From positions 1-51,714 of IMG/VR virus record IMGVR_UViG_3300005323_000054: DNA of 51,714 bases; one strand, given 5' to 3'. Below, in pieces: positions 1 to 51,714 of this stretch. The translations under genes were made by a program, and so were the position numbers. A model generated the notes under the pieces. The model had not been told where the DNA came from and did no database searches. It saw only the letters and a program-made list of their open reading frames with translations. Source of the DNA: a virus (Duplodnaviria > Caudoviricetes). The number at the start of each line of letters is the position of its first letter. The first letter of the stretch is position 1.

Positions 1-409
1 TTGTGGCCGTGGGGGTTGTTGAAATGGTGGTGTTGAGGTATTCCCGGAGCCAGTAGCCGATGGCCTTGTAGGCACGGTTGATTTCGTCGATACCTTCCTC
101 GAACTGGATTGCGCTCTCGTCAATGCGGATAGCGAACCCCTGTGAATCGAGGATTGCGCTCTTCTGCTCGAAGTTGGTGATGTCCACGTATGCGAACTTA
201 CTGGATGCGGTCCGGACACGGGGAGTTTCCTTCTTGGGGTCAGTAGACTGGCTGACGGTCTCCTGCTTGTATCGGACGACCTGCGAGTTGGTCTTGACCC
301 TCGGCAAGATGTCCATGAACACCAGATAGGGGTTCATTATCTCGAAGACGGTCGGAATTACGAAGTCCCGGTTGAGGAAATCTTCATTGGGTTGTGAAAT
401 CTGAACCAT
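1..409 (-). CDS. Major capsid protein, N-terminal part (continues across the contig end into 51714..51116)
   Basis: ATG at 409 with an upstream GGAGG RBS; open frame MVQISQPNEDFLNRDFVIPTVFEIMNPY...WLREYLN to base 1; in frame with the ORF entering from the right end; sits after the protease/scaffold and decoration genes. Confidence 0.8.
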   Translation of the reverse strand, partial: MVQISQPNEDFLNRDFVIPTVFEIMNPYLVFMDILPRVKTNSQVVRYKQETVSQSTDPKKETPRVRTASSKFAYVDITNFEQKSAILDSQGFAIRIDESAIQFEEGIDEINRAYKAIGYWLREYLNTTISTTPTAT

Positions 410-422
410 GTTTTTGTCCTCC

Positions 423-1043
423 TTAATCGCTCGATGCCTTCACCGGCCCGATAACACCTACAAGGATACTCGTGGTTGCTGCTGCTGCCTTTGCGACGTA
501 GGTGAGTGCCATAAGACCGGCCCCGCCCGTAGTTACATCAGTCAGGCACATCTTACCGGCTGCAACTGACGTCGAAATCTTGACGACAAGGGTAGCGGTG
601 TCACCCGGGGCAACGATTGACTGGTCTTGGGTCGTGATAGTGCACTTCCTGATTGAAGTGATACCTCCCCAGAGTTCGACGGTTGCCACCTGGTAATACT
701 TGCCGGTGATACGGTTCGAGACCGAGTTCGCTGCCGCCGAAGTTGCAGGCATTACCTGAAGTTTTGGGGTTGATACGATGGTCCCGATAATGAGTGCGTT
801 GCTCGCGTCAGGACGCTTGACAACGGGCAGACCGCCGGTTGCGGCGTAAGTTGCTTCGGCCCCGGTATACAGGGCAACGGCATCGCCTCGCTGAAGAGGA
901 GTCGCGAATGTCATTACCTTCTCGGCAGAGGTTCTCCCTCCCGAGTTTATTGCGTTTGCAGATACTGTCGGGTCTCCTTGTTCGAGGATACACGTAATCT
1001 GTATCCCTCCCCCGATTTCGCCTGCGATTTGACTTGCTGCCAT
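423..1043 (-). CDS. Putative capsid decoration/cementing protein
   Basis: 206 aa, rich in Ala/Thr/Gly/Val; lies between protease/scaffold and MCP, the usual decoration-protein position. Confidence 0.6.
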   Translation of the reverse strand: MAASQIAGEIGGGIQITCILEQGDPTVSANAINSGGRTSAEKVMTFATPLQRGDAVALYTGAEATYAATGGLPVVKRPDASNALIIGTIVSTPKLQVMPATSAAANSVSNRITGKYYQVATVELWGGITSIRKCTITTQDQSIVAPGDTATLVVKISTSVAAGKMCLTDVTTGGAGLMALTYVAKAAAATTSILVGVIGPVKASSD

Positions 1044-2197
1044 TACTTCTTCACCTCGACTGACTGGCCGGTTGCACGGCGGAACCTGTCACTGATGGAT
1101 GCGTAGTCCTTGCCGTCGCCCTCATCGTTCCCTCCGGTCCCGGAACCCTGCTTCTGGGTGGAGTTCTGAATCTTCAGAGCGGTGAGACGCTTACTGAACG
1201 CGAGCGGGTCGCCCTCTGCCTCGTCACGAAGGGCTTTCTCATCTGCCGGGGTTGCGGTCAGACCTTTCGGGAGAGAGTTCTTGAGTTCAAGCCATGTCGC
1301 ATCTCTCTCGGCCTGCTTCCGCTTGTCCTCGGCATTCTTGTATTCGGAGTTCGTTGCTGTCAGGGTTTCCACCTGCTTCCCGAGAGTTTCAAGTTTCTGG
1401 CCCTGTTCCTTGACGGTCTTTTCAAGGTCAGAGTTCTTGAGTTCCAGCGCCTTTGCTGCGTCCCTCGCGTCCTGAAGTTCTTTTTCGCTTACCATACTTT
1501 GTTCCTCGCTGTTTCCTGCGGCAACCTTCTTCTCCGGTTCTGCCGGGGGGCTCTCCTTCGGGAACATCGTGTTCCAGAGGGCTATGAGTGCCGCCTTTGC
1601 CTTGTTGTTCTCATCCGTCACATCTTCACCTACCGGCTCGGAGTTCAGAATGAACGTTCCCTTATCCCGTGGATTTGCCTTGTCACGGGGGAAGACTATG
1701 ATGTGATTAAAGTCCGTAATTTCAGAGATGTCGTCACGTCCTTTCACCTCACCGTTCGGAGTTGTCAGGCAGTTTAACCCCGTAGAGAGCGAGAGGTTCC
1801 CTGCTTTCCAGAGGTCAACTGCTTTCGGATTCGTAAGGTGGAAATTACCCATCAGTCTCGGCTGTCCTTCGAGTTCAACACGGGGATCTAGAAGGACTCC
1901 CGCATCTTCAGCCCCGATTTGCCTCATCGCTTCTTCGGGGTCTCTCTCGAACAGTTCAAAATTGAATGGATGAATCCCGTCAGTCAGGATAATCTTTGTA
2001 TTATCCATCATCCCCTCGTCAACCGCCTTCTGAAACGCCTCCTTTGAATAATACACATCTTCCTCTGGTTTATCCGGCTTTGGGATGGTCGCATCGAGTG
2101 TCTGAACGATAGTGTTCTTGAAATCTGCCGATACTGCCATCCCTCCGTTGGATAAGAGAGTCATTCTTTTAGTTGGCTTTACTGCCGCTGTCGGCAT
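1043..2197 (-). CDS. Prohead protease-scaffold fusion (DUF2213-like N-terminus, coiled-coil C-terminus)
   Basis: Motifs YYSKEAF...HP, LSLSTG and FNHIIV...FILNS resemble DUF2213-type proteases; C-terminal coiled coil; lies just upstream of decoration/MCP. Confidence 0.7.
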   Translation of the reverse strand: MPTAAVKPTKRMTLLSNGGMAVSADFKNTIVQTLDATIPKPDKPEEDVYYSKEAFQKAVDEGMMDNTKIILTDGIHPFNFELFERDPEEAMRQIGAEDAGVLLDPRVELEGQPRLMGNFHLTNPKAVDLWKAGNLSLSTGLNCLTTPNGEVKGRDDISEITDFNHIIVFPRDKANPRDKGTFILNSEPVGEDVTDENNKAKAALIALWNTMFPKESPPAEPEKKVAAGNSEEQSMVSEKELQDARDAAKALELKNSDLEKTVKEQGQKLETLGKQVETLTATNSEYKNAEDKRKQAERDATWLELKNSLPKGLTATPADEKALRDEAEGDPLAFSKRLTALKIQNSTQKQGSGTGGNDEGDGKDYASISDRFRRATGQSVEVKK

Positions 2198-2235
2198 GAT
2201 TACTCTGTCAGTGAACGAGAGTTATAATACTTTCA
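2195..2235 (-). promoter_or_regulatory. Putative archaeal BRE/TATA promoter for the head operon (near-leaderless)
   Basis: Minus strand reads TGAAAGTATTATAAC, about 25 nt upstream of the ATG at 2197. Confidence 0.5.
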
Positions 2236-2383
2236 ACAGGTTTTGGTTTCTGAAAAAGTGCAAAACATCGCTATTGCAGGGTCACCACGGTCGTTTATTT
2301 CGTGTTTTTCCCTATTCGCGGGTTTTCCTTAATGGCTGATAAAAAAGGCTGTAGAATGATGATATGATGTGTTTCTGTTCGCG

Positions 2384-2638
2384 TCACGTCTGTTTACGTT
2401 CTGCTTCCAGTTTCTTCCGATACCTCTTGATACAGACGGTTCCCCGCTTCCCATCGTTATCTTCTGGATACATCCTCGACAGGTCAGCCGCAATCTCTGA
2501 CGGGAATTTACGGGCATAGTGAGCCTTCGTGTATGCCTTCTCTCGTTGCGTCAACGGTCTCCCCTGCATTTTCACCGCTCCCATTTCTTCAGGATTTCGC
2601 CCGTTGCCGTATCGAGAACGAGGTATTTTGAGAACCAT
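2384..2638 (-). CDS. Small HTH-like DNA-binding protein (start may be a downstream Met)
   Basis: LTQREKAYTKAHYARKFPSEIAADL helix-turn-helix-like pattern; basic C-terminus. Confidence 0.45.
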   Translation of the reverse strand: MVLKIPRSRYGNGRNPEEMGAVKMQGRPLTQREKAYTKAHYARKFPSEIAADLSRMYPEDNDGKRGTVCIKRYRKKLEAERKQT

Positions 2639-2722
2639 TTCTTCCCGTAGTAACAGAGGGTATCAAAGAGGGTTTTGGCTTCAAGCGCAGTATTACCCAA
2701 TCGGGTTTTGAGCAGCCCATAT

Positions 2723-3154
2723 TCAGAACACCGCCTTGAGTGCCCCGATGATATTGAAAGCGTTGTTCAGGAGAAGAAGGATAATAATCCCGAGGAACGC
2801 GAAGTAAATGTCGTGCCGGTCCACCATCTTACTGATGCCGTTTATCCTCTGATGAAGAGTCTCATCCCTTTTCTCACTCGCTTTTATTGCCTCTTCTTTC
2901 TCTTCACGGAACCGTTTCTCAAACTCCTCAAATTTTTTATTGAATGCGTCAGAGGTGACTTGCGTCGCCTGCATTTTAATGATAGATTCGCTCATCGTCG
3001 TCACGCTCTCTGCCATCCTTTCCATCGCAGATTCAAGCCGGGTTAACGACTTCGCCTGTTCCTCGGATTGTCCCTGCATCTTTGTCGTAGCGGTAAGGAG
3101 TTTGATAAACTCTTCCTGCTTCGCGCATTCGTGGCCTGTTTTCTCACCTGTCAT
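2723..3154 (-). CDS. Coiled-coil protein with one C-terminal transmembrane helix (XhlA/holin-like architecture)
   Basis: Long coiled coil followed by IYFAFLGIIILLLLNNAFNIIGAL; translationally coupled to the upstream gene. Confidence 0.55.
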   Translation of the reverse strand: MTGEKTGHECAKQEEFIKLLTATTKMQGQSEEQAKSLTRLESAMERMAESVTTMSESIIKMQATQVTSDAFNKKFEEFEKRFREEKEEAIKASEKRDETLHQRINGISKMVDRHDIYFAFLGIIILLLLNNAFNIIGALKAVF

Positions 3155-3360
3155 TTCTCATCCTCGTTCTTCTGGTCATCTTTCCATGCTTTTTCAGGGT
3201 CGAATCCGAGGAGCCTTACGACAGCCTCATCATCCCCGACATCCTCCGGGTCGTCTATCTCTTCCTTCGGGTCTTTTGCGAGGTCTTTCCTCCAATCCAC
3301 GGGCTTCTCCTCGGGGTCACCGTAAATGATAATCTCGTCGTCAAACAGTCCTTCCTTCAT
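3151..3360 (-). CDS. Small highly acidic protein
   Basis: 69 aa with about 26 Asp/Glu; ATGA overlap with the MuF-TopIB gene stop. Confidence 0.7.
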   Translation of the reverse strand: MKEGLFDDEIIIYGDPEEKPVDWRKDLAKDPKEEIDDPEDVGDDEAVVRLLGFDPEKAWKDDQKNEDEK

Positions 3361-5573
3361 GGCTTCATCCCCTCGAAGACTTCAGGAGCAATGTAATATT
3401 TCGCTGCGATTGTCGGGGTATTCCCGAGTTGCGCGGATACCCTTGTCGATACCGCCTTGACCAACTTCTGATACTCCCGCTTGCTCGTAGGTTTCGGGTA
3501 TTTCGCAATCTCGGCCTTCGCTATCCTCGTTCCGAGAACCGTCCTGAAGTCTTTCGTCCTGAAATCCCCTTTCCCGAGGGTCTTTGAATAGTCACGGAGA
3601 GACGATGCCGAGGTTTCAGGGAACAGTTGCCCGTTCTCCCCTGCGGATGCAGCGCGGGTCGAAAGAATACGGGCTGCGTCCTTGTCCGTGACAGGGATAG
3701 AGAGGTCTTTTCCTTCCTTCCCTACGAAGTTCAGGGTGACGGACCCGTCTTTACCGAGAGAGACGTGCCTACCTTCGAGCGTCGTTACGCCATACGCCTG
3801 TTTCTCGGCTTTCGTGTCCATCGTCGAGCCGGGCCGGACTCCCGTTGCCATTACGACAGAGAGACATTCGGCTTTCTCTGCGTTTAAGGGGTTTGCCATG
3901 TTATCCGCGTTCTCTGCCCGTATCTGGTCGAACTTCTTATCCAGTTCCTTGACCTTCTCGAATTTCTGGTCTTGTTTCATCTGGTTGAACCGCTCGTTAT
4001 ACATCCGAATGGTTCTTCCCTTCGTATCCTGACCCCTTACGAGTTCATCCGCATCGGGGTCTTCAGAGTATTCGACGTTAGTCCAGCCGGGCTTTGCGAG
4101 TTTCGCTACATAGTCGGGCGCGGGGGAACCGTCTGCCGTGACCCACGTTCCCTTCTCTCCGTTCGCGCCTTTCTGGTAAGTTGCTCCGGCCCGTCCACCG
4201 TTCCCTACGCTTCCCCCTCTCTCACCCAGTCTTCCCTCATGCATGAAATTCCCGCTTCCTGCTCCTCCGTGGAGAAGAATGGCGTTCTCCTCTGATATTT
4301 CTTCGCCATCCTCGAAGTCCTCCGGGCTTGTTACCTCGTCAGCCACATCGTAGCCCGGTATCACGGGTTCCCAGATACATTTACAGTTCGGGTGAAGGGG
4401 AAGGTCCGGCTCCTCTCCGAGATTGAACACCTGGTCCTCAATCTCTTCAGCGCAGAGGTCACAGCAATCGAAGGACCGACCAATGACCTGTTCAATCCCT
4501 CGGTCGTAATACGAGTTGACGTGCCCGGCGTTCCGGTGGCGCATGGTTTCCGTTCGAGCCACCATCGACGCATGGGATTTCATCGAGGTAAAGTAATCGT
4601 TGAGGTCGGCAGCGAGAGAGCCTTTTGGGTAATACCCAGTATCTCCCTCCTGTATCCGTCCAACCGGCCTGCCCTCGATGATTGCCTGCTTGATGAGGTC
4701 AGCGATATTCGCCCTCACATCCTCGTCAAGCGTCCCGGCTGACCATTCGACCTTCTTGCCGTTAATGAGGGTCTTTCCCTCGTTGACCAGAAGGGACCGG
4801 TAGTTGGTGGCGTATTCCACGGCTGACTTCTGAACGAGGGTCCAGTCAATCGCATACTTGTCTTTCCCCGTGACGCTCTGAAGGACGTTCGAGCCTTCGA
4901 CCTCTCCCTGAATGTAGGACTTGGTGGCTACGTCTACGAGGTCTTGCTGATACTCGGCCTTGAACGCTGCTGCTTCAGAAGATAGTTTCGAGGTTGCTGA
5001 ATCAACGACGGCTTTCTTCAGGGTATTTATCGGGGTCTCTGCGAGGAGTTTAACCCCGTCTACGTTGAGGACCATGTTCGCTTCAGGGTGTGTCGTGAGT
5101 GATGTGAACCCAAGCCCCTGATAGAACGTCTCTGCCGATGGGAGCGATTGAGTGATAATCGTCTTTCCCTCTCTCGCCGCCATTCCCGCGACATTCTGCA
5201 TTATCTCGGTTCCGGTCCCGGCTCGTTCCCCTGTAGTAGCGATATTGTCGAGGTAGACGTTGGTATTATAGAACTTTACGTCAGCAAGACCGAGGAGTTT
5301 TCCGTCGGGGTTACGGGCAATGATTAAATCCTCTCCTGACTTTGCGGCACGGAGAGCGATGCGGCTTGCTTCGTCGTTTTTCCAGTCTGTATTCAGGATT
5401 TCGTAATAGAGTTTATCCGCATCGTCAGATGAGCCGTAGTTTGCGAACGTCAGGGATACTTTCGAGGGAGTGGCGTTTGTCAGCCTCACCACTCGTTCCG
5501 GTCTCCGATAAAAGAGTTCAAGGGAGTTCAGGGCTGAAGACTCCCGGCAGGATGAACAGGCGCATTCACTCAT
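3357..5573 (-). CDS. MuF (minor head morphogenesis) protein fused to an N-terminal GNAT acetyltransferase and a C-terminal DNA topoisomerase IB
   Basis: GNAT: VYLDNIATTGERAGTGTEIM...AETFYQGLGF. MuF: MVARTE...CCDLC...LHPNCKC. TopIB: PGWTNV, GQDTKGR, TGVRPG, YGVTTL, FVGKEG, KDFRT, LGNTPTIAAKYYI. Lies directly downstream of the portal. Confidence 0.85.
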   Translation of the reverse strand: MSECACSSCRESSALNSLELFYRRPERVVRLTNATPSKVSLTFANYGSSDDADKLYYEILNTDWKNDEASRIALRAAKSGEDLIIARNPDGKLLGLADVKFYNTNVYLDNIATTGERAGTGTEIMQNVAGMAAREGKTIITQSLPSAETFYQGLGFTSLTTHPEANMVLNVDGVKLLAETPINTLKKAVVDSATSKLSSEAAAFKAEYQQDLVDVATKSYIQGEVEGSNVLQSVTGKDKYAIDWTLVQKSAVEYATNYRSLLVNEGKTLINGKKVEWSAGTLDEDVRANIADLIKQAIIEGRPVGRIQEGDTGYYPKGSLAADLNDYFTSMKSHASMVARTETMRHRNAGHVNSYYDRGIEQVIGRSFDCCDLCAEEIEDQVFNLGEEPDLPLHPNCKCIWEPVIPGYDVADEVTSPEDFEDGEEISEENAILLHGGAGSGNFMHEGRLGERGGSVGNGGRAGATYQKGANGEKGTWVTADGSPAPDYVAKLAKPGWTNVEYSEDPDADELVRGQDTKGRTIRMYNERFNQMKQDQKFEKVKELDKKFDQIRAENADNMANPLNAEKAECLSVVMATGVRPGSTMDTKAEKQAYGVTTLEGRHVSLGKDGSVTLNFVGKEGKDLSIPVTDKDAARILSTRAASAGENGQLFPETSASSLRDYSKTLGKGDFRTKDFRTVLGTRIAKAEIAKYPKPTSKREYQKLVKAVSTRVSAQLGNTPTIAAKYYIAPEVFEGMKP

Positions 5574-5583
5574 CCTTTACCCC

Positions 5584-7110
5584 TCACGGTTCGACGGAAT
5601 TAAGGATAGCCATTACTTTCTCGCTCATTCCGTCGATGGACTTGATAAGACCCGCATCAAGGTCTTTCTCCCCTACGGAGTTGGTCTGCCGGACCCTCCG
5701 CATACTCTGGGTCAACGGTGTTTCCTTCGTCATCTGGGTTACAGGGGATTGTCCGAACGGGCTTTGCAGGGCCGCGTCTCCCCCGAGAGAGTCCCATGCA
5801 GCCTTGTTCTCTGCAAGGGTCTTTTCGTCAGCGTCGTCTTCATCGAGCCATTCCCTGACGGTGTTCGGGTGAACGATTGCCCTCTTGTTACTCCCGAGGA
5901 CGAGCGTTGCCTTGTTGAGATTTACCTCTGACTTGTCGATGGAAGGCGCGGGAATGGTAATCTTCACACCCCAATCATCGTCAAACCCGTTCGGCTCGAT
6001 ATATGTCAGGCGTAAGAACTGTTCCCACATATTTTCTACTTTCGTAAGTTCAGACGCCGAATAATCGTTAATCATCTCGGCCTGCGCGTTATCGCTACCC
6101 CCGAGCCTCTGGCTCTCGCTGCCGTTGTTCAGGAGTTGCGTTGGGGAGACGTAGGAAATCATCAGCATATTGACGATTTTTATTGCCTCGTATAACGTCG
6201 TGCCTTCCTTGAACGGGAATACTTGGAACGTCACGCCTTCAGGAGCAATCGCTGTCGTGTTCTTATTCCAGTTCCGCAGGATTTTCTTCGTATCTTTAAT
6301 TTTATCGTCATCTGAATCGTCGGGAACGGTTGCGATGATGATAGGTCCGGCAATACGGTTGGCCTGCTGCATTGCGGCGTTCAGGAGGAACTTACTCATC
6401 TCGAAGAAGGGGAATAAGGGGTAAAAGGTCGGGTCACCGGCAACGAGTTCGCAGTCAGGAGCCGTCATTGCGTAACAGTTTGTTATCTGTTTCGTCACCG
6501 TGCCTTTCCCGATAGTCTGCCAGTATTGGGGGGTCGTCTCACCTTCTATAAGGACAATACCCTTGAGGAAATGCCCTTGATTCAGGATAGTTCCTTTCGG
6601 CTGGCCCGGGGTCTTGAACGTGTGCGGGGGGAGGTAGGTCAGTTCGTTGATGTTATAGGAGTTCGGCGTTGGGTTGCCCTTATGGTCCTTCCAGTCGCAG
6701 ACCGGCTCGAACGGCGCAATCCCAAACCATGAAATAGCGTCGAACGACTGCATCATGCGGGTATAGAAGTTGACCTTCGGCCTGTCCAGCATCTTCTTGA
6801 GCGTCTTTGACTGTTCCTCGTCCGTCTTTCCGTCCGGGTTAATCATCTCGACAGAATAGGGCTTGCGGAACAACATCGCCCTCTGCATTCTCTGGATACC
6901 CCGGCCAAACAGGTTCTTCGTCTTGTAGTTCTCGATACTGTCTGCCGTGAATACCTCGGAGTCAAACATGAACCCCGTATTCGTGACGTATCGCTGGCCT
7001 TGCGAGACCGTGGCGGGTGCTTTCCCTCCTGCGGCCTTCGTTACTTTCGGCGTAACTGCGGCGTGTTTTATCCGCATATCCGCCGCCAACTCCCCAAAAT
7101 GAACTGCCAT
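5584..7110 (-). CDS. Portal protein
   Basis: 508 aa between TerL and MuF; portal-like pattern (WFGIAPFE, GGSDNAQ). Confidence 0.75.
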   Translation of the reverse strand: MAVHFGELAADMRIKHAAVTPKVTKAAGGKAPATVSQGQRYVTNTGFMFDSEVFTADSIENYKTKNLFGRGIQRMQRAMLFRKPYSVEMINPDGKTDEEQSKTLKKMLDRPKVNFYTRMMQSFDAISWFGIAPFEPVCDWKDHKGNPTPNSYNINELTYLPPHTFKTPGQPKGTILNQGHFLKGIVLIEGETTPQYWQTIGKGTVTKQITNCYAMTAPDCELVAGDPTFYPLFPFFEMSKFLLNAAMQQANRIAGPIIIATVPDDSDDDKIKDTKKILRNWNKNTTAIAPEGVTFQVFPFKEGTTLYEAIKIVNMLMISYVSPTQLLNNGSESQRLGGSDNAQAEMINDYSASELTKVENMWEQFLRLTYIEPNGFDDDWGVKITIPAPSIDKSEVNLNKATLVLGSNKRAIVHPNTVREWLDEDDADEKTLAENKAAWDSLGGDAALQSPFGQSPVTQMTKETPLTQSMRRVRQTNSVGEKDLDAGLIKSIDGMSEKVMAILNSVEP

Positions 7111-7149
7111 CTGAAATTCTCCCCTTAAGATATACCAAAGTGCTGCCCA

Positions 7150-7170
7150 GACCCATATAAGACTTTCATA
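7150..7170 (-). promoter_or_regulatory. Putative BRE/TATA promoter for the portal gene
   Basis: Minus strand TGAAAGTCTTATATG, similar to the motif upstream of 2197. Confidence 0.4.
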
Positions 7171-7173
7171 GGC

Positions 7174-8742
7174 CTATGCGAGATACGGGATACCTCCCTC
7201 ATCGTCCTCGGGAATGTCTCTTATCGCCGGCCCGTCTTTATCTCGTTTCTGTTCCTGTTCGTGCATCGTGAGTCTCGGAACCCCTGACGGTTCTTCGCGC
7301 TCCTGCACGTTATCCCCTGCCCGAAGGACCGACCGAACGTTCACGACCGAGAGCGCATACCTCAAAGCATCGACGAGGTGGAACTTGCTCTTGTCCTGAA
7401 TCGTCTTCTCTATCGGCTCCCCGAGCGCGTCAACTTCCCTCGAATATTCCCGTATCTGGGTCAGGAGTTCGACGCAGGAGTTGGCTATATACAGGCGTTT
7501 CATCTTCATCAGGCGAATGATACGGTCAATACCGGGCTCGACGTTGAATATCGCGGGTTCGTAGACGTGAACACCTCCCGTTCCCATATCTTTCCTGAAC
7601 TGCCCTTCTGACTTCGTTCCACCGACGACTTTGACCTTCCGATAATTACTCTTGGCCCGTATCTTGATGTTCGCCGCATGTTCGACGGTCACGAGTCCTC
7701 CTTCGTGGTGTTCCTCGAACACGTAGACTCTCCCGAGTCCCGGCTGTATTGCGACGTAGACGCTTGCGAAGTTCGTGCCGCCCGGGTCCACCCCGACAAT
7801 CACCCGGTCGCCCGCAGGGACAGGTTGATAGGGAATGACCATCGTCGTATCATCGAAGTCCGAGAAGATGGCTCCTGCCGGACGGTCATACTGACCCCGA
7901 TACCGCATCTTGAACTTCCAGTCGGGCATCGTCTCCTTTGCCTCGTAGTATTCCTCCTCCGGGAAATTGGGGTTCATGATGGAATCGAACTGGACGACCT
8001 CGATGTTGGGGTTTCCCGCTCTCCATCGGTCATAAATTTCCTTCTTCATCCACCCGTGGTTATAGAGGGTCGTTGTTCCGAGCACCCGTCCACGAGCGAG
8101 AGAAAGCCGAGCCCTGACAGAATCCCATGTGGCTATAGTGTAATCGTCGTTCCCTACCTCGTCCAGCCATGCAGCCTTTGCCGTCGCAGATTCAAGAGAA
8201 GTAACCCCGACGTTTGCCCCTCCTTTCGCTCCCTTCCCGGCTCGGGCAGACCGAAGGATAATACGGCCCCACATATTCGCCGTATCTCTCGAAGTTTCCG
8301 CGCCGAACTCGCCCGTGATAGGGTTACGGAGTTCGATGACACGGGTGCCGGCCCAATACCTGCCTTTCCCTAGAATATCGACAAAGACCTTGAGGATTTC
8401 AGGGAGCATCTTCATCTGGAACATTTCATACGAAGATGCGACGGCAAGGAAATCTCCCCCAGTCTCCATCCAGCCTTCCGGGGGCATCTCGTTATACCGT
8501 CCCTTATACGGGTCGAGATATTCGGGTTTGATACACGTCAGACATATCTCCTGCCAGAGCCACCACGGGCCAAGAGATGTCTTCCCTCCCTGCGTTCCCG
8601 CAAGCATGAAGATATACCGTGCTTCACTCTCCATTACCCGCCGTTGTCCCTCATGGAAGTCCAGTAAGAGGGCTCCTGAAGCGTCAAATGCGAATATCTC
8701 TTTCTGCCTCGCAAAAGGGAGAGGGATAGAGGCTGAACTCAT
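7174..8742 (-). CDS. terL: Terminase large subunit
   Basis: Walker A AGTQGGKT, Walker B AWLDE, coupling motif GTTT, nuclease motifs VGVDPG and HLVDALRY. Confidence 0.93.
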   Translation of the reverse strand: MSSASIPLPFARQKEIFAFDASGALLLDFHEGQRRVMESEARYIFMLAGTQGGKTSLGPWWLWQEICLTCIKPEYLDPYKGRYNEMPPEGWMETGGDFLAVASSYEMFQMKMLPEILKVFVDILGKGRYWAGTRVIELRNPITGEFGAETSRDTANMWGRIILRSARAGKGAKGGANVGVTSLESATAKAAWLDEVGNDDYTIATWDSVRARLSLARGRVLGTTTLYNHGWMKKEIYDRWRAGNPNIEVVQFDSIMNPNFPEEEYYEAKETMPDWKFKMRYRGQYDRPAGAIFSDFDDTTMVIPYQPVPAGDRVIVGVDPGGTNFASVYVAIQPGLGRVYVFEEHHEGGLVTVEHAANIKIRAKSNYRKVKVVGGTKSEGQFRKDMGTGGVHVYEPAIFNVEPGIDRIIRLMKMKRLYIANSCVELLTQIREYSREVDALGEPIEKTIQDKSKFHLVDALRYALSVVNVRSVLRAGDNVQEREEPSGVPRLTMHEQEQKRDKDGPAIRDIPEDDEGGIPYLA

Positions 8743-9209
8743 TTCTTGGCCCGGCTCGGTTTCTTTTTATCCGAGGTTCCCTGATAGATTTTCTCCTTTA
8801 CCAGTTCCCCTCCTTCTTTCCGTCTAACCATGTTGATGATAAGGGAGTTCGGGCTAAATAGCGGCTTTGTCGGGTCTCCTGCGAACATCATGTTATCTCT
8901 CTGACCGAGCAGTTGTTTCCCGAGCCATATCTGCATCGTGACGTTCCCTTTCTGTGCAGCCTCAAACTGGACCCTGCGGAGAGATGCTTTGGCATAGTTC
9001 AGCCCGTCATCCATCATGTCCATCGCTACGGGGTCACGCTGGATAGTATCGGCGGATACTCCGAGGACAGCAGCAACCTCCTTCTGGGTGCAGGCCATCC
9101 GGAACAGCCGCTTAATCAGTTCATACGCCGTTATCTCTTCCGTTGGCTCTCCATTCTTATCTCGGAGTGTTACTGACATCTTGGCAAGTTTCTTCGATTT
9201 CGCTGGCAT
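8739..9209 (-). CDS. terS: Terminase small subunit
   Basis: HTH CTQKEVAAVLGVSADTI plus GNVTMQIWLGKQLLGQRD; overlaps the terL start. Confidence 0.8.
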   Translation of the reverse strand: MPAKSKKLAKMSVTLRDKNGEPTEEITAYELIKRLFRMACTQKEVAAVLGVSADTIQRDPVAMDMMDDGLNYAKASLRRVQFEAAQKGNVTMQIWLGKQLLGQRDNMMFAGDPTKPLFSPNSLIINMVRRKEGGELVKEKIYQGTSDKKKPSRAKK

Positions 9210-9210
9210 C

Positions 9211-10083
9211 TCATTCCTCTCTGTTCATCTTGAGTTCCATCCCGTAGTTATCGACACCATCGGGGATTACGACCCCCTTCTTCAGGACGAGTTTGTTGTT
9301 CTTAAACGGAGAATAATCGACGTGGTGATGCCATCGTCCGAATCTCCATACTACCTTCGACACGTCGGGGTGCATCGCTACCTGCATTTGGCTCTTGGGT
9401 AAGGTTCCTTCCTTCGAGTAAAACTGTTCCGTATTCCCGCCCTTAATCACCTGTGTCGGCATCTTATACCCGAGGAACGCATTGAATTGGCACGTCACCC
9501 ATCCGTCCTTCAAGGCTCGAAGGGATAGGTCAGTATCCTCGTTATATCGACCCCGCCAGCGATACGGGATATTGTTCTTGATGAGGAGCATCGAGTATAT
9601 CCTCGTATTCAGGACAAAGGGAGGCATCTTCTGTTTCCTCGACGCAAACATGAAGTAGTTGGGCCCGGCTATTGCGACGTTGATATAGCGGTCGCAGAAG
9701 TCTTCCATTGCCCTGAATATCGTCCCATCGGATACCGGGACTTTCAGGTTATTATACAGGCGATAGAATCCGTTAACGTTATCGTCAAAGACCCAATGCC
9801 GTTCCGCTCCGAGGGTGATTGAGTGGTCCCAACAGAAATTCCTCGCTGCCCCCGGTCCTTTACTCTTCGTGTTCCCGAGGTCGTCAAACGTGTCATACTC
9901 CTCGTAGTATTTCGGAGGCATTACGAGGATGTTCTCGGGAGCGATAACCTCTGCATATGCCTCATACTCTCCTTCGTCAATGACGATATAATAAGGGACG
10001 TTCAGGGCTTCAAATGATTTCGCCGTCAGTCTCGATTCTGCCCGACCCTTCGAGACGATATAAACGGGGTATCGCGGGTTCAT
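9211..10083 (-). CDS. GREB1/TET-associated (TAGT-like) glycosyltransferase
   Basis: VYIVSKGR, ARNFCWDHS, HWVFDDN, NTRIYS, RYNEDTDLSL and GGNT motifs typical of phage TAGT/GREB1-like enzymes. Confidence 0.8.
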   Translation of the reverse strand: MNPRYPVYIVSKGRAESRLTAKSFEALNVPYYIVIDEGEYEAYAEVIAPENILVMPPKYYEEYDTFDDLGNTKSKGPGAARNFCWDHSITLGAERHWVFDDNVNGFYRLYNNLKVPVSDGTIFRAMEDFCDRYINVAIAGPNYFMFASRKQKMPPFVLNTRIYSMLLIKNNIPYRWRGRYNEDTDLSLRALKDGWVTCQFNAFLGYKMPTQVIKGGNTEQFYSKEGTLPKSQMQVAMHPDVSKVVWRFGRWHHHVDYSPFKNNKLVLKKGVVIPDGVDNYGMELKMNREE

Positions 10084-10952
10084 TTCTTCTTACCTCGAAC
10101 TTTCGAGGTTGCGGGTTTTTTCTTGGGCGTTTCCTTCGGAGGTTCGACGATATGGACATCTTCTGTCGGAGTTCCGACGAACGCTTTATTTTTTATCGGC
10201 TCGATTTTGGCCTTGGGGAACCAGATGAACCGAGTTCTTTTAAGTATCGTCTGACCTACGAGAGCAGAGAACGATTCGACATCTTCCCACGTCTCGAAGT
10301 GGATAATGACGGATTTTATACCCATCTTATCGGCCTGCGTGAACTCAGGCATCCCTTTCCATTCCTTCTCGTGGTCAAGAGGAAGAGGGTTCATTGCCCC
10401 GAGGACATTCCCGAACTCCCCGTCATTATACCCGATAGTTTCGAGGTCAATCCCTACGTCCTGCAATCCTTCGAGGATACCGGCAAGTTTCGGCATATCC
10501 CAGTCTCCCGTTATCCGGTTCAGAGCGATACCGAGCGCCTGTCTTGTCTCTGGGGTCAGGTGAGGGAGTTCCGCGTCACTGAACGCCCACGATATCCCTC
10601 CGAGCGTCAGGGCATAGAGCGCAGTCTCTCCCCGCTCAAGCAGTATCTTTAACCTCTGATGACCCCCGATAACAATCTTCGTCTCCGTATCATAGACGAT
10701 AGGGTCAACCAGTCCAAAGGTCTTCATCGAGGTCGATATCCTCTGATATTTCGAGTCCTTCGGCTTTAGGTCTGCCCTCGGATTATCGGGGTCAGCAATA
10801 AGAGAGCCGATTGCGATTACCGAGGTCATCAGGGGCTTTTTAGGAGACCGCACTTGGGGCAACGTCTCGTCTGACGCTCCCTTCTTCCCGCTCGCTTTCG
10901 CGGGGTTTTTCTTCTCCGGAACAGGGTCTTTTTGAATGGTTTTACGTGCCAT
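10080..10952 (-). CDS. ParB/Srx-like N-terminal domain protein with a C-terminal WxGMPEF domain
   Basis: DPDNPR...SMKTFGLVDPIV...IGGHQRL...ALNRITGDWD; C-terminal WKGMPEF...IIHFET...IWFP. Confidence 0.8.
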   Translation of the reverse strand: MARKTIQKDPVPEKKNPAKASGKKGASDETLPQVRSPKKPLMTSVIAIGSLIADPDNPRADLKPKDSKYQRISTSMKTFGLVDPIVYDTETKIVIGGHQRLKILLERGETALYALTLGGISWAFSDAELPHLTPETRQALGIALNRITGDWDMPKLAGILEGLQDVGIDLETIGYNDGEFGNVLGAMNPLPLDHEKEWKGMPEFTQADKMGIKSVIIHFETWEDVESFSALVGQTILKRTRFIWFPKAKIEPIKNKAFVGTPTEDVHIVEPPKETPKKKPATSKVRGKKK

Positions 10953-10990
10953 ACTGATACTTCGAGGGTCTGGGGATAATAAAGGTTTGC
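10953..10990 (-). promoter_or_regulatory. Putative TATA promoter for the packaging operon
   Basis: Minus strand AAACCTTTATTAT, about 25 nt upstream of the ATG at 10952. Confidence 0.4.
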
Positions 10991-11079
10991 GTGTTGATGC
11001 GTTCAGGTTCCGGCTCGTTGTTTTACATATGCCATTTTAGACTGATAGCGGGTGTTTCTTTCGAGTTTCTTTCTTTTTC

Positions 11080-11272
11080 CGTGTAAGTATCCGTAGCGAC
11101 AATAACAGGCTGCCAAACAGCACTATCAGGCATTTACAGATATGTTCTCTCGGACAATGACGTGAATGTTTTTCGCTCGGGTCTTTCTCCCGAACCATCG
11201 AAGGGACGTAAACAGAAAAGGGTGATATTGGTGTTTGGCAGCCTGTTTATGTTGAACAAAGAGACTTACACG
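11080..11272. repeat. Long imperfect inverted repeat
   Basis: AACAGGCTGCCAAACA (11104-11119) is the exact reverse complement of 11232-11247; outer CGTGTAAGT (11080-11088) pairs with ACTTACACG (11264-11272). Confidence 0.85.
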
Positions 11273-11349
11273 TTTTTCGGGTAAAAGTTCGTTGCACAGA
11301 TGATGTCAGGCTATTACAGGTGTTGTAAGAAAAGTTCTAGGAACCTTGT

Positions 11350-11403
11350 TTGCTTAAAGTGATTGCTTGAATCCATTGCTTAACGGTATTCCTTCAAGCA
11401 ATC
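11350..11403. repeat. TTGCTTRA direct repeats at 13-bp period plus an 11-bp inverted repeat
   Basis: Copies start at 11350, 11363 and 11376; GATTGCTTGAA (11361-11371) pairs with TTCAAGCAATC (11393-11403). Confidence 0.75.
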
Positions 11404-11650
11404 GGTTGAAAATAGAGATAGACCCTTCATCCTTTGTCTCGTCTATCAGGAGATGCAGGCCATCATTTCGTTCCCCGGGCGAGAGCCCCTTCCGGCGACG
11501 TCCTATTCCTTGAGTTTCGGTTTAGGCGGGTCCATCTCAGGACATGGATTCGTGGCGGGGTGAACGCCTCCGAGGTCTTTCTCCTCTCGAACCTGGGATT
11601 GGGTGAGTTTCTTCGCTCACCCGAGGATGTGCTTACCTTGCGGGGATGAT

Positions 11651-12106
11651 TCAGGGGAGAGGTATTGTAGTGACGTGCTTGTTGCCGTTGTCGTCAATCC
11701 ATGTGTTCTTCAGTCCTGTTACTGACTCGTTGGGATTAATCCATGTTTTATACCGTTCCGGGGTCTCCGGGAGCGTGTAGAGGTAGCGTTTCAGGACGTT
11801 TCTCTCGTAGAGGACGTGACTGTATGCCAGAGGATATTCCTTGATGTGGAGGTAGTTGTTCCCCGAGAAATACTTGACACGGATAATATCGTTCACGAAC
11901 TCACAGGACCATTCCACCGGCGTTCCTTCCTGCCGGGTCTGGCCGGTCGTGAAGTAGTCGTCAGGAGGTAACTGCTGACCGTCGTTCATGATTGCGATTG
12001 CTGCGTCCTGCTCGGTTATTGCTGCGACAGGAGATGCGATACAGATTGCTACGAGGATAATCCACGCAGCCATAATGACGATTGCCGTCTTTGCGGTTGT
12101 TTTCAT
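11651..12106 (-). CDS. Secreted or membrane-anchored hypothetical protein
   Basis: True start probably MKTTAK (12106), giving the signal peptide IVIMAAWIILVAICIASPVAA; the ORF-track extension overlaps the tRNA-like element. Confidence 0.65.
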   Translation of the reverse strand: MKTTAKTAIVIMAAWIILVAICIASPVAAITEQDAAIAIMNDGQQLPPDDYFTTGQTRQEGTPVEWSCEFVNDIIRVKYFSGNNYLHIKEYPLAYSHVLYERNVLKRYLYTLPETPERYKTWINPNESVTGLKNTWIDDNGNKHVTTIPLP

Positions 12107-12210
12107 GTCAGTCTGAATGATATTCTTTGCTCCGAGAGAGAACCATTTGGGAACAGTTTTTCTCTCGGAGCCGTCTTCTCTTCGATACTTGCCGGTGTTT
12201 CTCCGGCTGA

Positions 12211-12283
12211 TGTGCCCGGGAGGAGTTGAACCTCCTTTGTGCGCTGGAACTCCCTGTCCGCCGTCGCACCCCTTAACAGACAC
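12211..12283 (-). ncRNA. tRNA-like RNA (acceptor stem and T-arm, no canonical D or anticodon arm)
   Basis: GTGTCTG/CGGGCAC acceptor stem plus discriminator A; T-arm GGAGG-TTCAACT-CCTCC; central stem GTGCG/CGCAC; 73 nt; AT-rich TATA-like sequence upstream. Confidence 0.6.
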
Positions 12284-12325
12284 TAGAGATTAAAAATTTA
12301 TTATATTGTTCAAGGAAATAATCCT

Positions 12326-12883
12326 TTAGTCTTCGAGAGATTCACGGGCTTTGACAATAAGACAGTAGAACGGACCCCGTTCAATCTGCTCCTTCGCTGC
12401 CGCTACGGTCTCGCTGAAGAGGGGTTCTTCGTCAAAGAACGCCCCCGGGCAAATCGTCGCAAAGGTTCCCTCTGGATAGATGACCGGGAATGATGTCCAC
12501 ATCTTACGAATGAAAGATTCGTCTGCAAACGTCTGTCTCTCGGCTCTCTCTTCCTCGGGTTCCTGATAGGGGATGATTTCGAGAGTAAAGAGAGGGTGTT
12601 TCTCCCTATTGAGATACCCGTTTGCCCGTAGTTCATTGACGGCTTTCTGCAACTCTTCAAGAGGAGTTCCGTCAGGGGCTTTCCATATTACTATCGGGTT
12701 GATTGCGCGACGGGCTTTTTTAAGCCGTTCCTCGAATAGAAACCAGTCGTAGAGACATAGGGTTTTCCCGGGCATCGCCTCTCTTCCGCAGACCCGACAC
12801 AAATCAGGAGCGTTGATACTTCGGGTGAGGTATTCAGCGTAGGTTTCTCTGCACGGGTCCATCGGAGGGGTTCTTTGGGTCAT
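12326..12883 (-). CDS. Hypothetical protein with a CxxC motif
   Basis: Coupled ORF in the minus-strand chain; CRVCG motif. Confidence 0.6.
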   Translation of the reverse strand: MTQRTPPMDPCRETYAEYLTRSINAPDLCRVCGREAMPGKTLCLYDWFLFEERLKKARRAINPIVIWKAPDGTPLEELQKAVNELRANGYLNREKHPLFTLEIIPYQEPEEERAERQTFADESFIRKMWTSFPVIYPEGTFATICPGAFFDEEPLFSETVAAAKEQIERGPFYCLIVKARESLED

Positions 12884-13329
12884 TCCTTTATCATCTTCTC
12901 CCATTCGAGGACAACGGCGAGTCCTTCAGGGATATTCCACGATGCCCTGATACTGTTATGGATGTGTTCTTCTTTCTTGGTGCTCTCCTGAGAATGGTCA
13001 CACGTCCTTCCTTCTGTCGGCTTAATCGCGTGGATTTCACATCGTTCATCCTTGAAAAACGTGCACGGTCCTCCCTCGAATCTCGTTACGTTCCCGGTCT
13101 CTCTTCCCTTGATTGCAGGTTTCAGGATGGGGAAAAGATGTGGAGATATTGAATCCTCCCCGTAACATGAGAGCATCAGCCGTTTCGCGTGGCCTGCGTC
13201 GATAAGTCGTTTCATGTCTTTCGGAGTTCCGATACAGGGAACGAACCCGCACATGGACCGGCAGACTTCGCAGGTGCAGGAGACTGACGGAAGAACGCGG
13301 AGTTCATCTTCCGTGAGAAACTTTGTCAT
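12880..13329 (-). CDS. YkgJ/FliB-like cysteine-cluster protein
   Basis: CTCEVCRSMC...CTFF..RCEIHAIKPTEGR. Confidence 0.65.
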   Translation of the reverse strand: MTKFLTEDELRVLPSVSCTCEVCRSMCGFVPCIGTPKDMKRLIDAGHAKRLMLSCYGEDSISPHLFPILKPAIKGRETGNVTRFEGGPCTFFKDERCEIHAIKPTEGRTCDHSQESTKKEEHIHNSIRASWNIPEGLAVVLEWEKMIKE

Positions 13330-13799
13330 AGTCTCTCATTCCCTGAAAAGTCTTGGAATTGAGCCGAACACTGGACGCTCGTTGGGAACCACGGGAGCGT
13401 GACAACGATTTCGTCCTTGAAGTATTCCGTGCCGCATTCGTCGGGGAATCCTTCAAGCCAGCCACGGTCTTCCATGAACCGATTGAGGGTTTTCCGTTTC
13501 TCCTCTTGATGCTGCATGATTTCGCGGATATAGAGCGCGGGTTTGCTGTCTTTTTCACAGAGAGGATTTTGGTCTCCTCCCGTATAGGGGAATGGAAGTC
13601 CGTGGTCCCAATCGAAATCATATTCGATGCCGTCAACCTCGAAGGTGAAATATTCGTCTGCGACTTCAGTGATTTTCCCGTTGTATTTCTCTCCTGTCGC
13701 TTTATCGAGAGCCCGTTCAATCTCGTCCTGTTCTTTCCAGAACGCTATCAGCCGGTCAATGTCGTGGACGAGGGAGAGATAGAGTTCAGTCGGGGTCAT
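13326..13799 (-). CDS. Hypothetical protein
   Basis: 157-aa ORF with an ATGA overlap. Confidence 0.6.
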   Translation of the reverse strand: MTPTELYLSLVHDIDRLIAFWKEQDEIERALDKATGEKYNGKITEVADEYFTFEVDGIEYDFDWDHGLPFPYTGGDQNPLCEKDSKPALYIREIMQHQEEKRKTLNRFMEDRGWLEGFPDECGTEYFKDEIVVTLPWFPTSVQCSAQFQDFSGNERL

Positions 13800-13940
13800 T
13801 CAACACACCTTTTAACTCGTTCTGAAGGTCAACCATCTCGCTGTATTTCTCGTCGTCGTCAATCTGTGACATGCCGTAATCCATGCAGAATACGACGGCT
13901 TTCACGAGGTTCTGAACGAGCGGGTCGTTTTGGTCAAGGG

Positions 13941-14240
13941 TCATTCCGGTTCCTCCTTCGGAAGATTCTTGAAATACTCTCTGGCTTTCACGAGGTATTT
14001 CTCGCTGTCCTCTCCGCTCTCTTCCCAGAGTTTCTTCAGGGGGGGAATATTTTTCTCCGGGTCTTTGAGGTTGAGCGTCGGAACGGTGCTGATGAGTTTG
14101 TCATGGTCATCGTAATGCAGGACGATATACGGGCAATGACAAATCCTACAGTGTGCGTGACCGTGGCAGATAGACCATTCAAGCAAGAGGTCTCTTCCGC
14201 AGATAGGGCATTTCTCTGGTTCTTTTCCCTCTTCGGTCAT
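13941..14240 (-). CDS. Zn-ribbon hypothetical protein
   Basis: CPIC...CRIC; probable start MTEEG. Confidence 0.6.
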   Translation of the reverse strand: MTEEGKEPEKCPICGRDLLLEWSICHGHAHCRICHCPYIVLHYDDHDKLISTVPTLNLKDPEKNIPPLKKLWEESGEDSEKYLVKAREYFKNLPKEEPE

Positions 14241-14845
14241 GTTCGGTCCTCGAAGATAGGGGTGTTTGTTATTCCTTCGGGAATTGTCCACCCTTTCTTA
14301 TCCACAAAGATATCCTCTATGATTTTCAGTTTCTCTCCTACTTGCTCGGTATGATACCGTGACCGTTCAGGAGGAGCACAGAACCGGCACGAGGTTCCGC
14401 ATTTCTTGAAGTCTTCCGAGTCTTTCGCGTATCCCCACGAGAGCCCCTGATGCCATGCCATGACGTTCATGCAGGCTTCACAGGATTGAGAGCAGAAGAT
14501 TACTGCGTCCTGATAGGGCCAGCCGTCATCCAAGAGAGCAAGGAGAAGTTCGACGTTGAATGAAGATGATGATTCTCCGAGGTATTCCCATATCGCTTCT
14601 TCGATGTGCGAGGATTCGTCAACTACGCCGGTCTTTAATCTGACGAAACCAACGGTCTTGACTTCTCTCCATCCGTGGAAGAATTGTGTCGTTCCTTCGG
14701 GGAAATTACAGAGGTTTTGTCCGAGGGCACATCTCTGCCCATCCGGGAGTTGATAGAACGCTGAAAGGAACCCGTCTTTCCGAAGGTTCATTCGAGGGGT
14801 GTGACGGATGAGTTTTCTTATCCGTCTCTTCAGTTGTTCAAACAT
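14237..14845 (-). CDS. Hypothetical protein with Cys motifs
   Basis: Probable start MFEQ; CSQSCEAC and CGTSCRFC. Confidence 0.6.
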   Translation of the reverse strand: MFEQLKRRIRKLIRHTPRMNLRKDGFLSAFYQLPDGQRCALGQNLCNFPEGTTQFFHGWREVKTVGFVRLKTGVVDESSHIEEAIWEYLGESSSSFNVELLLALLDDGWPYQDAVIFCSQSCEACMNVMAWHQGLSWGYAKDSEDFKKCGTSCRFCAPPERSRYHTEQVGEKLKIIEDIFVDKKGWTIPEGITNTPIFEDRT

Positions 14846-15254
14846 TGGATTTCCCCCTCGAAAGAATCGCCTGCCATAACCCTGCATGACAGTAGTGGAA
14901 CGACGGGAACCGTTCTTCGAGTTCTCCCAGTTTTATCTCTCGGTTCGGCTGAATCCGGCAGAAGTGATAGTTATCGTAGGACTCCGTGCGGAGCATGACC
15001 TCAATCCTGCTTCCGTCACTCGCAGTTCCCTCGAAGAAGATTGCCCCGTCAGTCATCAGGGAGAATTTCATCTTGGTATCTCCGTGAATCTTGACCAGTT
15101 CCTCGTAGGTTTCCGGGAGAAGGACAACGTTGCCAATCTCCTCCTCGATTTTCTTGACGATACCTTCTGCCCTCTGGTGATAGCCTGCATCCTTGTTTTC
15201 AGGGAGGGCTTTCCGGATAATATCCGTGAGGGCTTCTTTGACCTCTGATTTCAT
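14838..15254 (-). CDS. Hypothetical protein
   Basis: 138-aa coupled ORF. Confidence 0.55.
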   Translation of the reverse strand: MKSEVKEALTDIIRKALPENKDAGYHQRAEGIVKKIEEEIGNVVLLPETYEELVKIHGDTKMKFSLMTDGAIFFEGTASDGSRIEVMLRTESYDNYHFCRIQPNREIKLGELEERFPSFHYCHAGLWQAILSRGKSNV

Positions 15255-15255
15255 T

Positions 15256-15444
15256 TCAATCTCTCCCGTGGCTCTCCGGGTCTTGAGAGAACCACCGCAC
15301 CGACCGAAGCGGGATATGGCGGTTCTTTCCGTTCGTAAGTCTCATCCAGAGGAGGTCAGAGCCGAAGCGAACTTCTGATGCCTCGAACTCCTCCAAGTAT
15401 CCGTCGTGCCATCGCACGCTCACGTTGATTTTCTTCTCGGTCAT
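15256..15444 (-). CDS. Small hypothetical protein
   Basis: Probable start MTEKKINV; compact, beta-rich. Confidence 0.55.
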   Translation of the reverse strand: MTEKKINVSVRWHDGYLEEFEASEVRFGSDLLWMRLTNGKNRHIPLRSVRWFSQDPESHGRD

Positions 15445-15445
15445 T

Positions 15446-15646
15446 TTAATCGAACCTGTCTCCGATTTCTGTGATGATTTTCCCGAAGAGAATGACATCG
15501 GCTCTCGTATATCCATTCCCTATGAGGTAACTGGTAGTTTTTCCAGCCTCTTCGTGAACCTCAAGGACGTGTTGGTTCCTCTTCCTGTTCGCAAGTGCCA
15601 TCTGTTCTTTTTCTGACGTTTTTGTTGTCGGTTCTTTTTCTGTCAT
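15446..15646 (-). CDS. Small hypothetical protein
   Basis: 66-aa ORF in the chain. Confidence 0.5.
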   Translation of the reverse strand: MTEKEPTTKTSEKEQMALANRKRNQHVLEVHEEAGKTTSYLIGNGYTRADVILFGKIITEIGDRFD

Positions 15647-15652
15647 TTCGAT

Positions 15653-15967
15653 TCAACTCCTGAATGATAATCTTCTTTCTTTCCTCAATGGACACCAATC
15701 GGGCCGGAGAAGGATAGCCGGTCCTTGACTCTTGGGATTGAGGCAGACCAGTTCGTTTCCCTCTCTCGGTTTCCCGCAATGGTAGGTGAATGAGATTCTC
15801 CCCGTTTTCTGGTCGATGTTCGTCTGGGTCCAGATATATGAGAATTTCGGGCAGCAAATATCCTGAAGGCACGGGAGCGAGCCTTTCCCGAAATACATTG
15901 CGCTCTCGATTTCGCTGAAGTCATAGAACTTCCCTTTGACGAACACGCCTCCTTCTGCTGGCATCAT
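15653..15967 (-). CDS. Cys-containing hypothetical protein
   Basis: Ends in the PDWCPL motif common in small viral proteins. Confidence 0.55.
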   Translation of the reverse strand: MMPAEGGVFVKGKFYDFSEIESAMYFGKGSLPCLQDICCPKFSYIWTQTNIDQKTGRISFTYHCGKPREGNELVCLNPKSQGPAILLRPDWCPLRKERRLSFRS

Positions 15968-15971
15968 CGTT

Positions 15972-16166
15972 TTAGTCCTCCCTCGGGTCGAACGGTTTAT
16001 TCTTACACACGGGGCACATCTTCGTATCCCCTACATCTTCCGGCCCGTCCTCTCCGTTTGTCCTGACGTAATTACTTTCGAGGTCGTCGAATACCGAATC
16101 ATCGACGGTTGCACCGCAGAACGGGCAGACGTAGACGATACGCCACTTGGTTTCTTCCATCATCAT
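15972..16166 (-). CDS. Zn-ribbon protein
   Basis: CPFC...CPVC. Confidence 0.6.
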   Translation of the reverse strand: MMMEETKWRIVYVCPFCGATVDDSVFDDLESNYVRTNGEDGPEDVGDTKMCPVCKNKPFDPRED

Positions 16167-16236
16167 TTCCCCAGTAATCTCAAGGTCTTCTGAATCTATC
16201 GTTCAGAGAGCCCGTGGTTTTTCTCCTTTTTTATAT

Positions 16237-16434
16237 TCAATTGAAAAACCCCATCATATCTCTCACATCATCCTCTTTTCGTTGCTGCTTTGTCCGGTAA
16301 TTGTCTATTACATGGAGGCATCCCCCCGGGAGATCACACCCTTCTATCTCGTTCCCGGGTTGATATTTGGGTTTGTTGCAAACATTTAGTCTACATTTGG
16401 TTTTTTTACAATCTCCACATCCATGATACGTCAT
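16237..16434 (-). CDS. Small Cys-rich protein
   Basis: CGDC...C...C; six Cys in 65 aa. Confidence 0.5.
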   Translation of the reverse strand: MTYHGCGDCKKTKCRLNVCNKPKYQPGNEIEGCDLPGGCLHVIDNYRTKQQRKEDDVRDMMGFFN

Positions 16435-16601
16435 TTCTTCACCTTCGGTTCATTCTGACTCTCCACGTACTTCATCAGCACATCAAGCGATACCTGCCCG
16501 GTCGAGGCTATATACTTTGAATCTGACCAGAACGAGTCTCCCCATAAGAGGTTCTTAATCTCCGGAAATTCCTGACGGAGATACCGGCTTGACACGCCCT
16601 T
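16431..16601 (-). pseudogene. tnpA: IS200/IS605 Y1 transposase (TnpA) C-terminal remnant
   Basis: Translates KGVSSRYLRQEFPEIKNLLWGDSFWSDSKYIASTGQVSLDVLMKYVESQ; the HUH-containing N-terminal half is absent and an in-frame stop lies upstream. Confidence 0.8.
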
Positions 16602-16652
16602 TTTCTGGGTCTTGGATACACGGGGCTTGTCGAATCCACTCCTCTATACTCA

Positions 16653-17489
16653 TCAATACCATCCCCATTCATCCGCCGTTTCTCTTGGGGGATTTACAAT
16701 CTGCTCTCCCCACCTTCGCAGGCCCGGGGGGAACTCCTGCCGGACATTATCACATACGAGGGCTTTCTTCATGCTGCCCTTGAGGAATATCGCAGGTTTA
16801 TTCGGGAGGGCTTCGAGGGCTCTGTCGAGAGTAATCCAGTCCATCAAGGGAAGGTTCTTCATAGGGTCCGGGGTCTTCGCTCCAATGATAATCCACGGTA
16901 TCCCTCTGAAATCCGTCTTTCCTCCGCAGGTAACGTCTCCGAGGAGCGGTTCGATGGAGAGAAAGAGGTTGCGGGTCATACAGGCCGAATTACAGAGCCG
17001 GTCAACCTTCCAAGCGTCTTTCTCGCTCGTTATCGTCGTGCCGAACCAACAGTTCTTCGGGAGGTTGGCTTCGTGATACCTCGCCCAGTCGTGAAGGAGC
17101 CGGTTCATGTTCTCGGGGTCTTTCGTCAGGAATAAGAAACGATGTTTCTCTCCTTCGTTCTTGAGTGCCGTCAGTAAGAGGTCGTCGATATACTCGAACT
17201 CCTGCCATTGCCCGAAGGTATCCCCCATAGAATTAATGAAAATCCTTGACGGTTTCTTGATTTTCAGGGGAGCGTCAATCTTCTCGTGGTTGGTTGTAGG
17301 ATGGTTCATCCCGTTCGGATACCGCTCCGGGAAGCGTATCATCATCCGTGCGGCGTAACAGTCTTTTCCGAGAGGACATATATGCTGGATGTCTCCGTTG
17401 GTATCTACAACGAGAAGTTCACGGTTCCTGCATCCATTCGAGGAATTGACCGTTGCATCGCACCAGTCGATTTTCGTATTTTCAGCCAT
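16653..17489 (-). CDS. DUF5131 (phage Gp37/Gp68) family protein
   Basis: MAENTKIDWCDATVN..GC...CYA, IFINSMGDTF, FLTK, WFGTTI, FLSIEPLL, WIIIG. Confidence 0.88.
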   Translation of the reverse strand: MAENTKIDWCDATVNSSNGCRNRELLVVDTNGDIQHICPLGKDCYAARMMIRFPERYPNGMNHPTTNHEKIDAPLKIKKPSRIFINSMGDTFGQWQEFEYIDDLLLTALKNEGEKHRFLFLTKDPENMNRLLHDWARYHEANLPKNCWFGTTITSEKDAWKVDRLCNSACMTRNLFLSIEPLLGDVTCGGKTDFRGIPWIIIGAKTPDPMKNLPLMDWITLDRALEALPNKPAIFLKGSMKKALVCDNVRQEFPPGLRRWGEQIVNPPRETADEWGWY

Positions 17490-17694
17490 GTTTTAACCTC
17501 ACGCATTGACAGATAATTTCTCCGGTATCCTTTTCGATAGTGGTGTTTCCGTATCTCTGTGTTACGGTAATCGGGGTGCATTCCCACGCACCGCAACGAT
17601 GAAGTCCGGGCCCGTATTCCCCAGATGGGTGTCCTTCATGACAGTATGTTCCCGGCCCGAGAACCGAGAAAGGACAGATTACTAATTCTGACAT
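17482..17694 (-). CDS. Small Cys-rich hypothetical protein
   Basis: 70-aa coupled ORF. Confidence 0.5.
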   Translation of the reverse strand: MSELVICPFSVLGPGTYCHEGHPSGEYGPGLHRCGAWECTPITVTQRYGNTTIEKDTGEIICQCVRLKHG

Positions 17695-18009
17695 TCATTC
17701 CACCTGTTTCCTCATCCGTTTCTTGAGTTCTTCTTCTCCTTTCTCCGTGCGAGTGAACTTTAATCTCGCCTCTCTCGATGACGGGTCGATAATGACCAGT
17801 CCTTCATCGACCATAAGTTTGAGGTTCCGAAGAACCGTCTGATGAACGAAGTCCGGGTCTGTCTTCCCTTTCTCTCTGAAATGTTGGTTCAGTCTCCTCG
17901 TGATTTCAGGGGTTCCGAGCGTGAGGTTATCCATCACCTGAAGGATGTGAAGGAATAAGACCCGACATTGCAGGGATTTCGAGGTCTGAACGTATTTTCC
18001 GTGCTTCAT
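17695..18009 (-). CDS. Winged-helix transcription regulator
   Basis: EITRRL...QTVLRNLKLMVDEGLV...FTRTEKG. Confidence 0.7.
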   Translation of the reverse strand: MKHGKYVQTSKSLQCRVLFLHILQVMDNLTLGTPEITRRLNQHFREKGKTDPDFVHQTVLRNLKLMVDEGLVIIDPSSREARLKFTRTEKGEEELKKRMRKQVE

Positions 18010-18395
18010 TCCAGATGCTCCTTATACGCCTGACATCCATCGCAGGAATAATCCTGCTGGCAAGTCTCCTGAACTTTTTCTGATACCGGCTGCGCTGTCT
18101 CGTAGGTATTGCATGTGGGGCACTTCTGGAACATCATGCGATGTTTTCTGCCGCAACATGGACATTCTTCGAGAAAAGTATCAACAACCTCAAACCAGAC
18201 AGAATTAAAGGCAAGTCCGGGGCGTTCTTTGAGGAACACTTTGGTATGCCACGAGTGAGGTTCTACACGAGTGACGGTATATATCCCGTTAAGGGTGAGA
18301 TGTTTTGCGACCTCTTTTGCGATTGCCCATGAAACTGGGTCTTCTGCGATAAACCTCACCTTCATTCCTTTTCTCGCGTTCTCAACGAGGGTCAT
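18006..18395 (-). CDS. Hypothetical protein with a C-terminal Zn ribbon
   Basis: LTLNGIYTV...FNSVWFE; CPCC..CPTC. Confidence 0.6.
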   Translation of the reverse strand: MTLVENARKGMKVRFIAEDPVSWAIAKEVAKHLTLNGIYTVTRVEPHSWHTKVFLKERPGLAFNSVWFEVVDTFLEECPCCGRKHRMMFQKCPTCNTYETAQPVSEKVQETCQQDYSCDGCQAYKEHLE

Positions 18396-18548
18396 CCGGT
18401 TCCACCTTCGTACCCATCACAATCGCCATCGTTCTCGCCTCCCCTTCATCATTGAAACAGCCCAAGTGACGGATACCGAAAGAACATTTCCCGAATGCGT
18501 TGTAAGTGCATGGCTCATCGCAGGGGTCAAGTTTCTTCTCTGCTCTCG

Positions 18549-19028
18549 TCATACAGGTCTCTCTCCCGGGGACAAATTTACCCTCTTGCCGTTATTCTGG
18601 TTGACCCACGGGATAAGTCCGTCTGCTGTCATACCGTAGGACAACCACGGGCTCTTTCCCTTTGCGACGGGTTCACAGAGTTTCACCGGCTTCGCAGCCT
18701 TCTTTTTAGGAACGGGTGCGACCCTCGGCTTCGTTTCCTCTTTCGGGTTCTCTTCTTCCTCGTGCGCTATGCGGTCGCTGTTACCTGCGAGCGTCGGATA
18801 ATTTTTCTTGGTATACTCGTGGAGTTTTTCTACCGTGAGTTCCTTTCCGATTGGGGTTCCCTCGGTAGTGGAGATATAGGGGAGAATGATTCTCCCCCCG
18901 CTCTCGTTCTCGTGGTAAGGACAGACAGGAATGATACTGTCTTTCTTCCGTTTCTTCTTGAGGTTCGCTTCAAGGGTAAATTCCCCTGTAGCGGGGTTCT
19001 TGCAGTAATGGCATTTTTTTGAGATCAT
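18549..19028 (-). CDS. Hypothetical protein with an N-terminal Zn finger
   Basis: CHYC...CPYH. Confidence 0.6.
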   Translation of the reverse strand: MISKKCHYCKNPATGEFTLEANLKKKRKKDSIIPVCPYHENESGGRIILPYISTTEGTPIGKELTVEKLHEYTKKNYPTLAGNSDRIAHEEEENPKEETKPRVAPVPKKKAAKPVKLCEPVAKGKSPWLSYGMTADGLIPWVNQNNGKRVNLSPGERPV

Positions 19029-19297
19029 TAGTCATCCCTCGTAAAATCTTCAACGAGACATGAGTTTTCTGGGTCGAGTTGCCGATATTCCCCCTCAGTA
19101 ATTGGAGTGCACGAAAGAATTACGTGTTTTTCTTCTGCCTCTTCAATCCCACTTTTGTGTTTTAGGAGATAATCCACTACGCCAAAACATATGACATAGT
19201 AGTAACTCCATCCGAAATCAAGTTGGGGGGACCCGTCTGAATACTGGCCATTTCCCTTCCGTCTCCATTTCGCGCATACCAAATATCTTTGATTCAT
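19028..19297 (-). CDS. Hypothetical protein
   Basis: Probable start MNQRY with an ATGA overlap. Confidence 0.5.
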   Translation of the reverse strand: MNQRYLVCAKWRRKGNGQYSDGSPQLDFGWSYYYVICFGVVDYLLKHKSGIEEAEEKHVILSCTPITEGEYRQLDPENSCLVEDFTRDD

Positions 19298-19674
19298 CGC
19301 TTCACTCCCTTGAAAAACTGGTTCTCCCGTTCCTGCCAGAGTGCCCGTATCGTTTCGGTCTCCTTCTTCGTGCGGGTCTCCCCGTTGACACGGAGAAACA
19401 TGCAGGGAGCATCTTTCGTCAGCCCGAACTTCTTGCAGACCTCGTGACGGCTCCCGTAGATTGAGCATTTCCCTTCAAGGGTAAGGAGCGGGCAGATACC
19501 ATCTTCCGTTATGGGAAAGACTGCCGGACGGAGACCGTGGATTGGTGGCGCATCAATGACCTTGACAACCGGCCTGAACGTCTCCGTGACTTTCTCCCAG
19601 ACATCCCGATAGACTGGGGCAATGGTGCAACACTCGGAACATCCTTCGACGCACTTGAATTTCCTCTGGGGCAT
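19294..19674 (-). CDS. YkgJ-family cysteine-cluster protein (own RBS; also the C-terminal part of ORF 19294..20364)
   Basis: FKCVEGCSECC...CPLL...CSIYGSRHEVCKKF; AAGGAG directly before the ATG at 19674. Confidence 0.75.
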   Translation of the reverse strand: MPQRKFKCVEGCSECCTIAPVYRDVWEKVTETFRPVVKVIDAPPIHGLRPAVFPITEDGICPLLTLEGKCSIYGSRHEVCKKFGLTKDAPCMFLRVNGETRTKKETETIRALWQERENQFFKGVKR

Positions 19675-19678
19675 CTCC

Positions 19679-19960
19679 TTACCTCGCTGGAACCCTCCGA
19701 TATACTTTCTCTGTCTTCCCGCAGAGCCGGCACTCGTTGAGGTCGTAGAGGCCTTCTGCGTCTTTCCCTGATGCCTGTTTCTCGAAGCGATGGCCGTCTT
19801 CACTCTCTCTTGAATGGACGGGGCTTTCGGGGTCGGGGGCAGTCTGCTCAACTTCGATGGCGGGGCGTTGTGACCCGGTGATAGCGTTGGATTGGATTCC
19901 TTTTGCTTGTTCGACCTTCTTTCCGACTTGTTTCTTCTTATCGATTGCTTTCTTCGCCAT
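19679..19960 (-). CDS. Small basic protein with CxxC, nested in an alternative frame
   Basis: GGAG RBS before MAKKAID; CRLC; its stop abuts the RBS of the next gene. Confidence 0.5.
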   Translation of the reverse strand: MAKKAIDKKKQVGKKVEQAKGIQSNAITGSQRPAIEVEQTAPDPESPVHSRESEDGHRFEKQASGKDAEGLYDLNECRLCGKTEKVYRRVPAR

Positions 19961-20349
19961 GATTTCTCCAAAATTGCTTCTTTCTCTTCAGCCGGTAAAC
20001 AGTCCCAACAGAGGGTCAGACCGGGCTTGATGAGTTTCCCGCATTTCTCGCAGGGTTGCCATCCCTGATGTTTCCGGTGATGGCAGACGTGATAATAGGG
20101 TTCGAGGTTCTTCAGGTCGAAATAGAGACCGTCAGCCTCATACAGTTCTCCTCTCGGATGATGGCCGGTGTTCGCGGGTCTCCCGCATCCACAGGAACAG
20201 AGTTTTCCTTTACACCATTCCTTCAGGGCTTTACGGTGTTCGGGGTTTCTTTCTCGTTCTCGGTTCCTTGCCTGCCTGTTGTCAGCGTGGATTCGTTGAG
20301 GGCAGGTTACGGAGTGTTTTGTATATCGGGGTCTCTTGCGAACATCCAT
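19961..20349 (-). CDS. HNH-like Zn-binding domain (N-terminal part of the long ORF 19294..20364)
   Basis: CSCGC...HH...NL...CHHRKH...CEKC...CWDC; no stop until 19294. Confidence 0.5.
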
Positions 20350-20681
20350 TGAACACCTGCCCACCGATAATACCCTGTTTCAAGTCGTTCCTTGAATGAG
20401 ATAGTTCCCTCTCCGTTTCCTTTGGGACATGCACGGAATGAAGGTTCTGTTACTACCTGCCCTACGAATACTGTTCCTTGTTGGGGGAGATACCGTTTAA
20501 CGACGTTTAATCCTTGAGTTGTCTCGTAAGTGCCCCAATGAGTTGTATCGGTGACGACGTATTCTCCCTTTTCAATCTCGTCAAACCGTAACCCTCTCGT
20601 GCACTTCTCAAGTTTCCCTTCGTTAAGGATAGCCGTTATTGGTGTTCCGAGGTTGCAGATTTTGATTAAAGGTCTTACCAT
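20307..20681 (-). CDS. Truncated paralog of the putative decoration protein (423..1043)
   Basis: Collinear matches ITAILNEG/ITCILEQG, TYETTQGLNVVKR/TYAATGGLPVVKR, VGQVVTEP/IGTIVSTP, GYYRWAGV/KYYQVATV. Confidence 0.7.
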   Translation of the reverse strand: MVRPLIKICNLGTPITAILNEGKLEKCTRGLRFDEIEKGEYVVTDTTHWGTYETTQGLNVVKRYLPQQGTVFVGQVVTEPSFRACPKGNGEGTISFKERLETGYYRWAGVQWMFARDPDIQNTP

Positions 20682-20690
20682 CTTTCCCCC

Positions 20691-21116
20691 CTAGAGAATC
20701 GTCAGAGGTTTGTTGTATTTGAACGCAACCCGTTTTACCTGCGTAGTCTCGCTTATAGGCTCCCCGTCAATCTTCTTTCCCTTGTGCATCTTCAGGAACA
20801 TCTCGACGAAATCCTCTGCCGTCATCTCCGGGAATCCCTCTCGTTCAACCTCTGAACGTTTCGGTCTCCTGATGGTTTGGCATTGGTCATCACGATACGG
20901 ACGTTTGATAATATTGTTCAGGGGTTCCATGTTAAGGCAGATGACCGTGATTACTCCGAGCCGATTAATTTTCTCTCCTTTCTTCAACCCCATTCCCTTC
21001 TCGACACCGCAGAGTTCTTCGCCGTAGTAAACATCATCCCATCCGAGCCTCCTAGTGACGGTTTTCGTCTGGTCCTTGAAGGCTTCAACCGTGGCAGAAA
21101 AAGAGATGTTCCTCAT
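20691..21116 (-). CDS. ASCH/PUA-like domain protein
   Basis: ISFS...KTVTRR.GW...E.EREGF...F. Confidence 0.75.
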   Translation of the reverse strand: MRNISFSATVEAFKDQTKTVTRRLGWDDVYYGEELCGVEKGMGLKKGEKINRLGVITVICLNMEPLNNIIKRPYRDDQCQTIRRPKRSEVEREGFPEMTAEDFVEMFLKMHKGKKIDGEPISETTQVKRVAFKYNKPLTIL

Positions 21117-21574
21117 GGTTTTTCCTCCGTCAGTAAATCCTCGCAGGCTTTAACGTAGGCTCTTGCAGCGTCTTCCTCAACGTCGAAGTATCCGAGATAT
21201 GTATTCGCTCCTGAAAGGTGAATCTGTGCCTTCCATTTTTTGTGTTGTTTACACCATGAAACCCCCGGATACCTTGAGGTTTTATTCTCGTGCCTGTTCT
21301 GTTGATTCGTCCGATGGGAGACGATACGAAGATTCTCCCTGCGATTATCGAGGCCATCACCGTTAATGTGGTCAATTTCTTTTCCTTCTGGGGGGTTCAT
21401 GATTACGGTGTGCATACGGAGGAAATTTCGTTTCCCTTTTATCATTGGTGACATCCTAACAACGTAAAATGTCTTTCCGTGTTTGTGAGAACACCACCGA
21501 TACTTCGATAATTCCTCGTAATCCGTATCATCGACGAGAGCAACCTTTCCTTGTGTTAGAGGGATTTGTTTCAT
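21113..21574 (-). CDS. HNH-AP2 homing endonuclease
   Basis: MKQIPLTQGKVALVDD, IDHINGDGLDNRRENLR; AP2 domain YPGVSW...WKAQI...YLGYF..EEDAARAY. Confidence 0.92.
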   Translation of the reverse strand: MKQIPLTQGKVALVDDTDYEELSKYRWCSHKHGKTFYVVRMSPMIKGKRNFLRMHTVIMNPPEGKEIDHINGDGLDNRRENLRIVSHRTNQQNRHENKTSRYPGVSWCKQHKKWKAQIHLSGANTYLGYFDVEEDAARAYVKACEDLLTEEKP

Positions 21575-21792
21575 ATAACCACCCCTAATGGGCAGGTTTT
21601 ATTCGCACAGCAATCAACACAGAAGCAACCCCTCATGTCTTGGTGCTGACATTCGGTAAAGTCGCAACAGGTCACAAGGAGCGGGGTTTCAGCGCAGGGA
21701 GTTCCTGCCCGATATTTTTCCACCCGGCCCCTATCCCAGATTTCTTCTTCTTTGTCCCTATACGGACACTTGTCATAGGTATGAATCATCAC
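21571..21792 (-). CDS. Small Cys-rich protein
   Basis: Ten Cys in 73 aa. Confidence 0.5.
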   Translation of the reverse strand: MMIHTYDKCPYRDKEEEIWDRGRVEKYRAGTPCAETPLLVTCCDFTECQHQDMRGCFCVDCCANKTCPLGVVI

Positions 21793-22012
21793 TTTCTCTC
21801 CGATAGATGTCTTCCGGTCTCCTGTTCACGTAGATACGGCAACAGGGGAAAAATGTTCCTTTCCCGTATTTATCGGGATGAAAACTTGCGTAATGGCAGG
21901 TGTTACACGGGAGGTCGTTGAGAATACGATAACTTTCTTTCTCGTTCTCAATTACCTTCTCCCCTTGCGGGCAGTTCTCACGGAGCCACTGGATATAATC
22001 CCACGGTCTCAT
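21773..22012 (-). CDS. Small Cys-containing protein
   Basis: CNTC...CC. Confidence 0.5.
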   Translation of the reverse strand: MRPWDYIQWLRENCPQGEKVIENEKESYRILNDLPCNTCHYASFHPDKYGKGTFFPCCRIYVNRRPEDIYRRESDDSYL

Positions 22013-22209
22013 GTTAACTCCTCTAGTTCAAAGAGGGCTGTCTCAATCTCTGCAAGGTCACAAACGCAATCTGCCCTTTCGATTTCAGGGGTTAAAATAT
22101 CATACTCCTGAATAATCTCATACATTTTTGCGTAGTGTTTTCTTGCGAGGGCGAGTTGGTCATTTGCCTTTCTCGCTCCGACGGCTTTTGATTTTTTCAT
22201 GTGAACCAC
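22009..22209 (-). CDS. Small hypothetical protein
   Basis: Coupled ORF. Confidence 0.5.
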   Translation of the reverse strand: MVHMKKSKAVGARKANDQLALARKHYAKMYEIIQEYDILTPEIERADCVCDLAEIETALFELEELT

Positions 22210-22892
22210 TTTGTCTCTTCCGGTCTTGGGTTCTCCCCTGACAAAAACGCATCCCTCTTGACGCGATAAGGGTCATTCGGGTAGTCTCTCATCGGAACGG
22301 TCTTATGGACCTGAATGAAAATCGTGCCGCCACCGTGGATGTTCTCGGATTCGATGACCCGCCCGAACACGTCAATCGCTTCTAGGTCAAGATACCGATA
22401 CTGGCCGTCTTTCTCGATATACCAGTAGACACGCCCGATTGCGAGTTTATCGACGGTCTGGGCTTGGTATGCGTCAAGAACCTCTTTCAGCATCCGTATG
22501 TGACGGCGTTGAACTCCGAACTCCATCTCGTGGGTCTCTCGGTTCTCGCTCGGTTTGGTCACGGCTTTCACGATATAGACCATTCCGGGAGAGACGATAA
22601 TCGGGTCGCCTTTCTCTTCATCGTGGTCTGCTGAATGGTTGAGGACCGGCTGGCAGAGGAACAACCGTAACGCTCCTTCCGGCGGGTCAGCCATGCGGGT
22701 TTGCTGAACGGCTCTCTCGTGACGGAGTTCGTTCATCAACTGATTCTCAACACGGTATAAAAGACTCATTTCATCAACTCGCTTAATTTCAGGAGGAATG
22801 ATAATCCTGTAATCGGGTTCGTCGTCAGGGTAAAAAGTGGGGTTCTCTCCCTCTTCCGTCCCATCGAAGATACACGGGCAAGGGTCTCCCAT
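22197..22892 (-). CDS. Hypothetical protein
   Basis: Probable start MGDPC (22892) after a GAGGG RBS. Confidence 0.6.
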   Translation of the reverse strand: MGDPCPCIFDGTEEGENPTFYPDDEPDYRIIIPPEIKRVDEMSLLYRVENQLMNELRHERAVQQTRMADPPEGALRLFLCQPVLNHSADHDEEKGDPIIVSPGMVYIVKAVTKPSENRETHEMEFGVQRRHIRMLKEVLDAYQAQTVDKLAIGRVYWYIEKDGQYRYLDLEAIDVFGRVIESENIHGGGTIFIQVHKTVPMRDYPNDPYRVKRDAFLSGENPRPEETKWFT

Positions 22893-22896
22893 ACCC

Positions 22897-23364
22897 TCAC
22901 TTCCCGAACGGGTCCAACTCGATAACCTTCTTGGTGACAGTAGTTTTTCCCGGGATAACCGTCGTGATTTCCTTGTAAACCTTCGCCTCAAGGAATCCTT
23001 TGAGCCGTCCCAGAGGAATATCGCCTTCACCAATCGCATCCTCGGCTTCTTTCTTCAGGGTTTTGATAATGTCCTTGACCTTCGCCGGATACTTCTTCTT
23101 GAAGAGTTCGATATCAACGTTAGTCTGGCTTCTCCCTGTCGTGGTTACTTCGACAATCTCTGCGAAATCGTCTTTCGTCCCTACGGGGAGTTCGCAGGCT
23201 GCAAGATAAAACTCATCGAGTTTCTCCCGTGCTGCCGTCAACTTCGCTTCGAGGTCTGCGACGTTTTTCTTCTGGGTCACGTAGTCGTGAAGAACGGAGT
23301 TGATATTGAGGTCCATCGAGTCATGGCCGGGAAGAGGGTTCCCCGTTGCATCTCGCATCTCCAT
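22897..23364 (-). CDS. Hypothetical coiled-coil/basic protein
   Basis: 155-aa coupled ORF. Confidence 0.65.
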   Translation of the reverse strand: MEMRDATGNPLPGHDSMDLNINSVLHDYVTQKKNVADLEAKLTAAREKLDEFYLAACELPVGTKDDFAEIVEVTTTGRSQTNVDIELFKKKYPAKVKDIIKTLKKEAEDAIGEGDIPLGRLKGFLEAKVYKEITTVIPGKTTVTKKVIELDPFGK

Positions 23365-24446
23365 CAGTCATACCTCGGGAAGCGTTTTGAAATCCTGACG
23401 GCTTCATCGGCCTGCGTCTGGAACTCATCCCAGAACTTTTTCGGGAAGGTCTTGGAACCCGTGCCGGTCATCTTCATGTGGAATGGCCGGTATTTGTCGG
23501 CCTGAACGGTCATCTCCAATTCAACGGCGTTCGTGTCGTCTTCAACCGTGGCCTGGGGAATACCGAGCATCTTTGCGGCTTCTTCAAGCGAGTAGAACTC
23601 GCCGGTTCTCTCGATGGCGTTGACGTGATCGATAATGTCAATCTTCCCTCCGAACCGAAGGACGAACTTATCGAAGAGTTCCGGCTGGTCCCTGGCGAGA
23701 GCCTGCCAGACCGTGTCCGGTGCTCCTGCGGCAACGGTCAGTATCTTGAGGGTTTCAGCGTTGAGTTCTGGTGGCTCTTTGTCCGTCGTGGATGGGTCTG
23801 ACAGGTTCATAGCAGCGTTCTGTGGGCTTTTGGTATCGGTCGCGGGTTTGTCTACCTTTTTGGTAGTTTCCGCGCTTGCAGATACCTTGGTGGCTGTGTC
23901 TTGGGGATGTTTCGCAACCGCTTCCGGTTCTTTCTTTGCTGCGGGTTCGGTCTTGGCAGGTTTCTCTTCCTTCGGTTTCTCTGCCCGCTCTTTCCCGAGA
24001 AGGTCTTTCCACACGGGGCACTTCGGGTCGAACGGGTTGTTCGTCTTGCATCCCGGACGCTGCGAGATATGGTCCCTGAAGAAATGAGCGCATTTCTGGC
24101 AGCCAACGGGGATGTCATCGCTCTTGGTGGCTGCGTTCCTCTCTGCGATTGTCGGTCCTTTTGTCACGGGTTTTACCGTAGGTGTTCCCGGTGCCGGGGG
24201 CTTCGGTGGCTCTGTCGCCATTTTCTTTTCGAGTTCTGCTTTCATCGCTGCTTCCTCATCTTCTGGTAGAAGGTCCATTCCCTTGACGGTTCCCTTCTCA
24301 TATGAGTATTTCACTCCTCTTCCTTCTGGGAAATTCTTCTGCGCTGCCTTGATGTCACCGGGAGGGATGAAAAGAGGGGCTTCCCTGCCGAAGAAGTGGA
24401 CGTTGCCACCGACGTATTTCTCAATGATTCCTTTCGCTGTTGTCAT
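23364..24446 (-). CDS. Hypothetical protein with Pro/Lys/Ala linkers and an internal Cys cluster
   Basis: 360 aa; GGAGG RBS; CQKC...C...C. Confidence 0.7.
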   Translation of the reverse strand: MTTAKGIIEKYVGGNVHFFGREAPLFIPPGDIKAAQKNFPEGRGVKYSYEKGTVKGMDLLPEDEEAAMKAELEKKMATEPPKPPAPGTPTVKPVTKGPTIAERNAATKSDDIPVGCQKCAHFFRDHISQRPGCKTNNPFDPKCPVWKDLLGKERAEKPKEEKPAKTEPAAKKEPEAVAKHPQDTATKVSASAETTKKVDKPATDTKSPQNAAMNLSDPSTTDKEPPELNAETLKILTVAAGAPDTVWQALARDQPELFDKFVLRFGGKIDIIDHVNAIERTGEFYSLEEAAKMLGIPQATVEDDTNAVELEMTVQADKYRPFHMKMTGTGSKTFPKKFWDEFQTQADEAVRISKRFPRYD

Positions 24447-24470
24447 GATAGTTTTCCTCCGAAAAATGGG

Positions 24471-24737
24471 TCAGCAGTTCTCTATCCCTGCTGCTTTCTT
24501 GCGTTCATCGGCTCCACGGATACCCTGTTCGAGCCACTGTTTCCGTTCCTTCCAACAGGAAGAACACCCGTGAACAACGACGTTCGCAAAGGTTTTCTCG
24601 TCCCATTCTGCCGCTCTGGGGTCAGAGATAGTAACCCCCATCTCTTCCCGGGCCATTGGCATCCCGCAGAACAGGCAGAACGTCTCTGGCTTCTTCTCCT
24701 TCTTCTTGGGGAGAGTGGCGGTATCCGTCTGGTTCAT
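24471..24737 (-). CDS. Zn-finger protein
   Basis: CLFC...CSSC. Confidence 0.6.
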   Translation of the reverse strand: MNQTDTATLPKKKEKKPETFCLFCGMPMAREEMGVTISDPRAAEWDEKTFANVVVHGCSSCWKERKQWLEQGIRGADERKKAAGIENC

Positions 24738-25342
24738 TGGTGAATTCCCCCGCCGGACCCTGCTGCGTATCCGGACCCGATTGCAATAATGTAGTTTTTC
24801 CTGACTTGTTCGATAAATTCATCTTGGGTATGTTTTACCGGGTGTTCGATTCTCGTTGCGTAGATATAGCCCTTTCCGAGAGCGTAGCGAAGTGCATCCG
24901 TAATTTCTGGTGAATGACACCGGCACATTGGGTCTACAATGATGAGTTGCCCTGCCGCTCTCTTCATTGACCTCTTGACTTCTTTCTCGTGCTTCTTCAG
25001 CGCCGGAACATCAATCTCGATATTGCAGGTTTCCCCGGAGAAAGAGACCCGGTGGAAGGCGAGCCGCATTGCCGTATCGATGTATTCCGTCATGTCCTTG
25101 TGGCTTTTTCCTCCGATGATGGAGTCACGGTCGGTCTGCTCGTAATACTGACGGCGGAACCATTTGAGTTCTTTTTTGTCCTCACTGATACGCCAGAACT
25201 CTTGCGGTTCGACGTGTTCTTTGTACGCACTGATAGTCACATGGCCTTTCTTGTCTTTCAGCGCCGGGACGTTCTTGATACGACTCACGACGACGCAATT
25301 GAGGTGATTAACCTCAAAGTTTCCTGCTCGTTTGAACTTCAT
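24734..25342 (-). CDS. Hypothetical protein
   Basis: 202-aa coupled ORF. Confidence 0.6.
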   Translation of the reverse strand: MKFKRAGNFEVNHLNCVVVSRIKNVPALKDKKGHVTISAYKEHVEPQEFWRISEDKKELKWFRRQYYEQTDRDSIIGGKSHKDMTEYIDTAMRLAFHRVSFSGETCNIEIDVPALKKHEKEVKRSMKRAAGQLIIVDPMCRCHSPEITDALRYALGKGYIYATRIEHPVKHTQDEFIEQVRKNYIIAIGSGYAAGSGGGIHQ

Positions 25343-25602
25343 TCTTCGTCCTCTCCGTCTCTTTCTATTTCCTCAAACTCTTCATCAGATATGTCCTCCT
25401 CGGTCTTCTGGAATACAAGCCCGGGATGTTTTGTTGAGAGGGATTCGAGGTTTGCAGAAAGACAGTAAACCATCTGGGTATGATTTCTCTCGTCTCCCGG
25501 GATGTGGTCATTCTGGCAGTAATCGAGATGTGGACAGGGGAAATCGCTCCGGCAACACATCTTCTCGTAGAGTTCGTCACAGATATTAGCACATTCGCTC
25601 AT
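25339..25602 (-). CDS. Small Cys-rich acidic protein
   Basis: Coupled ORF. Confidence 0.5.
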   Translation of the reverse strand: MSECANICDELYEKMCCRSDFPCPHLDYCQNDHIPGDERNHTQMVYCLSANLESLSTKHPGLVFQKTEEDISDEEFEEIERDGEDEE

Positions 25603-26642
25603 TTCTTCACCAACTGCGCGAGAATCTTCTGCGCCTGCCCGAGTAACGGGTCTCCTTCCATCGCCCGGACAAACCGGTTCTCCCTTGCGGATACCGTGTC
25701 GTTGATGGGCCGGACGTGCTGCTGGTATGCGGCAAGTGCGTTATACATCCCCCACGATGTTCCCTCGAACTTCTCTTGGTCGGGAGCCGAGGAATAGATG
25801 TTGAACACATCCTGCCGTGCCTGCTGGATATTGATAATCGTCTGGGGCGACACGGGTTCAGGGACTCCGTTCTTTATCTTCGGCACCGGGTCCGGGAAGA
25901 GTGCTTCGAGAATCTTGGGGATTTCGTCTGCGTAGACGTTGGCCTCATACATCGCGGTTGCGACCTCGGGCATCTTCTCCATGTAGACCTTGACGGCACG
26001 GAGAGTTTCACGGGCTTCTTCGAGTTTCGCGTTCATGTCGCCGGTATGGTGGGTTGACCAGATCCGCTTTGACCCCGAGATTGCCATCGTGAGGGTGTTG
26101 TTACAGACTACCCGTATCGGGGTGAGACAGACACGGACACCGGTTGAACCGTCGTGTGAGTTCTCGAACAGGAGGAACGGCTCAACTTGGTCTCCGAGGA
26201 TAGTGACACCGGTCATCTTTGCGAGCATCCAGACACGCTTTCCGTCGAAGAGTGAGCCTGCCGTGTGGAAGTGCGCTCCTCCTTCCTGTCCGATAAGAGC
26301 GTCAACGAAGTCGAATGCATCTGCATTCTGACAGATTTTGTATCTGTCCGTGACGACCCCGAGAATCGACTTGTCGCTCTCCCTGATATTCACCATTGCG
26401 TTCGGGACCGGGATGAAGTCCATAGGTTCGACTTTAAAGGTTCCGTCTTGCTGAAGGGTGTTCTCCCATCGTGTCGGGATGAATGCACGTTCTCCCCTAA
26501 CAGGAGAATCGATACCTGCAAGTTTCTCGGCTTCTCTTCCGGTCATTGCGTGGTCTACCTTCGTTCCGAGCCCGTGCCACGGCGCAAGGCCTGTGTATAC
26601 CATCTGGGCTTTTCCGTTCTTGATTTCAAGTTCGTGTGACAT
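25599..26642 (-). CDS. DUF932 (phage/plasmid-like TIGR03299) family protein
   Basis: True start MSHELE (26642); PWHGLG, LGVVTDRY..CQN, HTAGSL..GKRVW, NSHDGS, TPIRVVCNNTL, GTSWGMYNA. Confidence 0.9.
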   Translation of the reverse strand: MSHELEIKNGKAQMVYTGLAPWHGLGTKVDHAMTGREAEKLAGIDSPVRGERAFIPTRWENTLQQDGTFKVEPMDFIPVPNAMVNIRESDKSILGVVTDRYKICQNADAFDFVDALIGQEGGAHFHTAGSLFDGKRVWMLAKMTGVTILGDQVEPFLLFENSHDGSTGVRVCLTPIRVVCNNTLTMAISGSKRIWSTHHTGDMNAKLEEARETLRAVKVYMEKMPEVATAMYEANVYADEIPKILEALFPDPVPKIKNGVPEPVSPQTIINIQQARQDVFNIYSSAPDQEKFEGTSWGMYNALAAYQQHVRPINDTVSARENRFVRAMEGDPLLGQAQKILAQLVKK

Positions 26643-26658
26643 ACTGATTTCTTCTCCT

Positions 26659-27018
26659 TCATATGATGAGTTCTGATTTCCCCTCATAGAGGGCTTTCTC
26701 CCGTTCGATACTCTGGTTGATGAGGTGAAGACGGTCTCCTGCTGCCTGAATGACTTTGATAAGCCTCTCTGCAACTTCCGGGGAGAGTTTTGACGGTTTG
26801 TGGTTTGACTGAAGAGCGATATCTTCTCTTTTACCTCCTTCGACTTCGCGGAAATATACCGGGAGGAACGTATAGGAATGGTCAATATGGACCATCGGAG
26901 CGCCACTAACGTATTCTTTCGGGAGGTCTTCGAGAGACTTCATTCCGTCAATCATAAGCGATACTTCTCTTTCCCCGTCTTTCGACAGGGTTCTTTCAAT
27001 AGTGATTTTAATTGCCAT
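26659..27018 (-). CDS. Hypothetical protein
   Basis: 119 aa; strong RBS; flanked by identical 19-bp RBS/start repeats. Confidence 0.65.
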   Translation of the reverse strand: MAIKITIERTLSKDGEREVSLMIDGMKSLEDLPKEYVSGAPMVHIDHSYTFLPVYFREVEGGKREDIALQSNHKPSKLSPEVAERLIKVIQAAGDRLHLINQSIEREKALYEGKSELII

Positions 27019-27069
27019 ACTGATTTCTTCTCCTGAAAATTTGTCTTTTAAGAGATTGAAAAAATAAAA

Positions 27070-27741
27070 TTAGAGGGGTAGTTGCTTCTGACTTGTGTCA
27101 ACCTTTAACTTCTTATCAGCGACAACGAATGCTTCCCGGATGACTTCTGGGTCATAGAGGGGATGTACTGACTGGAAGACGACGACGATTGGCCGGCTCA
27201 TTTGATCTCCGGTGGTCTTGTCCTTGATTTTCACGGGGAATGTAACCTCGTAATCGTGCTTTGCCGGGTCCATGTTTGCCGGGACCATCTTTGGCTTGAG
27301 CGGGTCTTTGCTGTTCTTCGTATCGTTCACAGTATAGCCAGGCCCTTCATTCTTGGCATCGGGTTTCTTCTTCGGGTCCGGTTTGGGGAGTCCTTCAGAG
27401 ACCTTGCACCCTACGGCAGCCCGGGCTTCAGGGGTTTTCTTCGAGCAGTCTCCTTTGATTTTACAGGTTCCTACTTCGGAGAGTTCCTCACAGAGAGCGA
27501 TTGCGGGTTTCTTCGCAGGCTCCTTCGCAGTGAGTTTCTGGCTCGCCGGAGAGACCCCGAACCCTTTTGGCTCGTCTTCCTTCTTCGCAGGAGGGGTTTT
27601 CTTTGTCGGTTCTGGTTTCTTGGGAGCGTCCTTACCCGGCGCTGTTGCCGGTGCGGGTGTTCCCTTCTTCTCTGGGGTTTTGGGTTCCAAAGATGCACCT
27701 TCGCTTTTCTCGATTGATAATAGAGGGCTCGGCTCCTGCAA
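27070..27741 (-). CDS. Pro/Lys-rich hypothetical protein (start uncertain)
   Basis: Low-complexity N-terminus, Cys cluster, folded C-terminus. Confidence 0.55.
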   Translation of the reverse strand: MQEPSPLLSIEKSEGASLEPKTPEKKGTPAPATAPGKDAPKKPEPTKKTPPAKKEDEPKGFGVSPASQKLTAKEPAKKPAIALCEELSEVGTCKIKGDCSKKTPEARAAVGCKVSEGLPKPDPKKKPDAKNEGPGYTVNDTKNSKDPLKPKMVPANMDPAKHDYEVTFPVKIKDKTTGDQMSRPIVVVFQSVHPLYDPEVIREAFVVADKKLKVDTSQKQLPL

Positions 27742-27800
27742 TACAGGGAGAGGATGAGCAATCCCTACACGCTCTCATCGCTTCATCGCCCTTGTTCTCG

Positions 27801-28181
27801 TTATACGTCTCCGTTCTCTATCATGTGAGATACAACGTCATAGAGTGCGTCGTATGTCGTGTTTACTGCGGTAACGGCCACGGGGTCTTTCTGGTTATGG
27901 ACGAACATTGAGACCCGTCTGTCTTTGAGGACAACCCTGAACTCTGCGGTCCCGTTCCACGGGTCTTTCTTCGGCTTGTAGTCCGTGATACACTGTTGCC
28001 GTATCCTCTGGGGTTCGTTGAGGTCAGAGAACTTGAATAGGTGATGGGTGCAGTTTGGACACCGGGCTTCCCCTCCCGGAACGATAGTGAGGTGGCGGAT
28101 AAGATTTCTCTCTCCGCATTGGTTACAGATTACCTCGTCGTTCATCGAGTATTTCTGCCGTGAGAGGATGAGTTCATCCAT
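27801..28181 (-). CDS. Zn-ribbon hypothetical protein
   Basis: CNQC...CPNC. Confidence 0.6.
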   Translation of the reverse strand: MDELILSRQKYSMNDEVICNQCGERNLIRHLTIVPGGEARCPNCTHHLFKFSDLNEPQRIRQQCITDYKPKKDPWNGTAEFRVVLKDRRVSMFVHNQKDPVAVTAVNTTYDALYDVVSHMIENGDV

Positions 28182-28707
28182 GATTCGCCTCCCGCTCCAT
28201 GACGAGTTGCCGGGCTATCTTATCCAGCATGCACCCGGGGTTATTCACTACGGCGTGGAGCATTGACCTTTCAAGGTTGTATGCCTCACGAACGTCGAAG
28301 ATGAGTTTATTCGTCTGCTCAATCTCTTTGGTTTTCTCTTCGACGAGGTTTTTGAGTGCCGTATTCTCGATTATGAGGGTTGCATTCTCGGTCTCTGCCT
28401 TGATTTTTGAATTTCCCTCTTTGGAGAGTTCTGCCATGAGGTATTCCACCCGTGCGTCTGCGGTTACACGGAGTCCCTGCTGTTCGTGGAACTTGTTTTC
28501 TACCGTCTGGTAGTCTTCGTAGATGTCACAGTAAAAGTCGTCAAGGATTCTCCGTTCGAGTTCAGTTACCATCGCCGGGGTGAAAAAGTGAGAGAGGTAT
28601 GAATCTTGAGGGATAATCCCTGCTACTGCCTTGAGGAAATTTATCTCCTCTGCTTTTGAAGGGTCGTCTTTCAGGGGATTGATAATGACCTTCTTCGAGG
28701 GAGTCAT
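28174..28707 (-). CDS. Coiled-coil hypothetical protein
   Basis: 177-aa coupled ORF. Confidence 0.65.
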   Translation of the reverse strand: MTPSKKVIINPLKDDPSKAEEINFLKAVAGIIPQDSYLSHFFTPAMVTELERRILDDFYCDIYEDYQTVENKFHEQQGLRVTADARVEYLMAELSKEGNSKIKAETENATLIIENTALKNLVEEKTKEIEQTNKLIFDVREAYNLERSMLHAVVNNPGCMLDKIARQLVMEREANHG

Positions 28708-29402
28708 TATCGGTTCACCTTGATTTCAACGGTCATGTCCGTGTCGCCGTCTCCCCGTGTCGTGAGGTAGACGTAGTCACCCATATTATTCTCGATTTCG
28801 TCTTTGATTTCGTCAGAGGTAAACAACCCTCCCTCTTCCTTGACGGCATCTACGATTGAGGGATAGTCGTTCTTGAAGTCAATTCCGTCGATGTGGTTAA
28901 CGTTTATGAGGTCGTCGTCTTCCTCAACCCTCTCGTTGTAATATGTATCGAGGATTTTCTTTCCTTCCGTGGTATCTCTGACGATACCGAAAACTCCCTG
29001 TTTCTGGTCGAATGGGAGAAGTTCAAGGTCTGCAAGGACGCTTCCCATCGTCGGGATACGTTTCTCTTTCGTCTCCCCGGCCCATTCACGAAGGACAACA
29101 AGGAGATTGTGTTTCTGCATATCAGGGAGACCGGACGCCCAGATTTTTGCATCTTCCGAGTTATCGAGGTTGATTGTCTTTTCCTCGGTCTTGACTCCCT
29201 CAATCTTTGGCCTTCCTGCTAATGAGAACTCCGTCTTCAGGACATGCCCTATGAGGCTTTTTTTCTCTTCCTCGGTAAGTTCCCGGCGAGGGAGAAATTC
29301 TTTTGCCATCTTCTCGACGATGTGTTCTCGCTGTCCGTTCCCGTCTACGGCTTCAAGAGCAAGACGAATGATAATCTCTGCTGCACATTGTTCCATGTTC
29401 AT
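28707..29402 (-). CDS. Acidic hypothetical protein
   Basis: 231-aa coupled ORF. Confidence 0.65.
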   Translation of the reverse strand: MNMEQCAAEIIIRLALEAVDGNGQREHIVEKMAKEFLPRRELTEEEKKSLIGHVLKTEFSLAGRPKIEGVKTEEKTINLDNSEDAKIWASGLPDMQKHNLLVVLREWAGETKEKRIPTMGSVLADLELLPFDQKQGVFGIVRDTTEGKKILDTYYNERVEEDDDLINVNHIDGIDFKNDYPSIVDAVKEEGGLFTSDEIKDEIENNMGDYVYLTTRGDGDTDMTVEIKVNR

Positions 29403-29806
29403 TCACTCCGTAGTTTTTCCAGTTCTTCTCTCTTCGCTGCCAGTTGTGATTCGAGGCTCGTAATAACCCTCTCGCATTTCTCGACGTGATATGCTTTCAG
29501 GATTTTCTTATACGAGGGAGATTCCTTCAGGGTCTCTCGTTCCCCGAACTGAACGACGCATCTATTGATTTCCTTCGAGTAAGAGAAGTCAATTGCCTCC
29601 ATCTCTCGTGCCATAACCTTGACGAGCCGGCAAGGGTATCCTGCCTTCGAGTAATCGTTGAACAATCCCCGTGTCTTCTTCTCGCTCCGGTCGCTGTGCG
29701 TCGTGTGAATGTCAAGGCTTCCGTTCGGTCTCTTGTATCCCCGCTTGTTCATCCAGAGGATGTAAAAAACGGGGAAGTTTTTGTCGGTTTCTTTCTTTGC
29801 GTTCAT
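29399..29806 (-). CDS. Hypothetical protein
   Basis: 135-aa coupled ORF. Confidence 0.6.
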   Translation of the reverse strand: MNAKKETDKNFPVFYILWMNKRGYKRPNGSLDIHTTHSDRSEKKTRGLFNDYSKAGYPCRLVKVMAREMEAIDFSYSKEINRCVVQFGERETLKESPSYKKILKAYHVEKCERVITSLESQLAAKREELEKLRSE

Positions 29807-30131
29807 TCTGCCACCAAAAATGTCTCTCCTCTCATTTCAGCCAGTCCGAGATGATCCCCGTAGACGAGGAATGCTTCGTTGTCGGGAGCGGGGAATATCC
29901 CTACTCCGTCAGTTGAAAAAAGGTGCATCCACGGTTTGGTCAGGTGTCCCATCGTTCAGACCTCATTAATTATTATTTCTGGCTCGGTCTCATAGGGTAT
30001 CTCTTCGGTTATCCCGTTCTGACACTTTTTACAGAGATACCACAACCTCACCGCTCTCTCTGGTTTACAGAGTTGAACCGAGACGAGTTCCATCTCTTTT
30101 CCGTCATTTCCACAGATTTTTTTCATCGTCT

Positions 30132-30404
30132 TTATTCCTCCCTGAACTCTTCGGTCCGGTCTACTCCGAGTTTCCAGAGAGCCCATTCGTATCCGCACTT
30201 CGGGCATACGATATACAGCCAGAATTTCCCGATACGGGTTCCGTCAGCACGATAGACGTTCCATCCGTCTCCGTGGGGGTATCCCTCGATGTCGCGTTTT
30301 GTGAGGTCTCCCCCGCATGTGCAAACCTGCCGTCCATACTTCGCGTCGTGGATTTTCTTGTGAATCTCGGTGGCTATCTTGCAGCCGAAATGAAAGAGGG
30401 TCAT
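30132..30404 (-). CDS. Zn-ribbon protein
   Basis: CTC...CPKC. Confidence 0.6.
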   Translation of the reverse strand: MTLFHFGCKIATEIHKKIHDAKYGRQVCTCGGDLTKRDIEGYPHGDGWNVYRADGTRIGKFWLYIVCPKCGYEWALWKLGVDRTEEFREE

Positions 30405-30640
30405 AGGTAGATGCTCCCGTAATCGAGTTCCTTTGCCTCGATACCTAGAGCCTTCAGATACTCAATCAGGTTCTTGAGGTCAGACACTTCTCCCTCGGCT
30501 TCTTTCCTCTGTTTCCCCCATTCCTTGATAGTATCCCAGACCATTTTGATGTAAGGGCGGGTTGCGTTCGTCTCAATCTCAAGGAGACCGAGACAACAAG
30601 GGTCACTATCGAGGGAGGTTGCGAAAATCATGAGCCTCAT
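30401..30640 (-). CDS. Small hypothetical protein
   Basis: Coupled ORF. Confidence 0.55.
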   Translation of the reverse strand: MRLMIFATSLDSDPCCLGLLEIETNATRPYIKMVWDTIKEWGKQRKEAEGEVSDLKNLIEYLKALGIEAKELDYGSIYL

Positions 30641-30963
30641 GATGAATACGCCTCAAAGTATTCTCGGCTCCCGATAGTAACTGGCTTTGTCTGAACGCCG
30701 TTGTTCGGGTTACGGAGTTCGTTCGCCTTCGAGCAGTTCGCTATCTCAACAGCGAATTTATGAAGGTCTGGATTCCTGACAGATTCGAGAGAGGGATATG
30801 CCTTATTGAAGGCATCCTCTGGAGTATCTGCCATCTCAATAACTGGGGTAGAATAGTTTGCAGAGTAATGCCACCAGACGACAAACTGCTTCATGTTCGC
30901 GCATTGTGCGGCGATGCGTTCGGCAACCGAGTGGTCGCCTTGTTTGACAGGTTTCTTTGCCAT
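30637..30963 (-). CDS. Hypothetical protein, first gene of the accessory operon
   Basis: GGAG RBS; 108 aa. Confidence 0.6.
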   Translation of the reverse strand: MAKKPVKQGDHSVAERIAAQCANMKQFVVWWHYSANYSTPVIEMADTPEDAFNKAYPSLESVRNPDLHKFAVEIANCSKANELRNPNNGVQTKPVTIGSREYFEAYSS

Positions 30964-31020
30964 GTTTGTTCTTCTCCAAAATTTTTCTTTTGAGTTGTCG
31001 AATAAAAAAAGTATAAGGGT

Positions 31021-31495
31021 ATATGTTGCAGAGTAGTCTTCCGCCCGGGTTTACAGGTCCGGCGCGGGGTCTGTGTTTACGAAGTCCAACGGGGACGTGC
31101 AATCTCCTTGTCCTCGTAAACATTCCAGCCAAATTAAAAGGGTAAGATTAAGTTGACGGGATTTCACCGTCTGATTGTATGCTCCCTCTCGGGTCGCTCG
31201 TTCCTTCCTTCTACACTCGTGCTCTTTCCCGCATCTGCCGCTCCTTGCTCGCGTTCCTCACGCCTTACGTGGGTTTGTCTCCCTTTCGGGCTGTTTCTCG
31301 GTAGGTTCGCCGGTTGTTGCTGGCTTCACATCGCTAAAACGGAGAAAAGACTGCGTTCGTGCCTTCGGAAGTTTTTTGCCTTCTTCATCTCGGGAATGAC
31401 ACCGGGCTTGCCGTCCCGGCTATGGGTGAGTCATTCCTGCTGCGAGTTTATCGCAGGTCAGGGTTTTTTTCGGTCTACTTTTTGCACCTCGCTAT
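31021..31495 (-). ncRNA. Putative structured non-coding RNA region
   Basis: No credible long minus-strand ORF; several hairpins, including CCC-GAAA-GGG, CCC-GAGA-GGG and GACGG-TGAAATC-CCGTC; lies downstream of a strong TATA box. Confidence 0.5.
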
Positions 31496-31501
31496 ACCCT
31501 A

Positions 31502-31535
31502 GTTTAAACGTTAAAAGTATATAAAACCTTTTAAA
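31502..31535 (-). promoter_or_regulatory. Archaeal BRE-TATA promoter with a downstream conserved motif
   Basis: Minus strand AAAAGGTTTTATATAC-TTTTAACGTTTAAAC; near-identical motif at 36846-36865. Confidence 0.7.
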
Positions 31536-31570
31536 AGATATTTACGTCTGAAAAAAGAGGTGTCAGGGGT

Positions 31571-32101
31571 TCAGGAGAGCCGGGAGTCTTCAGGGACACT
31601 TTCGGCTTTCTTCAGGGTTTCCCCCCACCCATAGAACGGAGCAGAGAAATCCTTTGGTAACTTACCCTTACGCTGAACCTCTTTAATTACGAGAGGGTAA
31701 TGGACGCTCTCAAAGAGTTTTTTCTTCAGTTTGAAGTCAGGGGTTGTGAATCCCCCCCATCCCTTGACATCCTCGACAGTCGTTGACCCATCGAGATTGA
31801 TAATAACGAAGTCAGCGATATAGTTCATCGGCCTGATTTTCGTCCCTACTCCGTTAACGTATGCGTCAATGAGAAGGAATTTCACCTGCATCTCGAAGTC
31901 CTGAATCTTACCCTCTGATTTTTCTGTCCGGAGTTCAAGGTATCGTTCTGCCTCCCCCCTCGATACAAATTTGTGGTCTCCGATAATCGTCCACTTCGCT
32001 CCCTTCCCTCGATACCGATTGTTTCCTTGTTTATTGTTCAGGTCTCTCACCTCGAAGAAACATCTCTCTCGCAGCGCAGAGGCACACGGAAGGATGTGCA
32101 A
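31571..32101 (-). CDS. DUF1064-family PD-(D/E)xK nuclease (true start probably near 32050)
   Basis: FVSRGEAERY, QVKFLL, YIADF, VEDVKG, FKLKKKLF. Confidence 0.85.
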   Translation of the reverse strand: MHILPCASALRERCFFEVRDLNNKQGNNRYRGKGAKWTIIGDHKFVSRGEAERYLELRTEKSEGKIQDFEMQVKFLLIDAYVNGVGTKIRPMNYIADFVIINLDGSTTVEDVKGWGGFTTPDFKLKKKLFESVHYPLVIKEVQRKGKLPKDFSAPFYGWGETLKKAESVPEDSRLS

Positions 32102-32187
32102 GGTCTGAATACCTGAAAAGATAGCAGGGGAGAGATGAAATGGGGGGAACGCAGAGGTAGCCCCTTACTGACGGACAGTTCACCACT

Positions 32188-32640
32188 TCACTTCCGATTG
32201 CTTCTAAATTCTCCATTCTTCACCCGCTCCGTGTGTTTATCGACGATATCTTGGAACTTCTTTGCGATAGCCGTATCCTCGGGGAACGGGAGCCCTTGTC
32301 TCTCTGCCTTCGTAGCGCAGTCTACAATGTTCTTCGCATATCCCCGGACAACCATCGCATTGTCTATCCGGTCGAGGGCTTCCTCCGGCTCTCCGGGATT
32401 GAAGTAGATTTTTACCTGACCGCCTTTTGCCTCGGTCCCGACAGAGATTGAGGAGGTATACTTTACTTCCTCGGAGACGATGGTTTTGATAATAGGCTCC
32501 GGGTCCGGGAGGTGTTTCTTGACGACTACGATAATATTTGCCGCTGTTGTCGGTATTGATATACCGGCTGCTGATGACAGTCTCATTTCTTGCGCAATCG
32601 CGTCCATGAGTGCCGCAGTCTGCTTTTCATCGAGGTTCAT
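32188..32640 (-). CDS. Hypothetical protein
   Basis: Probable start MNLDEK with a GGAGG RBS. Confidence 0.6.
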   Translation of the reverse strand: MNLDEKQTAALMDAIAQEMRLSSAAGISIPTTAANIIVVVKKHLPDPEPIIKTIVSEEVKYTSSISVGTEAKGGQVKIYFNPGEPEEALDRIDNAMVVRGYAKNIVDCATKAERQGLPFPEDTAIAKKFQDIVDKHTERVKNGEFRSNRK

Positions 32641-32897
32641 TCTATCCTCCCTGCCATCCGCATTTCCTCTACGGCCCATGCTGATATTGTAGAGAGGGCT
32701 TTCAGGTGTTCCACGAGAATGTCTTTTTCCGGTATGATTCTCGGCTTCCCGTCTTCTGTGAGTCTCACTTTCATTGAGACAATATACCATCCCTCCCCGC
32801 AGGGTTCAGCCTTCGGTTGTAGATACTGATATGCGAGTTGTGGGTGGGATTTTCGGGTCTGCTCGATTATTCCCCCTTCTCCGTGTTCTTCCATCAC
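32637..32897 (-). CDS. Hypothetical protein
   Basis: ATGA-coupled at both ends. Confidence 0.55.
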   Translation of the reverse strand: MMEEHGEGGIIEQTRKSHPQLAYQYLQPKAEPCGEGWYIVSMKVRLTEDGKPRIIPEKDILVEHLKALSTISAWAVEEMRMAGRIE

Positions 32898-33274
32898 GCC
32901 ACTCTCCGATAGAACTTCGCTCCTGTAGGGGCATCAATCGCCATGAGGTCATTCAATGAGTTCTCAAGGAGGAATCCTTTTTTTGGGGTTTTTACCCGAT
33001 GGAGTTTCTGCATCTCCGGCAGGGCTCTCATTATCCGGCGTTCCTGAAGGTCTTTCACGATGGCGCGAGTCTCCTTGAGTGCCTGCACCCTCCTACGTGC
33101 CCGCTCGCTCTCGTTCAGGGAAATCCATTCCGAGATACATTCCTCGGAGCAACAATCTCCTGCCGGGGTGTCAAGGCTATATCTGAGCATCGGAGGGACA
33201 ATCTCCGAGAAACAACAGTCGCATACGACGGCTGAAATCTTGGCTTTCTGGTCTTCTGGTTTCTTTCGTATCAT
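32894..33274 (-). CDS. Zn-finger (CxCC...CCSEEC) protein
   Basis: Cys motifs; coupled ORF. Confidence 0.6.
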   Translation of the reverse strand: MIRKKPEDQKAKISAVVCDCCFSEIVPPMLRYSLDTPAGDCCSEECISEWISLNESERARRRVQALKETRAIVKDLQERRIMRALPEMQKLHRVKTPKKGFLLENSLNDLMAIDAPTGAKFYRRVA

Positions 33275-33280
33275 GGTTTT

Positions 33281-33625
33281 TCACTCTCCTTTCAGTTCTG
33301 CAAAGAGAGAATCGATATCTGACCAAGGTACTGCCCATTCGTCAGATTGCCCAGAATATACTTCGGCCATTGATTCAAGCCTCTTGTATATCTTATCCCG
33401 CTCATCTTTTCTGATATCGTCGTCGTGTAGTTTTACACCCTCTGCGAATATCTTGCGGGATTCCTCATCTTCTCCGGCATCTCGTTCTTCTTTCATGTCA
33501 AAAAGACCCCGACGGATATCTGCTGCGTGCTGAAGTTCCTGCTCCACCGCTCTGATATCTGGGGCGTTTGCATCAATGCCTTCGAGACGGGATAATAGGT
33601 CTCGTTTGTTGAGTTGTTCGCTCAT
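33281..33625 (-). CDS. Hypothetical protein
   Basis: Probable start MSEQL. Confidence 0.55.
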   Translation of the reverse strand: MSEQLNKRDLLSRLEGIDANAPDIRAVEQELQHAADIRRGLFDMKEERDAGEDEESRKIFAEGVKLHDDDIRKDERDKIYKRLESMAEVYSGQSDEWAVPWSDIDSLFAELKGE

Positions 33626-34104
33626 GGTTTTCTTACCTCGATTAATCTCCTGACAACGTTGATAGGAATATACATCCCCATGCACTCGTCACTTACCTGA
33701 TTATGTTCGTGTTCTTTCTCGTAGACAGAAAGACCGTCTTCAATCTCTCCAAGAACACGCTTCAATTCTTTCAGGTTTTCGTTCCTTCCCTCATTCCATC
33801 CTTTCCAGAACTCGAAAGAGTGATTTTGTGTTTTCTCGTTAATTGGGGTTCCGCATCGTAATCCCCGTATCTGTTCAGCCCGTATCTTCAATGACTGGAC
33901 GAAATCACAATCTGGGTTTTCTCCGTAGACGATAACAAGCCGGTCTGCGAGCCAGTCGAGGAAATCTTCAATTTTTGTCGGTCCTTCTCCGGTCATCGCA
34001 TCGAGAACCCGCTCCCGCTCAAGTCTCTTTACTCGGTCATCGTGGTTCTTTATTCCCTCCCGATATATCGCACGGGCGAGTTCAAAATTCTCTTTGTCTC
34101 CCAT
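33622..34104 (-). CDS. Hypothetical protein
   Basis: 160-aa ORF directly after MCM. Confidence 0.6.
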   Translation of the reverse strand: MGDKENFELARAIYREGIKNHDDRVKRLERERVLDAMTGEGPTKIEDFLDWLADRLVIVYGENPDCDFVQSLKIRAEQIRGLRCGTPINEKTQNHSFEFWKGWNEGRNENLKELKRVLGEIEDGLSVYEKEHEHNQVSDECMGMYIPINVVRRLIEVRKP

Positions 34105-34108
34105 ATTC

Positions 34109-36184
34109 TCATACTCCCTTCATGAATTGATAATGTCCGGGATGCCCTTGAACTTCAAAGATAGTCCCGTCTTTCCTCAATCCTTCGATAGTCTCAAGAA
34201 TCTTCATCCTTGACCCTTTCCCTCGTTTGGCGATGTCTTCCGCCACGGCTTCCGCAGAGACCATATGAATCTCGGCTCCCTTCTGCCGCATATCCCAGAT
34301 TACGTGTTCAATCAGCCCACGTTTATCGTGGCTTACCCCGGCAGGTCCGATTTTATCGCTGTCGAATGTTCCGGTTTTCTCATCCCATGCCACTCCCTTG
34401 AGTGACTGTTCAAGGATTCTGATGGCTACCTCTGCATCTTCGAGGGTAACTTCCCGTGCCAGCCGCATCTTGGCGTGAGCGGTGGCGATACGTTTGAGAG
34501 ACCCCGTTGCCCGTGCTGTCAGAGGGACCGCCCCGCCTTTCTTCGCCTTCGACCTGATAGAGACGTAATACTTGATAATTTTCTCCTTCGCTGCGGCGTT
34601 GAGTTCCGGGTTCGGCTGTTTCTTGGTATAGGCAACGAATTTCCGTAGTAACTCGACCTGAATATAGTCGATTACCCCGTTGGTTTTGTTGAGGATAGTC
34701 GTTGCGATTTCCGTGTCCTTCGCTTCATTCGGCTCGTCGTTCTTGAGGTAAATCAGGTCATACCGTGAAAGGATTGCTCCCCCTGCGACAATCTGTTCGG
34801 CAAGGTCAGCGTTCATATCGAACCGGCCATACTTCGGGTTGGCTACCCCGAGAACCCCGCACCGGGAGTTCATGGTCAGATACAACCCGGCTTTTGCGAC
34901 GGTGATTTTCTGGGTCTCCATCGCTTCGAGCGCGGCATCCCGGTCCTTCGGATGAAGTTTGTCCATCTCGTCTATGACGATAATCCCGAGGTCTGCGAGG
35001 GGCATTGCCCCCGCTTCTGCCTGAAATCTCCCGTCTCCTCCTTCGTCTTTCGTGACGGATACCGTGAGACCGGCTTTACTCGTCGATTGGCCTGATACGT
35101 AGATGGCACGGGGAACGAGTCTTGTTACGGCGAGAGCAACCTTTGACTTCGCCAGCCCGTAATCCCCTACAACGAGAACGTGAACGTCCATCCGGTCCGT
35201 ATCTCCGTTCGGCTGAATCTCCTGCCGTCCCGAGAACATTGCGAGAGCGTATGCGTGTTTCACGTCATCGAACCCGTAGATGTTTGGGGCGATTGATGCC
35301 GCCACCCTGTCGAAGATATTAGGGCTTTTTGCGAGTTTCCTTATTTCTTCCTCGTCCTCTTCTGACAGCGTAACCTCTTCAAATTCCCTCTCGTGAACCT
35401 CGATACTGTTGACTTCGAGGTAGGTATTGAACGTGGGGGTGGGGGTCCCGGAAGCGTATTTCTGATACGACCTGACAATGCCGTTGACGATAATCCGGTC
35501 TCCCGGAAAGACTTTGCCGCAGAGGTCATCCCGAAGTTCTGCGTTCATCATCTGGGCTTGCTCTCCCCCGGAAAGACTCTCGACAACTTCCTGAATCTGG
35601 ATTCTCTGGGTATCCGTAAACTTCGACCGTTTCGGAACAAAGTCAAGTTTCTTGAAAGTGCATCCGTCGGTCGCGCATCCATCGGGAATAGTCCACTTCG
35701 TAGAGTGTTGCTTCTTAACCGTAAAGTGTCCTGCCTTACACCTGAAGATAGATTCCAAGCAGAGCGGCAGGATACTCGATACCCGTTTCACCTGAACGTC
35801 GAGAGCAACCATCCGGTTGATGTGGTCAACCCGCAGGTTCTTGATGAAGGTTTTCTTCGTCAGTCCGGTGAACCGAACGACAATCCCTTTCGCCGGGGTC
35901 TTCCCGTCTTTCATGACGATAAGATGGTTATCCCGTATGGCATCCTGACAGTCCTCGATTGCCTTCCCGGGATTCTCTAGGATTTCTTCGGCAAGTTGTA
36001 TCCCTCCCGGCCCGGCACTCGCAACCTCGTTATACGGGATTACGAGAGAACGACGGTGCGGATATTCGCGCTGGATGATGGCGATTTCTTTCTTGACGAG
36101 TTTCCTCTGAAAGACTTTCGCCCACGCCTCTTGAGGGTCAAACGTCTGAACCCCTGCGCTATCCGTATCAGGAGAGGCAGGCAT
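34109..36184 (-). CDS. mcm: MCM replicative helicase (archaeal type)
   Basis: Zn finger CKAGH...CATDGC; Walker A variant VGDYGLAKS, STSKAGLT, Walker B IDEMDK, EAME.Q, ANPKYGRFD, arginine finger SRYD, TAR; C-terminal wHTH. Confidence 0.95.
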   Translation of the reverse strand: MPASPDTDSAGVQTFDPQEAWAKVFQRKLVKKEIAIIQREYPHRRSLVIPYNEVASAGPGGIQLAEEILENPGKAIEDCQDAIRDNHLIVMKDGKTPAKGIVVRFTGLTKKTFIKNLRVDHINRMVALDVQVKRVSSILPLCLESIFRCKAGHFTVKKQHSTKWTIPDGCATDGCTFKKLDFVPKRSKFTDTQRIQIQEVVESLSGGEQAQMMNAELRDDLCGKVFPGDRIIVNGIVRSYQKYASGTPTPTFNTYLEVNSIEVHEREFEEVTLSEEDEEEIRKLAKSPNIFDRVAASIAPNIYGFDDVKHAYALAMFSGRQEIQPNGDTDRMDVHVLVVGDYGLAKSKVALAVTRLVPRAIYVSGQSTSKAGLTVSVTKDEGGDGRFQAEAGAMPLADLGIIVIDEMDKLHPKDRDAALEAMETQKITVAKAGLYLTMNSRCGVLGVANPKYGRFDMNADLAEQIVAGGAILSRYDLIYLKNDEPNEAKDTEIATTILNKTNGVIDYIQVELLRKFVAYTKKQPNPELNAAAKEKIIKYYVSIRSKAKKGGAVPLTARATGSLKRIATAHAKMRLAREVTLEDAEVAIRILEQSLKGVAWDEKTGTFDSDKIGPAGVSHDKRGLIEHVIWDMRQKGAEIHMVSAEAVAEDIAKRGKGSRMKILETIEGLRKDGTIFEVQGHPGHYQFMKGV

Positions 36185-36554
36185 CGGCTACACCTCTAAA
36201 TCCGCTATACATCGCTGCCGATATATCAGACGGAGATACCGGGATTGATAATCGCTCTTTTACCTGTTGTATGAAAAACGCTTCAGACGATAACTGCTGC
36301 TCCTCGCTGAAATACTGCTTGAACGGGAGAGCCCCGTATTCCTCGTAGATTTCTTTGAGGGTCGTCTGGATTGTGGTTTCCTTCGATTCTTTCTTCCCTT
36401 CTACGAGAGCGGTCCAGAACTTCTCTGTCTGCTCTCTGAAGTCAGGTATTTTGGAAATGCTTTCTGCGAGTGTCGTTGAGACGTAAATCCCCACCACTTT
36501 TTTCTCGATATTACTCCGTGGTCTTCCTCTTCCAACCACGAAATCACATCCCAA
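36168..36554 (-). CDS. Small DNA-binding protein (RHH-like N-terminus), paralog of 36620..36820
   Basis: RGRPRSNIEKKVVGIYVSTTLAESISKIPDFREQTEKFWTALV. Confidence 0.6.
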   Translation of the reverse strand: MGCDFVVGRGRPRSNIEKKVVGIYVSTTLAESISKIPDFREQTEKFWTALVEGKKESKETTIQTTLKEIYEEYGALPFKQYFSEEQQLSSEAFFIQQVKERLSIPVSPSDISAAMYSGFRGVADACLS

Positions 36555-36619
36555 TGTTCAAATTTTCAGTCATAATTCTCTCCTCTGTTGGCTGAAGTGA
36601 GTTTCCGTCAGCCGTGTGG

Positions 36620-36820
36620 TTAATTCGCGGGGTTCGCTGCGTGTTTGATTTTCTTGAGGTCGGCTTCGATGAGTTTCCTTTCGGGAGCCGGTAACAGAGT
36701 GAGCCAGAATGCAATCGTCTTCTCCTTGAACCCCGGCACGTTTGCGATGGCCTTATCAAGAGATACCGGGACTTGGATGCCTTTTACCTTCTGTTCAACG
36801 GGTGACATTTTTCTTCCCAT
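36620..36820 (-). CDS. Small RHH-like DNA-binding protein
   Basis: GGAGGTGA RBS; MGRKMSPVEQKVKGIQVPVSLDKAIANVPGFKEKTIAFWLTLL. Confidence 0.65.
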   Translation of the reverse strand: MGRKMSPVEQKVKGIQVPVSLDKAIANVPGFKEKTIAFWLTLLPAPERKLIEADLKKIKHAANPAN

Positions 36821-36845
36821 AACTTTTCACCTCCTTCGGGTTTAT

Positions 36846-36875
36846 GTTTAAAGGTTAAAACTATAAAAAGTCTAT
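36846..36875 (-). promoter_or_regulatory. TATA promoter of the replication operon
   Basis: Minus strand ACTTTTTATAG-TTTTAACCTTTAAAC, shared with 31502-31521. Confidence 0.65.
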
Positions 36876-36917
36876 TTTTTGAAACCCGGTTTTAAAAATG
36901 AATTTACCGGACCCGGG

Positions 36918-37075
36918 ATTATTTTTTAAAATAAAATACCTGTCATCCCTGAACTCGGTTATTATTTTTTAAAATAAAATACTTTCACGTCTGAAAACAC
37001 GAAAAACCCTATTTAATTTTAAAAAATAATAAACGCTCTCACGTCTGAACTCGATTATTTTTTAAAATAAAATAC
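36918..37075. repeat. Iteron-like AT-rich repeats (putative replication origin)
   Basis: ATTATTTTTTAAAATAAAATAC at 36918, 36961 and 37054; inverted copy with one mismatch at 37010-37030; CACGTCTGAA at 36986 and 37040. Confidence 0.8.
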
Positions 37076-37433
37076 CCCCCGGGGGAATGTTTCTTTCTTT
37101 CTTTCTTTTCTTTTACCGGAGAAGAGAGAGAGAGAGAAGAGAGTATGATAATATCCTATCTACGACGGGACATCAATTCTAAAGGGTCGTATCAGCGTTC
37201 TATGGGCTTTTGTCTTGTTCGCGCAGGTATTCTCTACAAAACCAATTATCAGCGAAAAGAACCGTGATGGCGTTCGTGAAATCGCTATGTTTGAAAGATT
37301 GTTAGACAATGGTTGGCACTGGTAGGGAAGGATCACCACAAACCTCCCCTACTGCATTACGGAATCGAAGTTGTCCAGTGTCTCAAGTGTTCTCTTTGTG
37401 TGCGTGCGATACTGTTGAGGGGAGAAGAAACCC

Positions 37434-37736
37434 TCAACAATCCTTCTTGAACTCACTCCTTAATAGCACTTTCCTTCTTATGTAGGTGAACCCATTGTGC
37501 CCTCTCGAATACTTCTCATACCCCATCTCTTCCGGATGAATGAGGTGTCTTCCCACCAACCCGGCGATACCGTGAACGGTCCGGTCTTTCAGCCGGTCCA
37601 TGTGCAACTTCTGAATATCCGCTCCGATATTCCGCCCCTTGAGATACATCGGGTATTTGTTCTCCTCAAGCCAGTCGAAAATCCACTCTATCACGTCGGC
37701 ATTTGGAATTTTTTCTTGCGCCATACTCATCCTCAA
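37434..37736 (-). CDS. Hypothetical, possibly wHTH-like protein
   Basis: 100 aa; basic C-terminus. Confidence 0.5.
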   Translation of the reverse strand: MRMSMAQEKIPNADVIEWIFDWLEENKYPMYLKGRNIGADIQKLHMDRLKDRTVHGIAGLVGRHLIHPEEMGYEKYSRGHNGFTYIRRKVLLRSEFKKDC

Positions 37737-37759
37737 TAATAGCGGATGAACACGAAGAG

Positions 37760-37790
37760 AAATCAGAAAAAAAAGGGAAAAAGAAACGGA
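37760..37790 (-). terminator. T-rich archaeal-type terminator
   Basis: Minus-strand oligo-T tracts right after the stop of 37797..38615. Confidence 0.45.
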
Positions 37791-37796
37791 CAGGGA

Positions 37797-38615
37797 TTAA
37801 TCTGTCTTCTTGGTTCCGGTGAACACGAGGCTGTAGTCAACAGCACCATCATAGACAATCTTGCTGTCGCTTCCGCCGGTTGCGATGTTCTCCGCTCCTT
37901 CGAGGTGGCCAGTCTGAATCGTGATGATGTGAGAGCCCACGGTGCGATACGCCTGCGGAATCCACATCGGAATCCAGTTCTTCTTTCCGACATCGTTGAG
38001 ATTAAGAACAATCTCCTGACAGTCCTTCAGGGGCATACCGTCAATCTTGAGAGAGCAGACGAGTTTCCCCGATACTATGGTCATTACCTCGGCAATGATT
38101 TCAGGGACCATGTTCACGTCGCAGGTGAATGAGGGAGCAGGAGTTCCGCCAGAAACGGAGTTCCCGTAGATACCGAGGATGGTTGCCTTCCCTGCTGCAT
38201 ATGACGGGGTTGTTCCGGTTACAGAGGTTGTTTCTGTAGCGAGAGAAGCCTTTGCCTGCTCGGTCGTAGCGGCCTGTGCTGCTGCCGTAGAGGTAGTTGC
38301 TGCGGTCGATGTGACTTTCTTCGAGAGACCGTTCCAGACCGCTAGAAGTGCCGCCAGAATAACGGACATACTCGGGACTCCGCCGGGAGCAAGAAGTTCA
38401 ATCTGGGTGATAATAGCGTCAACGTCCGGGACTGCCGCCGAAGCGAAGTAGAGGACGAGTGCTGCAAGGCCACCAAGGCCCATAGTCTGAAGGAACTTAG
38501 TCGCGTTGAATTCCTCTCCTGCCGTATATTTTCGGTAGAGATACATGCCTGCGGCGAAGAGACCGAAGGCGAAAACGATTACCGGCATGAGCCATGCCTG
38601 TGTAGTTGCATCCAT
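37797..38615 (-). CDS. Membrane protein (N-terminal TM helices, Thr/Ala linker, C-terminal beta domain); possible lysis or superinfection-exclusion role
   Basis: Two to three hydrophobic segments; own RBS and upstream AT-rich promoter-like sequence. Confidence 0.65.
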   Translation of the reverse strand: MDATTQAWLMPVIVFAFGLFAAGMYLYRKYTAGEEFNATKFLQTMGLGGLAALVLYFASAAVPDVDAIITQIELLAPGGVPSMSVILAALLAVWNGLSKKVTSTAATTSTAAAQAATTEQAKASLATETTSVTGTTPSYAAGKATILGIYGNSVSGGTPAPSFTCDVNMVPEIIAEVMTIVSGKLVCSLKIDGMPLKDCQEIVLNLNDVGKKNWIPMWIPQAYRTVGSHIITIQTGHLEGAENIATGGSDSKIVYDGAVDYSLVFTGTKKTD

Positions 38616-38690
38616 GATTTATTTCTCCTTACGTAAGGGTTTTGATTTACCCTGAAAAAGAGTGGGGTTCCTGAATGATAATCTTTCGCA

Positions 38691-39200
38691 TTATGACGGA
38701 GGTGTTGGGAACACAACCTCTGACGGATTCTTGAAGGTCTCGGTTATATCACGGAGCGCCCGACGATTCTCCTGCCATTCCGCTTTCTTCGATTCTGTCA
38801 GAGGAGAATCTGGCAACTGCGTCCAATCGGATTGAGCCAGAAGATAGTTCCGATACCCTCTAACAGCATCCCAGAGATTTTCTTCATCGAGTTTCGCCGT
38901 TGCGATATCGGAAGAGAACTTATCATCGACTGCTTTTCGTGCGGCTGCATTGTCGGAGTTAATCTGCTCGTTTTGTGCGGCGATGCCCTTTATCTGCGCT
39001 TCCAGTTGTGCGAGACGATTGATATATTCCAGTTTTGTTGCCGGTCTCTCAATCATGCCGGCTTTCAGACCGGTGAGTTCTGCCCTTTGTTCTGCATCCG
39101 ATACCTGCGCTACAGGTTCCGGGTATTCTCCCCGGGCTACCTTTGCATAGACGATACGATTCAGTTCTGTTTCCAAAGTTGTTTCCATCATTTTTAGCAC
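38691..39200 (-). CDS. Tail fibre assembly chaperone
   Basis: VRGYRNYLLAQSDWTQLPDSPL...WQENRRALRDI...FPTPP. Confidence 0.85.
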   Translation of the reverse strand: MLKMMETTLETELNRIVYAKVARGEYPEPVAQVSDAEQRAELTGLKAGMIERPATKLEYINRLAQLEAQIKGIAAQNEQINSDNAAARKAVDDKFSSDIATAKLDEENLWDAVRGYRNYLLAQSDWTQLPDSPLTESKKAEWQENRRALRDITETFKNPSEVVFPTPPS

Positions 39201-40021
39201 CCGCAGGCCATCATGTTCGCGCTTCCCATACCGACACCTGATAAATTGTCGGTAGAGGGTGTGAGGTATCTGATGATGATGACCCCGCTTCCCCCAGTTC
39301 CACCTGAATACGTCCCGGCGTTCTGGTTCCCTCCGTTCCCCCCATTGCCCGTATTTGCCGTTCCGCTAGATCCATTTCCGGCGGTTCCATTTATCCCTCC
39401 GCTACCCCCCGTAGAATAAGTTACCGAAGCCCCCGATATTGTATTTTCATTGCCAAGCCCTGCGGTTATCGCTCCACCCCCGGCAGAATTTGCACCCCCC
39501 CCACCGGCACCATCATATCCAGACGAGGTCCCTCCGTTATGTCCAATTCCGTTATATATGGCAGTTCCTCCTGAATTTCCACCAGTATATTTCCCTGCAC
39601 CCCCACCCCCAGAACCTCCATTCCTTCCGGTTGTCCCTCCACCACCACCGCCCCCCTTGGCGGTTTTAGACCCAAAGATACTGTCATTTCCATCGCTACC
39701 CGCAGTTTGGCTCCCAGACCCCCCGGGACCCCCACTACCGATAGTGATTGTCTGGGGGCCAGAAACGACAAGCCCCGTGCCATAAAAATAATCTCCGGCG
39801 CCCCCTCCCCCGCCAGCACCGATATTTGTTCCAGACGCTCCGCCACCACCACCCCCAGCGATTACCAAATATTCAACTTCGGCGGAACCTCCTTGGGGGG
39901 TCCAAGTAGTTGTCCCATCTGTAGCCCTCCAAATCCATTTATGGAGGAGATACAGCCCATCAACCCCATCATACCGCGTGGTATTTCCGTCTATTACGGG
40001 GTCGCTCCATACAACAGCCAT
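39194..40021 (-). CDS. Glycine-rich domain tail fibre/receptor-binding protein
   Basis: VEYLVIAGGGGGG...ANTGNGG...GGSGVIIIRY. Confidence 0.8.
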   Translation of the reverse strand: MAVVWSDPVIDGNTTRYDGVDGLYLLHKWIWRATDGTTTWTPQGGSAEVEYLVIAGGGGGGASGTNIGAGGGGGAGDYFYGTGLVVSGPQTITIGSGGPGGSGSQTAGSDGNDSIFGSKTAKGGGGGGGTTGRNGGSGGGGAGKYTGGNSGGTAIYNGIGHNGGTSSGYDGAGGGGANSAGGGAITAGLGNENTISGASVTYSTGGSGGINGTAGNGSSGTANTGNGGNGGNQNAGTYSGGTGGSGVIIIRYLTPSTDNLSGVGMGSANMMACGC

Positions 40022-40025
40022 TTAA

Positions 40026-41093
40026 TCACTCATCCGAGAAGTTGTTGGTCGTGTAACTGATGAGCCACCCGAGGACAGTGATGTCTCCGGTATAGGTATC
40101 CGACCCGGTGCGGCCTACCCTGAATTGGGTCCAGTTATTCCCCGCAGGTGTCCCGGCAATCGTTATAGCGCTTGTTGCCGGACCCGCTACGACTTTCCCG
40201 GCGATTGAAGATGCTACGGTGATAGTGCTTTCCTGTTTTGTCCCGTATGCTGCATCCCCTGCGCCGCCGCTTGCATAGGCCACCCCTGCGAGAGATAGGA
40301 TAATCGTGTGGTTACTGGCATCAGTTGAAGACGGGACGAAAATATATGGTATTGCCGTTATCGCGCCACCACTGTAGTTCTTCGGCATCGGCAACCCGAA
40401 TTCCTTGAAGACATCCGAGGCCCCCGCTGCGAAAAGAGCCCCGTTGAAATTCACTTTGTTTGTTGAAGTTTCTGTTTTTGTGACTGCACCTGCCGGGGCT
40501 GTTGTTGGGAGCCATCCGCCAACGCATGATAGAAATATCGTGCGTTTCGGAGTATTCGGGTTCACTCCTTCTTTCAGGAGTTTTCCGGTGGTTTCATCGA
40601 AGAGGGCCATTGCCCCGTCAGTTGCAGATGCAGGGCCGACAACATCTCCAGGTGTCCCTATAGCATCAGCAACGGCCTTACTCGTAGGAACTGTTGTATC
40701 ATCATCTCCGAGAGTTTCAACGATGATAACCCCAGACCCGTCAATAGTATCAGTATTCTCTCCGTCAGCAACGAGGATAGCACGGTCAACCGCTCCGGTA
40801 GACCCCCCCCATCCAATACCTCCGAGTGGGATTTTCTGGGTTCCGTCTGAATGAAAAACGTGGTTTGCGTTCCCGTCGAGTTTCGGCATCAGACCGTGTT
40901 TGGTGATACTTGCATCCCCTTTCGTAAGGTTACTCGATGCAAGGTCTTCAATCGCAATTTCATCAGCCCCTCCTTCGATATGGGCTGACATATGCCCTTT
41001 GATAAAGGCAATCATGGCATTCCATTTCGACGCGAGGATAGGATGAGCGTTGTCGAAATCAATCATTATCTCATCCCAAGCCATTTCAAACAC
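40026..41093 (-). CDS. Tail fibre/minor tail protein
   Basis: HGLMPK and GDVVGPASATDGAMALFD fibre motifs; beta-rich C-terminus. Confidence 0.7.
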   Translation of the reverse strand: MFEMAWDEIMIDFDNAHPILASKWNAMIAFIKGHMSAHIEGGADEIAIEDLASSNLTKGDASITKHGLMPKLDGNANHVFHSDGTQKIPLGGIGWGGSTGAVDRAILVADGENTDTIDGSGVIIVETLGDDDTTVPTSKAVADAIGTPGDVVGPASATDGAMALFDETTGKLLKEGVNPNTPKRTIFLSCVGGWLPTTAPAGAVTKTETSTNKVNFNGALFAAGASDVFKEFGLPMPKNYSGGAITAIPYIFVPSSTDASNHTIILSLAGVAYASGGAGDAAYGTKQESTITVASSIAGKVVAGPATSAITIAGTPAGNNWTQFRVGRTGSDTYTGDITVLGWLISYTTNNFSDE

Positions 41094-41850
41094 TCCTATT
41101 AACGTCTGTCATGAACAATCCTGCCCATCGTTTTGCCGGATATTTCACCCTGACGGAAAACGTCGATGAAACCACGGCATAGGCGTTCGTCACCGTGCAA
41201 GTTACCGAATACGTCCCTGTCAGCGTATACGTGTGAGTGGGGTTCTGCGAGGTTGAAGTTCCCTCTCCTGTCCCAAACGACCAGAGCCACGAAAGAGGGG
41301 ATTCTGTTGCCGATGCCGAGAAGTCTACCTCAAGTGGTTTGTTTCCAGTAAGCGGGTCTCCCGTTGCAGAGAGGACCGGAAGGTTATAGGTGATGATTAC
41401 ACATCCGTATGAACCAGCCCCACCGTCACCGTCGTAATACCGCGCGCCTCCTCCCCCGGCACCATATCCTACACCGGCTGCACCTCCGGCCCCGTATTCT
41501 GTGCTCCCGCCGGGTTGAGCGTTTCCTCCGCTACCATATCCATTTTCACCGGCAGTCGGGCTGTCGAATACCTGATGCCCCCCCATAGCACCTGCTTCGG
41601 CAGTAACCCCGAATGCGGTTGAACTTTGGCCGTAGGTTTGTCCTACAACAATGTTGTAGGTTGACCCGGAAGATACCGGTGTAAGGCTCCCCGTCTTAAT
41701 CTCCCCGTGCTTCCCCCCAAGACCTGATGCATTAGAAACAGGATTCCCCCCGGGCCCCCCGGCACCTACGATAATATAATCAACGTGCGTCACGCCGGCA
41801 GGAGCGACAAACTGACCGTTCGCAGTAAATACCGCAGTTACAACCGTCAT
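41086..41850 (-). CDS. Glycine-rich plus PKD domain tail protein
   Basis: VDYIIVGAGGPGG...; PKD motif GNKPLEVDF...WLWSFGTG...QNPTHTY..GTYSV. Confidence 0.8.
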   Translation of the reverse strand: MTVVTAVFTANGQFVAPAGVTHVDYIIVGAGGPGGNPVSNASGLGGKHGEIKTGSLTPVSSGSTYNIVVGQTYGQSSTAFGVTAEAGAMGGHQVFDSPTAGENGYGSGGNAQPGGSTEYGAGGAAGVGYGAGGGGARYYDGDGGAGSYGCVIITYNLPVLSATGDPLTGNKPLEVDFSASATESPLSWLWSFGTGEGTSTSQNPTHTYTLTGTYSVTCTVTNAYAVVSSTFSVRVKYPAKRWAGLFMTDVNRSV

Positions 41851-41851
41851 C

Positions 41852-42670
41852 TCAATCCTTCCGTGCTGCGTGAATGAATCCAGTTACTCTCGTGATTGTC
41901 GTGCAGGATAGAACTTCAAATTCAAGGATGTCTCCTTCTGCGAGGTCAATGAGTGTCCAAGTGGTAACTTCTTTTACTCGTCCTTTTCTTGCCGCCGTTA
42001 TTGTCGGGAGTTCTGTTCCTGCGATTGATACCGTTGTCGGATAGTCATCATAGGTCGAATGGAGGACATCGACGACGATAGACCCCGTAACGTCAGAGAG
42101 CATCGTATGACCAAGAACTGTGCAGTTGAACGGGATTTCAACCATACATTTCTTTCCTGTCGTTAATGGGTCTCCTCCTTCGTCGATAAAGAACGGAATT
42201 GGAACACCTACGAGACCGGGGCGCAAGTCAGTAATATTCCCCGCTACGATTGACGATGCCGCCGCCGCTACGTCAACGAGAGCCAGAGGGATTTCGTAGA
42301 CAGATGCGTTTTGAGTTAACGCTTCTGCCACAGGGGAACTTGCTGCCGTTCCTGTGAGAACAACGGCCTCGATTTTGCCGGGAGACCCTGTAACGGTCAT
42401 ACGAAGGATAATCAGGTCTTTCCTCGGCAACGTCGCGTGTGCTGCAGTTATCGAGATGGCTTTCGTTGCCGTGTTCTGATACCAGTGTCCTTTTATCCAC
42501 GCTTCCCCAGTCGCTACATTGACGGCCATTGCAGCCGGGGTCTGTGCCGATACCTTGAGCAGATAGCCTTTCGTTGCGTCAATACCGGTCTTACGGAGTT
42601 GAGAGAAAACTTCTGCAAACTGTTCTTGGTCATATGCCGATGGGTCGAAAAATCTACTGTATTCTGTCAT
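41852..42670 (-). CDS. Minor tail/baseplate protein
   Basis: LKVSAQ..MAVNVATGEAWIKG...PRKDLIILR...YEIPLA. Confidence 0.75.
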   Translation of the reverse strand: MTEYSRFFDPSAYDQEQFAEVFSQLRKTGIDATKGYLLKVSAQTPAAMAVNVATGEAWIKGHWYQNTATKAISITAAHATLPRKDLIILRMTVTGSPGKIEAVVLTGTAASSPVAEALTQNASVYEIPLALVDVAAAASSIVAGNITDLRPGLVGVPIPFFIDEGGDPLTTGKKCMVEIPFNCTVLGHTMLSDVTGSIVVDVLHSTYDDYPTTVSIAGTELPTITAARKGRVKEVTTWTLIDLAEGDILEFEVLSCTTITRVTGFIHAARKD

Positions 42671-42673
42671 GTC

Positions 42674-43882
42674 CTACCTCCTGATAGTCGGATATATTTT
42701 TGAGTTGATGTTTCTCACGATACTCACCATGTCCGGGGTCTCTTTCCCCACCCCGAGAGTTAATTTCCGTCCTGCTGCCGTAATTTCCATCTTGACGGAA
42801 ATCAGTCTGCTTGTCATCGTCGCCACTCCCGGGAACTCTACGACGATAATATCACCGAGGAAGAAATCTACCCCGTAATGAAAGGTGTCGCTCCTCTCGT
42901 TGAACTCGAACTCAAGGGTCTGTGTTTCTCCTGTCAATACGTCAGTTCCAGCCTGAATTAACTCGTCTGTCGTCGTGCAGTCTGTCGCCTCAACGAACGT
43001 CTCATATCGGTCATCACCTTCGGGTTCCGTCCCGTCATACACAGTCTGCAATACCCGCGCTGCCCCGTCTCCTGTCCCTCCGACATAGGCAACGGTAATT
43101 TTGTCAACGATTGATTCGGCGTAGTTGTATGCGTCGATATTGTTGAAGTCCACCGAGAGAATTACTTGGTCGGGCGCGGTCGAACGGTCTTCCCCTTCAA
43201 AGAACGTCAGGACGTGGTTTAGTCCAGAGCCGGACCAGAGGAGATAACAACTGATTCCTCCCGTCTTTCTCAATGAAAGGACGGATTCAAGAAGGCTCTC
43301 CGTCCTGAATGTGAGGGTCTGGTCTGTTCCGAGTTCAGTATCCGTCGCTGCGAGTGTGAGCCCCGGAAGGACTCTTTTTGCGTTCGTCGGGTTGATTGCT
43401 TCGTGGTCTACGAGAGTTCTGATGATAGTTTCTGTCGCAGCCGTATCGAAGGCATCTGTCCCGTCTCCCGTAGAGAACTTATGCATACACCTTCTCTTCC
43501 CGAGACGGGCAAGCGTTTCCCTCCCTGATACCGTCCATACCTCACTGACCTTCCCCTCTTTCGACAGGATTTTCGTGTCATTCTCAAGGAGACCCGTATC
43601 CCAGATTCCATCCGGTCTGAAGAACCCGATATAATTTCCTGCTATGAGGTGGACGGTTCCATTTGCGCTCCGGTTTATCGTAAGTTCCCACGTCGATATA
43701 TCATAATAGTTCCCGATATACGTGAACGTCTCGTATCCCATAATTTCAACGAGAGGAACCATCGCAGAACTGTATATGACAATTGAGGGTTTCTTGACGG
43801 TAGGAATGTAAGTGTTCGGGGTTCCGAGGACTGCATATCCCAGAACGAAGTTCCCGATAACCGCCGATGACTGTTCTGCCAT
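42674..43882 (-). CDS. Siphovirus minor tail protein (ReqiPepy6 Gp37-like/Tal position)
   Basis: EGEDRS, VAYVGGTGDGAAR, RYETFVEA, YGVDFFLGDIIVV. Confidence 0.8.
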   Translation of the reverse strand: MAEQSSAVIGNFVLGYAVLGTPNTYIPTVKKPSIVIYSSAMVPLVEIMGYETFTYIGNYYDISTWELTINRSANGTVHLIAGNYIGFFRPDGIWDTGLLENDTKILSKEGKVSEVWTVSGRETLARLGKRRCMHKFSTGDGTDAFDTAATETIIRTLVDHEAINPTNAKRVLPGLTLAATDTELGTDQTLTFRTESLLESVLSLRKTGGISCYLLWSGSGLNHVLTFFEGEDRSTAPDQVILSVDFNNIDAYNYAESIVDKITVAYVGGTGDGAARVLQTVYDGTEPEGDDRYETFVEATDCTTTDELIQAGTDVLTGETQTLEFEFNERSDTFHYGVDFFLGDIIVVEFPGVATMTSRLISVKMEITAAGRKLTLGVGKETPDMVSIVRNINSKIYPTIRR

Positions 43883-43883
43883 C

Positions 43884-44759
43884 CTACGCTCCTACCCCCG
43901 TGAATTTATCTGACCACTGAATCGAGCATTTTGCATCTGACCCCGAGGTTGTGCAGGTAAATGCAATCGAGTTTTCGCCGGGCTTCATCATCCACGGAAC
44001 GGAAGAACTGTCCCGATACTGGAACCCGTTTGACGCAACTCCCCCCGTGCTGTATTTCACGTATGAGATTTTTCTGGGGAGGGTATCTACGACAAAGAGT
44101 TCCCCTGACGCTACGACGTTATTTATTTTTATGAGTTCCCCCGTCGATAGATTTGTGATTGTGGGGTTGGTAACGTTCCCGTAGACCGTCAGAATAACCG
44201 GCGTGTCAACGTCTCCGAGGTTCGTATAACTCTTCTGATACGTCAACGGCCTGACGCTGAACGGGAATCCGAAGGGGAACATACTTGCCCCGACGGACCC
44301 GAGGAACTCAAGATGGGGCTCCCCAGAATACCAGAAGGGGTCATAGGCGATAAGGTTCAGCGTGATAACGTGCCAGGTCTCACCTCTCTCTTTCTTCGTG
44401 CCGAATACCGGACATCCGGGGGAGTCTGCCGTGCATTGGATACGGTATACGGTCCCGTCTTCCTGCGTCCAGTAGAGCCATCCCTGACCGAGCCGGGGGC
44501 TGAATGTTGCGAGGAGTGCCCTCTGAAGAACGCGAATGTCAAGTTTCGTCGATGCTTTAACGCAGAACTGAAGAGACATCGGTTTGGGGGAATAAATGGT
44601 ATCCAGCAGGTCAAGACCATCGAGATACGGGGATTGCGAAGTCTGGTTCTCTACCGGAGTATCGCTAACGTTCCACGTATCTGTCAGGACGTATGTTGGT
44701 TCAATAAAATCCGTCCTTCTTCCGAGTGCATCAATCCAAGAAAAATAATGACCTGTCAT
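43884..44759 (-). CDS. Distal tail protein (Dit)
   Basis: LIAYDPFWY, NLGDVDTP, VTNPTI, PGENSI; follows the tape measure gene. Confidence 0.85.
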   Translation of the reverse strand: MTGHYFSWIDALGRRTDFIEPTYVLTDTWNVSDTPVENQTSQSPYLDGLDLLDTIYSPKPMSLQFCVKASTKLDIRVLQRALLATFSPRLGQGWLYWTQEDGTVYRIQCTADSPGCPVFGTKKERGETWHVITLNLIAYDPFWYSGEPHLEFLGSVGASMFPFGFPFSVRPLTYQKSYTNLGDVDTPVILTVYGNVTNPTITNLSTGELIKINNVVASGELFVVDTLPRKISYVKYSTGGVASNGFQYRDSSSVPWMMKPGENSIAFTCTTSGSDAKCSIQWSDKFTGVGA

Positions 44760-47020
44760 CAGTTACTCAACCCCGCATTACGGATATACTTCGCCTGTGT
44801 AATGGATGCCTGCCTGACACTCTCTCCGGTCGTCACTCCGACAGGATTATTCACGGTCGTCTGAATGACGAGAGTGCTTCCTGTAGACTCCTTCGTAGTT
44901 TCCTTCGAGGATTCAGAACTTTCTTTCGATGCCGTTCCGAGTGTCTGGACTGAAGAGAAATCTGCCGATTTGTAGGATGGGAGAGAAGCCAGCATTGCCG
45001 CAATCCGTGAGGTCTGCATGAACTCCGCGTTCCCCGTAGGATTCCAGTCCGGTCCGTTCTTCGTCCACTGAACAATACCGATATTCGCAATCGCCGGGTT
45101 CGCCGCAAGTGCCGCCACGAAGTCAAACCAGTTCTTCGTCATGTTCTCGACGGCAATCTTGAGATATTCTGTCATCGCCGTGTAATGTATGGCAGCGAAT
45201 CCCTCCATCTCGATATAGAGTGCCTTGATTTTGTTGTTCTCTTCGGTCTGTGCGGTTACTGCCGTTGATGCGGCATCCTTCGCAGCCTCTCCTTTCGCTT
45301 CACTCCCGGCCACGGCTTTGTTCGAGGTTGCTGTTGCCGTTGTCGCCGCCGCCGTATTTGATGCGTTTACTTCTTTGTTCGCCTCGACGGTTTTATTTTT
45401 CATCAGAGAAAGATACGTGATTGCGAGGTCGGTTGTCGCTTTCGACTGACCTGCGAGGTATCCAGTGACTCCGGTCTTCGCGTCTTTACCCCATCCCTTA
45501 TCTACAATCTTCTGAAGTTCGTCCTGTGACATCTTCGCCATTTCGGAGAACCCCGCCGTGTCCGGACCGACACCGCCGGTATTAATCGAGGATTTGTAGA
45601 GGTCATTATACGAAGACCCTCCGACATTCATACCAGATATCGTCGTTGCGATTCCGGTCAGTTTCTCGTTCCAGTCATCGAGTTTATTGTAATTCTCCTG
45701 AACGGCATAATTCAGATCGTCAATCTTACCTTTGACTGCCTTTGCCGCTGCACTCCCCTTATCAGAAAACCCTGCGTATTCAAGGCTTAACGCTTTCAGT
45801 TGGTCTTTCTGGTCAGGGATTGTCCTCTTCGTCATCTTGTCAACTTCGAGGTTAATATCCCGTATCTGTGATGCAGAGAGTTGTTCTTTCTTCGAGGTTT
45901 CGTCGTATTCATCCCCGAGGTTTTTTACAGCGCCGGTCTCGTCCTTAAGGGACTCAGACATTGCGTTGTTCCTGGCGAGGTTATCGGCAGTAATCTGGTC
46001 TTGGTCAGCCTGAAGTTGTTTTCTGAAGTCGAGGAATGAGGTTGAGACGCGAGACCAAGAATCTGTCATCGTTGAATATGCCCCGCCGAAATCCCCCTGC
46101 ATCGCTTTCCAGAACGCAGTGAAAACCGATACCATGAGGTCTCCGACAGAGAGGACCGTCATCCCGAGGATGTGGAACCCGTTGATTACATCGACAATAA
46201 TAGGGGCTATTTTCCTCGTTAGTTCGAGGATTGTATTTATTGCAGGGATGATGTCTCTCTTCATTGCAGGGATGAGTTGAAGTCCGACATCGCGCCAAAT
46301 CCTGTCAAACCCCGCCTGAATCTTATCGAGTTCGATTTTGTATTCTGCCGCCCTCGCAATCTCTTCAGGAGAGTGAACTGATGCCGTCTTAAGGGACTTT
46401 GCCACCTGTTCGGATTCTGCTGCGAGTTTCAGGACTTCTCGCGTATTCCGCCCGAATAACTGCGAGGCAAGACCGGCCCGTTCCTGCTGGTTGGTTACCT
46501 CTCCAAGACCTGCGATAATCTCGGGCATCAGGTCGTCCATATCACGGAGTTGTCCGTTTACATCCTTCGCGGCAATACCCATCTTGTGGAGTGCCGAAAT
46601 CGCAGGGTCGGTGTCTGAATCTGCTTTCCCTAAAAATCTTGAGAGAAAGAGCATATTTGTCTGAAGGGTTCCGACATCAGCCCCGGTATCAACACATGCC
46701 CTCCGCCATTTCTCAAGGGCGACTGTGCTTAAGCCGGTCCAGTAGGTAGCGTCTTCGAGTTCGTGTGCCCATTCCGCCGATGCTGCCGCCATTGCATACG
46801 CTGCGGTCTCTGCGGCTGCGATTGCGGTTACAACGCCACCAATTCCCCCCTCAAGGGCAATAAGACCCTCTTGTGAGATACCGAACGACTTTGCGATGTC
46901 ACGGCCAACCTCTGCCGCCATCGTCTTCGCTTCCTGAAGCCCCTGTTCAAACCCAGATGCCTCTACCCGTAACCTTCCTACGAGGTCTCCTGCGTCAAAT
47001 GCTCCTCCCGGCCCGCTCAT
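44759..47020 (-). CDS. Tail tape measure protein
   Basis: 753 aa, Ala-rich and helical; ALHKMGI..KDVNGQLR..; follows the chaperone pair. Confidence 0.88.
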   Translation of the reverse strand: MSGPGGAFDAGDLVGRLRVEASGFEQGLQEAKTMAAEVGRDIAKSFGISQEGLIALEGGIGGVVTAIAAAETAAYAMAAASAEWAHELEDATYWTGLSTVALEKWRRACVDTGADVGTLQTNMLFLSRFLGKADSDTDPAISALHKMGIAAKDVNGQLRDMDDLMPEIIAGLGEVTNQQERAGLASQLFGRNTREVLKLAAESEQVAKSLKTASVHSPEEIARAAEYKIELDKIQAGFDRIWRDVGLQLIPAMKRDIIPAINTILELTRKIAPIIVDVINGFHILGMTVLSVGDLMVSVFTAFWKAMQGDFGGAYSTMTDSWSRVSTSFLDFRKQLQADQDQITADNLARNNAMSESLKDETGAVKNLGDEYDETSKKEQLSASQIRDINLEVDKMTKRTIPDQKDQLKALSLEYAGFSDKGSAAAKAVKGKIDDLNYAVQENYNKLDDWNEKLTGIATTISGMNVGGSSYNDLYKSSINTGGVGPDTAGFSEMAKMSQDELQKIVDKGWGKDAKTGVTGYLAGQSKATTDLAITYLSLMKNKTVEANKEVNASNTAAATTATATSNKAVAGSEAKGEAAKDAASTAVTAQTEENNKIKALYIEMEGFAAIHYTAMTEYLKIAVENMTKNWFDFVAALAANPAIANIGIVQWTKNGPDWNPTGNAEFMQTSRIAAMLASLPSYKSADFSSVQTLGTASKESSESSKETTKESTGSTLVIQTTVNNPVGVTTGESVRQASITQAKYIRNAGLSN

Positions 47021-47316
47021 GTCACTCTCCTTATATTTGCGTTCTTATTCCCCCAGAGTGCCGCGTATAACGTTTTTTTATCCGGGGTATCCGATTGTTT
47101 TTCCTCTTCGGGTTCTTCGTCAGGAATGATAATCCCGTTCGCTGCCGCGCCCGTGAGGTTCGCTTGAAGTTTCACCCGTGACAGGTCAAATTCCATGCCC
47201 TTCCGATAGAAGAAGAACAGTTGCCCGAGTGTCATTTTTTTCAGTAGATGATTCGGGGTCGCCCACGGGAATAATATTCCCAACTGGACGATAAGTTCCC
47301 CGATGGTCAGTTTTTT
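47017..47316 (-). CDS. Tail assembly chaperone, -1 frameshift extension (gpT-like)
   Basis: The -1 frame is open from the slippery site: KLTIGELIVQLGILFPW...MTLGQL. Confidence 0.75.
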   Translation of the reverse strand, partial: KKLTIGELIVQLGILFPWATPNHLLKKMTLGQLFFFYRKGMEFDLSRVKLQANLTGAAANGIIIPDEEPEEEKQSDTPDKKTLYAALWGNKNANIRRVT

Positions 47317-47690
47317 GTGGGTTCACCCTGTCCTTCCACCTTCTTTCCTTCACGGACCCCCATCTGGTCATTGAAGTCAGTTATCTGCTTATTCCCGTAT
47401 ACGAAGACGGCCTCGCAGAACCTCGATAACTGCGGGAGTGTAATCTTCGTCATGAGATACTCTTTCGTGATTTTCGGGTTTGCGATGGAACACGCATCCG
47501 CAGCAACTTCCGCCATCTCTTCGACGGTCGGCTGATGACCACTCTTGAAAAGGACTACCATCTTGAGCATCGCTGAAGCCGGGAATACCCCGATGTCAAC
47601 CTCTTGATAGTCATCTTTCCTCCCGATACGGATGACTTTTGGTTCTGGAAGGACAATAGTCAGGTCCTCTAAAAAATGAGATTCTGCCAT
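47307..47690 (-). CDS. Tail assembly chaperone (gpG-like)
   Basis: Between major tail and tape measure genes; ends at A AAA AAC TGA. Confidence 0.8.
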   Translation of the reverse strand: MAESHFLEDLTIVLPEPKVIRIGRKDDYQEVDIGVFPASAMLKMVVLFKSGHQPTVEEMAEVAADACSIANPKITKEYLMTKITLPQLSRFCEAVFVYGNKQITDFNDQMGVREGKKVEGQGEPTKN

Positions 47691-47692
47691 GA

Positions 47693-48496
47693 TTACGCTC
47701 CCTGTTCATCGACGATGGCGAGTAACTGGTCGCCGGCAGTCCGTGAGATATCGCAGATAGCCTCAATCTCAATCGGCATGACGTTGGCTTCCGTCGCCTT
47801 GTCCGACTTGTAGGACATCTCCATACCCTTCTTGATTCTCGCCTTGTAGAAGGTGAGTTCAAACTTCTTTCCAGCGTCGTTAAGGTTGGTCAGCCGGACA
47901 ACCCGGTAGGCAACGTCCCTCTTCCCCCCTGTCGAGAGGTTCTTCGAGGCGTTCGGGGTGTAGGCGTAATCCACCTTGCATATCTGGCCGTCCGTGATAT
48001 CAGAGCCAGATGCAGGGCGGGAGAGACAGGTCTTTCCGTTTGCATCCACGGTCACGGTGTAATCCGCTCCGAGGTCATAGGTCGTGGTCCCTGCGTAGTC
48101 AGTTACGACGATAGTTGAGACCACGGTCCCGTCTCCGTTCGCGTGAAGGAGAGCCACGGGTTTGAGTTCTACCGTTGCGAACGTGACTGCCTCATCAGTG
48201 ACAGAGACTGGCGATGCTGCTGTCGTGGTGTAAGTGTCGATACCTCCACGGGCAACGTTCAGTTTCGCAAGGTCCGGCTCAAGCCAGTCTGCCGTGATAG
48301 TGGCTTTCTGGTCAGAGACACCGGCAAGGATTTCCCCTGCGTTATCGGAGTCAATCGTGAACTCCGTCTGGGCTTCCACCCACTTCCCGTTCTTGATTGC
48401 GCCGAAATCCTGAAGTGCCCCGACAGTCGCTCCGACTTCAATCTTCATCGAGCCGAGCCTGATTGCTTCTGCATTCTGAATGGTAGTTTGTGCCAT
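47693..48496 (-). CDS. Major tail tube protein
   Basis: 267 aa; DFGAI..., FELTFYKA, MPIEIEA; canonical position. Confidence 0.8.
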   Translation of the reverse strand: MAQTTIQNAEAIRLGSMKIEVGATVGALQDFGAIKNGKWVEAQTEFTIDSDNAGEILAGVSDQKATITADWLEPDLAKLNVARGGIDTYTTTAASPVSVTDEAVTFATVELKPVALLHANGDGTVVSTIVVTDYAGTTTYDLGADYTVTVDANGKTCLSRPASGSDITDGQICKVDYAYTPNASKNLSTGGKRDVAYRVVRLTNLNDAGKKFELTFYKARIKKGMEMSYKSDKATEANVMPIEIEAICDISRTAGDQLLAIVDEQGA

Positions 48497-48512
48497 TATT
48501 TTCCTCCTGAAA

Positions 48513-48929
48513 TTACCGGAATACCACTTGGTAATCCGTGTTCACGAAATATACCGAGGCAACCGCAGTCGCCTCTCCGTCATCATCCTCTGTTTTGTTC
48601 ATAAATGATATACTCTTTATCCTCACCCCTAGTTTCGTGCCCTTGTATCCGTGAAGACCCGTAGGAGCGATTTCTCCCGTGGTATCTCCGCAGATAACCG
48701 TGGCGTTTGTTCTCGCTGCAAGGTAGGTCGTTGCGACGTTCGTCACCTGTATCCGGCATGTCTTGATACCTGACTCATCCTCAAGGACTTCTGAAACGAC
48801 CTGATAGAATACGGCAGGGAGTTGTTTTCCGAGGTTAAGTTTCCCCGGATAAATCCTCGTGCTGAATAGTGCCGAGATTGCGGCGTTATCCGTCATTACT
48901 TTCCTAACGGCTTCAACAATGTCACTCAC
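48513..48929 (-). CDS. Tail terminator/completion protein (DUF3168-like)
   Basis: RIYPG...LPAVFY...RIQV. Confidence 0.7.
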   Translation of the reverse strand: MSDIVEAVRKVMTDNAAISALFSTRIYPGKLNLGKQLPAVFYQVVSEVLEDESGIKTCRIQVTNVATTYLAARTNATVICGDTTGEIAPTGLHGYKGTKLGVRIKSISFMNKTEDDDGEATAVASVYFVNTDYQVVFR

Positions 48930-49446
48930 CGTAATATCCCTCCCCTGCGCTTGTCACTCCCTGATAGTTCGATTTCTCGACGGCTGCTTTCAGATGAGCG
49001 GCGATATACATCATCGCTTTCTCCCTCATTACGTCGAAGGCTGGACGGAGATACGGTTTCGGGGCTTGGTAGACCTGTTTCGTTCGTATCCATGTCCCGT
49101 CTGCGAGCCTGAATACGAGGAACGGCTTGTTCTTCGCCTTGATGAATCCCCCATATTCCCTCTGCTTGGCGTAAATCATGTTTGTCCCGATGAGAACGTC
49201 AACGTGGTCGCTCGCAACCTCTCCTATCTGAACGTCGATTGACGCTTCGAGGGTTCCGGTGGGCTGCTCCCTGAAGTTCTGACGGATATTTTTTCTGGCC
49301 TCGTTTGCTATGATTTCTCCGCCGTTCAGCATCGCTTTCTCGCATTCTACCATATACTCCGCTTGGAGTCCCTTGATGTTTGCGAGGAACTGGCTGGAAT
49401 CAAACTCAAAGAAGGTCTGGTCGTGAGTATCCGTCAGCATCCCCAT
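48922..49446 (-). CDS. HK97 gp10-like neck protein
   Basis: TGTLEASI...GTNMIYA..EYG...PYLRPAF. Confidence 0.85.
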   Translation of the reverse strand: MGMLTDTHDQTFFEFDSSQFLANIKGLQAEYMVECEKAMLNGGEIIANEARKNIRQNFREQPTGTLEASIDVQIGEVASDHVDVLIGTNMIYAKQREYGGFIKAKNKPFLVFRLADGTWIRTKQVYQAPKPYLRPAFDVMREKAMMYIAAHLKAAVEKSNYQGVTSAGEGYYGE

Positions 49447-49790
49447 TATGTCACCCTCTTGAGTTCAACGACGTAGTAATCAATCTGTCTCAACCCTACC
49501 GGCTCAACAGTCTCGACGCGATACGTGTATTCGTAGCCCGGGGCCGTGGTCCCGATAATCTGGTTTCCTTCTGTGATGGTTGCCCATCCGGGAAGGTTCA
49601 CCGTAGGGAACTTCTTTACCCACGTTCCGGTCGTCGTATCCTGTCGCTGTCCTTTCGGCTGACCGAAGAGACATGGAACCCCTGTAACATCGGTAATCGT
49701 GCCCGGGATTTCTTCACCCGCTCCGTTCTGCGAGGGCGTGCCGAAAGACCGAATCGTGCAGATGTGAATGAAGTTACCTTCGACGTTCAC
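49446..49790 (-). CDS. Head closure/head-tail adaptor
   Basis: 114 aa, beta-rich; canonical position. Confidence 0.6.
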   Translation of the reverse strand: MNVEGNFIHICTIRSFGTPSQNGAGEEIPGTITDVTGVPCLFGQPKGQRQDTTTGTWVKKFPTVNLPGWATITEGNQIIGTTAPGYEYTYRVETVEPVGLRQIDYYVVELKRVT

Positions 49791-49792
49791 GG

Positions 49793-50251
49793 TTATCCTC
49801 CGGTATATTCCCCGACATCAACGGGGTAATCTACGGTGTCATTGTTGTCCAGCCTGAAGGAATCGTTCGAGATGTCGTTCCTCTGAACCAGAACGTCTCC
49901 CCTGCCACTTCCACCGGCCACCGAGGATTTCTGAAGGTTCGCAATCTGTTCCATCGAGAGCCAGTATGACGTTTTCTCCGGGGGAACTGCGCCGTTCCGA
50001 GTCCACGACATATTCAGGGTATTAACCGAGGCTTTGTCGAGGTCACCTTCGAGTGAGACATGGAGATGAGCGATGATATACGCCTTCGCCGTCATTGCGA
50101 GGTCTCCCGTCAGGTTCTTTCCCGGACAGATTTTAAAAACCTCTTCAGCGATAGCCAGAAGGACCGCATATCGAGCGTCTGTCATCCTTCCCGTGCCTTT
50201 TGTGAACGGGGTTACTGCTGCGAGTGCCACGTCTACGGTTGCGATTGTCAC
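49793..50251 (-). CDS. Head-tail connector protein
   Basis: AKAYIIAHL...TSY pattern (DUF4054-like); canonical position. Confidence 0.6.
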   Translation of the reverse strand: MTIATVDVALAAVTPFTKGTGRMTDARYAVLLAIAEEVFKICPGKNLTGDLAMTAKAYIIAHLHVSLEGDLDKASVNTLNMSWTRNGAVPPEKTSYWLSMEQIANLQKSSVAGGSGRGDVLVQRNDISNDSFRLDNNDTVDYPVDVGEYTGG

Positions 50252-50664
50252 TGTTTTTTCCTCCTGAATGGGAAGATTTTATTCCACGCGCTCGGCTGAA
50301 AGTTGTCCTCGAAGATACGGTCAAGGACCCCGACATAGGCGTAATACCAATACATCATCCACCCGATACGGTCACGGAAATACTGGTTGTTCTCGAAGAG
50401 ACATCCCTGAAGTTTCAGGAGATAGACGAAGGTTTCTGTTCCCGGGTCTTTCTCCTCTACCAGTTCGGGATACATCTGCATCTTGAGAAGGATTCTCCCG
50501 AGAGGGGTTGCGTATTCCGCATCCGTCGCATGGAACTTCAGAGCGTCAGAGTTCAGAATCTCACGGAGCCGAGGGCTGTCCCTGAAGAACATTTCGAGGT
50601 GTTCATAGAGTTCTTCCGTCTTGTCCATCACGAACTGCTTGTCGGCTTCTGTCAGTTTTTCCAT
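50248..50664 (-). CDS. Hypothetical protein, paralog of 50669..51076
   Basis: Probable start MEKLT (50664). Confidence 0.6.
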   Translation of the reverse strand: MEKLTEADKQFVMDKTEELYEHLEMFFRDSPRLREILNSDALKFHATDAEYATPLGRILLKMQMYPELVEEKDPGTETFVYLLKLQGCLFENNQYFRDRIGWMMYWYYAYVGVLDRIFEDNFQPSAWNKIFPFRRKKQ

Positions 50665-50668
50665 GGTC

Positions 50669-51076
50669 TCACACTCTCTTGTCGTGAACGAGGTAATGGA
50701 TACGGTTCGTCTTCGGATACCAGTTATCCGGGGAGAACTCCCTGTATCTCCTGAACTCGCTCCCGTGGTCAATTATCCAGCAGATGAATCCCCCGAGCCG
50801 TTCCCGATAGAACGAATCGTTCCTTGCGACCTTTATCACGAAGAGGATAAGGGTTCCGATAATCTGCTTCCGGTTCTCTCTGGTCTCGTTTTCTTTCCAC
50901 CAGAGGTATCCCTGAAAGAGAAATTGCGTCAAGGGGTCGGGGTCATCCCGGAAATCGTCTTCACAGACGTTTAATTTGCTTGCCAAAAGAGCGATGGATT
51001 GCCAGAGAAGTATCTTCGTAACCGTGTGAAATTCCGCGCCGTCCGTCGTATCAGTCTTTCCTCCCATTCTTCGCAT
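50669..51076 (-). CDS. Hypothetical protein
   Basis: GGAGGAG RBS; 135 aa. Confidence 0.6.
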   Translation of the reverse strand: MRRMGGKTDTTDGAEFHTVTKILLWQSIALLASKLNVCEDDFRDDPDPLTQFLFQGYLWWKENETRENRKQIIGTLILFVIKVARNDSFYRERLGGFICWIIDHGSEFRRYREFSPDNWYPKTNRIHYLVHDKRV

Positions 51077-51115
51077 TTATCTCCTCCATTTTCACCTGAA
51101 AAAATGATAATGGGG

Positions 51116-51714
51116 TTAGATGCCGCTGTCATACAGGGCAGCGTAGGGTTCCTTTACGACCGGCACGGTATCAATCCAGAACTGCATGACGGTATCGTGG
51201 CTCTCCGGCTCAACGTATGAGTTGAACGAGAACCCGAAGTTGTCGATGGTCTTCTGGATGCGGCTGCCGGGGTTCGCAGGGTCAATCACCGAGTAGGTAA
51301 TCTGCTGCGGGGCATACTTGGGGTTGTTGTTGTAGAACAACGTGCCTGCGGGGTTGTTCCGGTCAAGCCCGAGGATATACCCCTCGTCAATACCTGACAG
51401 GAGTCCGTGAACGTCTCCACCGATGACCGGCACTGACATCCGTTCCTCACCTGTTGCAGAGGGAACACCCGTGATTTCACGGAATGCAATGTCTGTGTTT
51501 GTCAGTTGTGCCGTCAGCCGGGAAATCATTTCCCAGTAGTTCGTCGAGTTGACGTAGACATCAGTCAGGCGATAGGGGTATCCTTCGCGCCGCATCTGGC
51601 CGGCAAGGGTTACGAGGTCTGCGGTCGGGGTGCAGGCTGCATCTGACCATACCTTATACGGAGCCCATGTCGGGGTCGTTGCGTTGGCCTTGAGGGTCGT
51701 TGCAATGAGCGTGT
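51116..51714 (-). CDS. Major capsid protein, C-terminal part
   Basis: Frame open from the window end (TLIATTLKANATTPTWAPY...MRREGYPYRLTDVYV...LYDSGI); joins 1..409. Confidence 0.8.
   Translation of the reverse strand, partial: TLIATTLKANATTPTWAPYKVWSDAACTPTADLVTLAGQMRREGYPYRLTDVYVNSTNYWEMISRLTAQLTNTDIAFREITGVPSATGEERMSVPVIGGDVHGLLSGIDEGYILGLDRNNPAGTLFYNNNPKYAPQQITYSVIDPANPGSRIQKTIDNFGFSFNSYVEPESHDTVMQFWIDTVPVVKEPYAALYDSGI

Follow-up and report, generated by a model that had tools for sequence, protein, structure and literature searches.

Why would a tailed virus join a topoisomerase to a protein of its head? The question is raised by one gene in a stretch of viral DNA of 51,714 nucleotides (the window; a 51.7 kb virus record, 96% complete). 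From N- to C-terminus, its 738-residue product contains a GNAT-fold acetyltransferase domain, a MuF-type domain, an acidic linker with a Gly-rich motif and a type IB topoisomerase (TopIB). The three domains are real and stand together in one protein. We consider it probable, at roughly two chances in three, that this is a minor head protein of the MuF kind, associated with the portal, by which a siphovirus-like tailed virus, probably of archaea, brings two enzymes into its capsid.

Domains of the fusion protein

A sequence-only reading of the window had listed GNAT motifs (~5100–5330), a MuF core (~4375–4560), an acidic linker, a further motif (~4209–4271) and a TopIB with all catalytic positions present. 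Every one of these elements was found at its position (Table 1). The Pfam model Acetyltransf_10 covers residues 78–164, corresponding to about 5082–5342; the MuF core consists of ARTE (residues 339–342), FDCCDLC (368–374) and HPNCKC (394–399); and residues 435–455 fall exactly on the further motif.

Table 1. Features of the fusion gene and its surroundings. Positions are those of the window; residues (res) are those of the fusion protein.
Feature	Positions	Strand	Basis or remark
Small acidic ORF, 69 aa, net charge -15	3151..3360	(-)	start overlaps the fusion gene end by 4 nt
Whole fusion gene	3357..5573	(-)	738 aa, ATG start, stop codon 3357-3359, no internal stops
Complete type IB topoisomerase, res 471-738	3360..4163	(-)	N-terminal beta-sheet domain and catalytic domain
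Codon of predicted nucleophile Tyr727	3393..3395	(-)	motif and alignment
Gly-rich junction motif, res 435-455, core GN-aromatic-x-H ... GGS	4209..4271	(-)	a short way upstream of TopIB
Acidic linker, predicted disordered, res 408-434	4272..4352	(-)	pLDDT, charge
MuF-type minor head / head morphogenesis domain, res ~196-407	4353..4988	(-)	PHROG, tblastn, motifs
GNAT-fold acetyltransferase domain, res ~40-180	5034..5456	(-)	Pfam, AF2 and Foldseek
N-terminal CxCxxC cluster, res 4-9	5547..5564	(-)	C4, C6, C9 invariant in 4/4 family members
Portal protein (Portal_Mu)	5584..7110	(-)	PF06074, E 7.9e-11; 10 nt upstream of the fusion gene
Large terminase	7174..8742	(-)	phrog_2, E 7.8e-28

Two full-length metagenomic homologues, P0003 (783 aa, 44% identity, 99% coverage) and P0004 (801 aa, 39% identity, 99% coverage), keep all three domains, all motifs and the gene order. 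Because these homologues are independent and retain every motif at 39–44% identity, the fusion architecture is more than a chance arrangement. Residues 1–39 have pLDDT values below 50 in the AF2 model; they include the CxCxxC cluster, which is possibly a metal site.

The Acetyltransf_10 match to the GNAT region (E 2.2e-4, 21.7 bits) lies slightly below the Pfam cut-off of 23.6, and the precomputed database annotation of an identical protein includes PF13673. The AF2 model shows the GNAT topology (β1-α1-α2-β2-β3-β4-α3-β5-α4-β6), and a Foldseek search against the PDB returned 105 matches at E ≤ 0.001; among the matches listed, all are acetyltransferases or GNAT-fold toxins. Topology and structural matches together confirm the GNAT fold, and the Atlas structure rows for the domain are likewise GNAT/RimI-like. 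In GNATs, the loop that binds the pyrophosphate of acetyl-CoA has the form Q/R-x-x-G-x-G/A. This loop is present as ERAGTG (residues 116–121), with G119, T120 and G121 invariant in all four family members; its first position is Glu in the window protein and Arg in the family member P0005. The family alignment also shows F150, Y151 and G155 of an FYxxxG stretch to be invariant. Short stand-alone homologues of the GNAT (30–404 aa) were sought among 243 candidates, and none was found at E ≤ 0.001; nor does the domain have a close relative that is characterised. A homologous GNAT recurs beside TopIB in two other architectures, those of P0024 and P0072, and the GNAT of P0024 matches phrog_1917, annotated as 'virion structural protein'.

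The topoisomerase is recognised by PF01028, which matches residues 528–724 with an E-value of 2.4e-22 and 79.8 bits, against a cut-off of 23.7 (83.5 bits in a six-frame search). The AF2 model of the domain has a mean pLDDT of 94.5 and a pTM of 0.89, and its best Foldseek matches are variola TopIB–DNA complexes (TM by query 0.72–0.74; for 3igc, E 9e-12 over 291 columns) and the Deinococcus radiodurans structures 3m4a and 2f4q. The family profile, searched against the PDB, also matched 2f4q (E 6.8e-20), and in this alignment the catalytic residues correspond. The catalytic residues of TopIB enzymes are Arg, Lys, (Lys), Arg, His/Asn and a Tyr nucleophile (PMC2666729). The full set is intact in the fusion protein, as R580 (RPG), K619 (GK), K674 and R677 (KDFRT), N718 (LGN) and Y727, the second Tyr of YYI. 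These residues are kept in P0003 and P0004, and their columns are invariant or nearly so among 67 and 41 family members. In its two-domain fold and its Arg-Lys-(Lys)-Arg-Asn-Tyr series the domain resembles the D. radiodurans, variola and vaccinia enzymes; where the poxvirus enzymes have His it has Asn, a replacement also seen in D. radiodurans and Pseudomonas aeruginosa. It differs from these enzymes in that its identity to the solved bacterial enzyme is about 23% and in being tethered to a head protein, not free-standing. By fold and residues, the domain is a complete TopIB of the bacterial/poxvirus type, predicted to relax DNA by way of a 3'-phosphotyrosyl intermediate, independently of ATP and Mg.

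TopIB needs neither ATP nor a divalent cation, and the cleavage pentamer of the poxvirus and Deinococcus enzymes is CCCTT. No bias of this pentamer was seen in the viral genome, where 121 occurrences were observed against 130.7 ± 11.5 expected, and 82 of 100 shuffles had at least 121. CCCTT is neither enriched nor avoided, and this count therefore reveals no sequence trace of TopIB targeting, which weighs against the reading preferred below.

Between the MuF domain and the TopIB, residues 408–470 have a net charge of -9, in agreement with the acidic linker noted earlier, and pLDDT values below 50. The Gly-rich junction motif in this region is preserved in P0003 and P0004. Similar motifs, often in multiple copies that bracket modules, were found in other modular phage proteins, and such a motif lies within 70 aa upstream of the TopIB in 16 of 184 TopIB-bearing proteins. 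Our search of the literature for these junction motifs found nothing relevant. They may be processing or docking signals, and if so, cargo boundaries could become easier to predict.

The MuF domain, the head module and the host

The head module of the window has the order TerS-like gene, large terminase, portal, fusion, and the order is identical at the two loci with homologous fusions (L006 and L007), whose portals are 47–48% identical to that of the window. At all three loci the fusion gene follows the portal gene directly, as MuF genes do. The MuF region itself matches nine PHROG families of head morphogenesis or minor head proteins (E 3.5e-13 to 2.2e-3, residues ~185–424), the best including phrog_4728 (E 3.5e-13) and phrog_115 (E 6.5e-9). 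In a tblastn search it was matched by the 'head morphogenesis' gene of the Methanomicrobiales virus vir524 (E 1e-16). The core motifs and a Cys/His cluster (C370, C371, C374, H394, C397, C399) are invariant across the family.

The position directly downstream of the portal, the RTE and Cys/His motifs and the PHROG minor-head matches are features shared with SPP1 gp7 and Mu gpF. Those proteins are described as single-domain in the available text of PMC5576092, whereas in the fusion protein enzymes flank the MuF domain on both sides. A further difference is that the MuF domain of the fusion escapes the Pfam model: PF04233 (Phage_Mu_F) gave no match to the protein even at E ≤ 1, and TIGR01641 (SPP1 gp7) reached 22.1 bits, below its cut-off of 39.65.

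The failure of PF04233 leaves room for a reading in which the MuF-like region survives as a mere remnant, in a protein that never enters the virion. It would then be a cytoplasmic topoisomerase of replication or recombination, possibly serving to circularise the genome or to attach its ends covalently by way of the 3'-phosphotyrosyl intermediate. Stand-alone phage TopIB genes do exist away from any recognisable head module, top1E of Bacteroides phage BS162P1 being one example. We nevertheless regard this reading as highly improbable, given the invariance of the core motifs and the Cys/His cluster, the strength of the PHROG head-family matches, the tight coupling to the portal gene at three loci and the distance of 30 kb that separates the fusion gene from the MCM replication genes.

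We also predicted the complex of the MuF domain with its cognate portal. The pair scored 0.35, against 0.00 for the best of three controls, which is weak by the tool's own calibration: the mark was passed by 58 of 80 solved complexes and by 2 of 110 mismatched pairs, and scores that passed it at 0.60 or lower came from only 7 of those 80 solved complexes and from both of the passing mismatches. The runs agreed in at least 44% of contacts, with a partner pLDDT of at least 65. A contact of the MuF domain with its portal, which would be another likeness to SPP1 gp7 and Mu gpF, is weakly supported by this model. Elsewhere in the window, the ORF at 1043–2197 (384 aa) had no family match and did not resemble the 485-aa ORF that occupies the corresponding place in L006; neither a capsid protein nor a prohead protease was recognised.

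The virus encodes an MCM helicase; in the phage collection this helicase has 19 matching records, every one of them an archaeal virus. The portal and the MuF domain match only a Methanomicrobiales virus. On the strength of these matches, the host is probably archaeal. A search for close relatives in IMG/VR and in the GTDB species genomes gave a single distant match in each, confined to the MuF part (26% and 24% identity); no provirus was found, and the host assignment is therefore indirect. The earlier statement that TopIB is not a normal euryarchaeal enzyme agrees with the literature, which, in the available text of two papers, reports archaeal TopIB only for Thaumarchaeota (PMC2621148, PMC4824112).

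TopIB as a recurrent cargo of head proteins

The related TopIB family is large: it comprises 4024 cluster representatives when the limit is set at E ≤ 0.001 and 843 when it is set at E ≤ 1e-30. Cultured phages with a portal–TopIB or MuF–TopIB fusion may therefore exist. Related modules are 40–50% identical. They usually form the C-terminal part of a portal or MuF protein, and their neighbours are NUDIX, InPase, ADP-ribosyltransferase and 2H domains. A portal Pfam family was found in 19 of 42 related proteins and Phage_Mu_F in two of them, one of which also has a portal domain. When 67 representatives were scanned, 17 matched Phage_portal_3, 2 Portal_Mu, 4 Phage_Mu_F, 6 InPase, 4 ADPrib_exo_Tox and 2 NUDIX. 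In a wider set of 184 TopIB-bearing proteins, whose carrier labels were assigned with the TopIB region masked, the TopIB is C-terminal in 155. Portal carriers number 55 of the 184: 50 of the portal3 type (2 of them also Portal_Mu), 2 with Portal_Mu only and 3 of the HK97 type (one also with MuF). On the TopIB tree of these 184 rows the portal label changes 35 times, with at least 13 changes forced by well-supported branches, and the MuF label changes 9 times, with at least 5 so forced. The carrier of the TopIB has changed many times on this tree. Of the earlier description of the cargo as unusual, the placement of enzymes on both sides of MuF holds up; the TopIB as a one-off does not, being recurrent on portal and MuF carriers.

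In all three samples the commonest recognised architecture is a TopIB fused directly to the C-terminus of a portal. This favours an accessory function within the particle, in which a portal-tethered TopIB would stay behind and release twist from the packaging motor or from ejection, with no effector being delivered. The enzyme's independence of cofactors and its long disordered tether, which would let it reach DNA near the portal, fit such a swivel. On the other hand, the same modules accompany NUDIX, InPase, ADP-ribosyltransferase and 2H domains, there is little space for DNA so densely packed to rotate in a controlled way, and the cargo could be freed by processing at the conserved junction motifs. 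On balance we hold a swivel confined to the capsid to be unlikely.

Carriage of enzymes into the cell has precedents in two classes of phage protein. Polyvalent proteins combine at least two enzymatic domains with a packaging domain in a late-gene or head context, and their partners include GNAT, NUDIX, InPase, 2H and ADP-ribosyltransferase domains, according to the available text of Iyer et al., 2017 (PMC5512222). With GNAT, MuF and TopIB joined in one polypeptide of the head module, the fusion fits this description. The same text argues that MuF and portal fusions to enzymes are packaged and injected, and it notes a paucity of polyvalent proteins in archaea. TopIB is not among the domains listed in its main text, since the word 'topoisomerase' occurs there only in the title of a reference. 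Compared with typical polyvalent proteins, the fusion is small (738 aa) and comes from a probable archaeal virus. The MuF polymorphic toxins, as presented in the available text of Jamet et al., 2017 (PMC5576092), share with it the MuF carrier, a variable C-terminal enzymatic domain and a small ORF directly downstream. They differ in that the C-terminal part of the fusion is a housekeeping-type DNA enzyme with no recognised toxin, and cargo has been added at the N-terminus; the main text of that survey mentions neither topoisomerase, GNAT nor archaea. TopIB is thus a cargo absent from the main texts of both surveys, whose logic is itself known. With the fusion, TopIB would join the known cargo domains of polyvalent and MuF proteins, in an example from an archaeal virus, where such proteins are reported as scarce in the available text of PMC5512222. 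Our literature search found no report of a phage TopIB joined to a head protein; the nearest item, a 2022 preprint, lists PF01028 among the genes of one group of marine jumbo phages.

Possible roles of the two enzymes

In the reading that we prefer, the MuF domain would dock the fusion protein to the portal during procapsid assembly. The cargo would be the GNAT, N-terminal to MuF, and the TopIB, held C-terminally on an acidic disordered tether of about 60 residues with the junction motif. We infer that the protein is incorporated into the virion and ejected from it, with the TopIB working inside or beside the capsid and, during cell entry, on the genome of the virus. Because it requires neither ATP nor a divalent cation, the enzyme could act where an energy source is absent. 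Its most likely task would be to relieve the viral DNA of torsional stress, both on delivery and during the earliest rounds of transcription or replication; the host lineage probably lacks a TopIB. After delivery, the GNAT would probably acetylate a protein or small-molecule target with host acetyl-CoA. The sequence-only reading, which our results support in part, had likewise proposed that the protein may be packaged and ejected to relax the incoming genome, and that it may acetylate host chromatin proteins or tRNA. As to the place of TopIB action, a role in the capsid fits at least as well as delivery, because many relatives are fused to portals and portals stay in the capsid.

T4 Alt-type enzymes have a capsid-targeting sequence, in place of which the fusion would rely on its MuF/portal tether, and the chemistry is different. 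Alt is nonetheless comparable as a head-packaged enzyme injected with the DNA (available text of PMC5512222), a behaviour that the fusion protein would share. Few fusion molecules per capsid would amount to a small dose, which is a point against the delivered enzyme.

The cargo could instead be aimed at the host. The TopIB would relax or nick host DNA and upset supercoiling-dependent functions or a topology-sensing defence, and the GNAT would inactivate a host protein or tRNA. The architecture agrees with the logic of polyvalent proteins and MuF toxins, and the tRNA-acetylating toxins AtaT and TacT are among the structural neighbours of the GNAT (Foldseek ranks 4, 35 and 40), but at 12–19% identity the structural matches of this domain are generic to the fold. 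MuF toxins reportedly keep their immunity genes directly after the toxin gene, and at all three loci a very acidic small ORF overlaps the end of the fusion gene. The ORFs at L006 and L007 are similar to that of the window in size, charge and position; as BLASTP shows no significant similarity among the three, their orthology rests on position, size, charge and similar first five residues. One or two enzymes seem a weak weapon against a whole chromosome with active host topoisomerases, and the expected CCCTT count means that the viral genome is not protected by site avoidance. We judge a host-directed or counter-defence effector to be distinctly unlikely.

A wider proposal than our preferred reading is tentative, and we lean against it in its full form. 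Capsid-borne TopIB would be a widespread head cargo of tailed viruses: a cofactor-free DNA swivel that short conserved junction motifs link to portal or MuF proteins, that passes from carrier to carrier as a cassette, and that either accompanies the genome on delivery or acts on it. It would supply an activity that the host lacks, be partnered by the GNAT and be restrained in the producing cell by the small acidic ORF as a DNA mimic or immunity-like inhibitor.

Poxviruses, too, carry their TopIB in the virion. If the TopIB described here is packaged, tailed viruses of bacteria and archaea would share with poxviruses a particle-borne type IB topoisomerase of their own, and the question would open of what topological problem a genome meets within seconds of its ejection, or while it is still in the capsid.

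Domain architecture of the fusion

The fusion belongs to the MuF polyvalent head proteins and carries a type IB topoisomerase (TopIB) as cargo. It comes from a probable archaeal virus; no description of a TopIB fused to a portal or MuF domain was found in the main texts of open papers. Its ORF has an ATG start and encodes 738 residues with no stop among them. The start lies 10 nt past the stop of the upstream gene and is preceded by a purine-rich stretch, and the end of the ORF overlaps the start of the next by 4 nt. The domains and motifs ascribed to it by the sequence-only reading were confirmed by domain matches, the TopIB catalytic residues and the junction motif; the reading placed on them found partial support. 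Structure prediction, proposed there as a check, supported both the TopIB and the GNAT fold.

Topoisom_I (PF01028) matched residues 528–724 with an E-value of 2.4e-22 and 79.8 bits, against a Pfam cut-off of 23.7. A profile of the four-member family (the window fusion and its metagenomic relatives) aligned with chain residues 17–297 of the D. radiodurans TopIB (2f4q; E 6.8e-20), a span that takes in the small N-terminal domain. Opposite the catalytic residues of that enzyme, listed in a section of PMC2666729, the family carries the Arg of RPG, the Lys of GK, the Lys and Arg of KDFRT, the Asn of LGN and the Tyr of (S/Y)YI. All six positions are present in the window protein, as R580, K619, K674, R677, N718 and Y727. 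The same section describes the poxvirus His as replaced by Asn in bacterial TopIB. An AlphaFold2 model of residues 470–738, built from a 41-sequence alignment, had a mean pLDDT of 94.5 and a pTM of 0.89. Its best Foldseek matches were variola TopIB–DNA complexes (E about 1e-11; TM by query 0.72–0.74), with D. radiodurans TopIB and human Top1 also among the best, and tyrosine recombinases matched at E>0.01 only. The window TopIB is very probably catalytically competent.

The predicted GNAT fold is clear by structure, though weak by sequence (Acetyltransf_10, 21.7 bits; Pfam cut-off 23.6). In a model of moderate quality (pLDDT 60–87 in the GNAT part), the elements follow the GNAT order. Foldseek returned 105 PDB matches at E≤0.001, those listed all being acetyltransferases or GNAT-fold toxins, and the ESM Atlas structure neighbours were GNAT/RimI-like. 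The family alignment has invariant residues both in the ERAGTG loop (G119, T120 and G121) and in the FYxxxG stretch (F150, Y151 and G155).

The MuF domain was not detected by Pfam PF04233, and TIGR01641 (SPP1 gp7) matched below threshold. Twelve PHROG families matched the fusion, ten of them in the head-and-packaging category on residues ~185–424 (best E 3.5e-13), with annotations of head morphogenesis or minor head protein, apart from single 'head maturation protease' and 'portal protein' families. The remaining two are of no known function: one covers residues 280–415, and phrog_23460 lies on the TopIB part. By tblastn, the fusion matched a gene of a Methanomicrobiales virus that is annotated 'head morphogenesis' and encodes 217 aa (E 1e-16). 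The acidic linker and motif noted earlier were recovered at residues 408–470 (net charge −9, disordered by prediction) and, within these, 435–455.

TopIB as a recurrent head-protein cargo

TopIB is a common head-protein cargo, a broader and more interesting point than the window fusion itself. The cargo had been thought unusual, a view that did not hold, as related modules recur on portal and MuF carriers. As query of a word-indexed search, the TopIB part gave 42 proteins including the window's own (405–1292 aa; 32–51% identity), among which the portal families PF06381, PF06074 and PF04860 occurred in 13, 4 and 2, and Phage_Mu_F in 2; further domains were NUDIX, InPase, His_Phos_1, 2H and DRAT. 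Exhaustive searching with HMMER yielded 4024 cluster representatives at E≤0.001, 843 of them at E≤1e-30. In the best 67 by rank of the first 142 representatives taken from this search, Pfam detected PF01028 in every one, together with Phage_portal_3 (17), Portal_Mu (2), Phage_Mu_F (4), InPase (6), ADPrib_exo_Tox (4), NUDIX (2) and ART-PolyVal (1).

In 155 of 184 proteins, no more than 30 residues separate TopIB from the C-terminus. A cruder labelling of these 184, with TopIB masked and seeds carrying Pfam labels, recognised a carrier in 67: 50 portal3-type (2 also Portal_Mu), 2 Portal_Mu only, 3 HK97-type portal (one also MuF) and 12 with MuF alone. No carrier was recognised in the remaining 117, many of them short or truncated. 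On a FastTree phylogeny of 184 TopIB domains (one row with a match below 220 positions dropped, the window's own domain added), the portal label changed 35 times and the MuF label 9 times, with at least 13 and at least 5 changes, respectively, forced by well-supported branches; carrier labels were more clustered than in shuffles. These changes show that the TopIB module has switched carriers repeatedly, as in polymorphic cargo cassettes.

An HMM of the family GNAT, run against 186 proteins, found two further TopIB proteins outside the family, P0024 (E 2.3e-12) and P0072 (E 9.2e-10). P0024 has the layout motif-GNAT-motif-unknown-motif-TopIB; its GNAT is 38% identical to that of the window over 101 residues and matches phrog_1917, 'virion structural protein'. 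P0072 carries a GNAT at residues 72–175 and TopIB at about 241–504, followed by ~300 further residues. The pair thus occurs in three architectures, few cases but suggestive of a functional link.

The junction motif of the fusion, encoded at 4209–4271 on the minus strand, belongs to a type whose commonest form is GN-aromatic-G-H-x-G-R-P-G-x-V-G-G-S. This type brackets modules in up to five copies per protein, and in 16 of 184 proteins it stands upstream of TopIB at a distance of 70 residues or less. Among the 168 proteins with enough upstream sequence, 72 have a second type, acidic-x-x-H-P-R-x-x-x-G-x-F, before TopIB, and 104 have some recognisable junction motif. The literature searched contained no description of these motifs, which may serve in processing or docking or simply as linkers. 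Short Gly-rich junction motifs also bracket modules in the modular phage head proteins P0006, P0024, P0096, P0167, P0179 and others. P0167, a metagenomic MuF-TopIB polyvalent protein of 1813 aa, has five copies, and also an intein/HINT segment with a DUF559/Vsr-like endonuclease.

Proposed packaging and action of the cargo

Passages of PMC5512222 argue for the packaging and injection of enzymes fused to MuF or portal proteins. Its main text has 'topoisomerase' solely in a reference title, and the words topoisomerase, acetyltransferase, GNAT and archaea are absent from that of PMC5576092; one preprint places PF01028 among the genes of a marine jumbo phage group. Because of this argument and a portal–MuF complex prediction, we consider it probable (about 0.8) that the MuF domain brings the fusion into the procapsid. 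The prediction scored 0.35 against 0.00 for the best of three controls, with at least 44% of contacts in agreement and a partner pLDDT of 65 or more. This is weak support by calibration: of 80 solved complexes 58 attained the mark, as did 2 of 110 mismatched pairs, and scores at or below 0.60 account for only 7 of the 80 and for both mismatches that passed.

The TopIB of poxviruses is carried in the virion, and by this analogy the window enzyme would act on the viral genome during its delivery or shortly afterwards. We favour this reading also because of the co-travelling domains, several of which are injected effectors according to passages of PMC5512222. Polyvalent and MuF cargo proteins follow the same logic as the window fusion. 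The strongest rival is a swivel inside the capsid, acting during packaging or ejection, since portals remain with the particle. Less likely is a role directed against the host or its defences, and least likely a purely cytoplasmic one. The CCCTT pentamer showed no bias in the window genome.

Locus, relatives and host

The window, a single IMG/VR virus record of 51,714 bases with an estimated completeness of 96%, has almost all of its long ORFs on the minus strand. The small HTH protein is probably the small terminase; no gene could be assigned to the capsid protein or to a prohead protease.

Coordinates of features in the window and in two related metagenomic loci (L006, L007)
Locus	Position	Strand	Feature	Remark
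Window	2723-3154	-	Conserved protein, about 145-150 aa	After acidic ORF
Window	3151-3360	-	Acidic ORF	Overlaps fusion 3' end
Window	3357-5573	-	Fusion
Window	5584-7110	-	Mu-type portal	Upstream of fusion
Window	7174-8742	-	Large terminase	Upstream of fusion
Window	8739-9209		Small HTH protein	Upstream of fusion
Window	9211-10083, 10080-10952	-	Glycosyltransferase and ParB-like pair
Window	16653-17489	-	DUF5131 protein	E 2e-31
Window	25599-26906	-	DUF932 protein	E 2e-49
Window	34109-36184	-	MCM helicase, full-length	OB, P-loop, lid domains
Window	39194-47020	-	Tail module
L006	6827-7051	+	Acidic ORF	Overlaps fusion 3' end
L006	7044-7496	+	Conserved protein, about 145-150 aa	After acidic ORF
L007	10033-10224	+	Acidic ORF	Overlaps fusion 3' end

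Two metagenomic proteins match the fusion at 99% query coverage (44% and 39% identity), and another, from a 2.6-kb contig, matches over the GNAT-MuF part; all fusion motifs are kept in these relatives. The loci of the two long relatives, L006 and L007, have the same gene order of terminase, portal and fusion, with portals 47–48% identical to that of the window. They also share the downstream series, a very acidic ORF of 63–74 aa and then one of ~150 aa. On this conservation, the architecture is one kept by selection within a small viral clade, not an assembly accident. The acidic ORFs of the three loci (net charge −11 to −16) have a similar start, M-x-E-G-[LI], and could encode either a head-assembly factor or a partner of TopIB that mimics DNA or resembles an immunity protein. 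The following protein has a hydrophobic C-terminal tail in the two translations examined, those of the window and L006, and may be a scaffold or membrane-active protein.

MCM matches in the phage collection fell on archaeal viruses in 19 of 19 records (24–29% identity for the 15 listed), and the portal matched one record only, the same Methanomicrobiales virus as the MuF domain. These sequence matches make an archaeal host likely, perhaps a methanogen-related one; no provirus was found in species genomes. PMC2621148 places TopIB in eukaryotes, poxviruses, mimivirus and some bacteria, and among archaea reports it for Thaumarchaeota, with loss inferred in Euryarchaeota and Crenarchaeota.

A TET-associated glycosyltransferase (PF20691, E 2e-40; phrog_842) and a ParB-like/DNA-methyltransferase-related protein are encoded side by side immediately upstream of the packaging module, a pair which suggests that the viral DNA is hypermodified. 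Further from the fusion lie a DUF932 and a DUF5131 protein and a Siphovirus-type tail module with a tape-measure-like protein (753 aa), Dit, a Sipho_Gp37-like protein and two Gly_rich_2 proteins, one also with a PKD domain.
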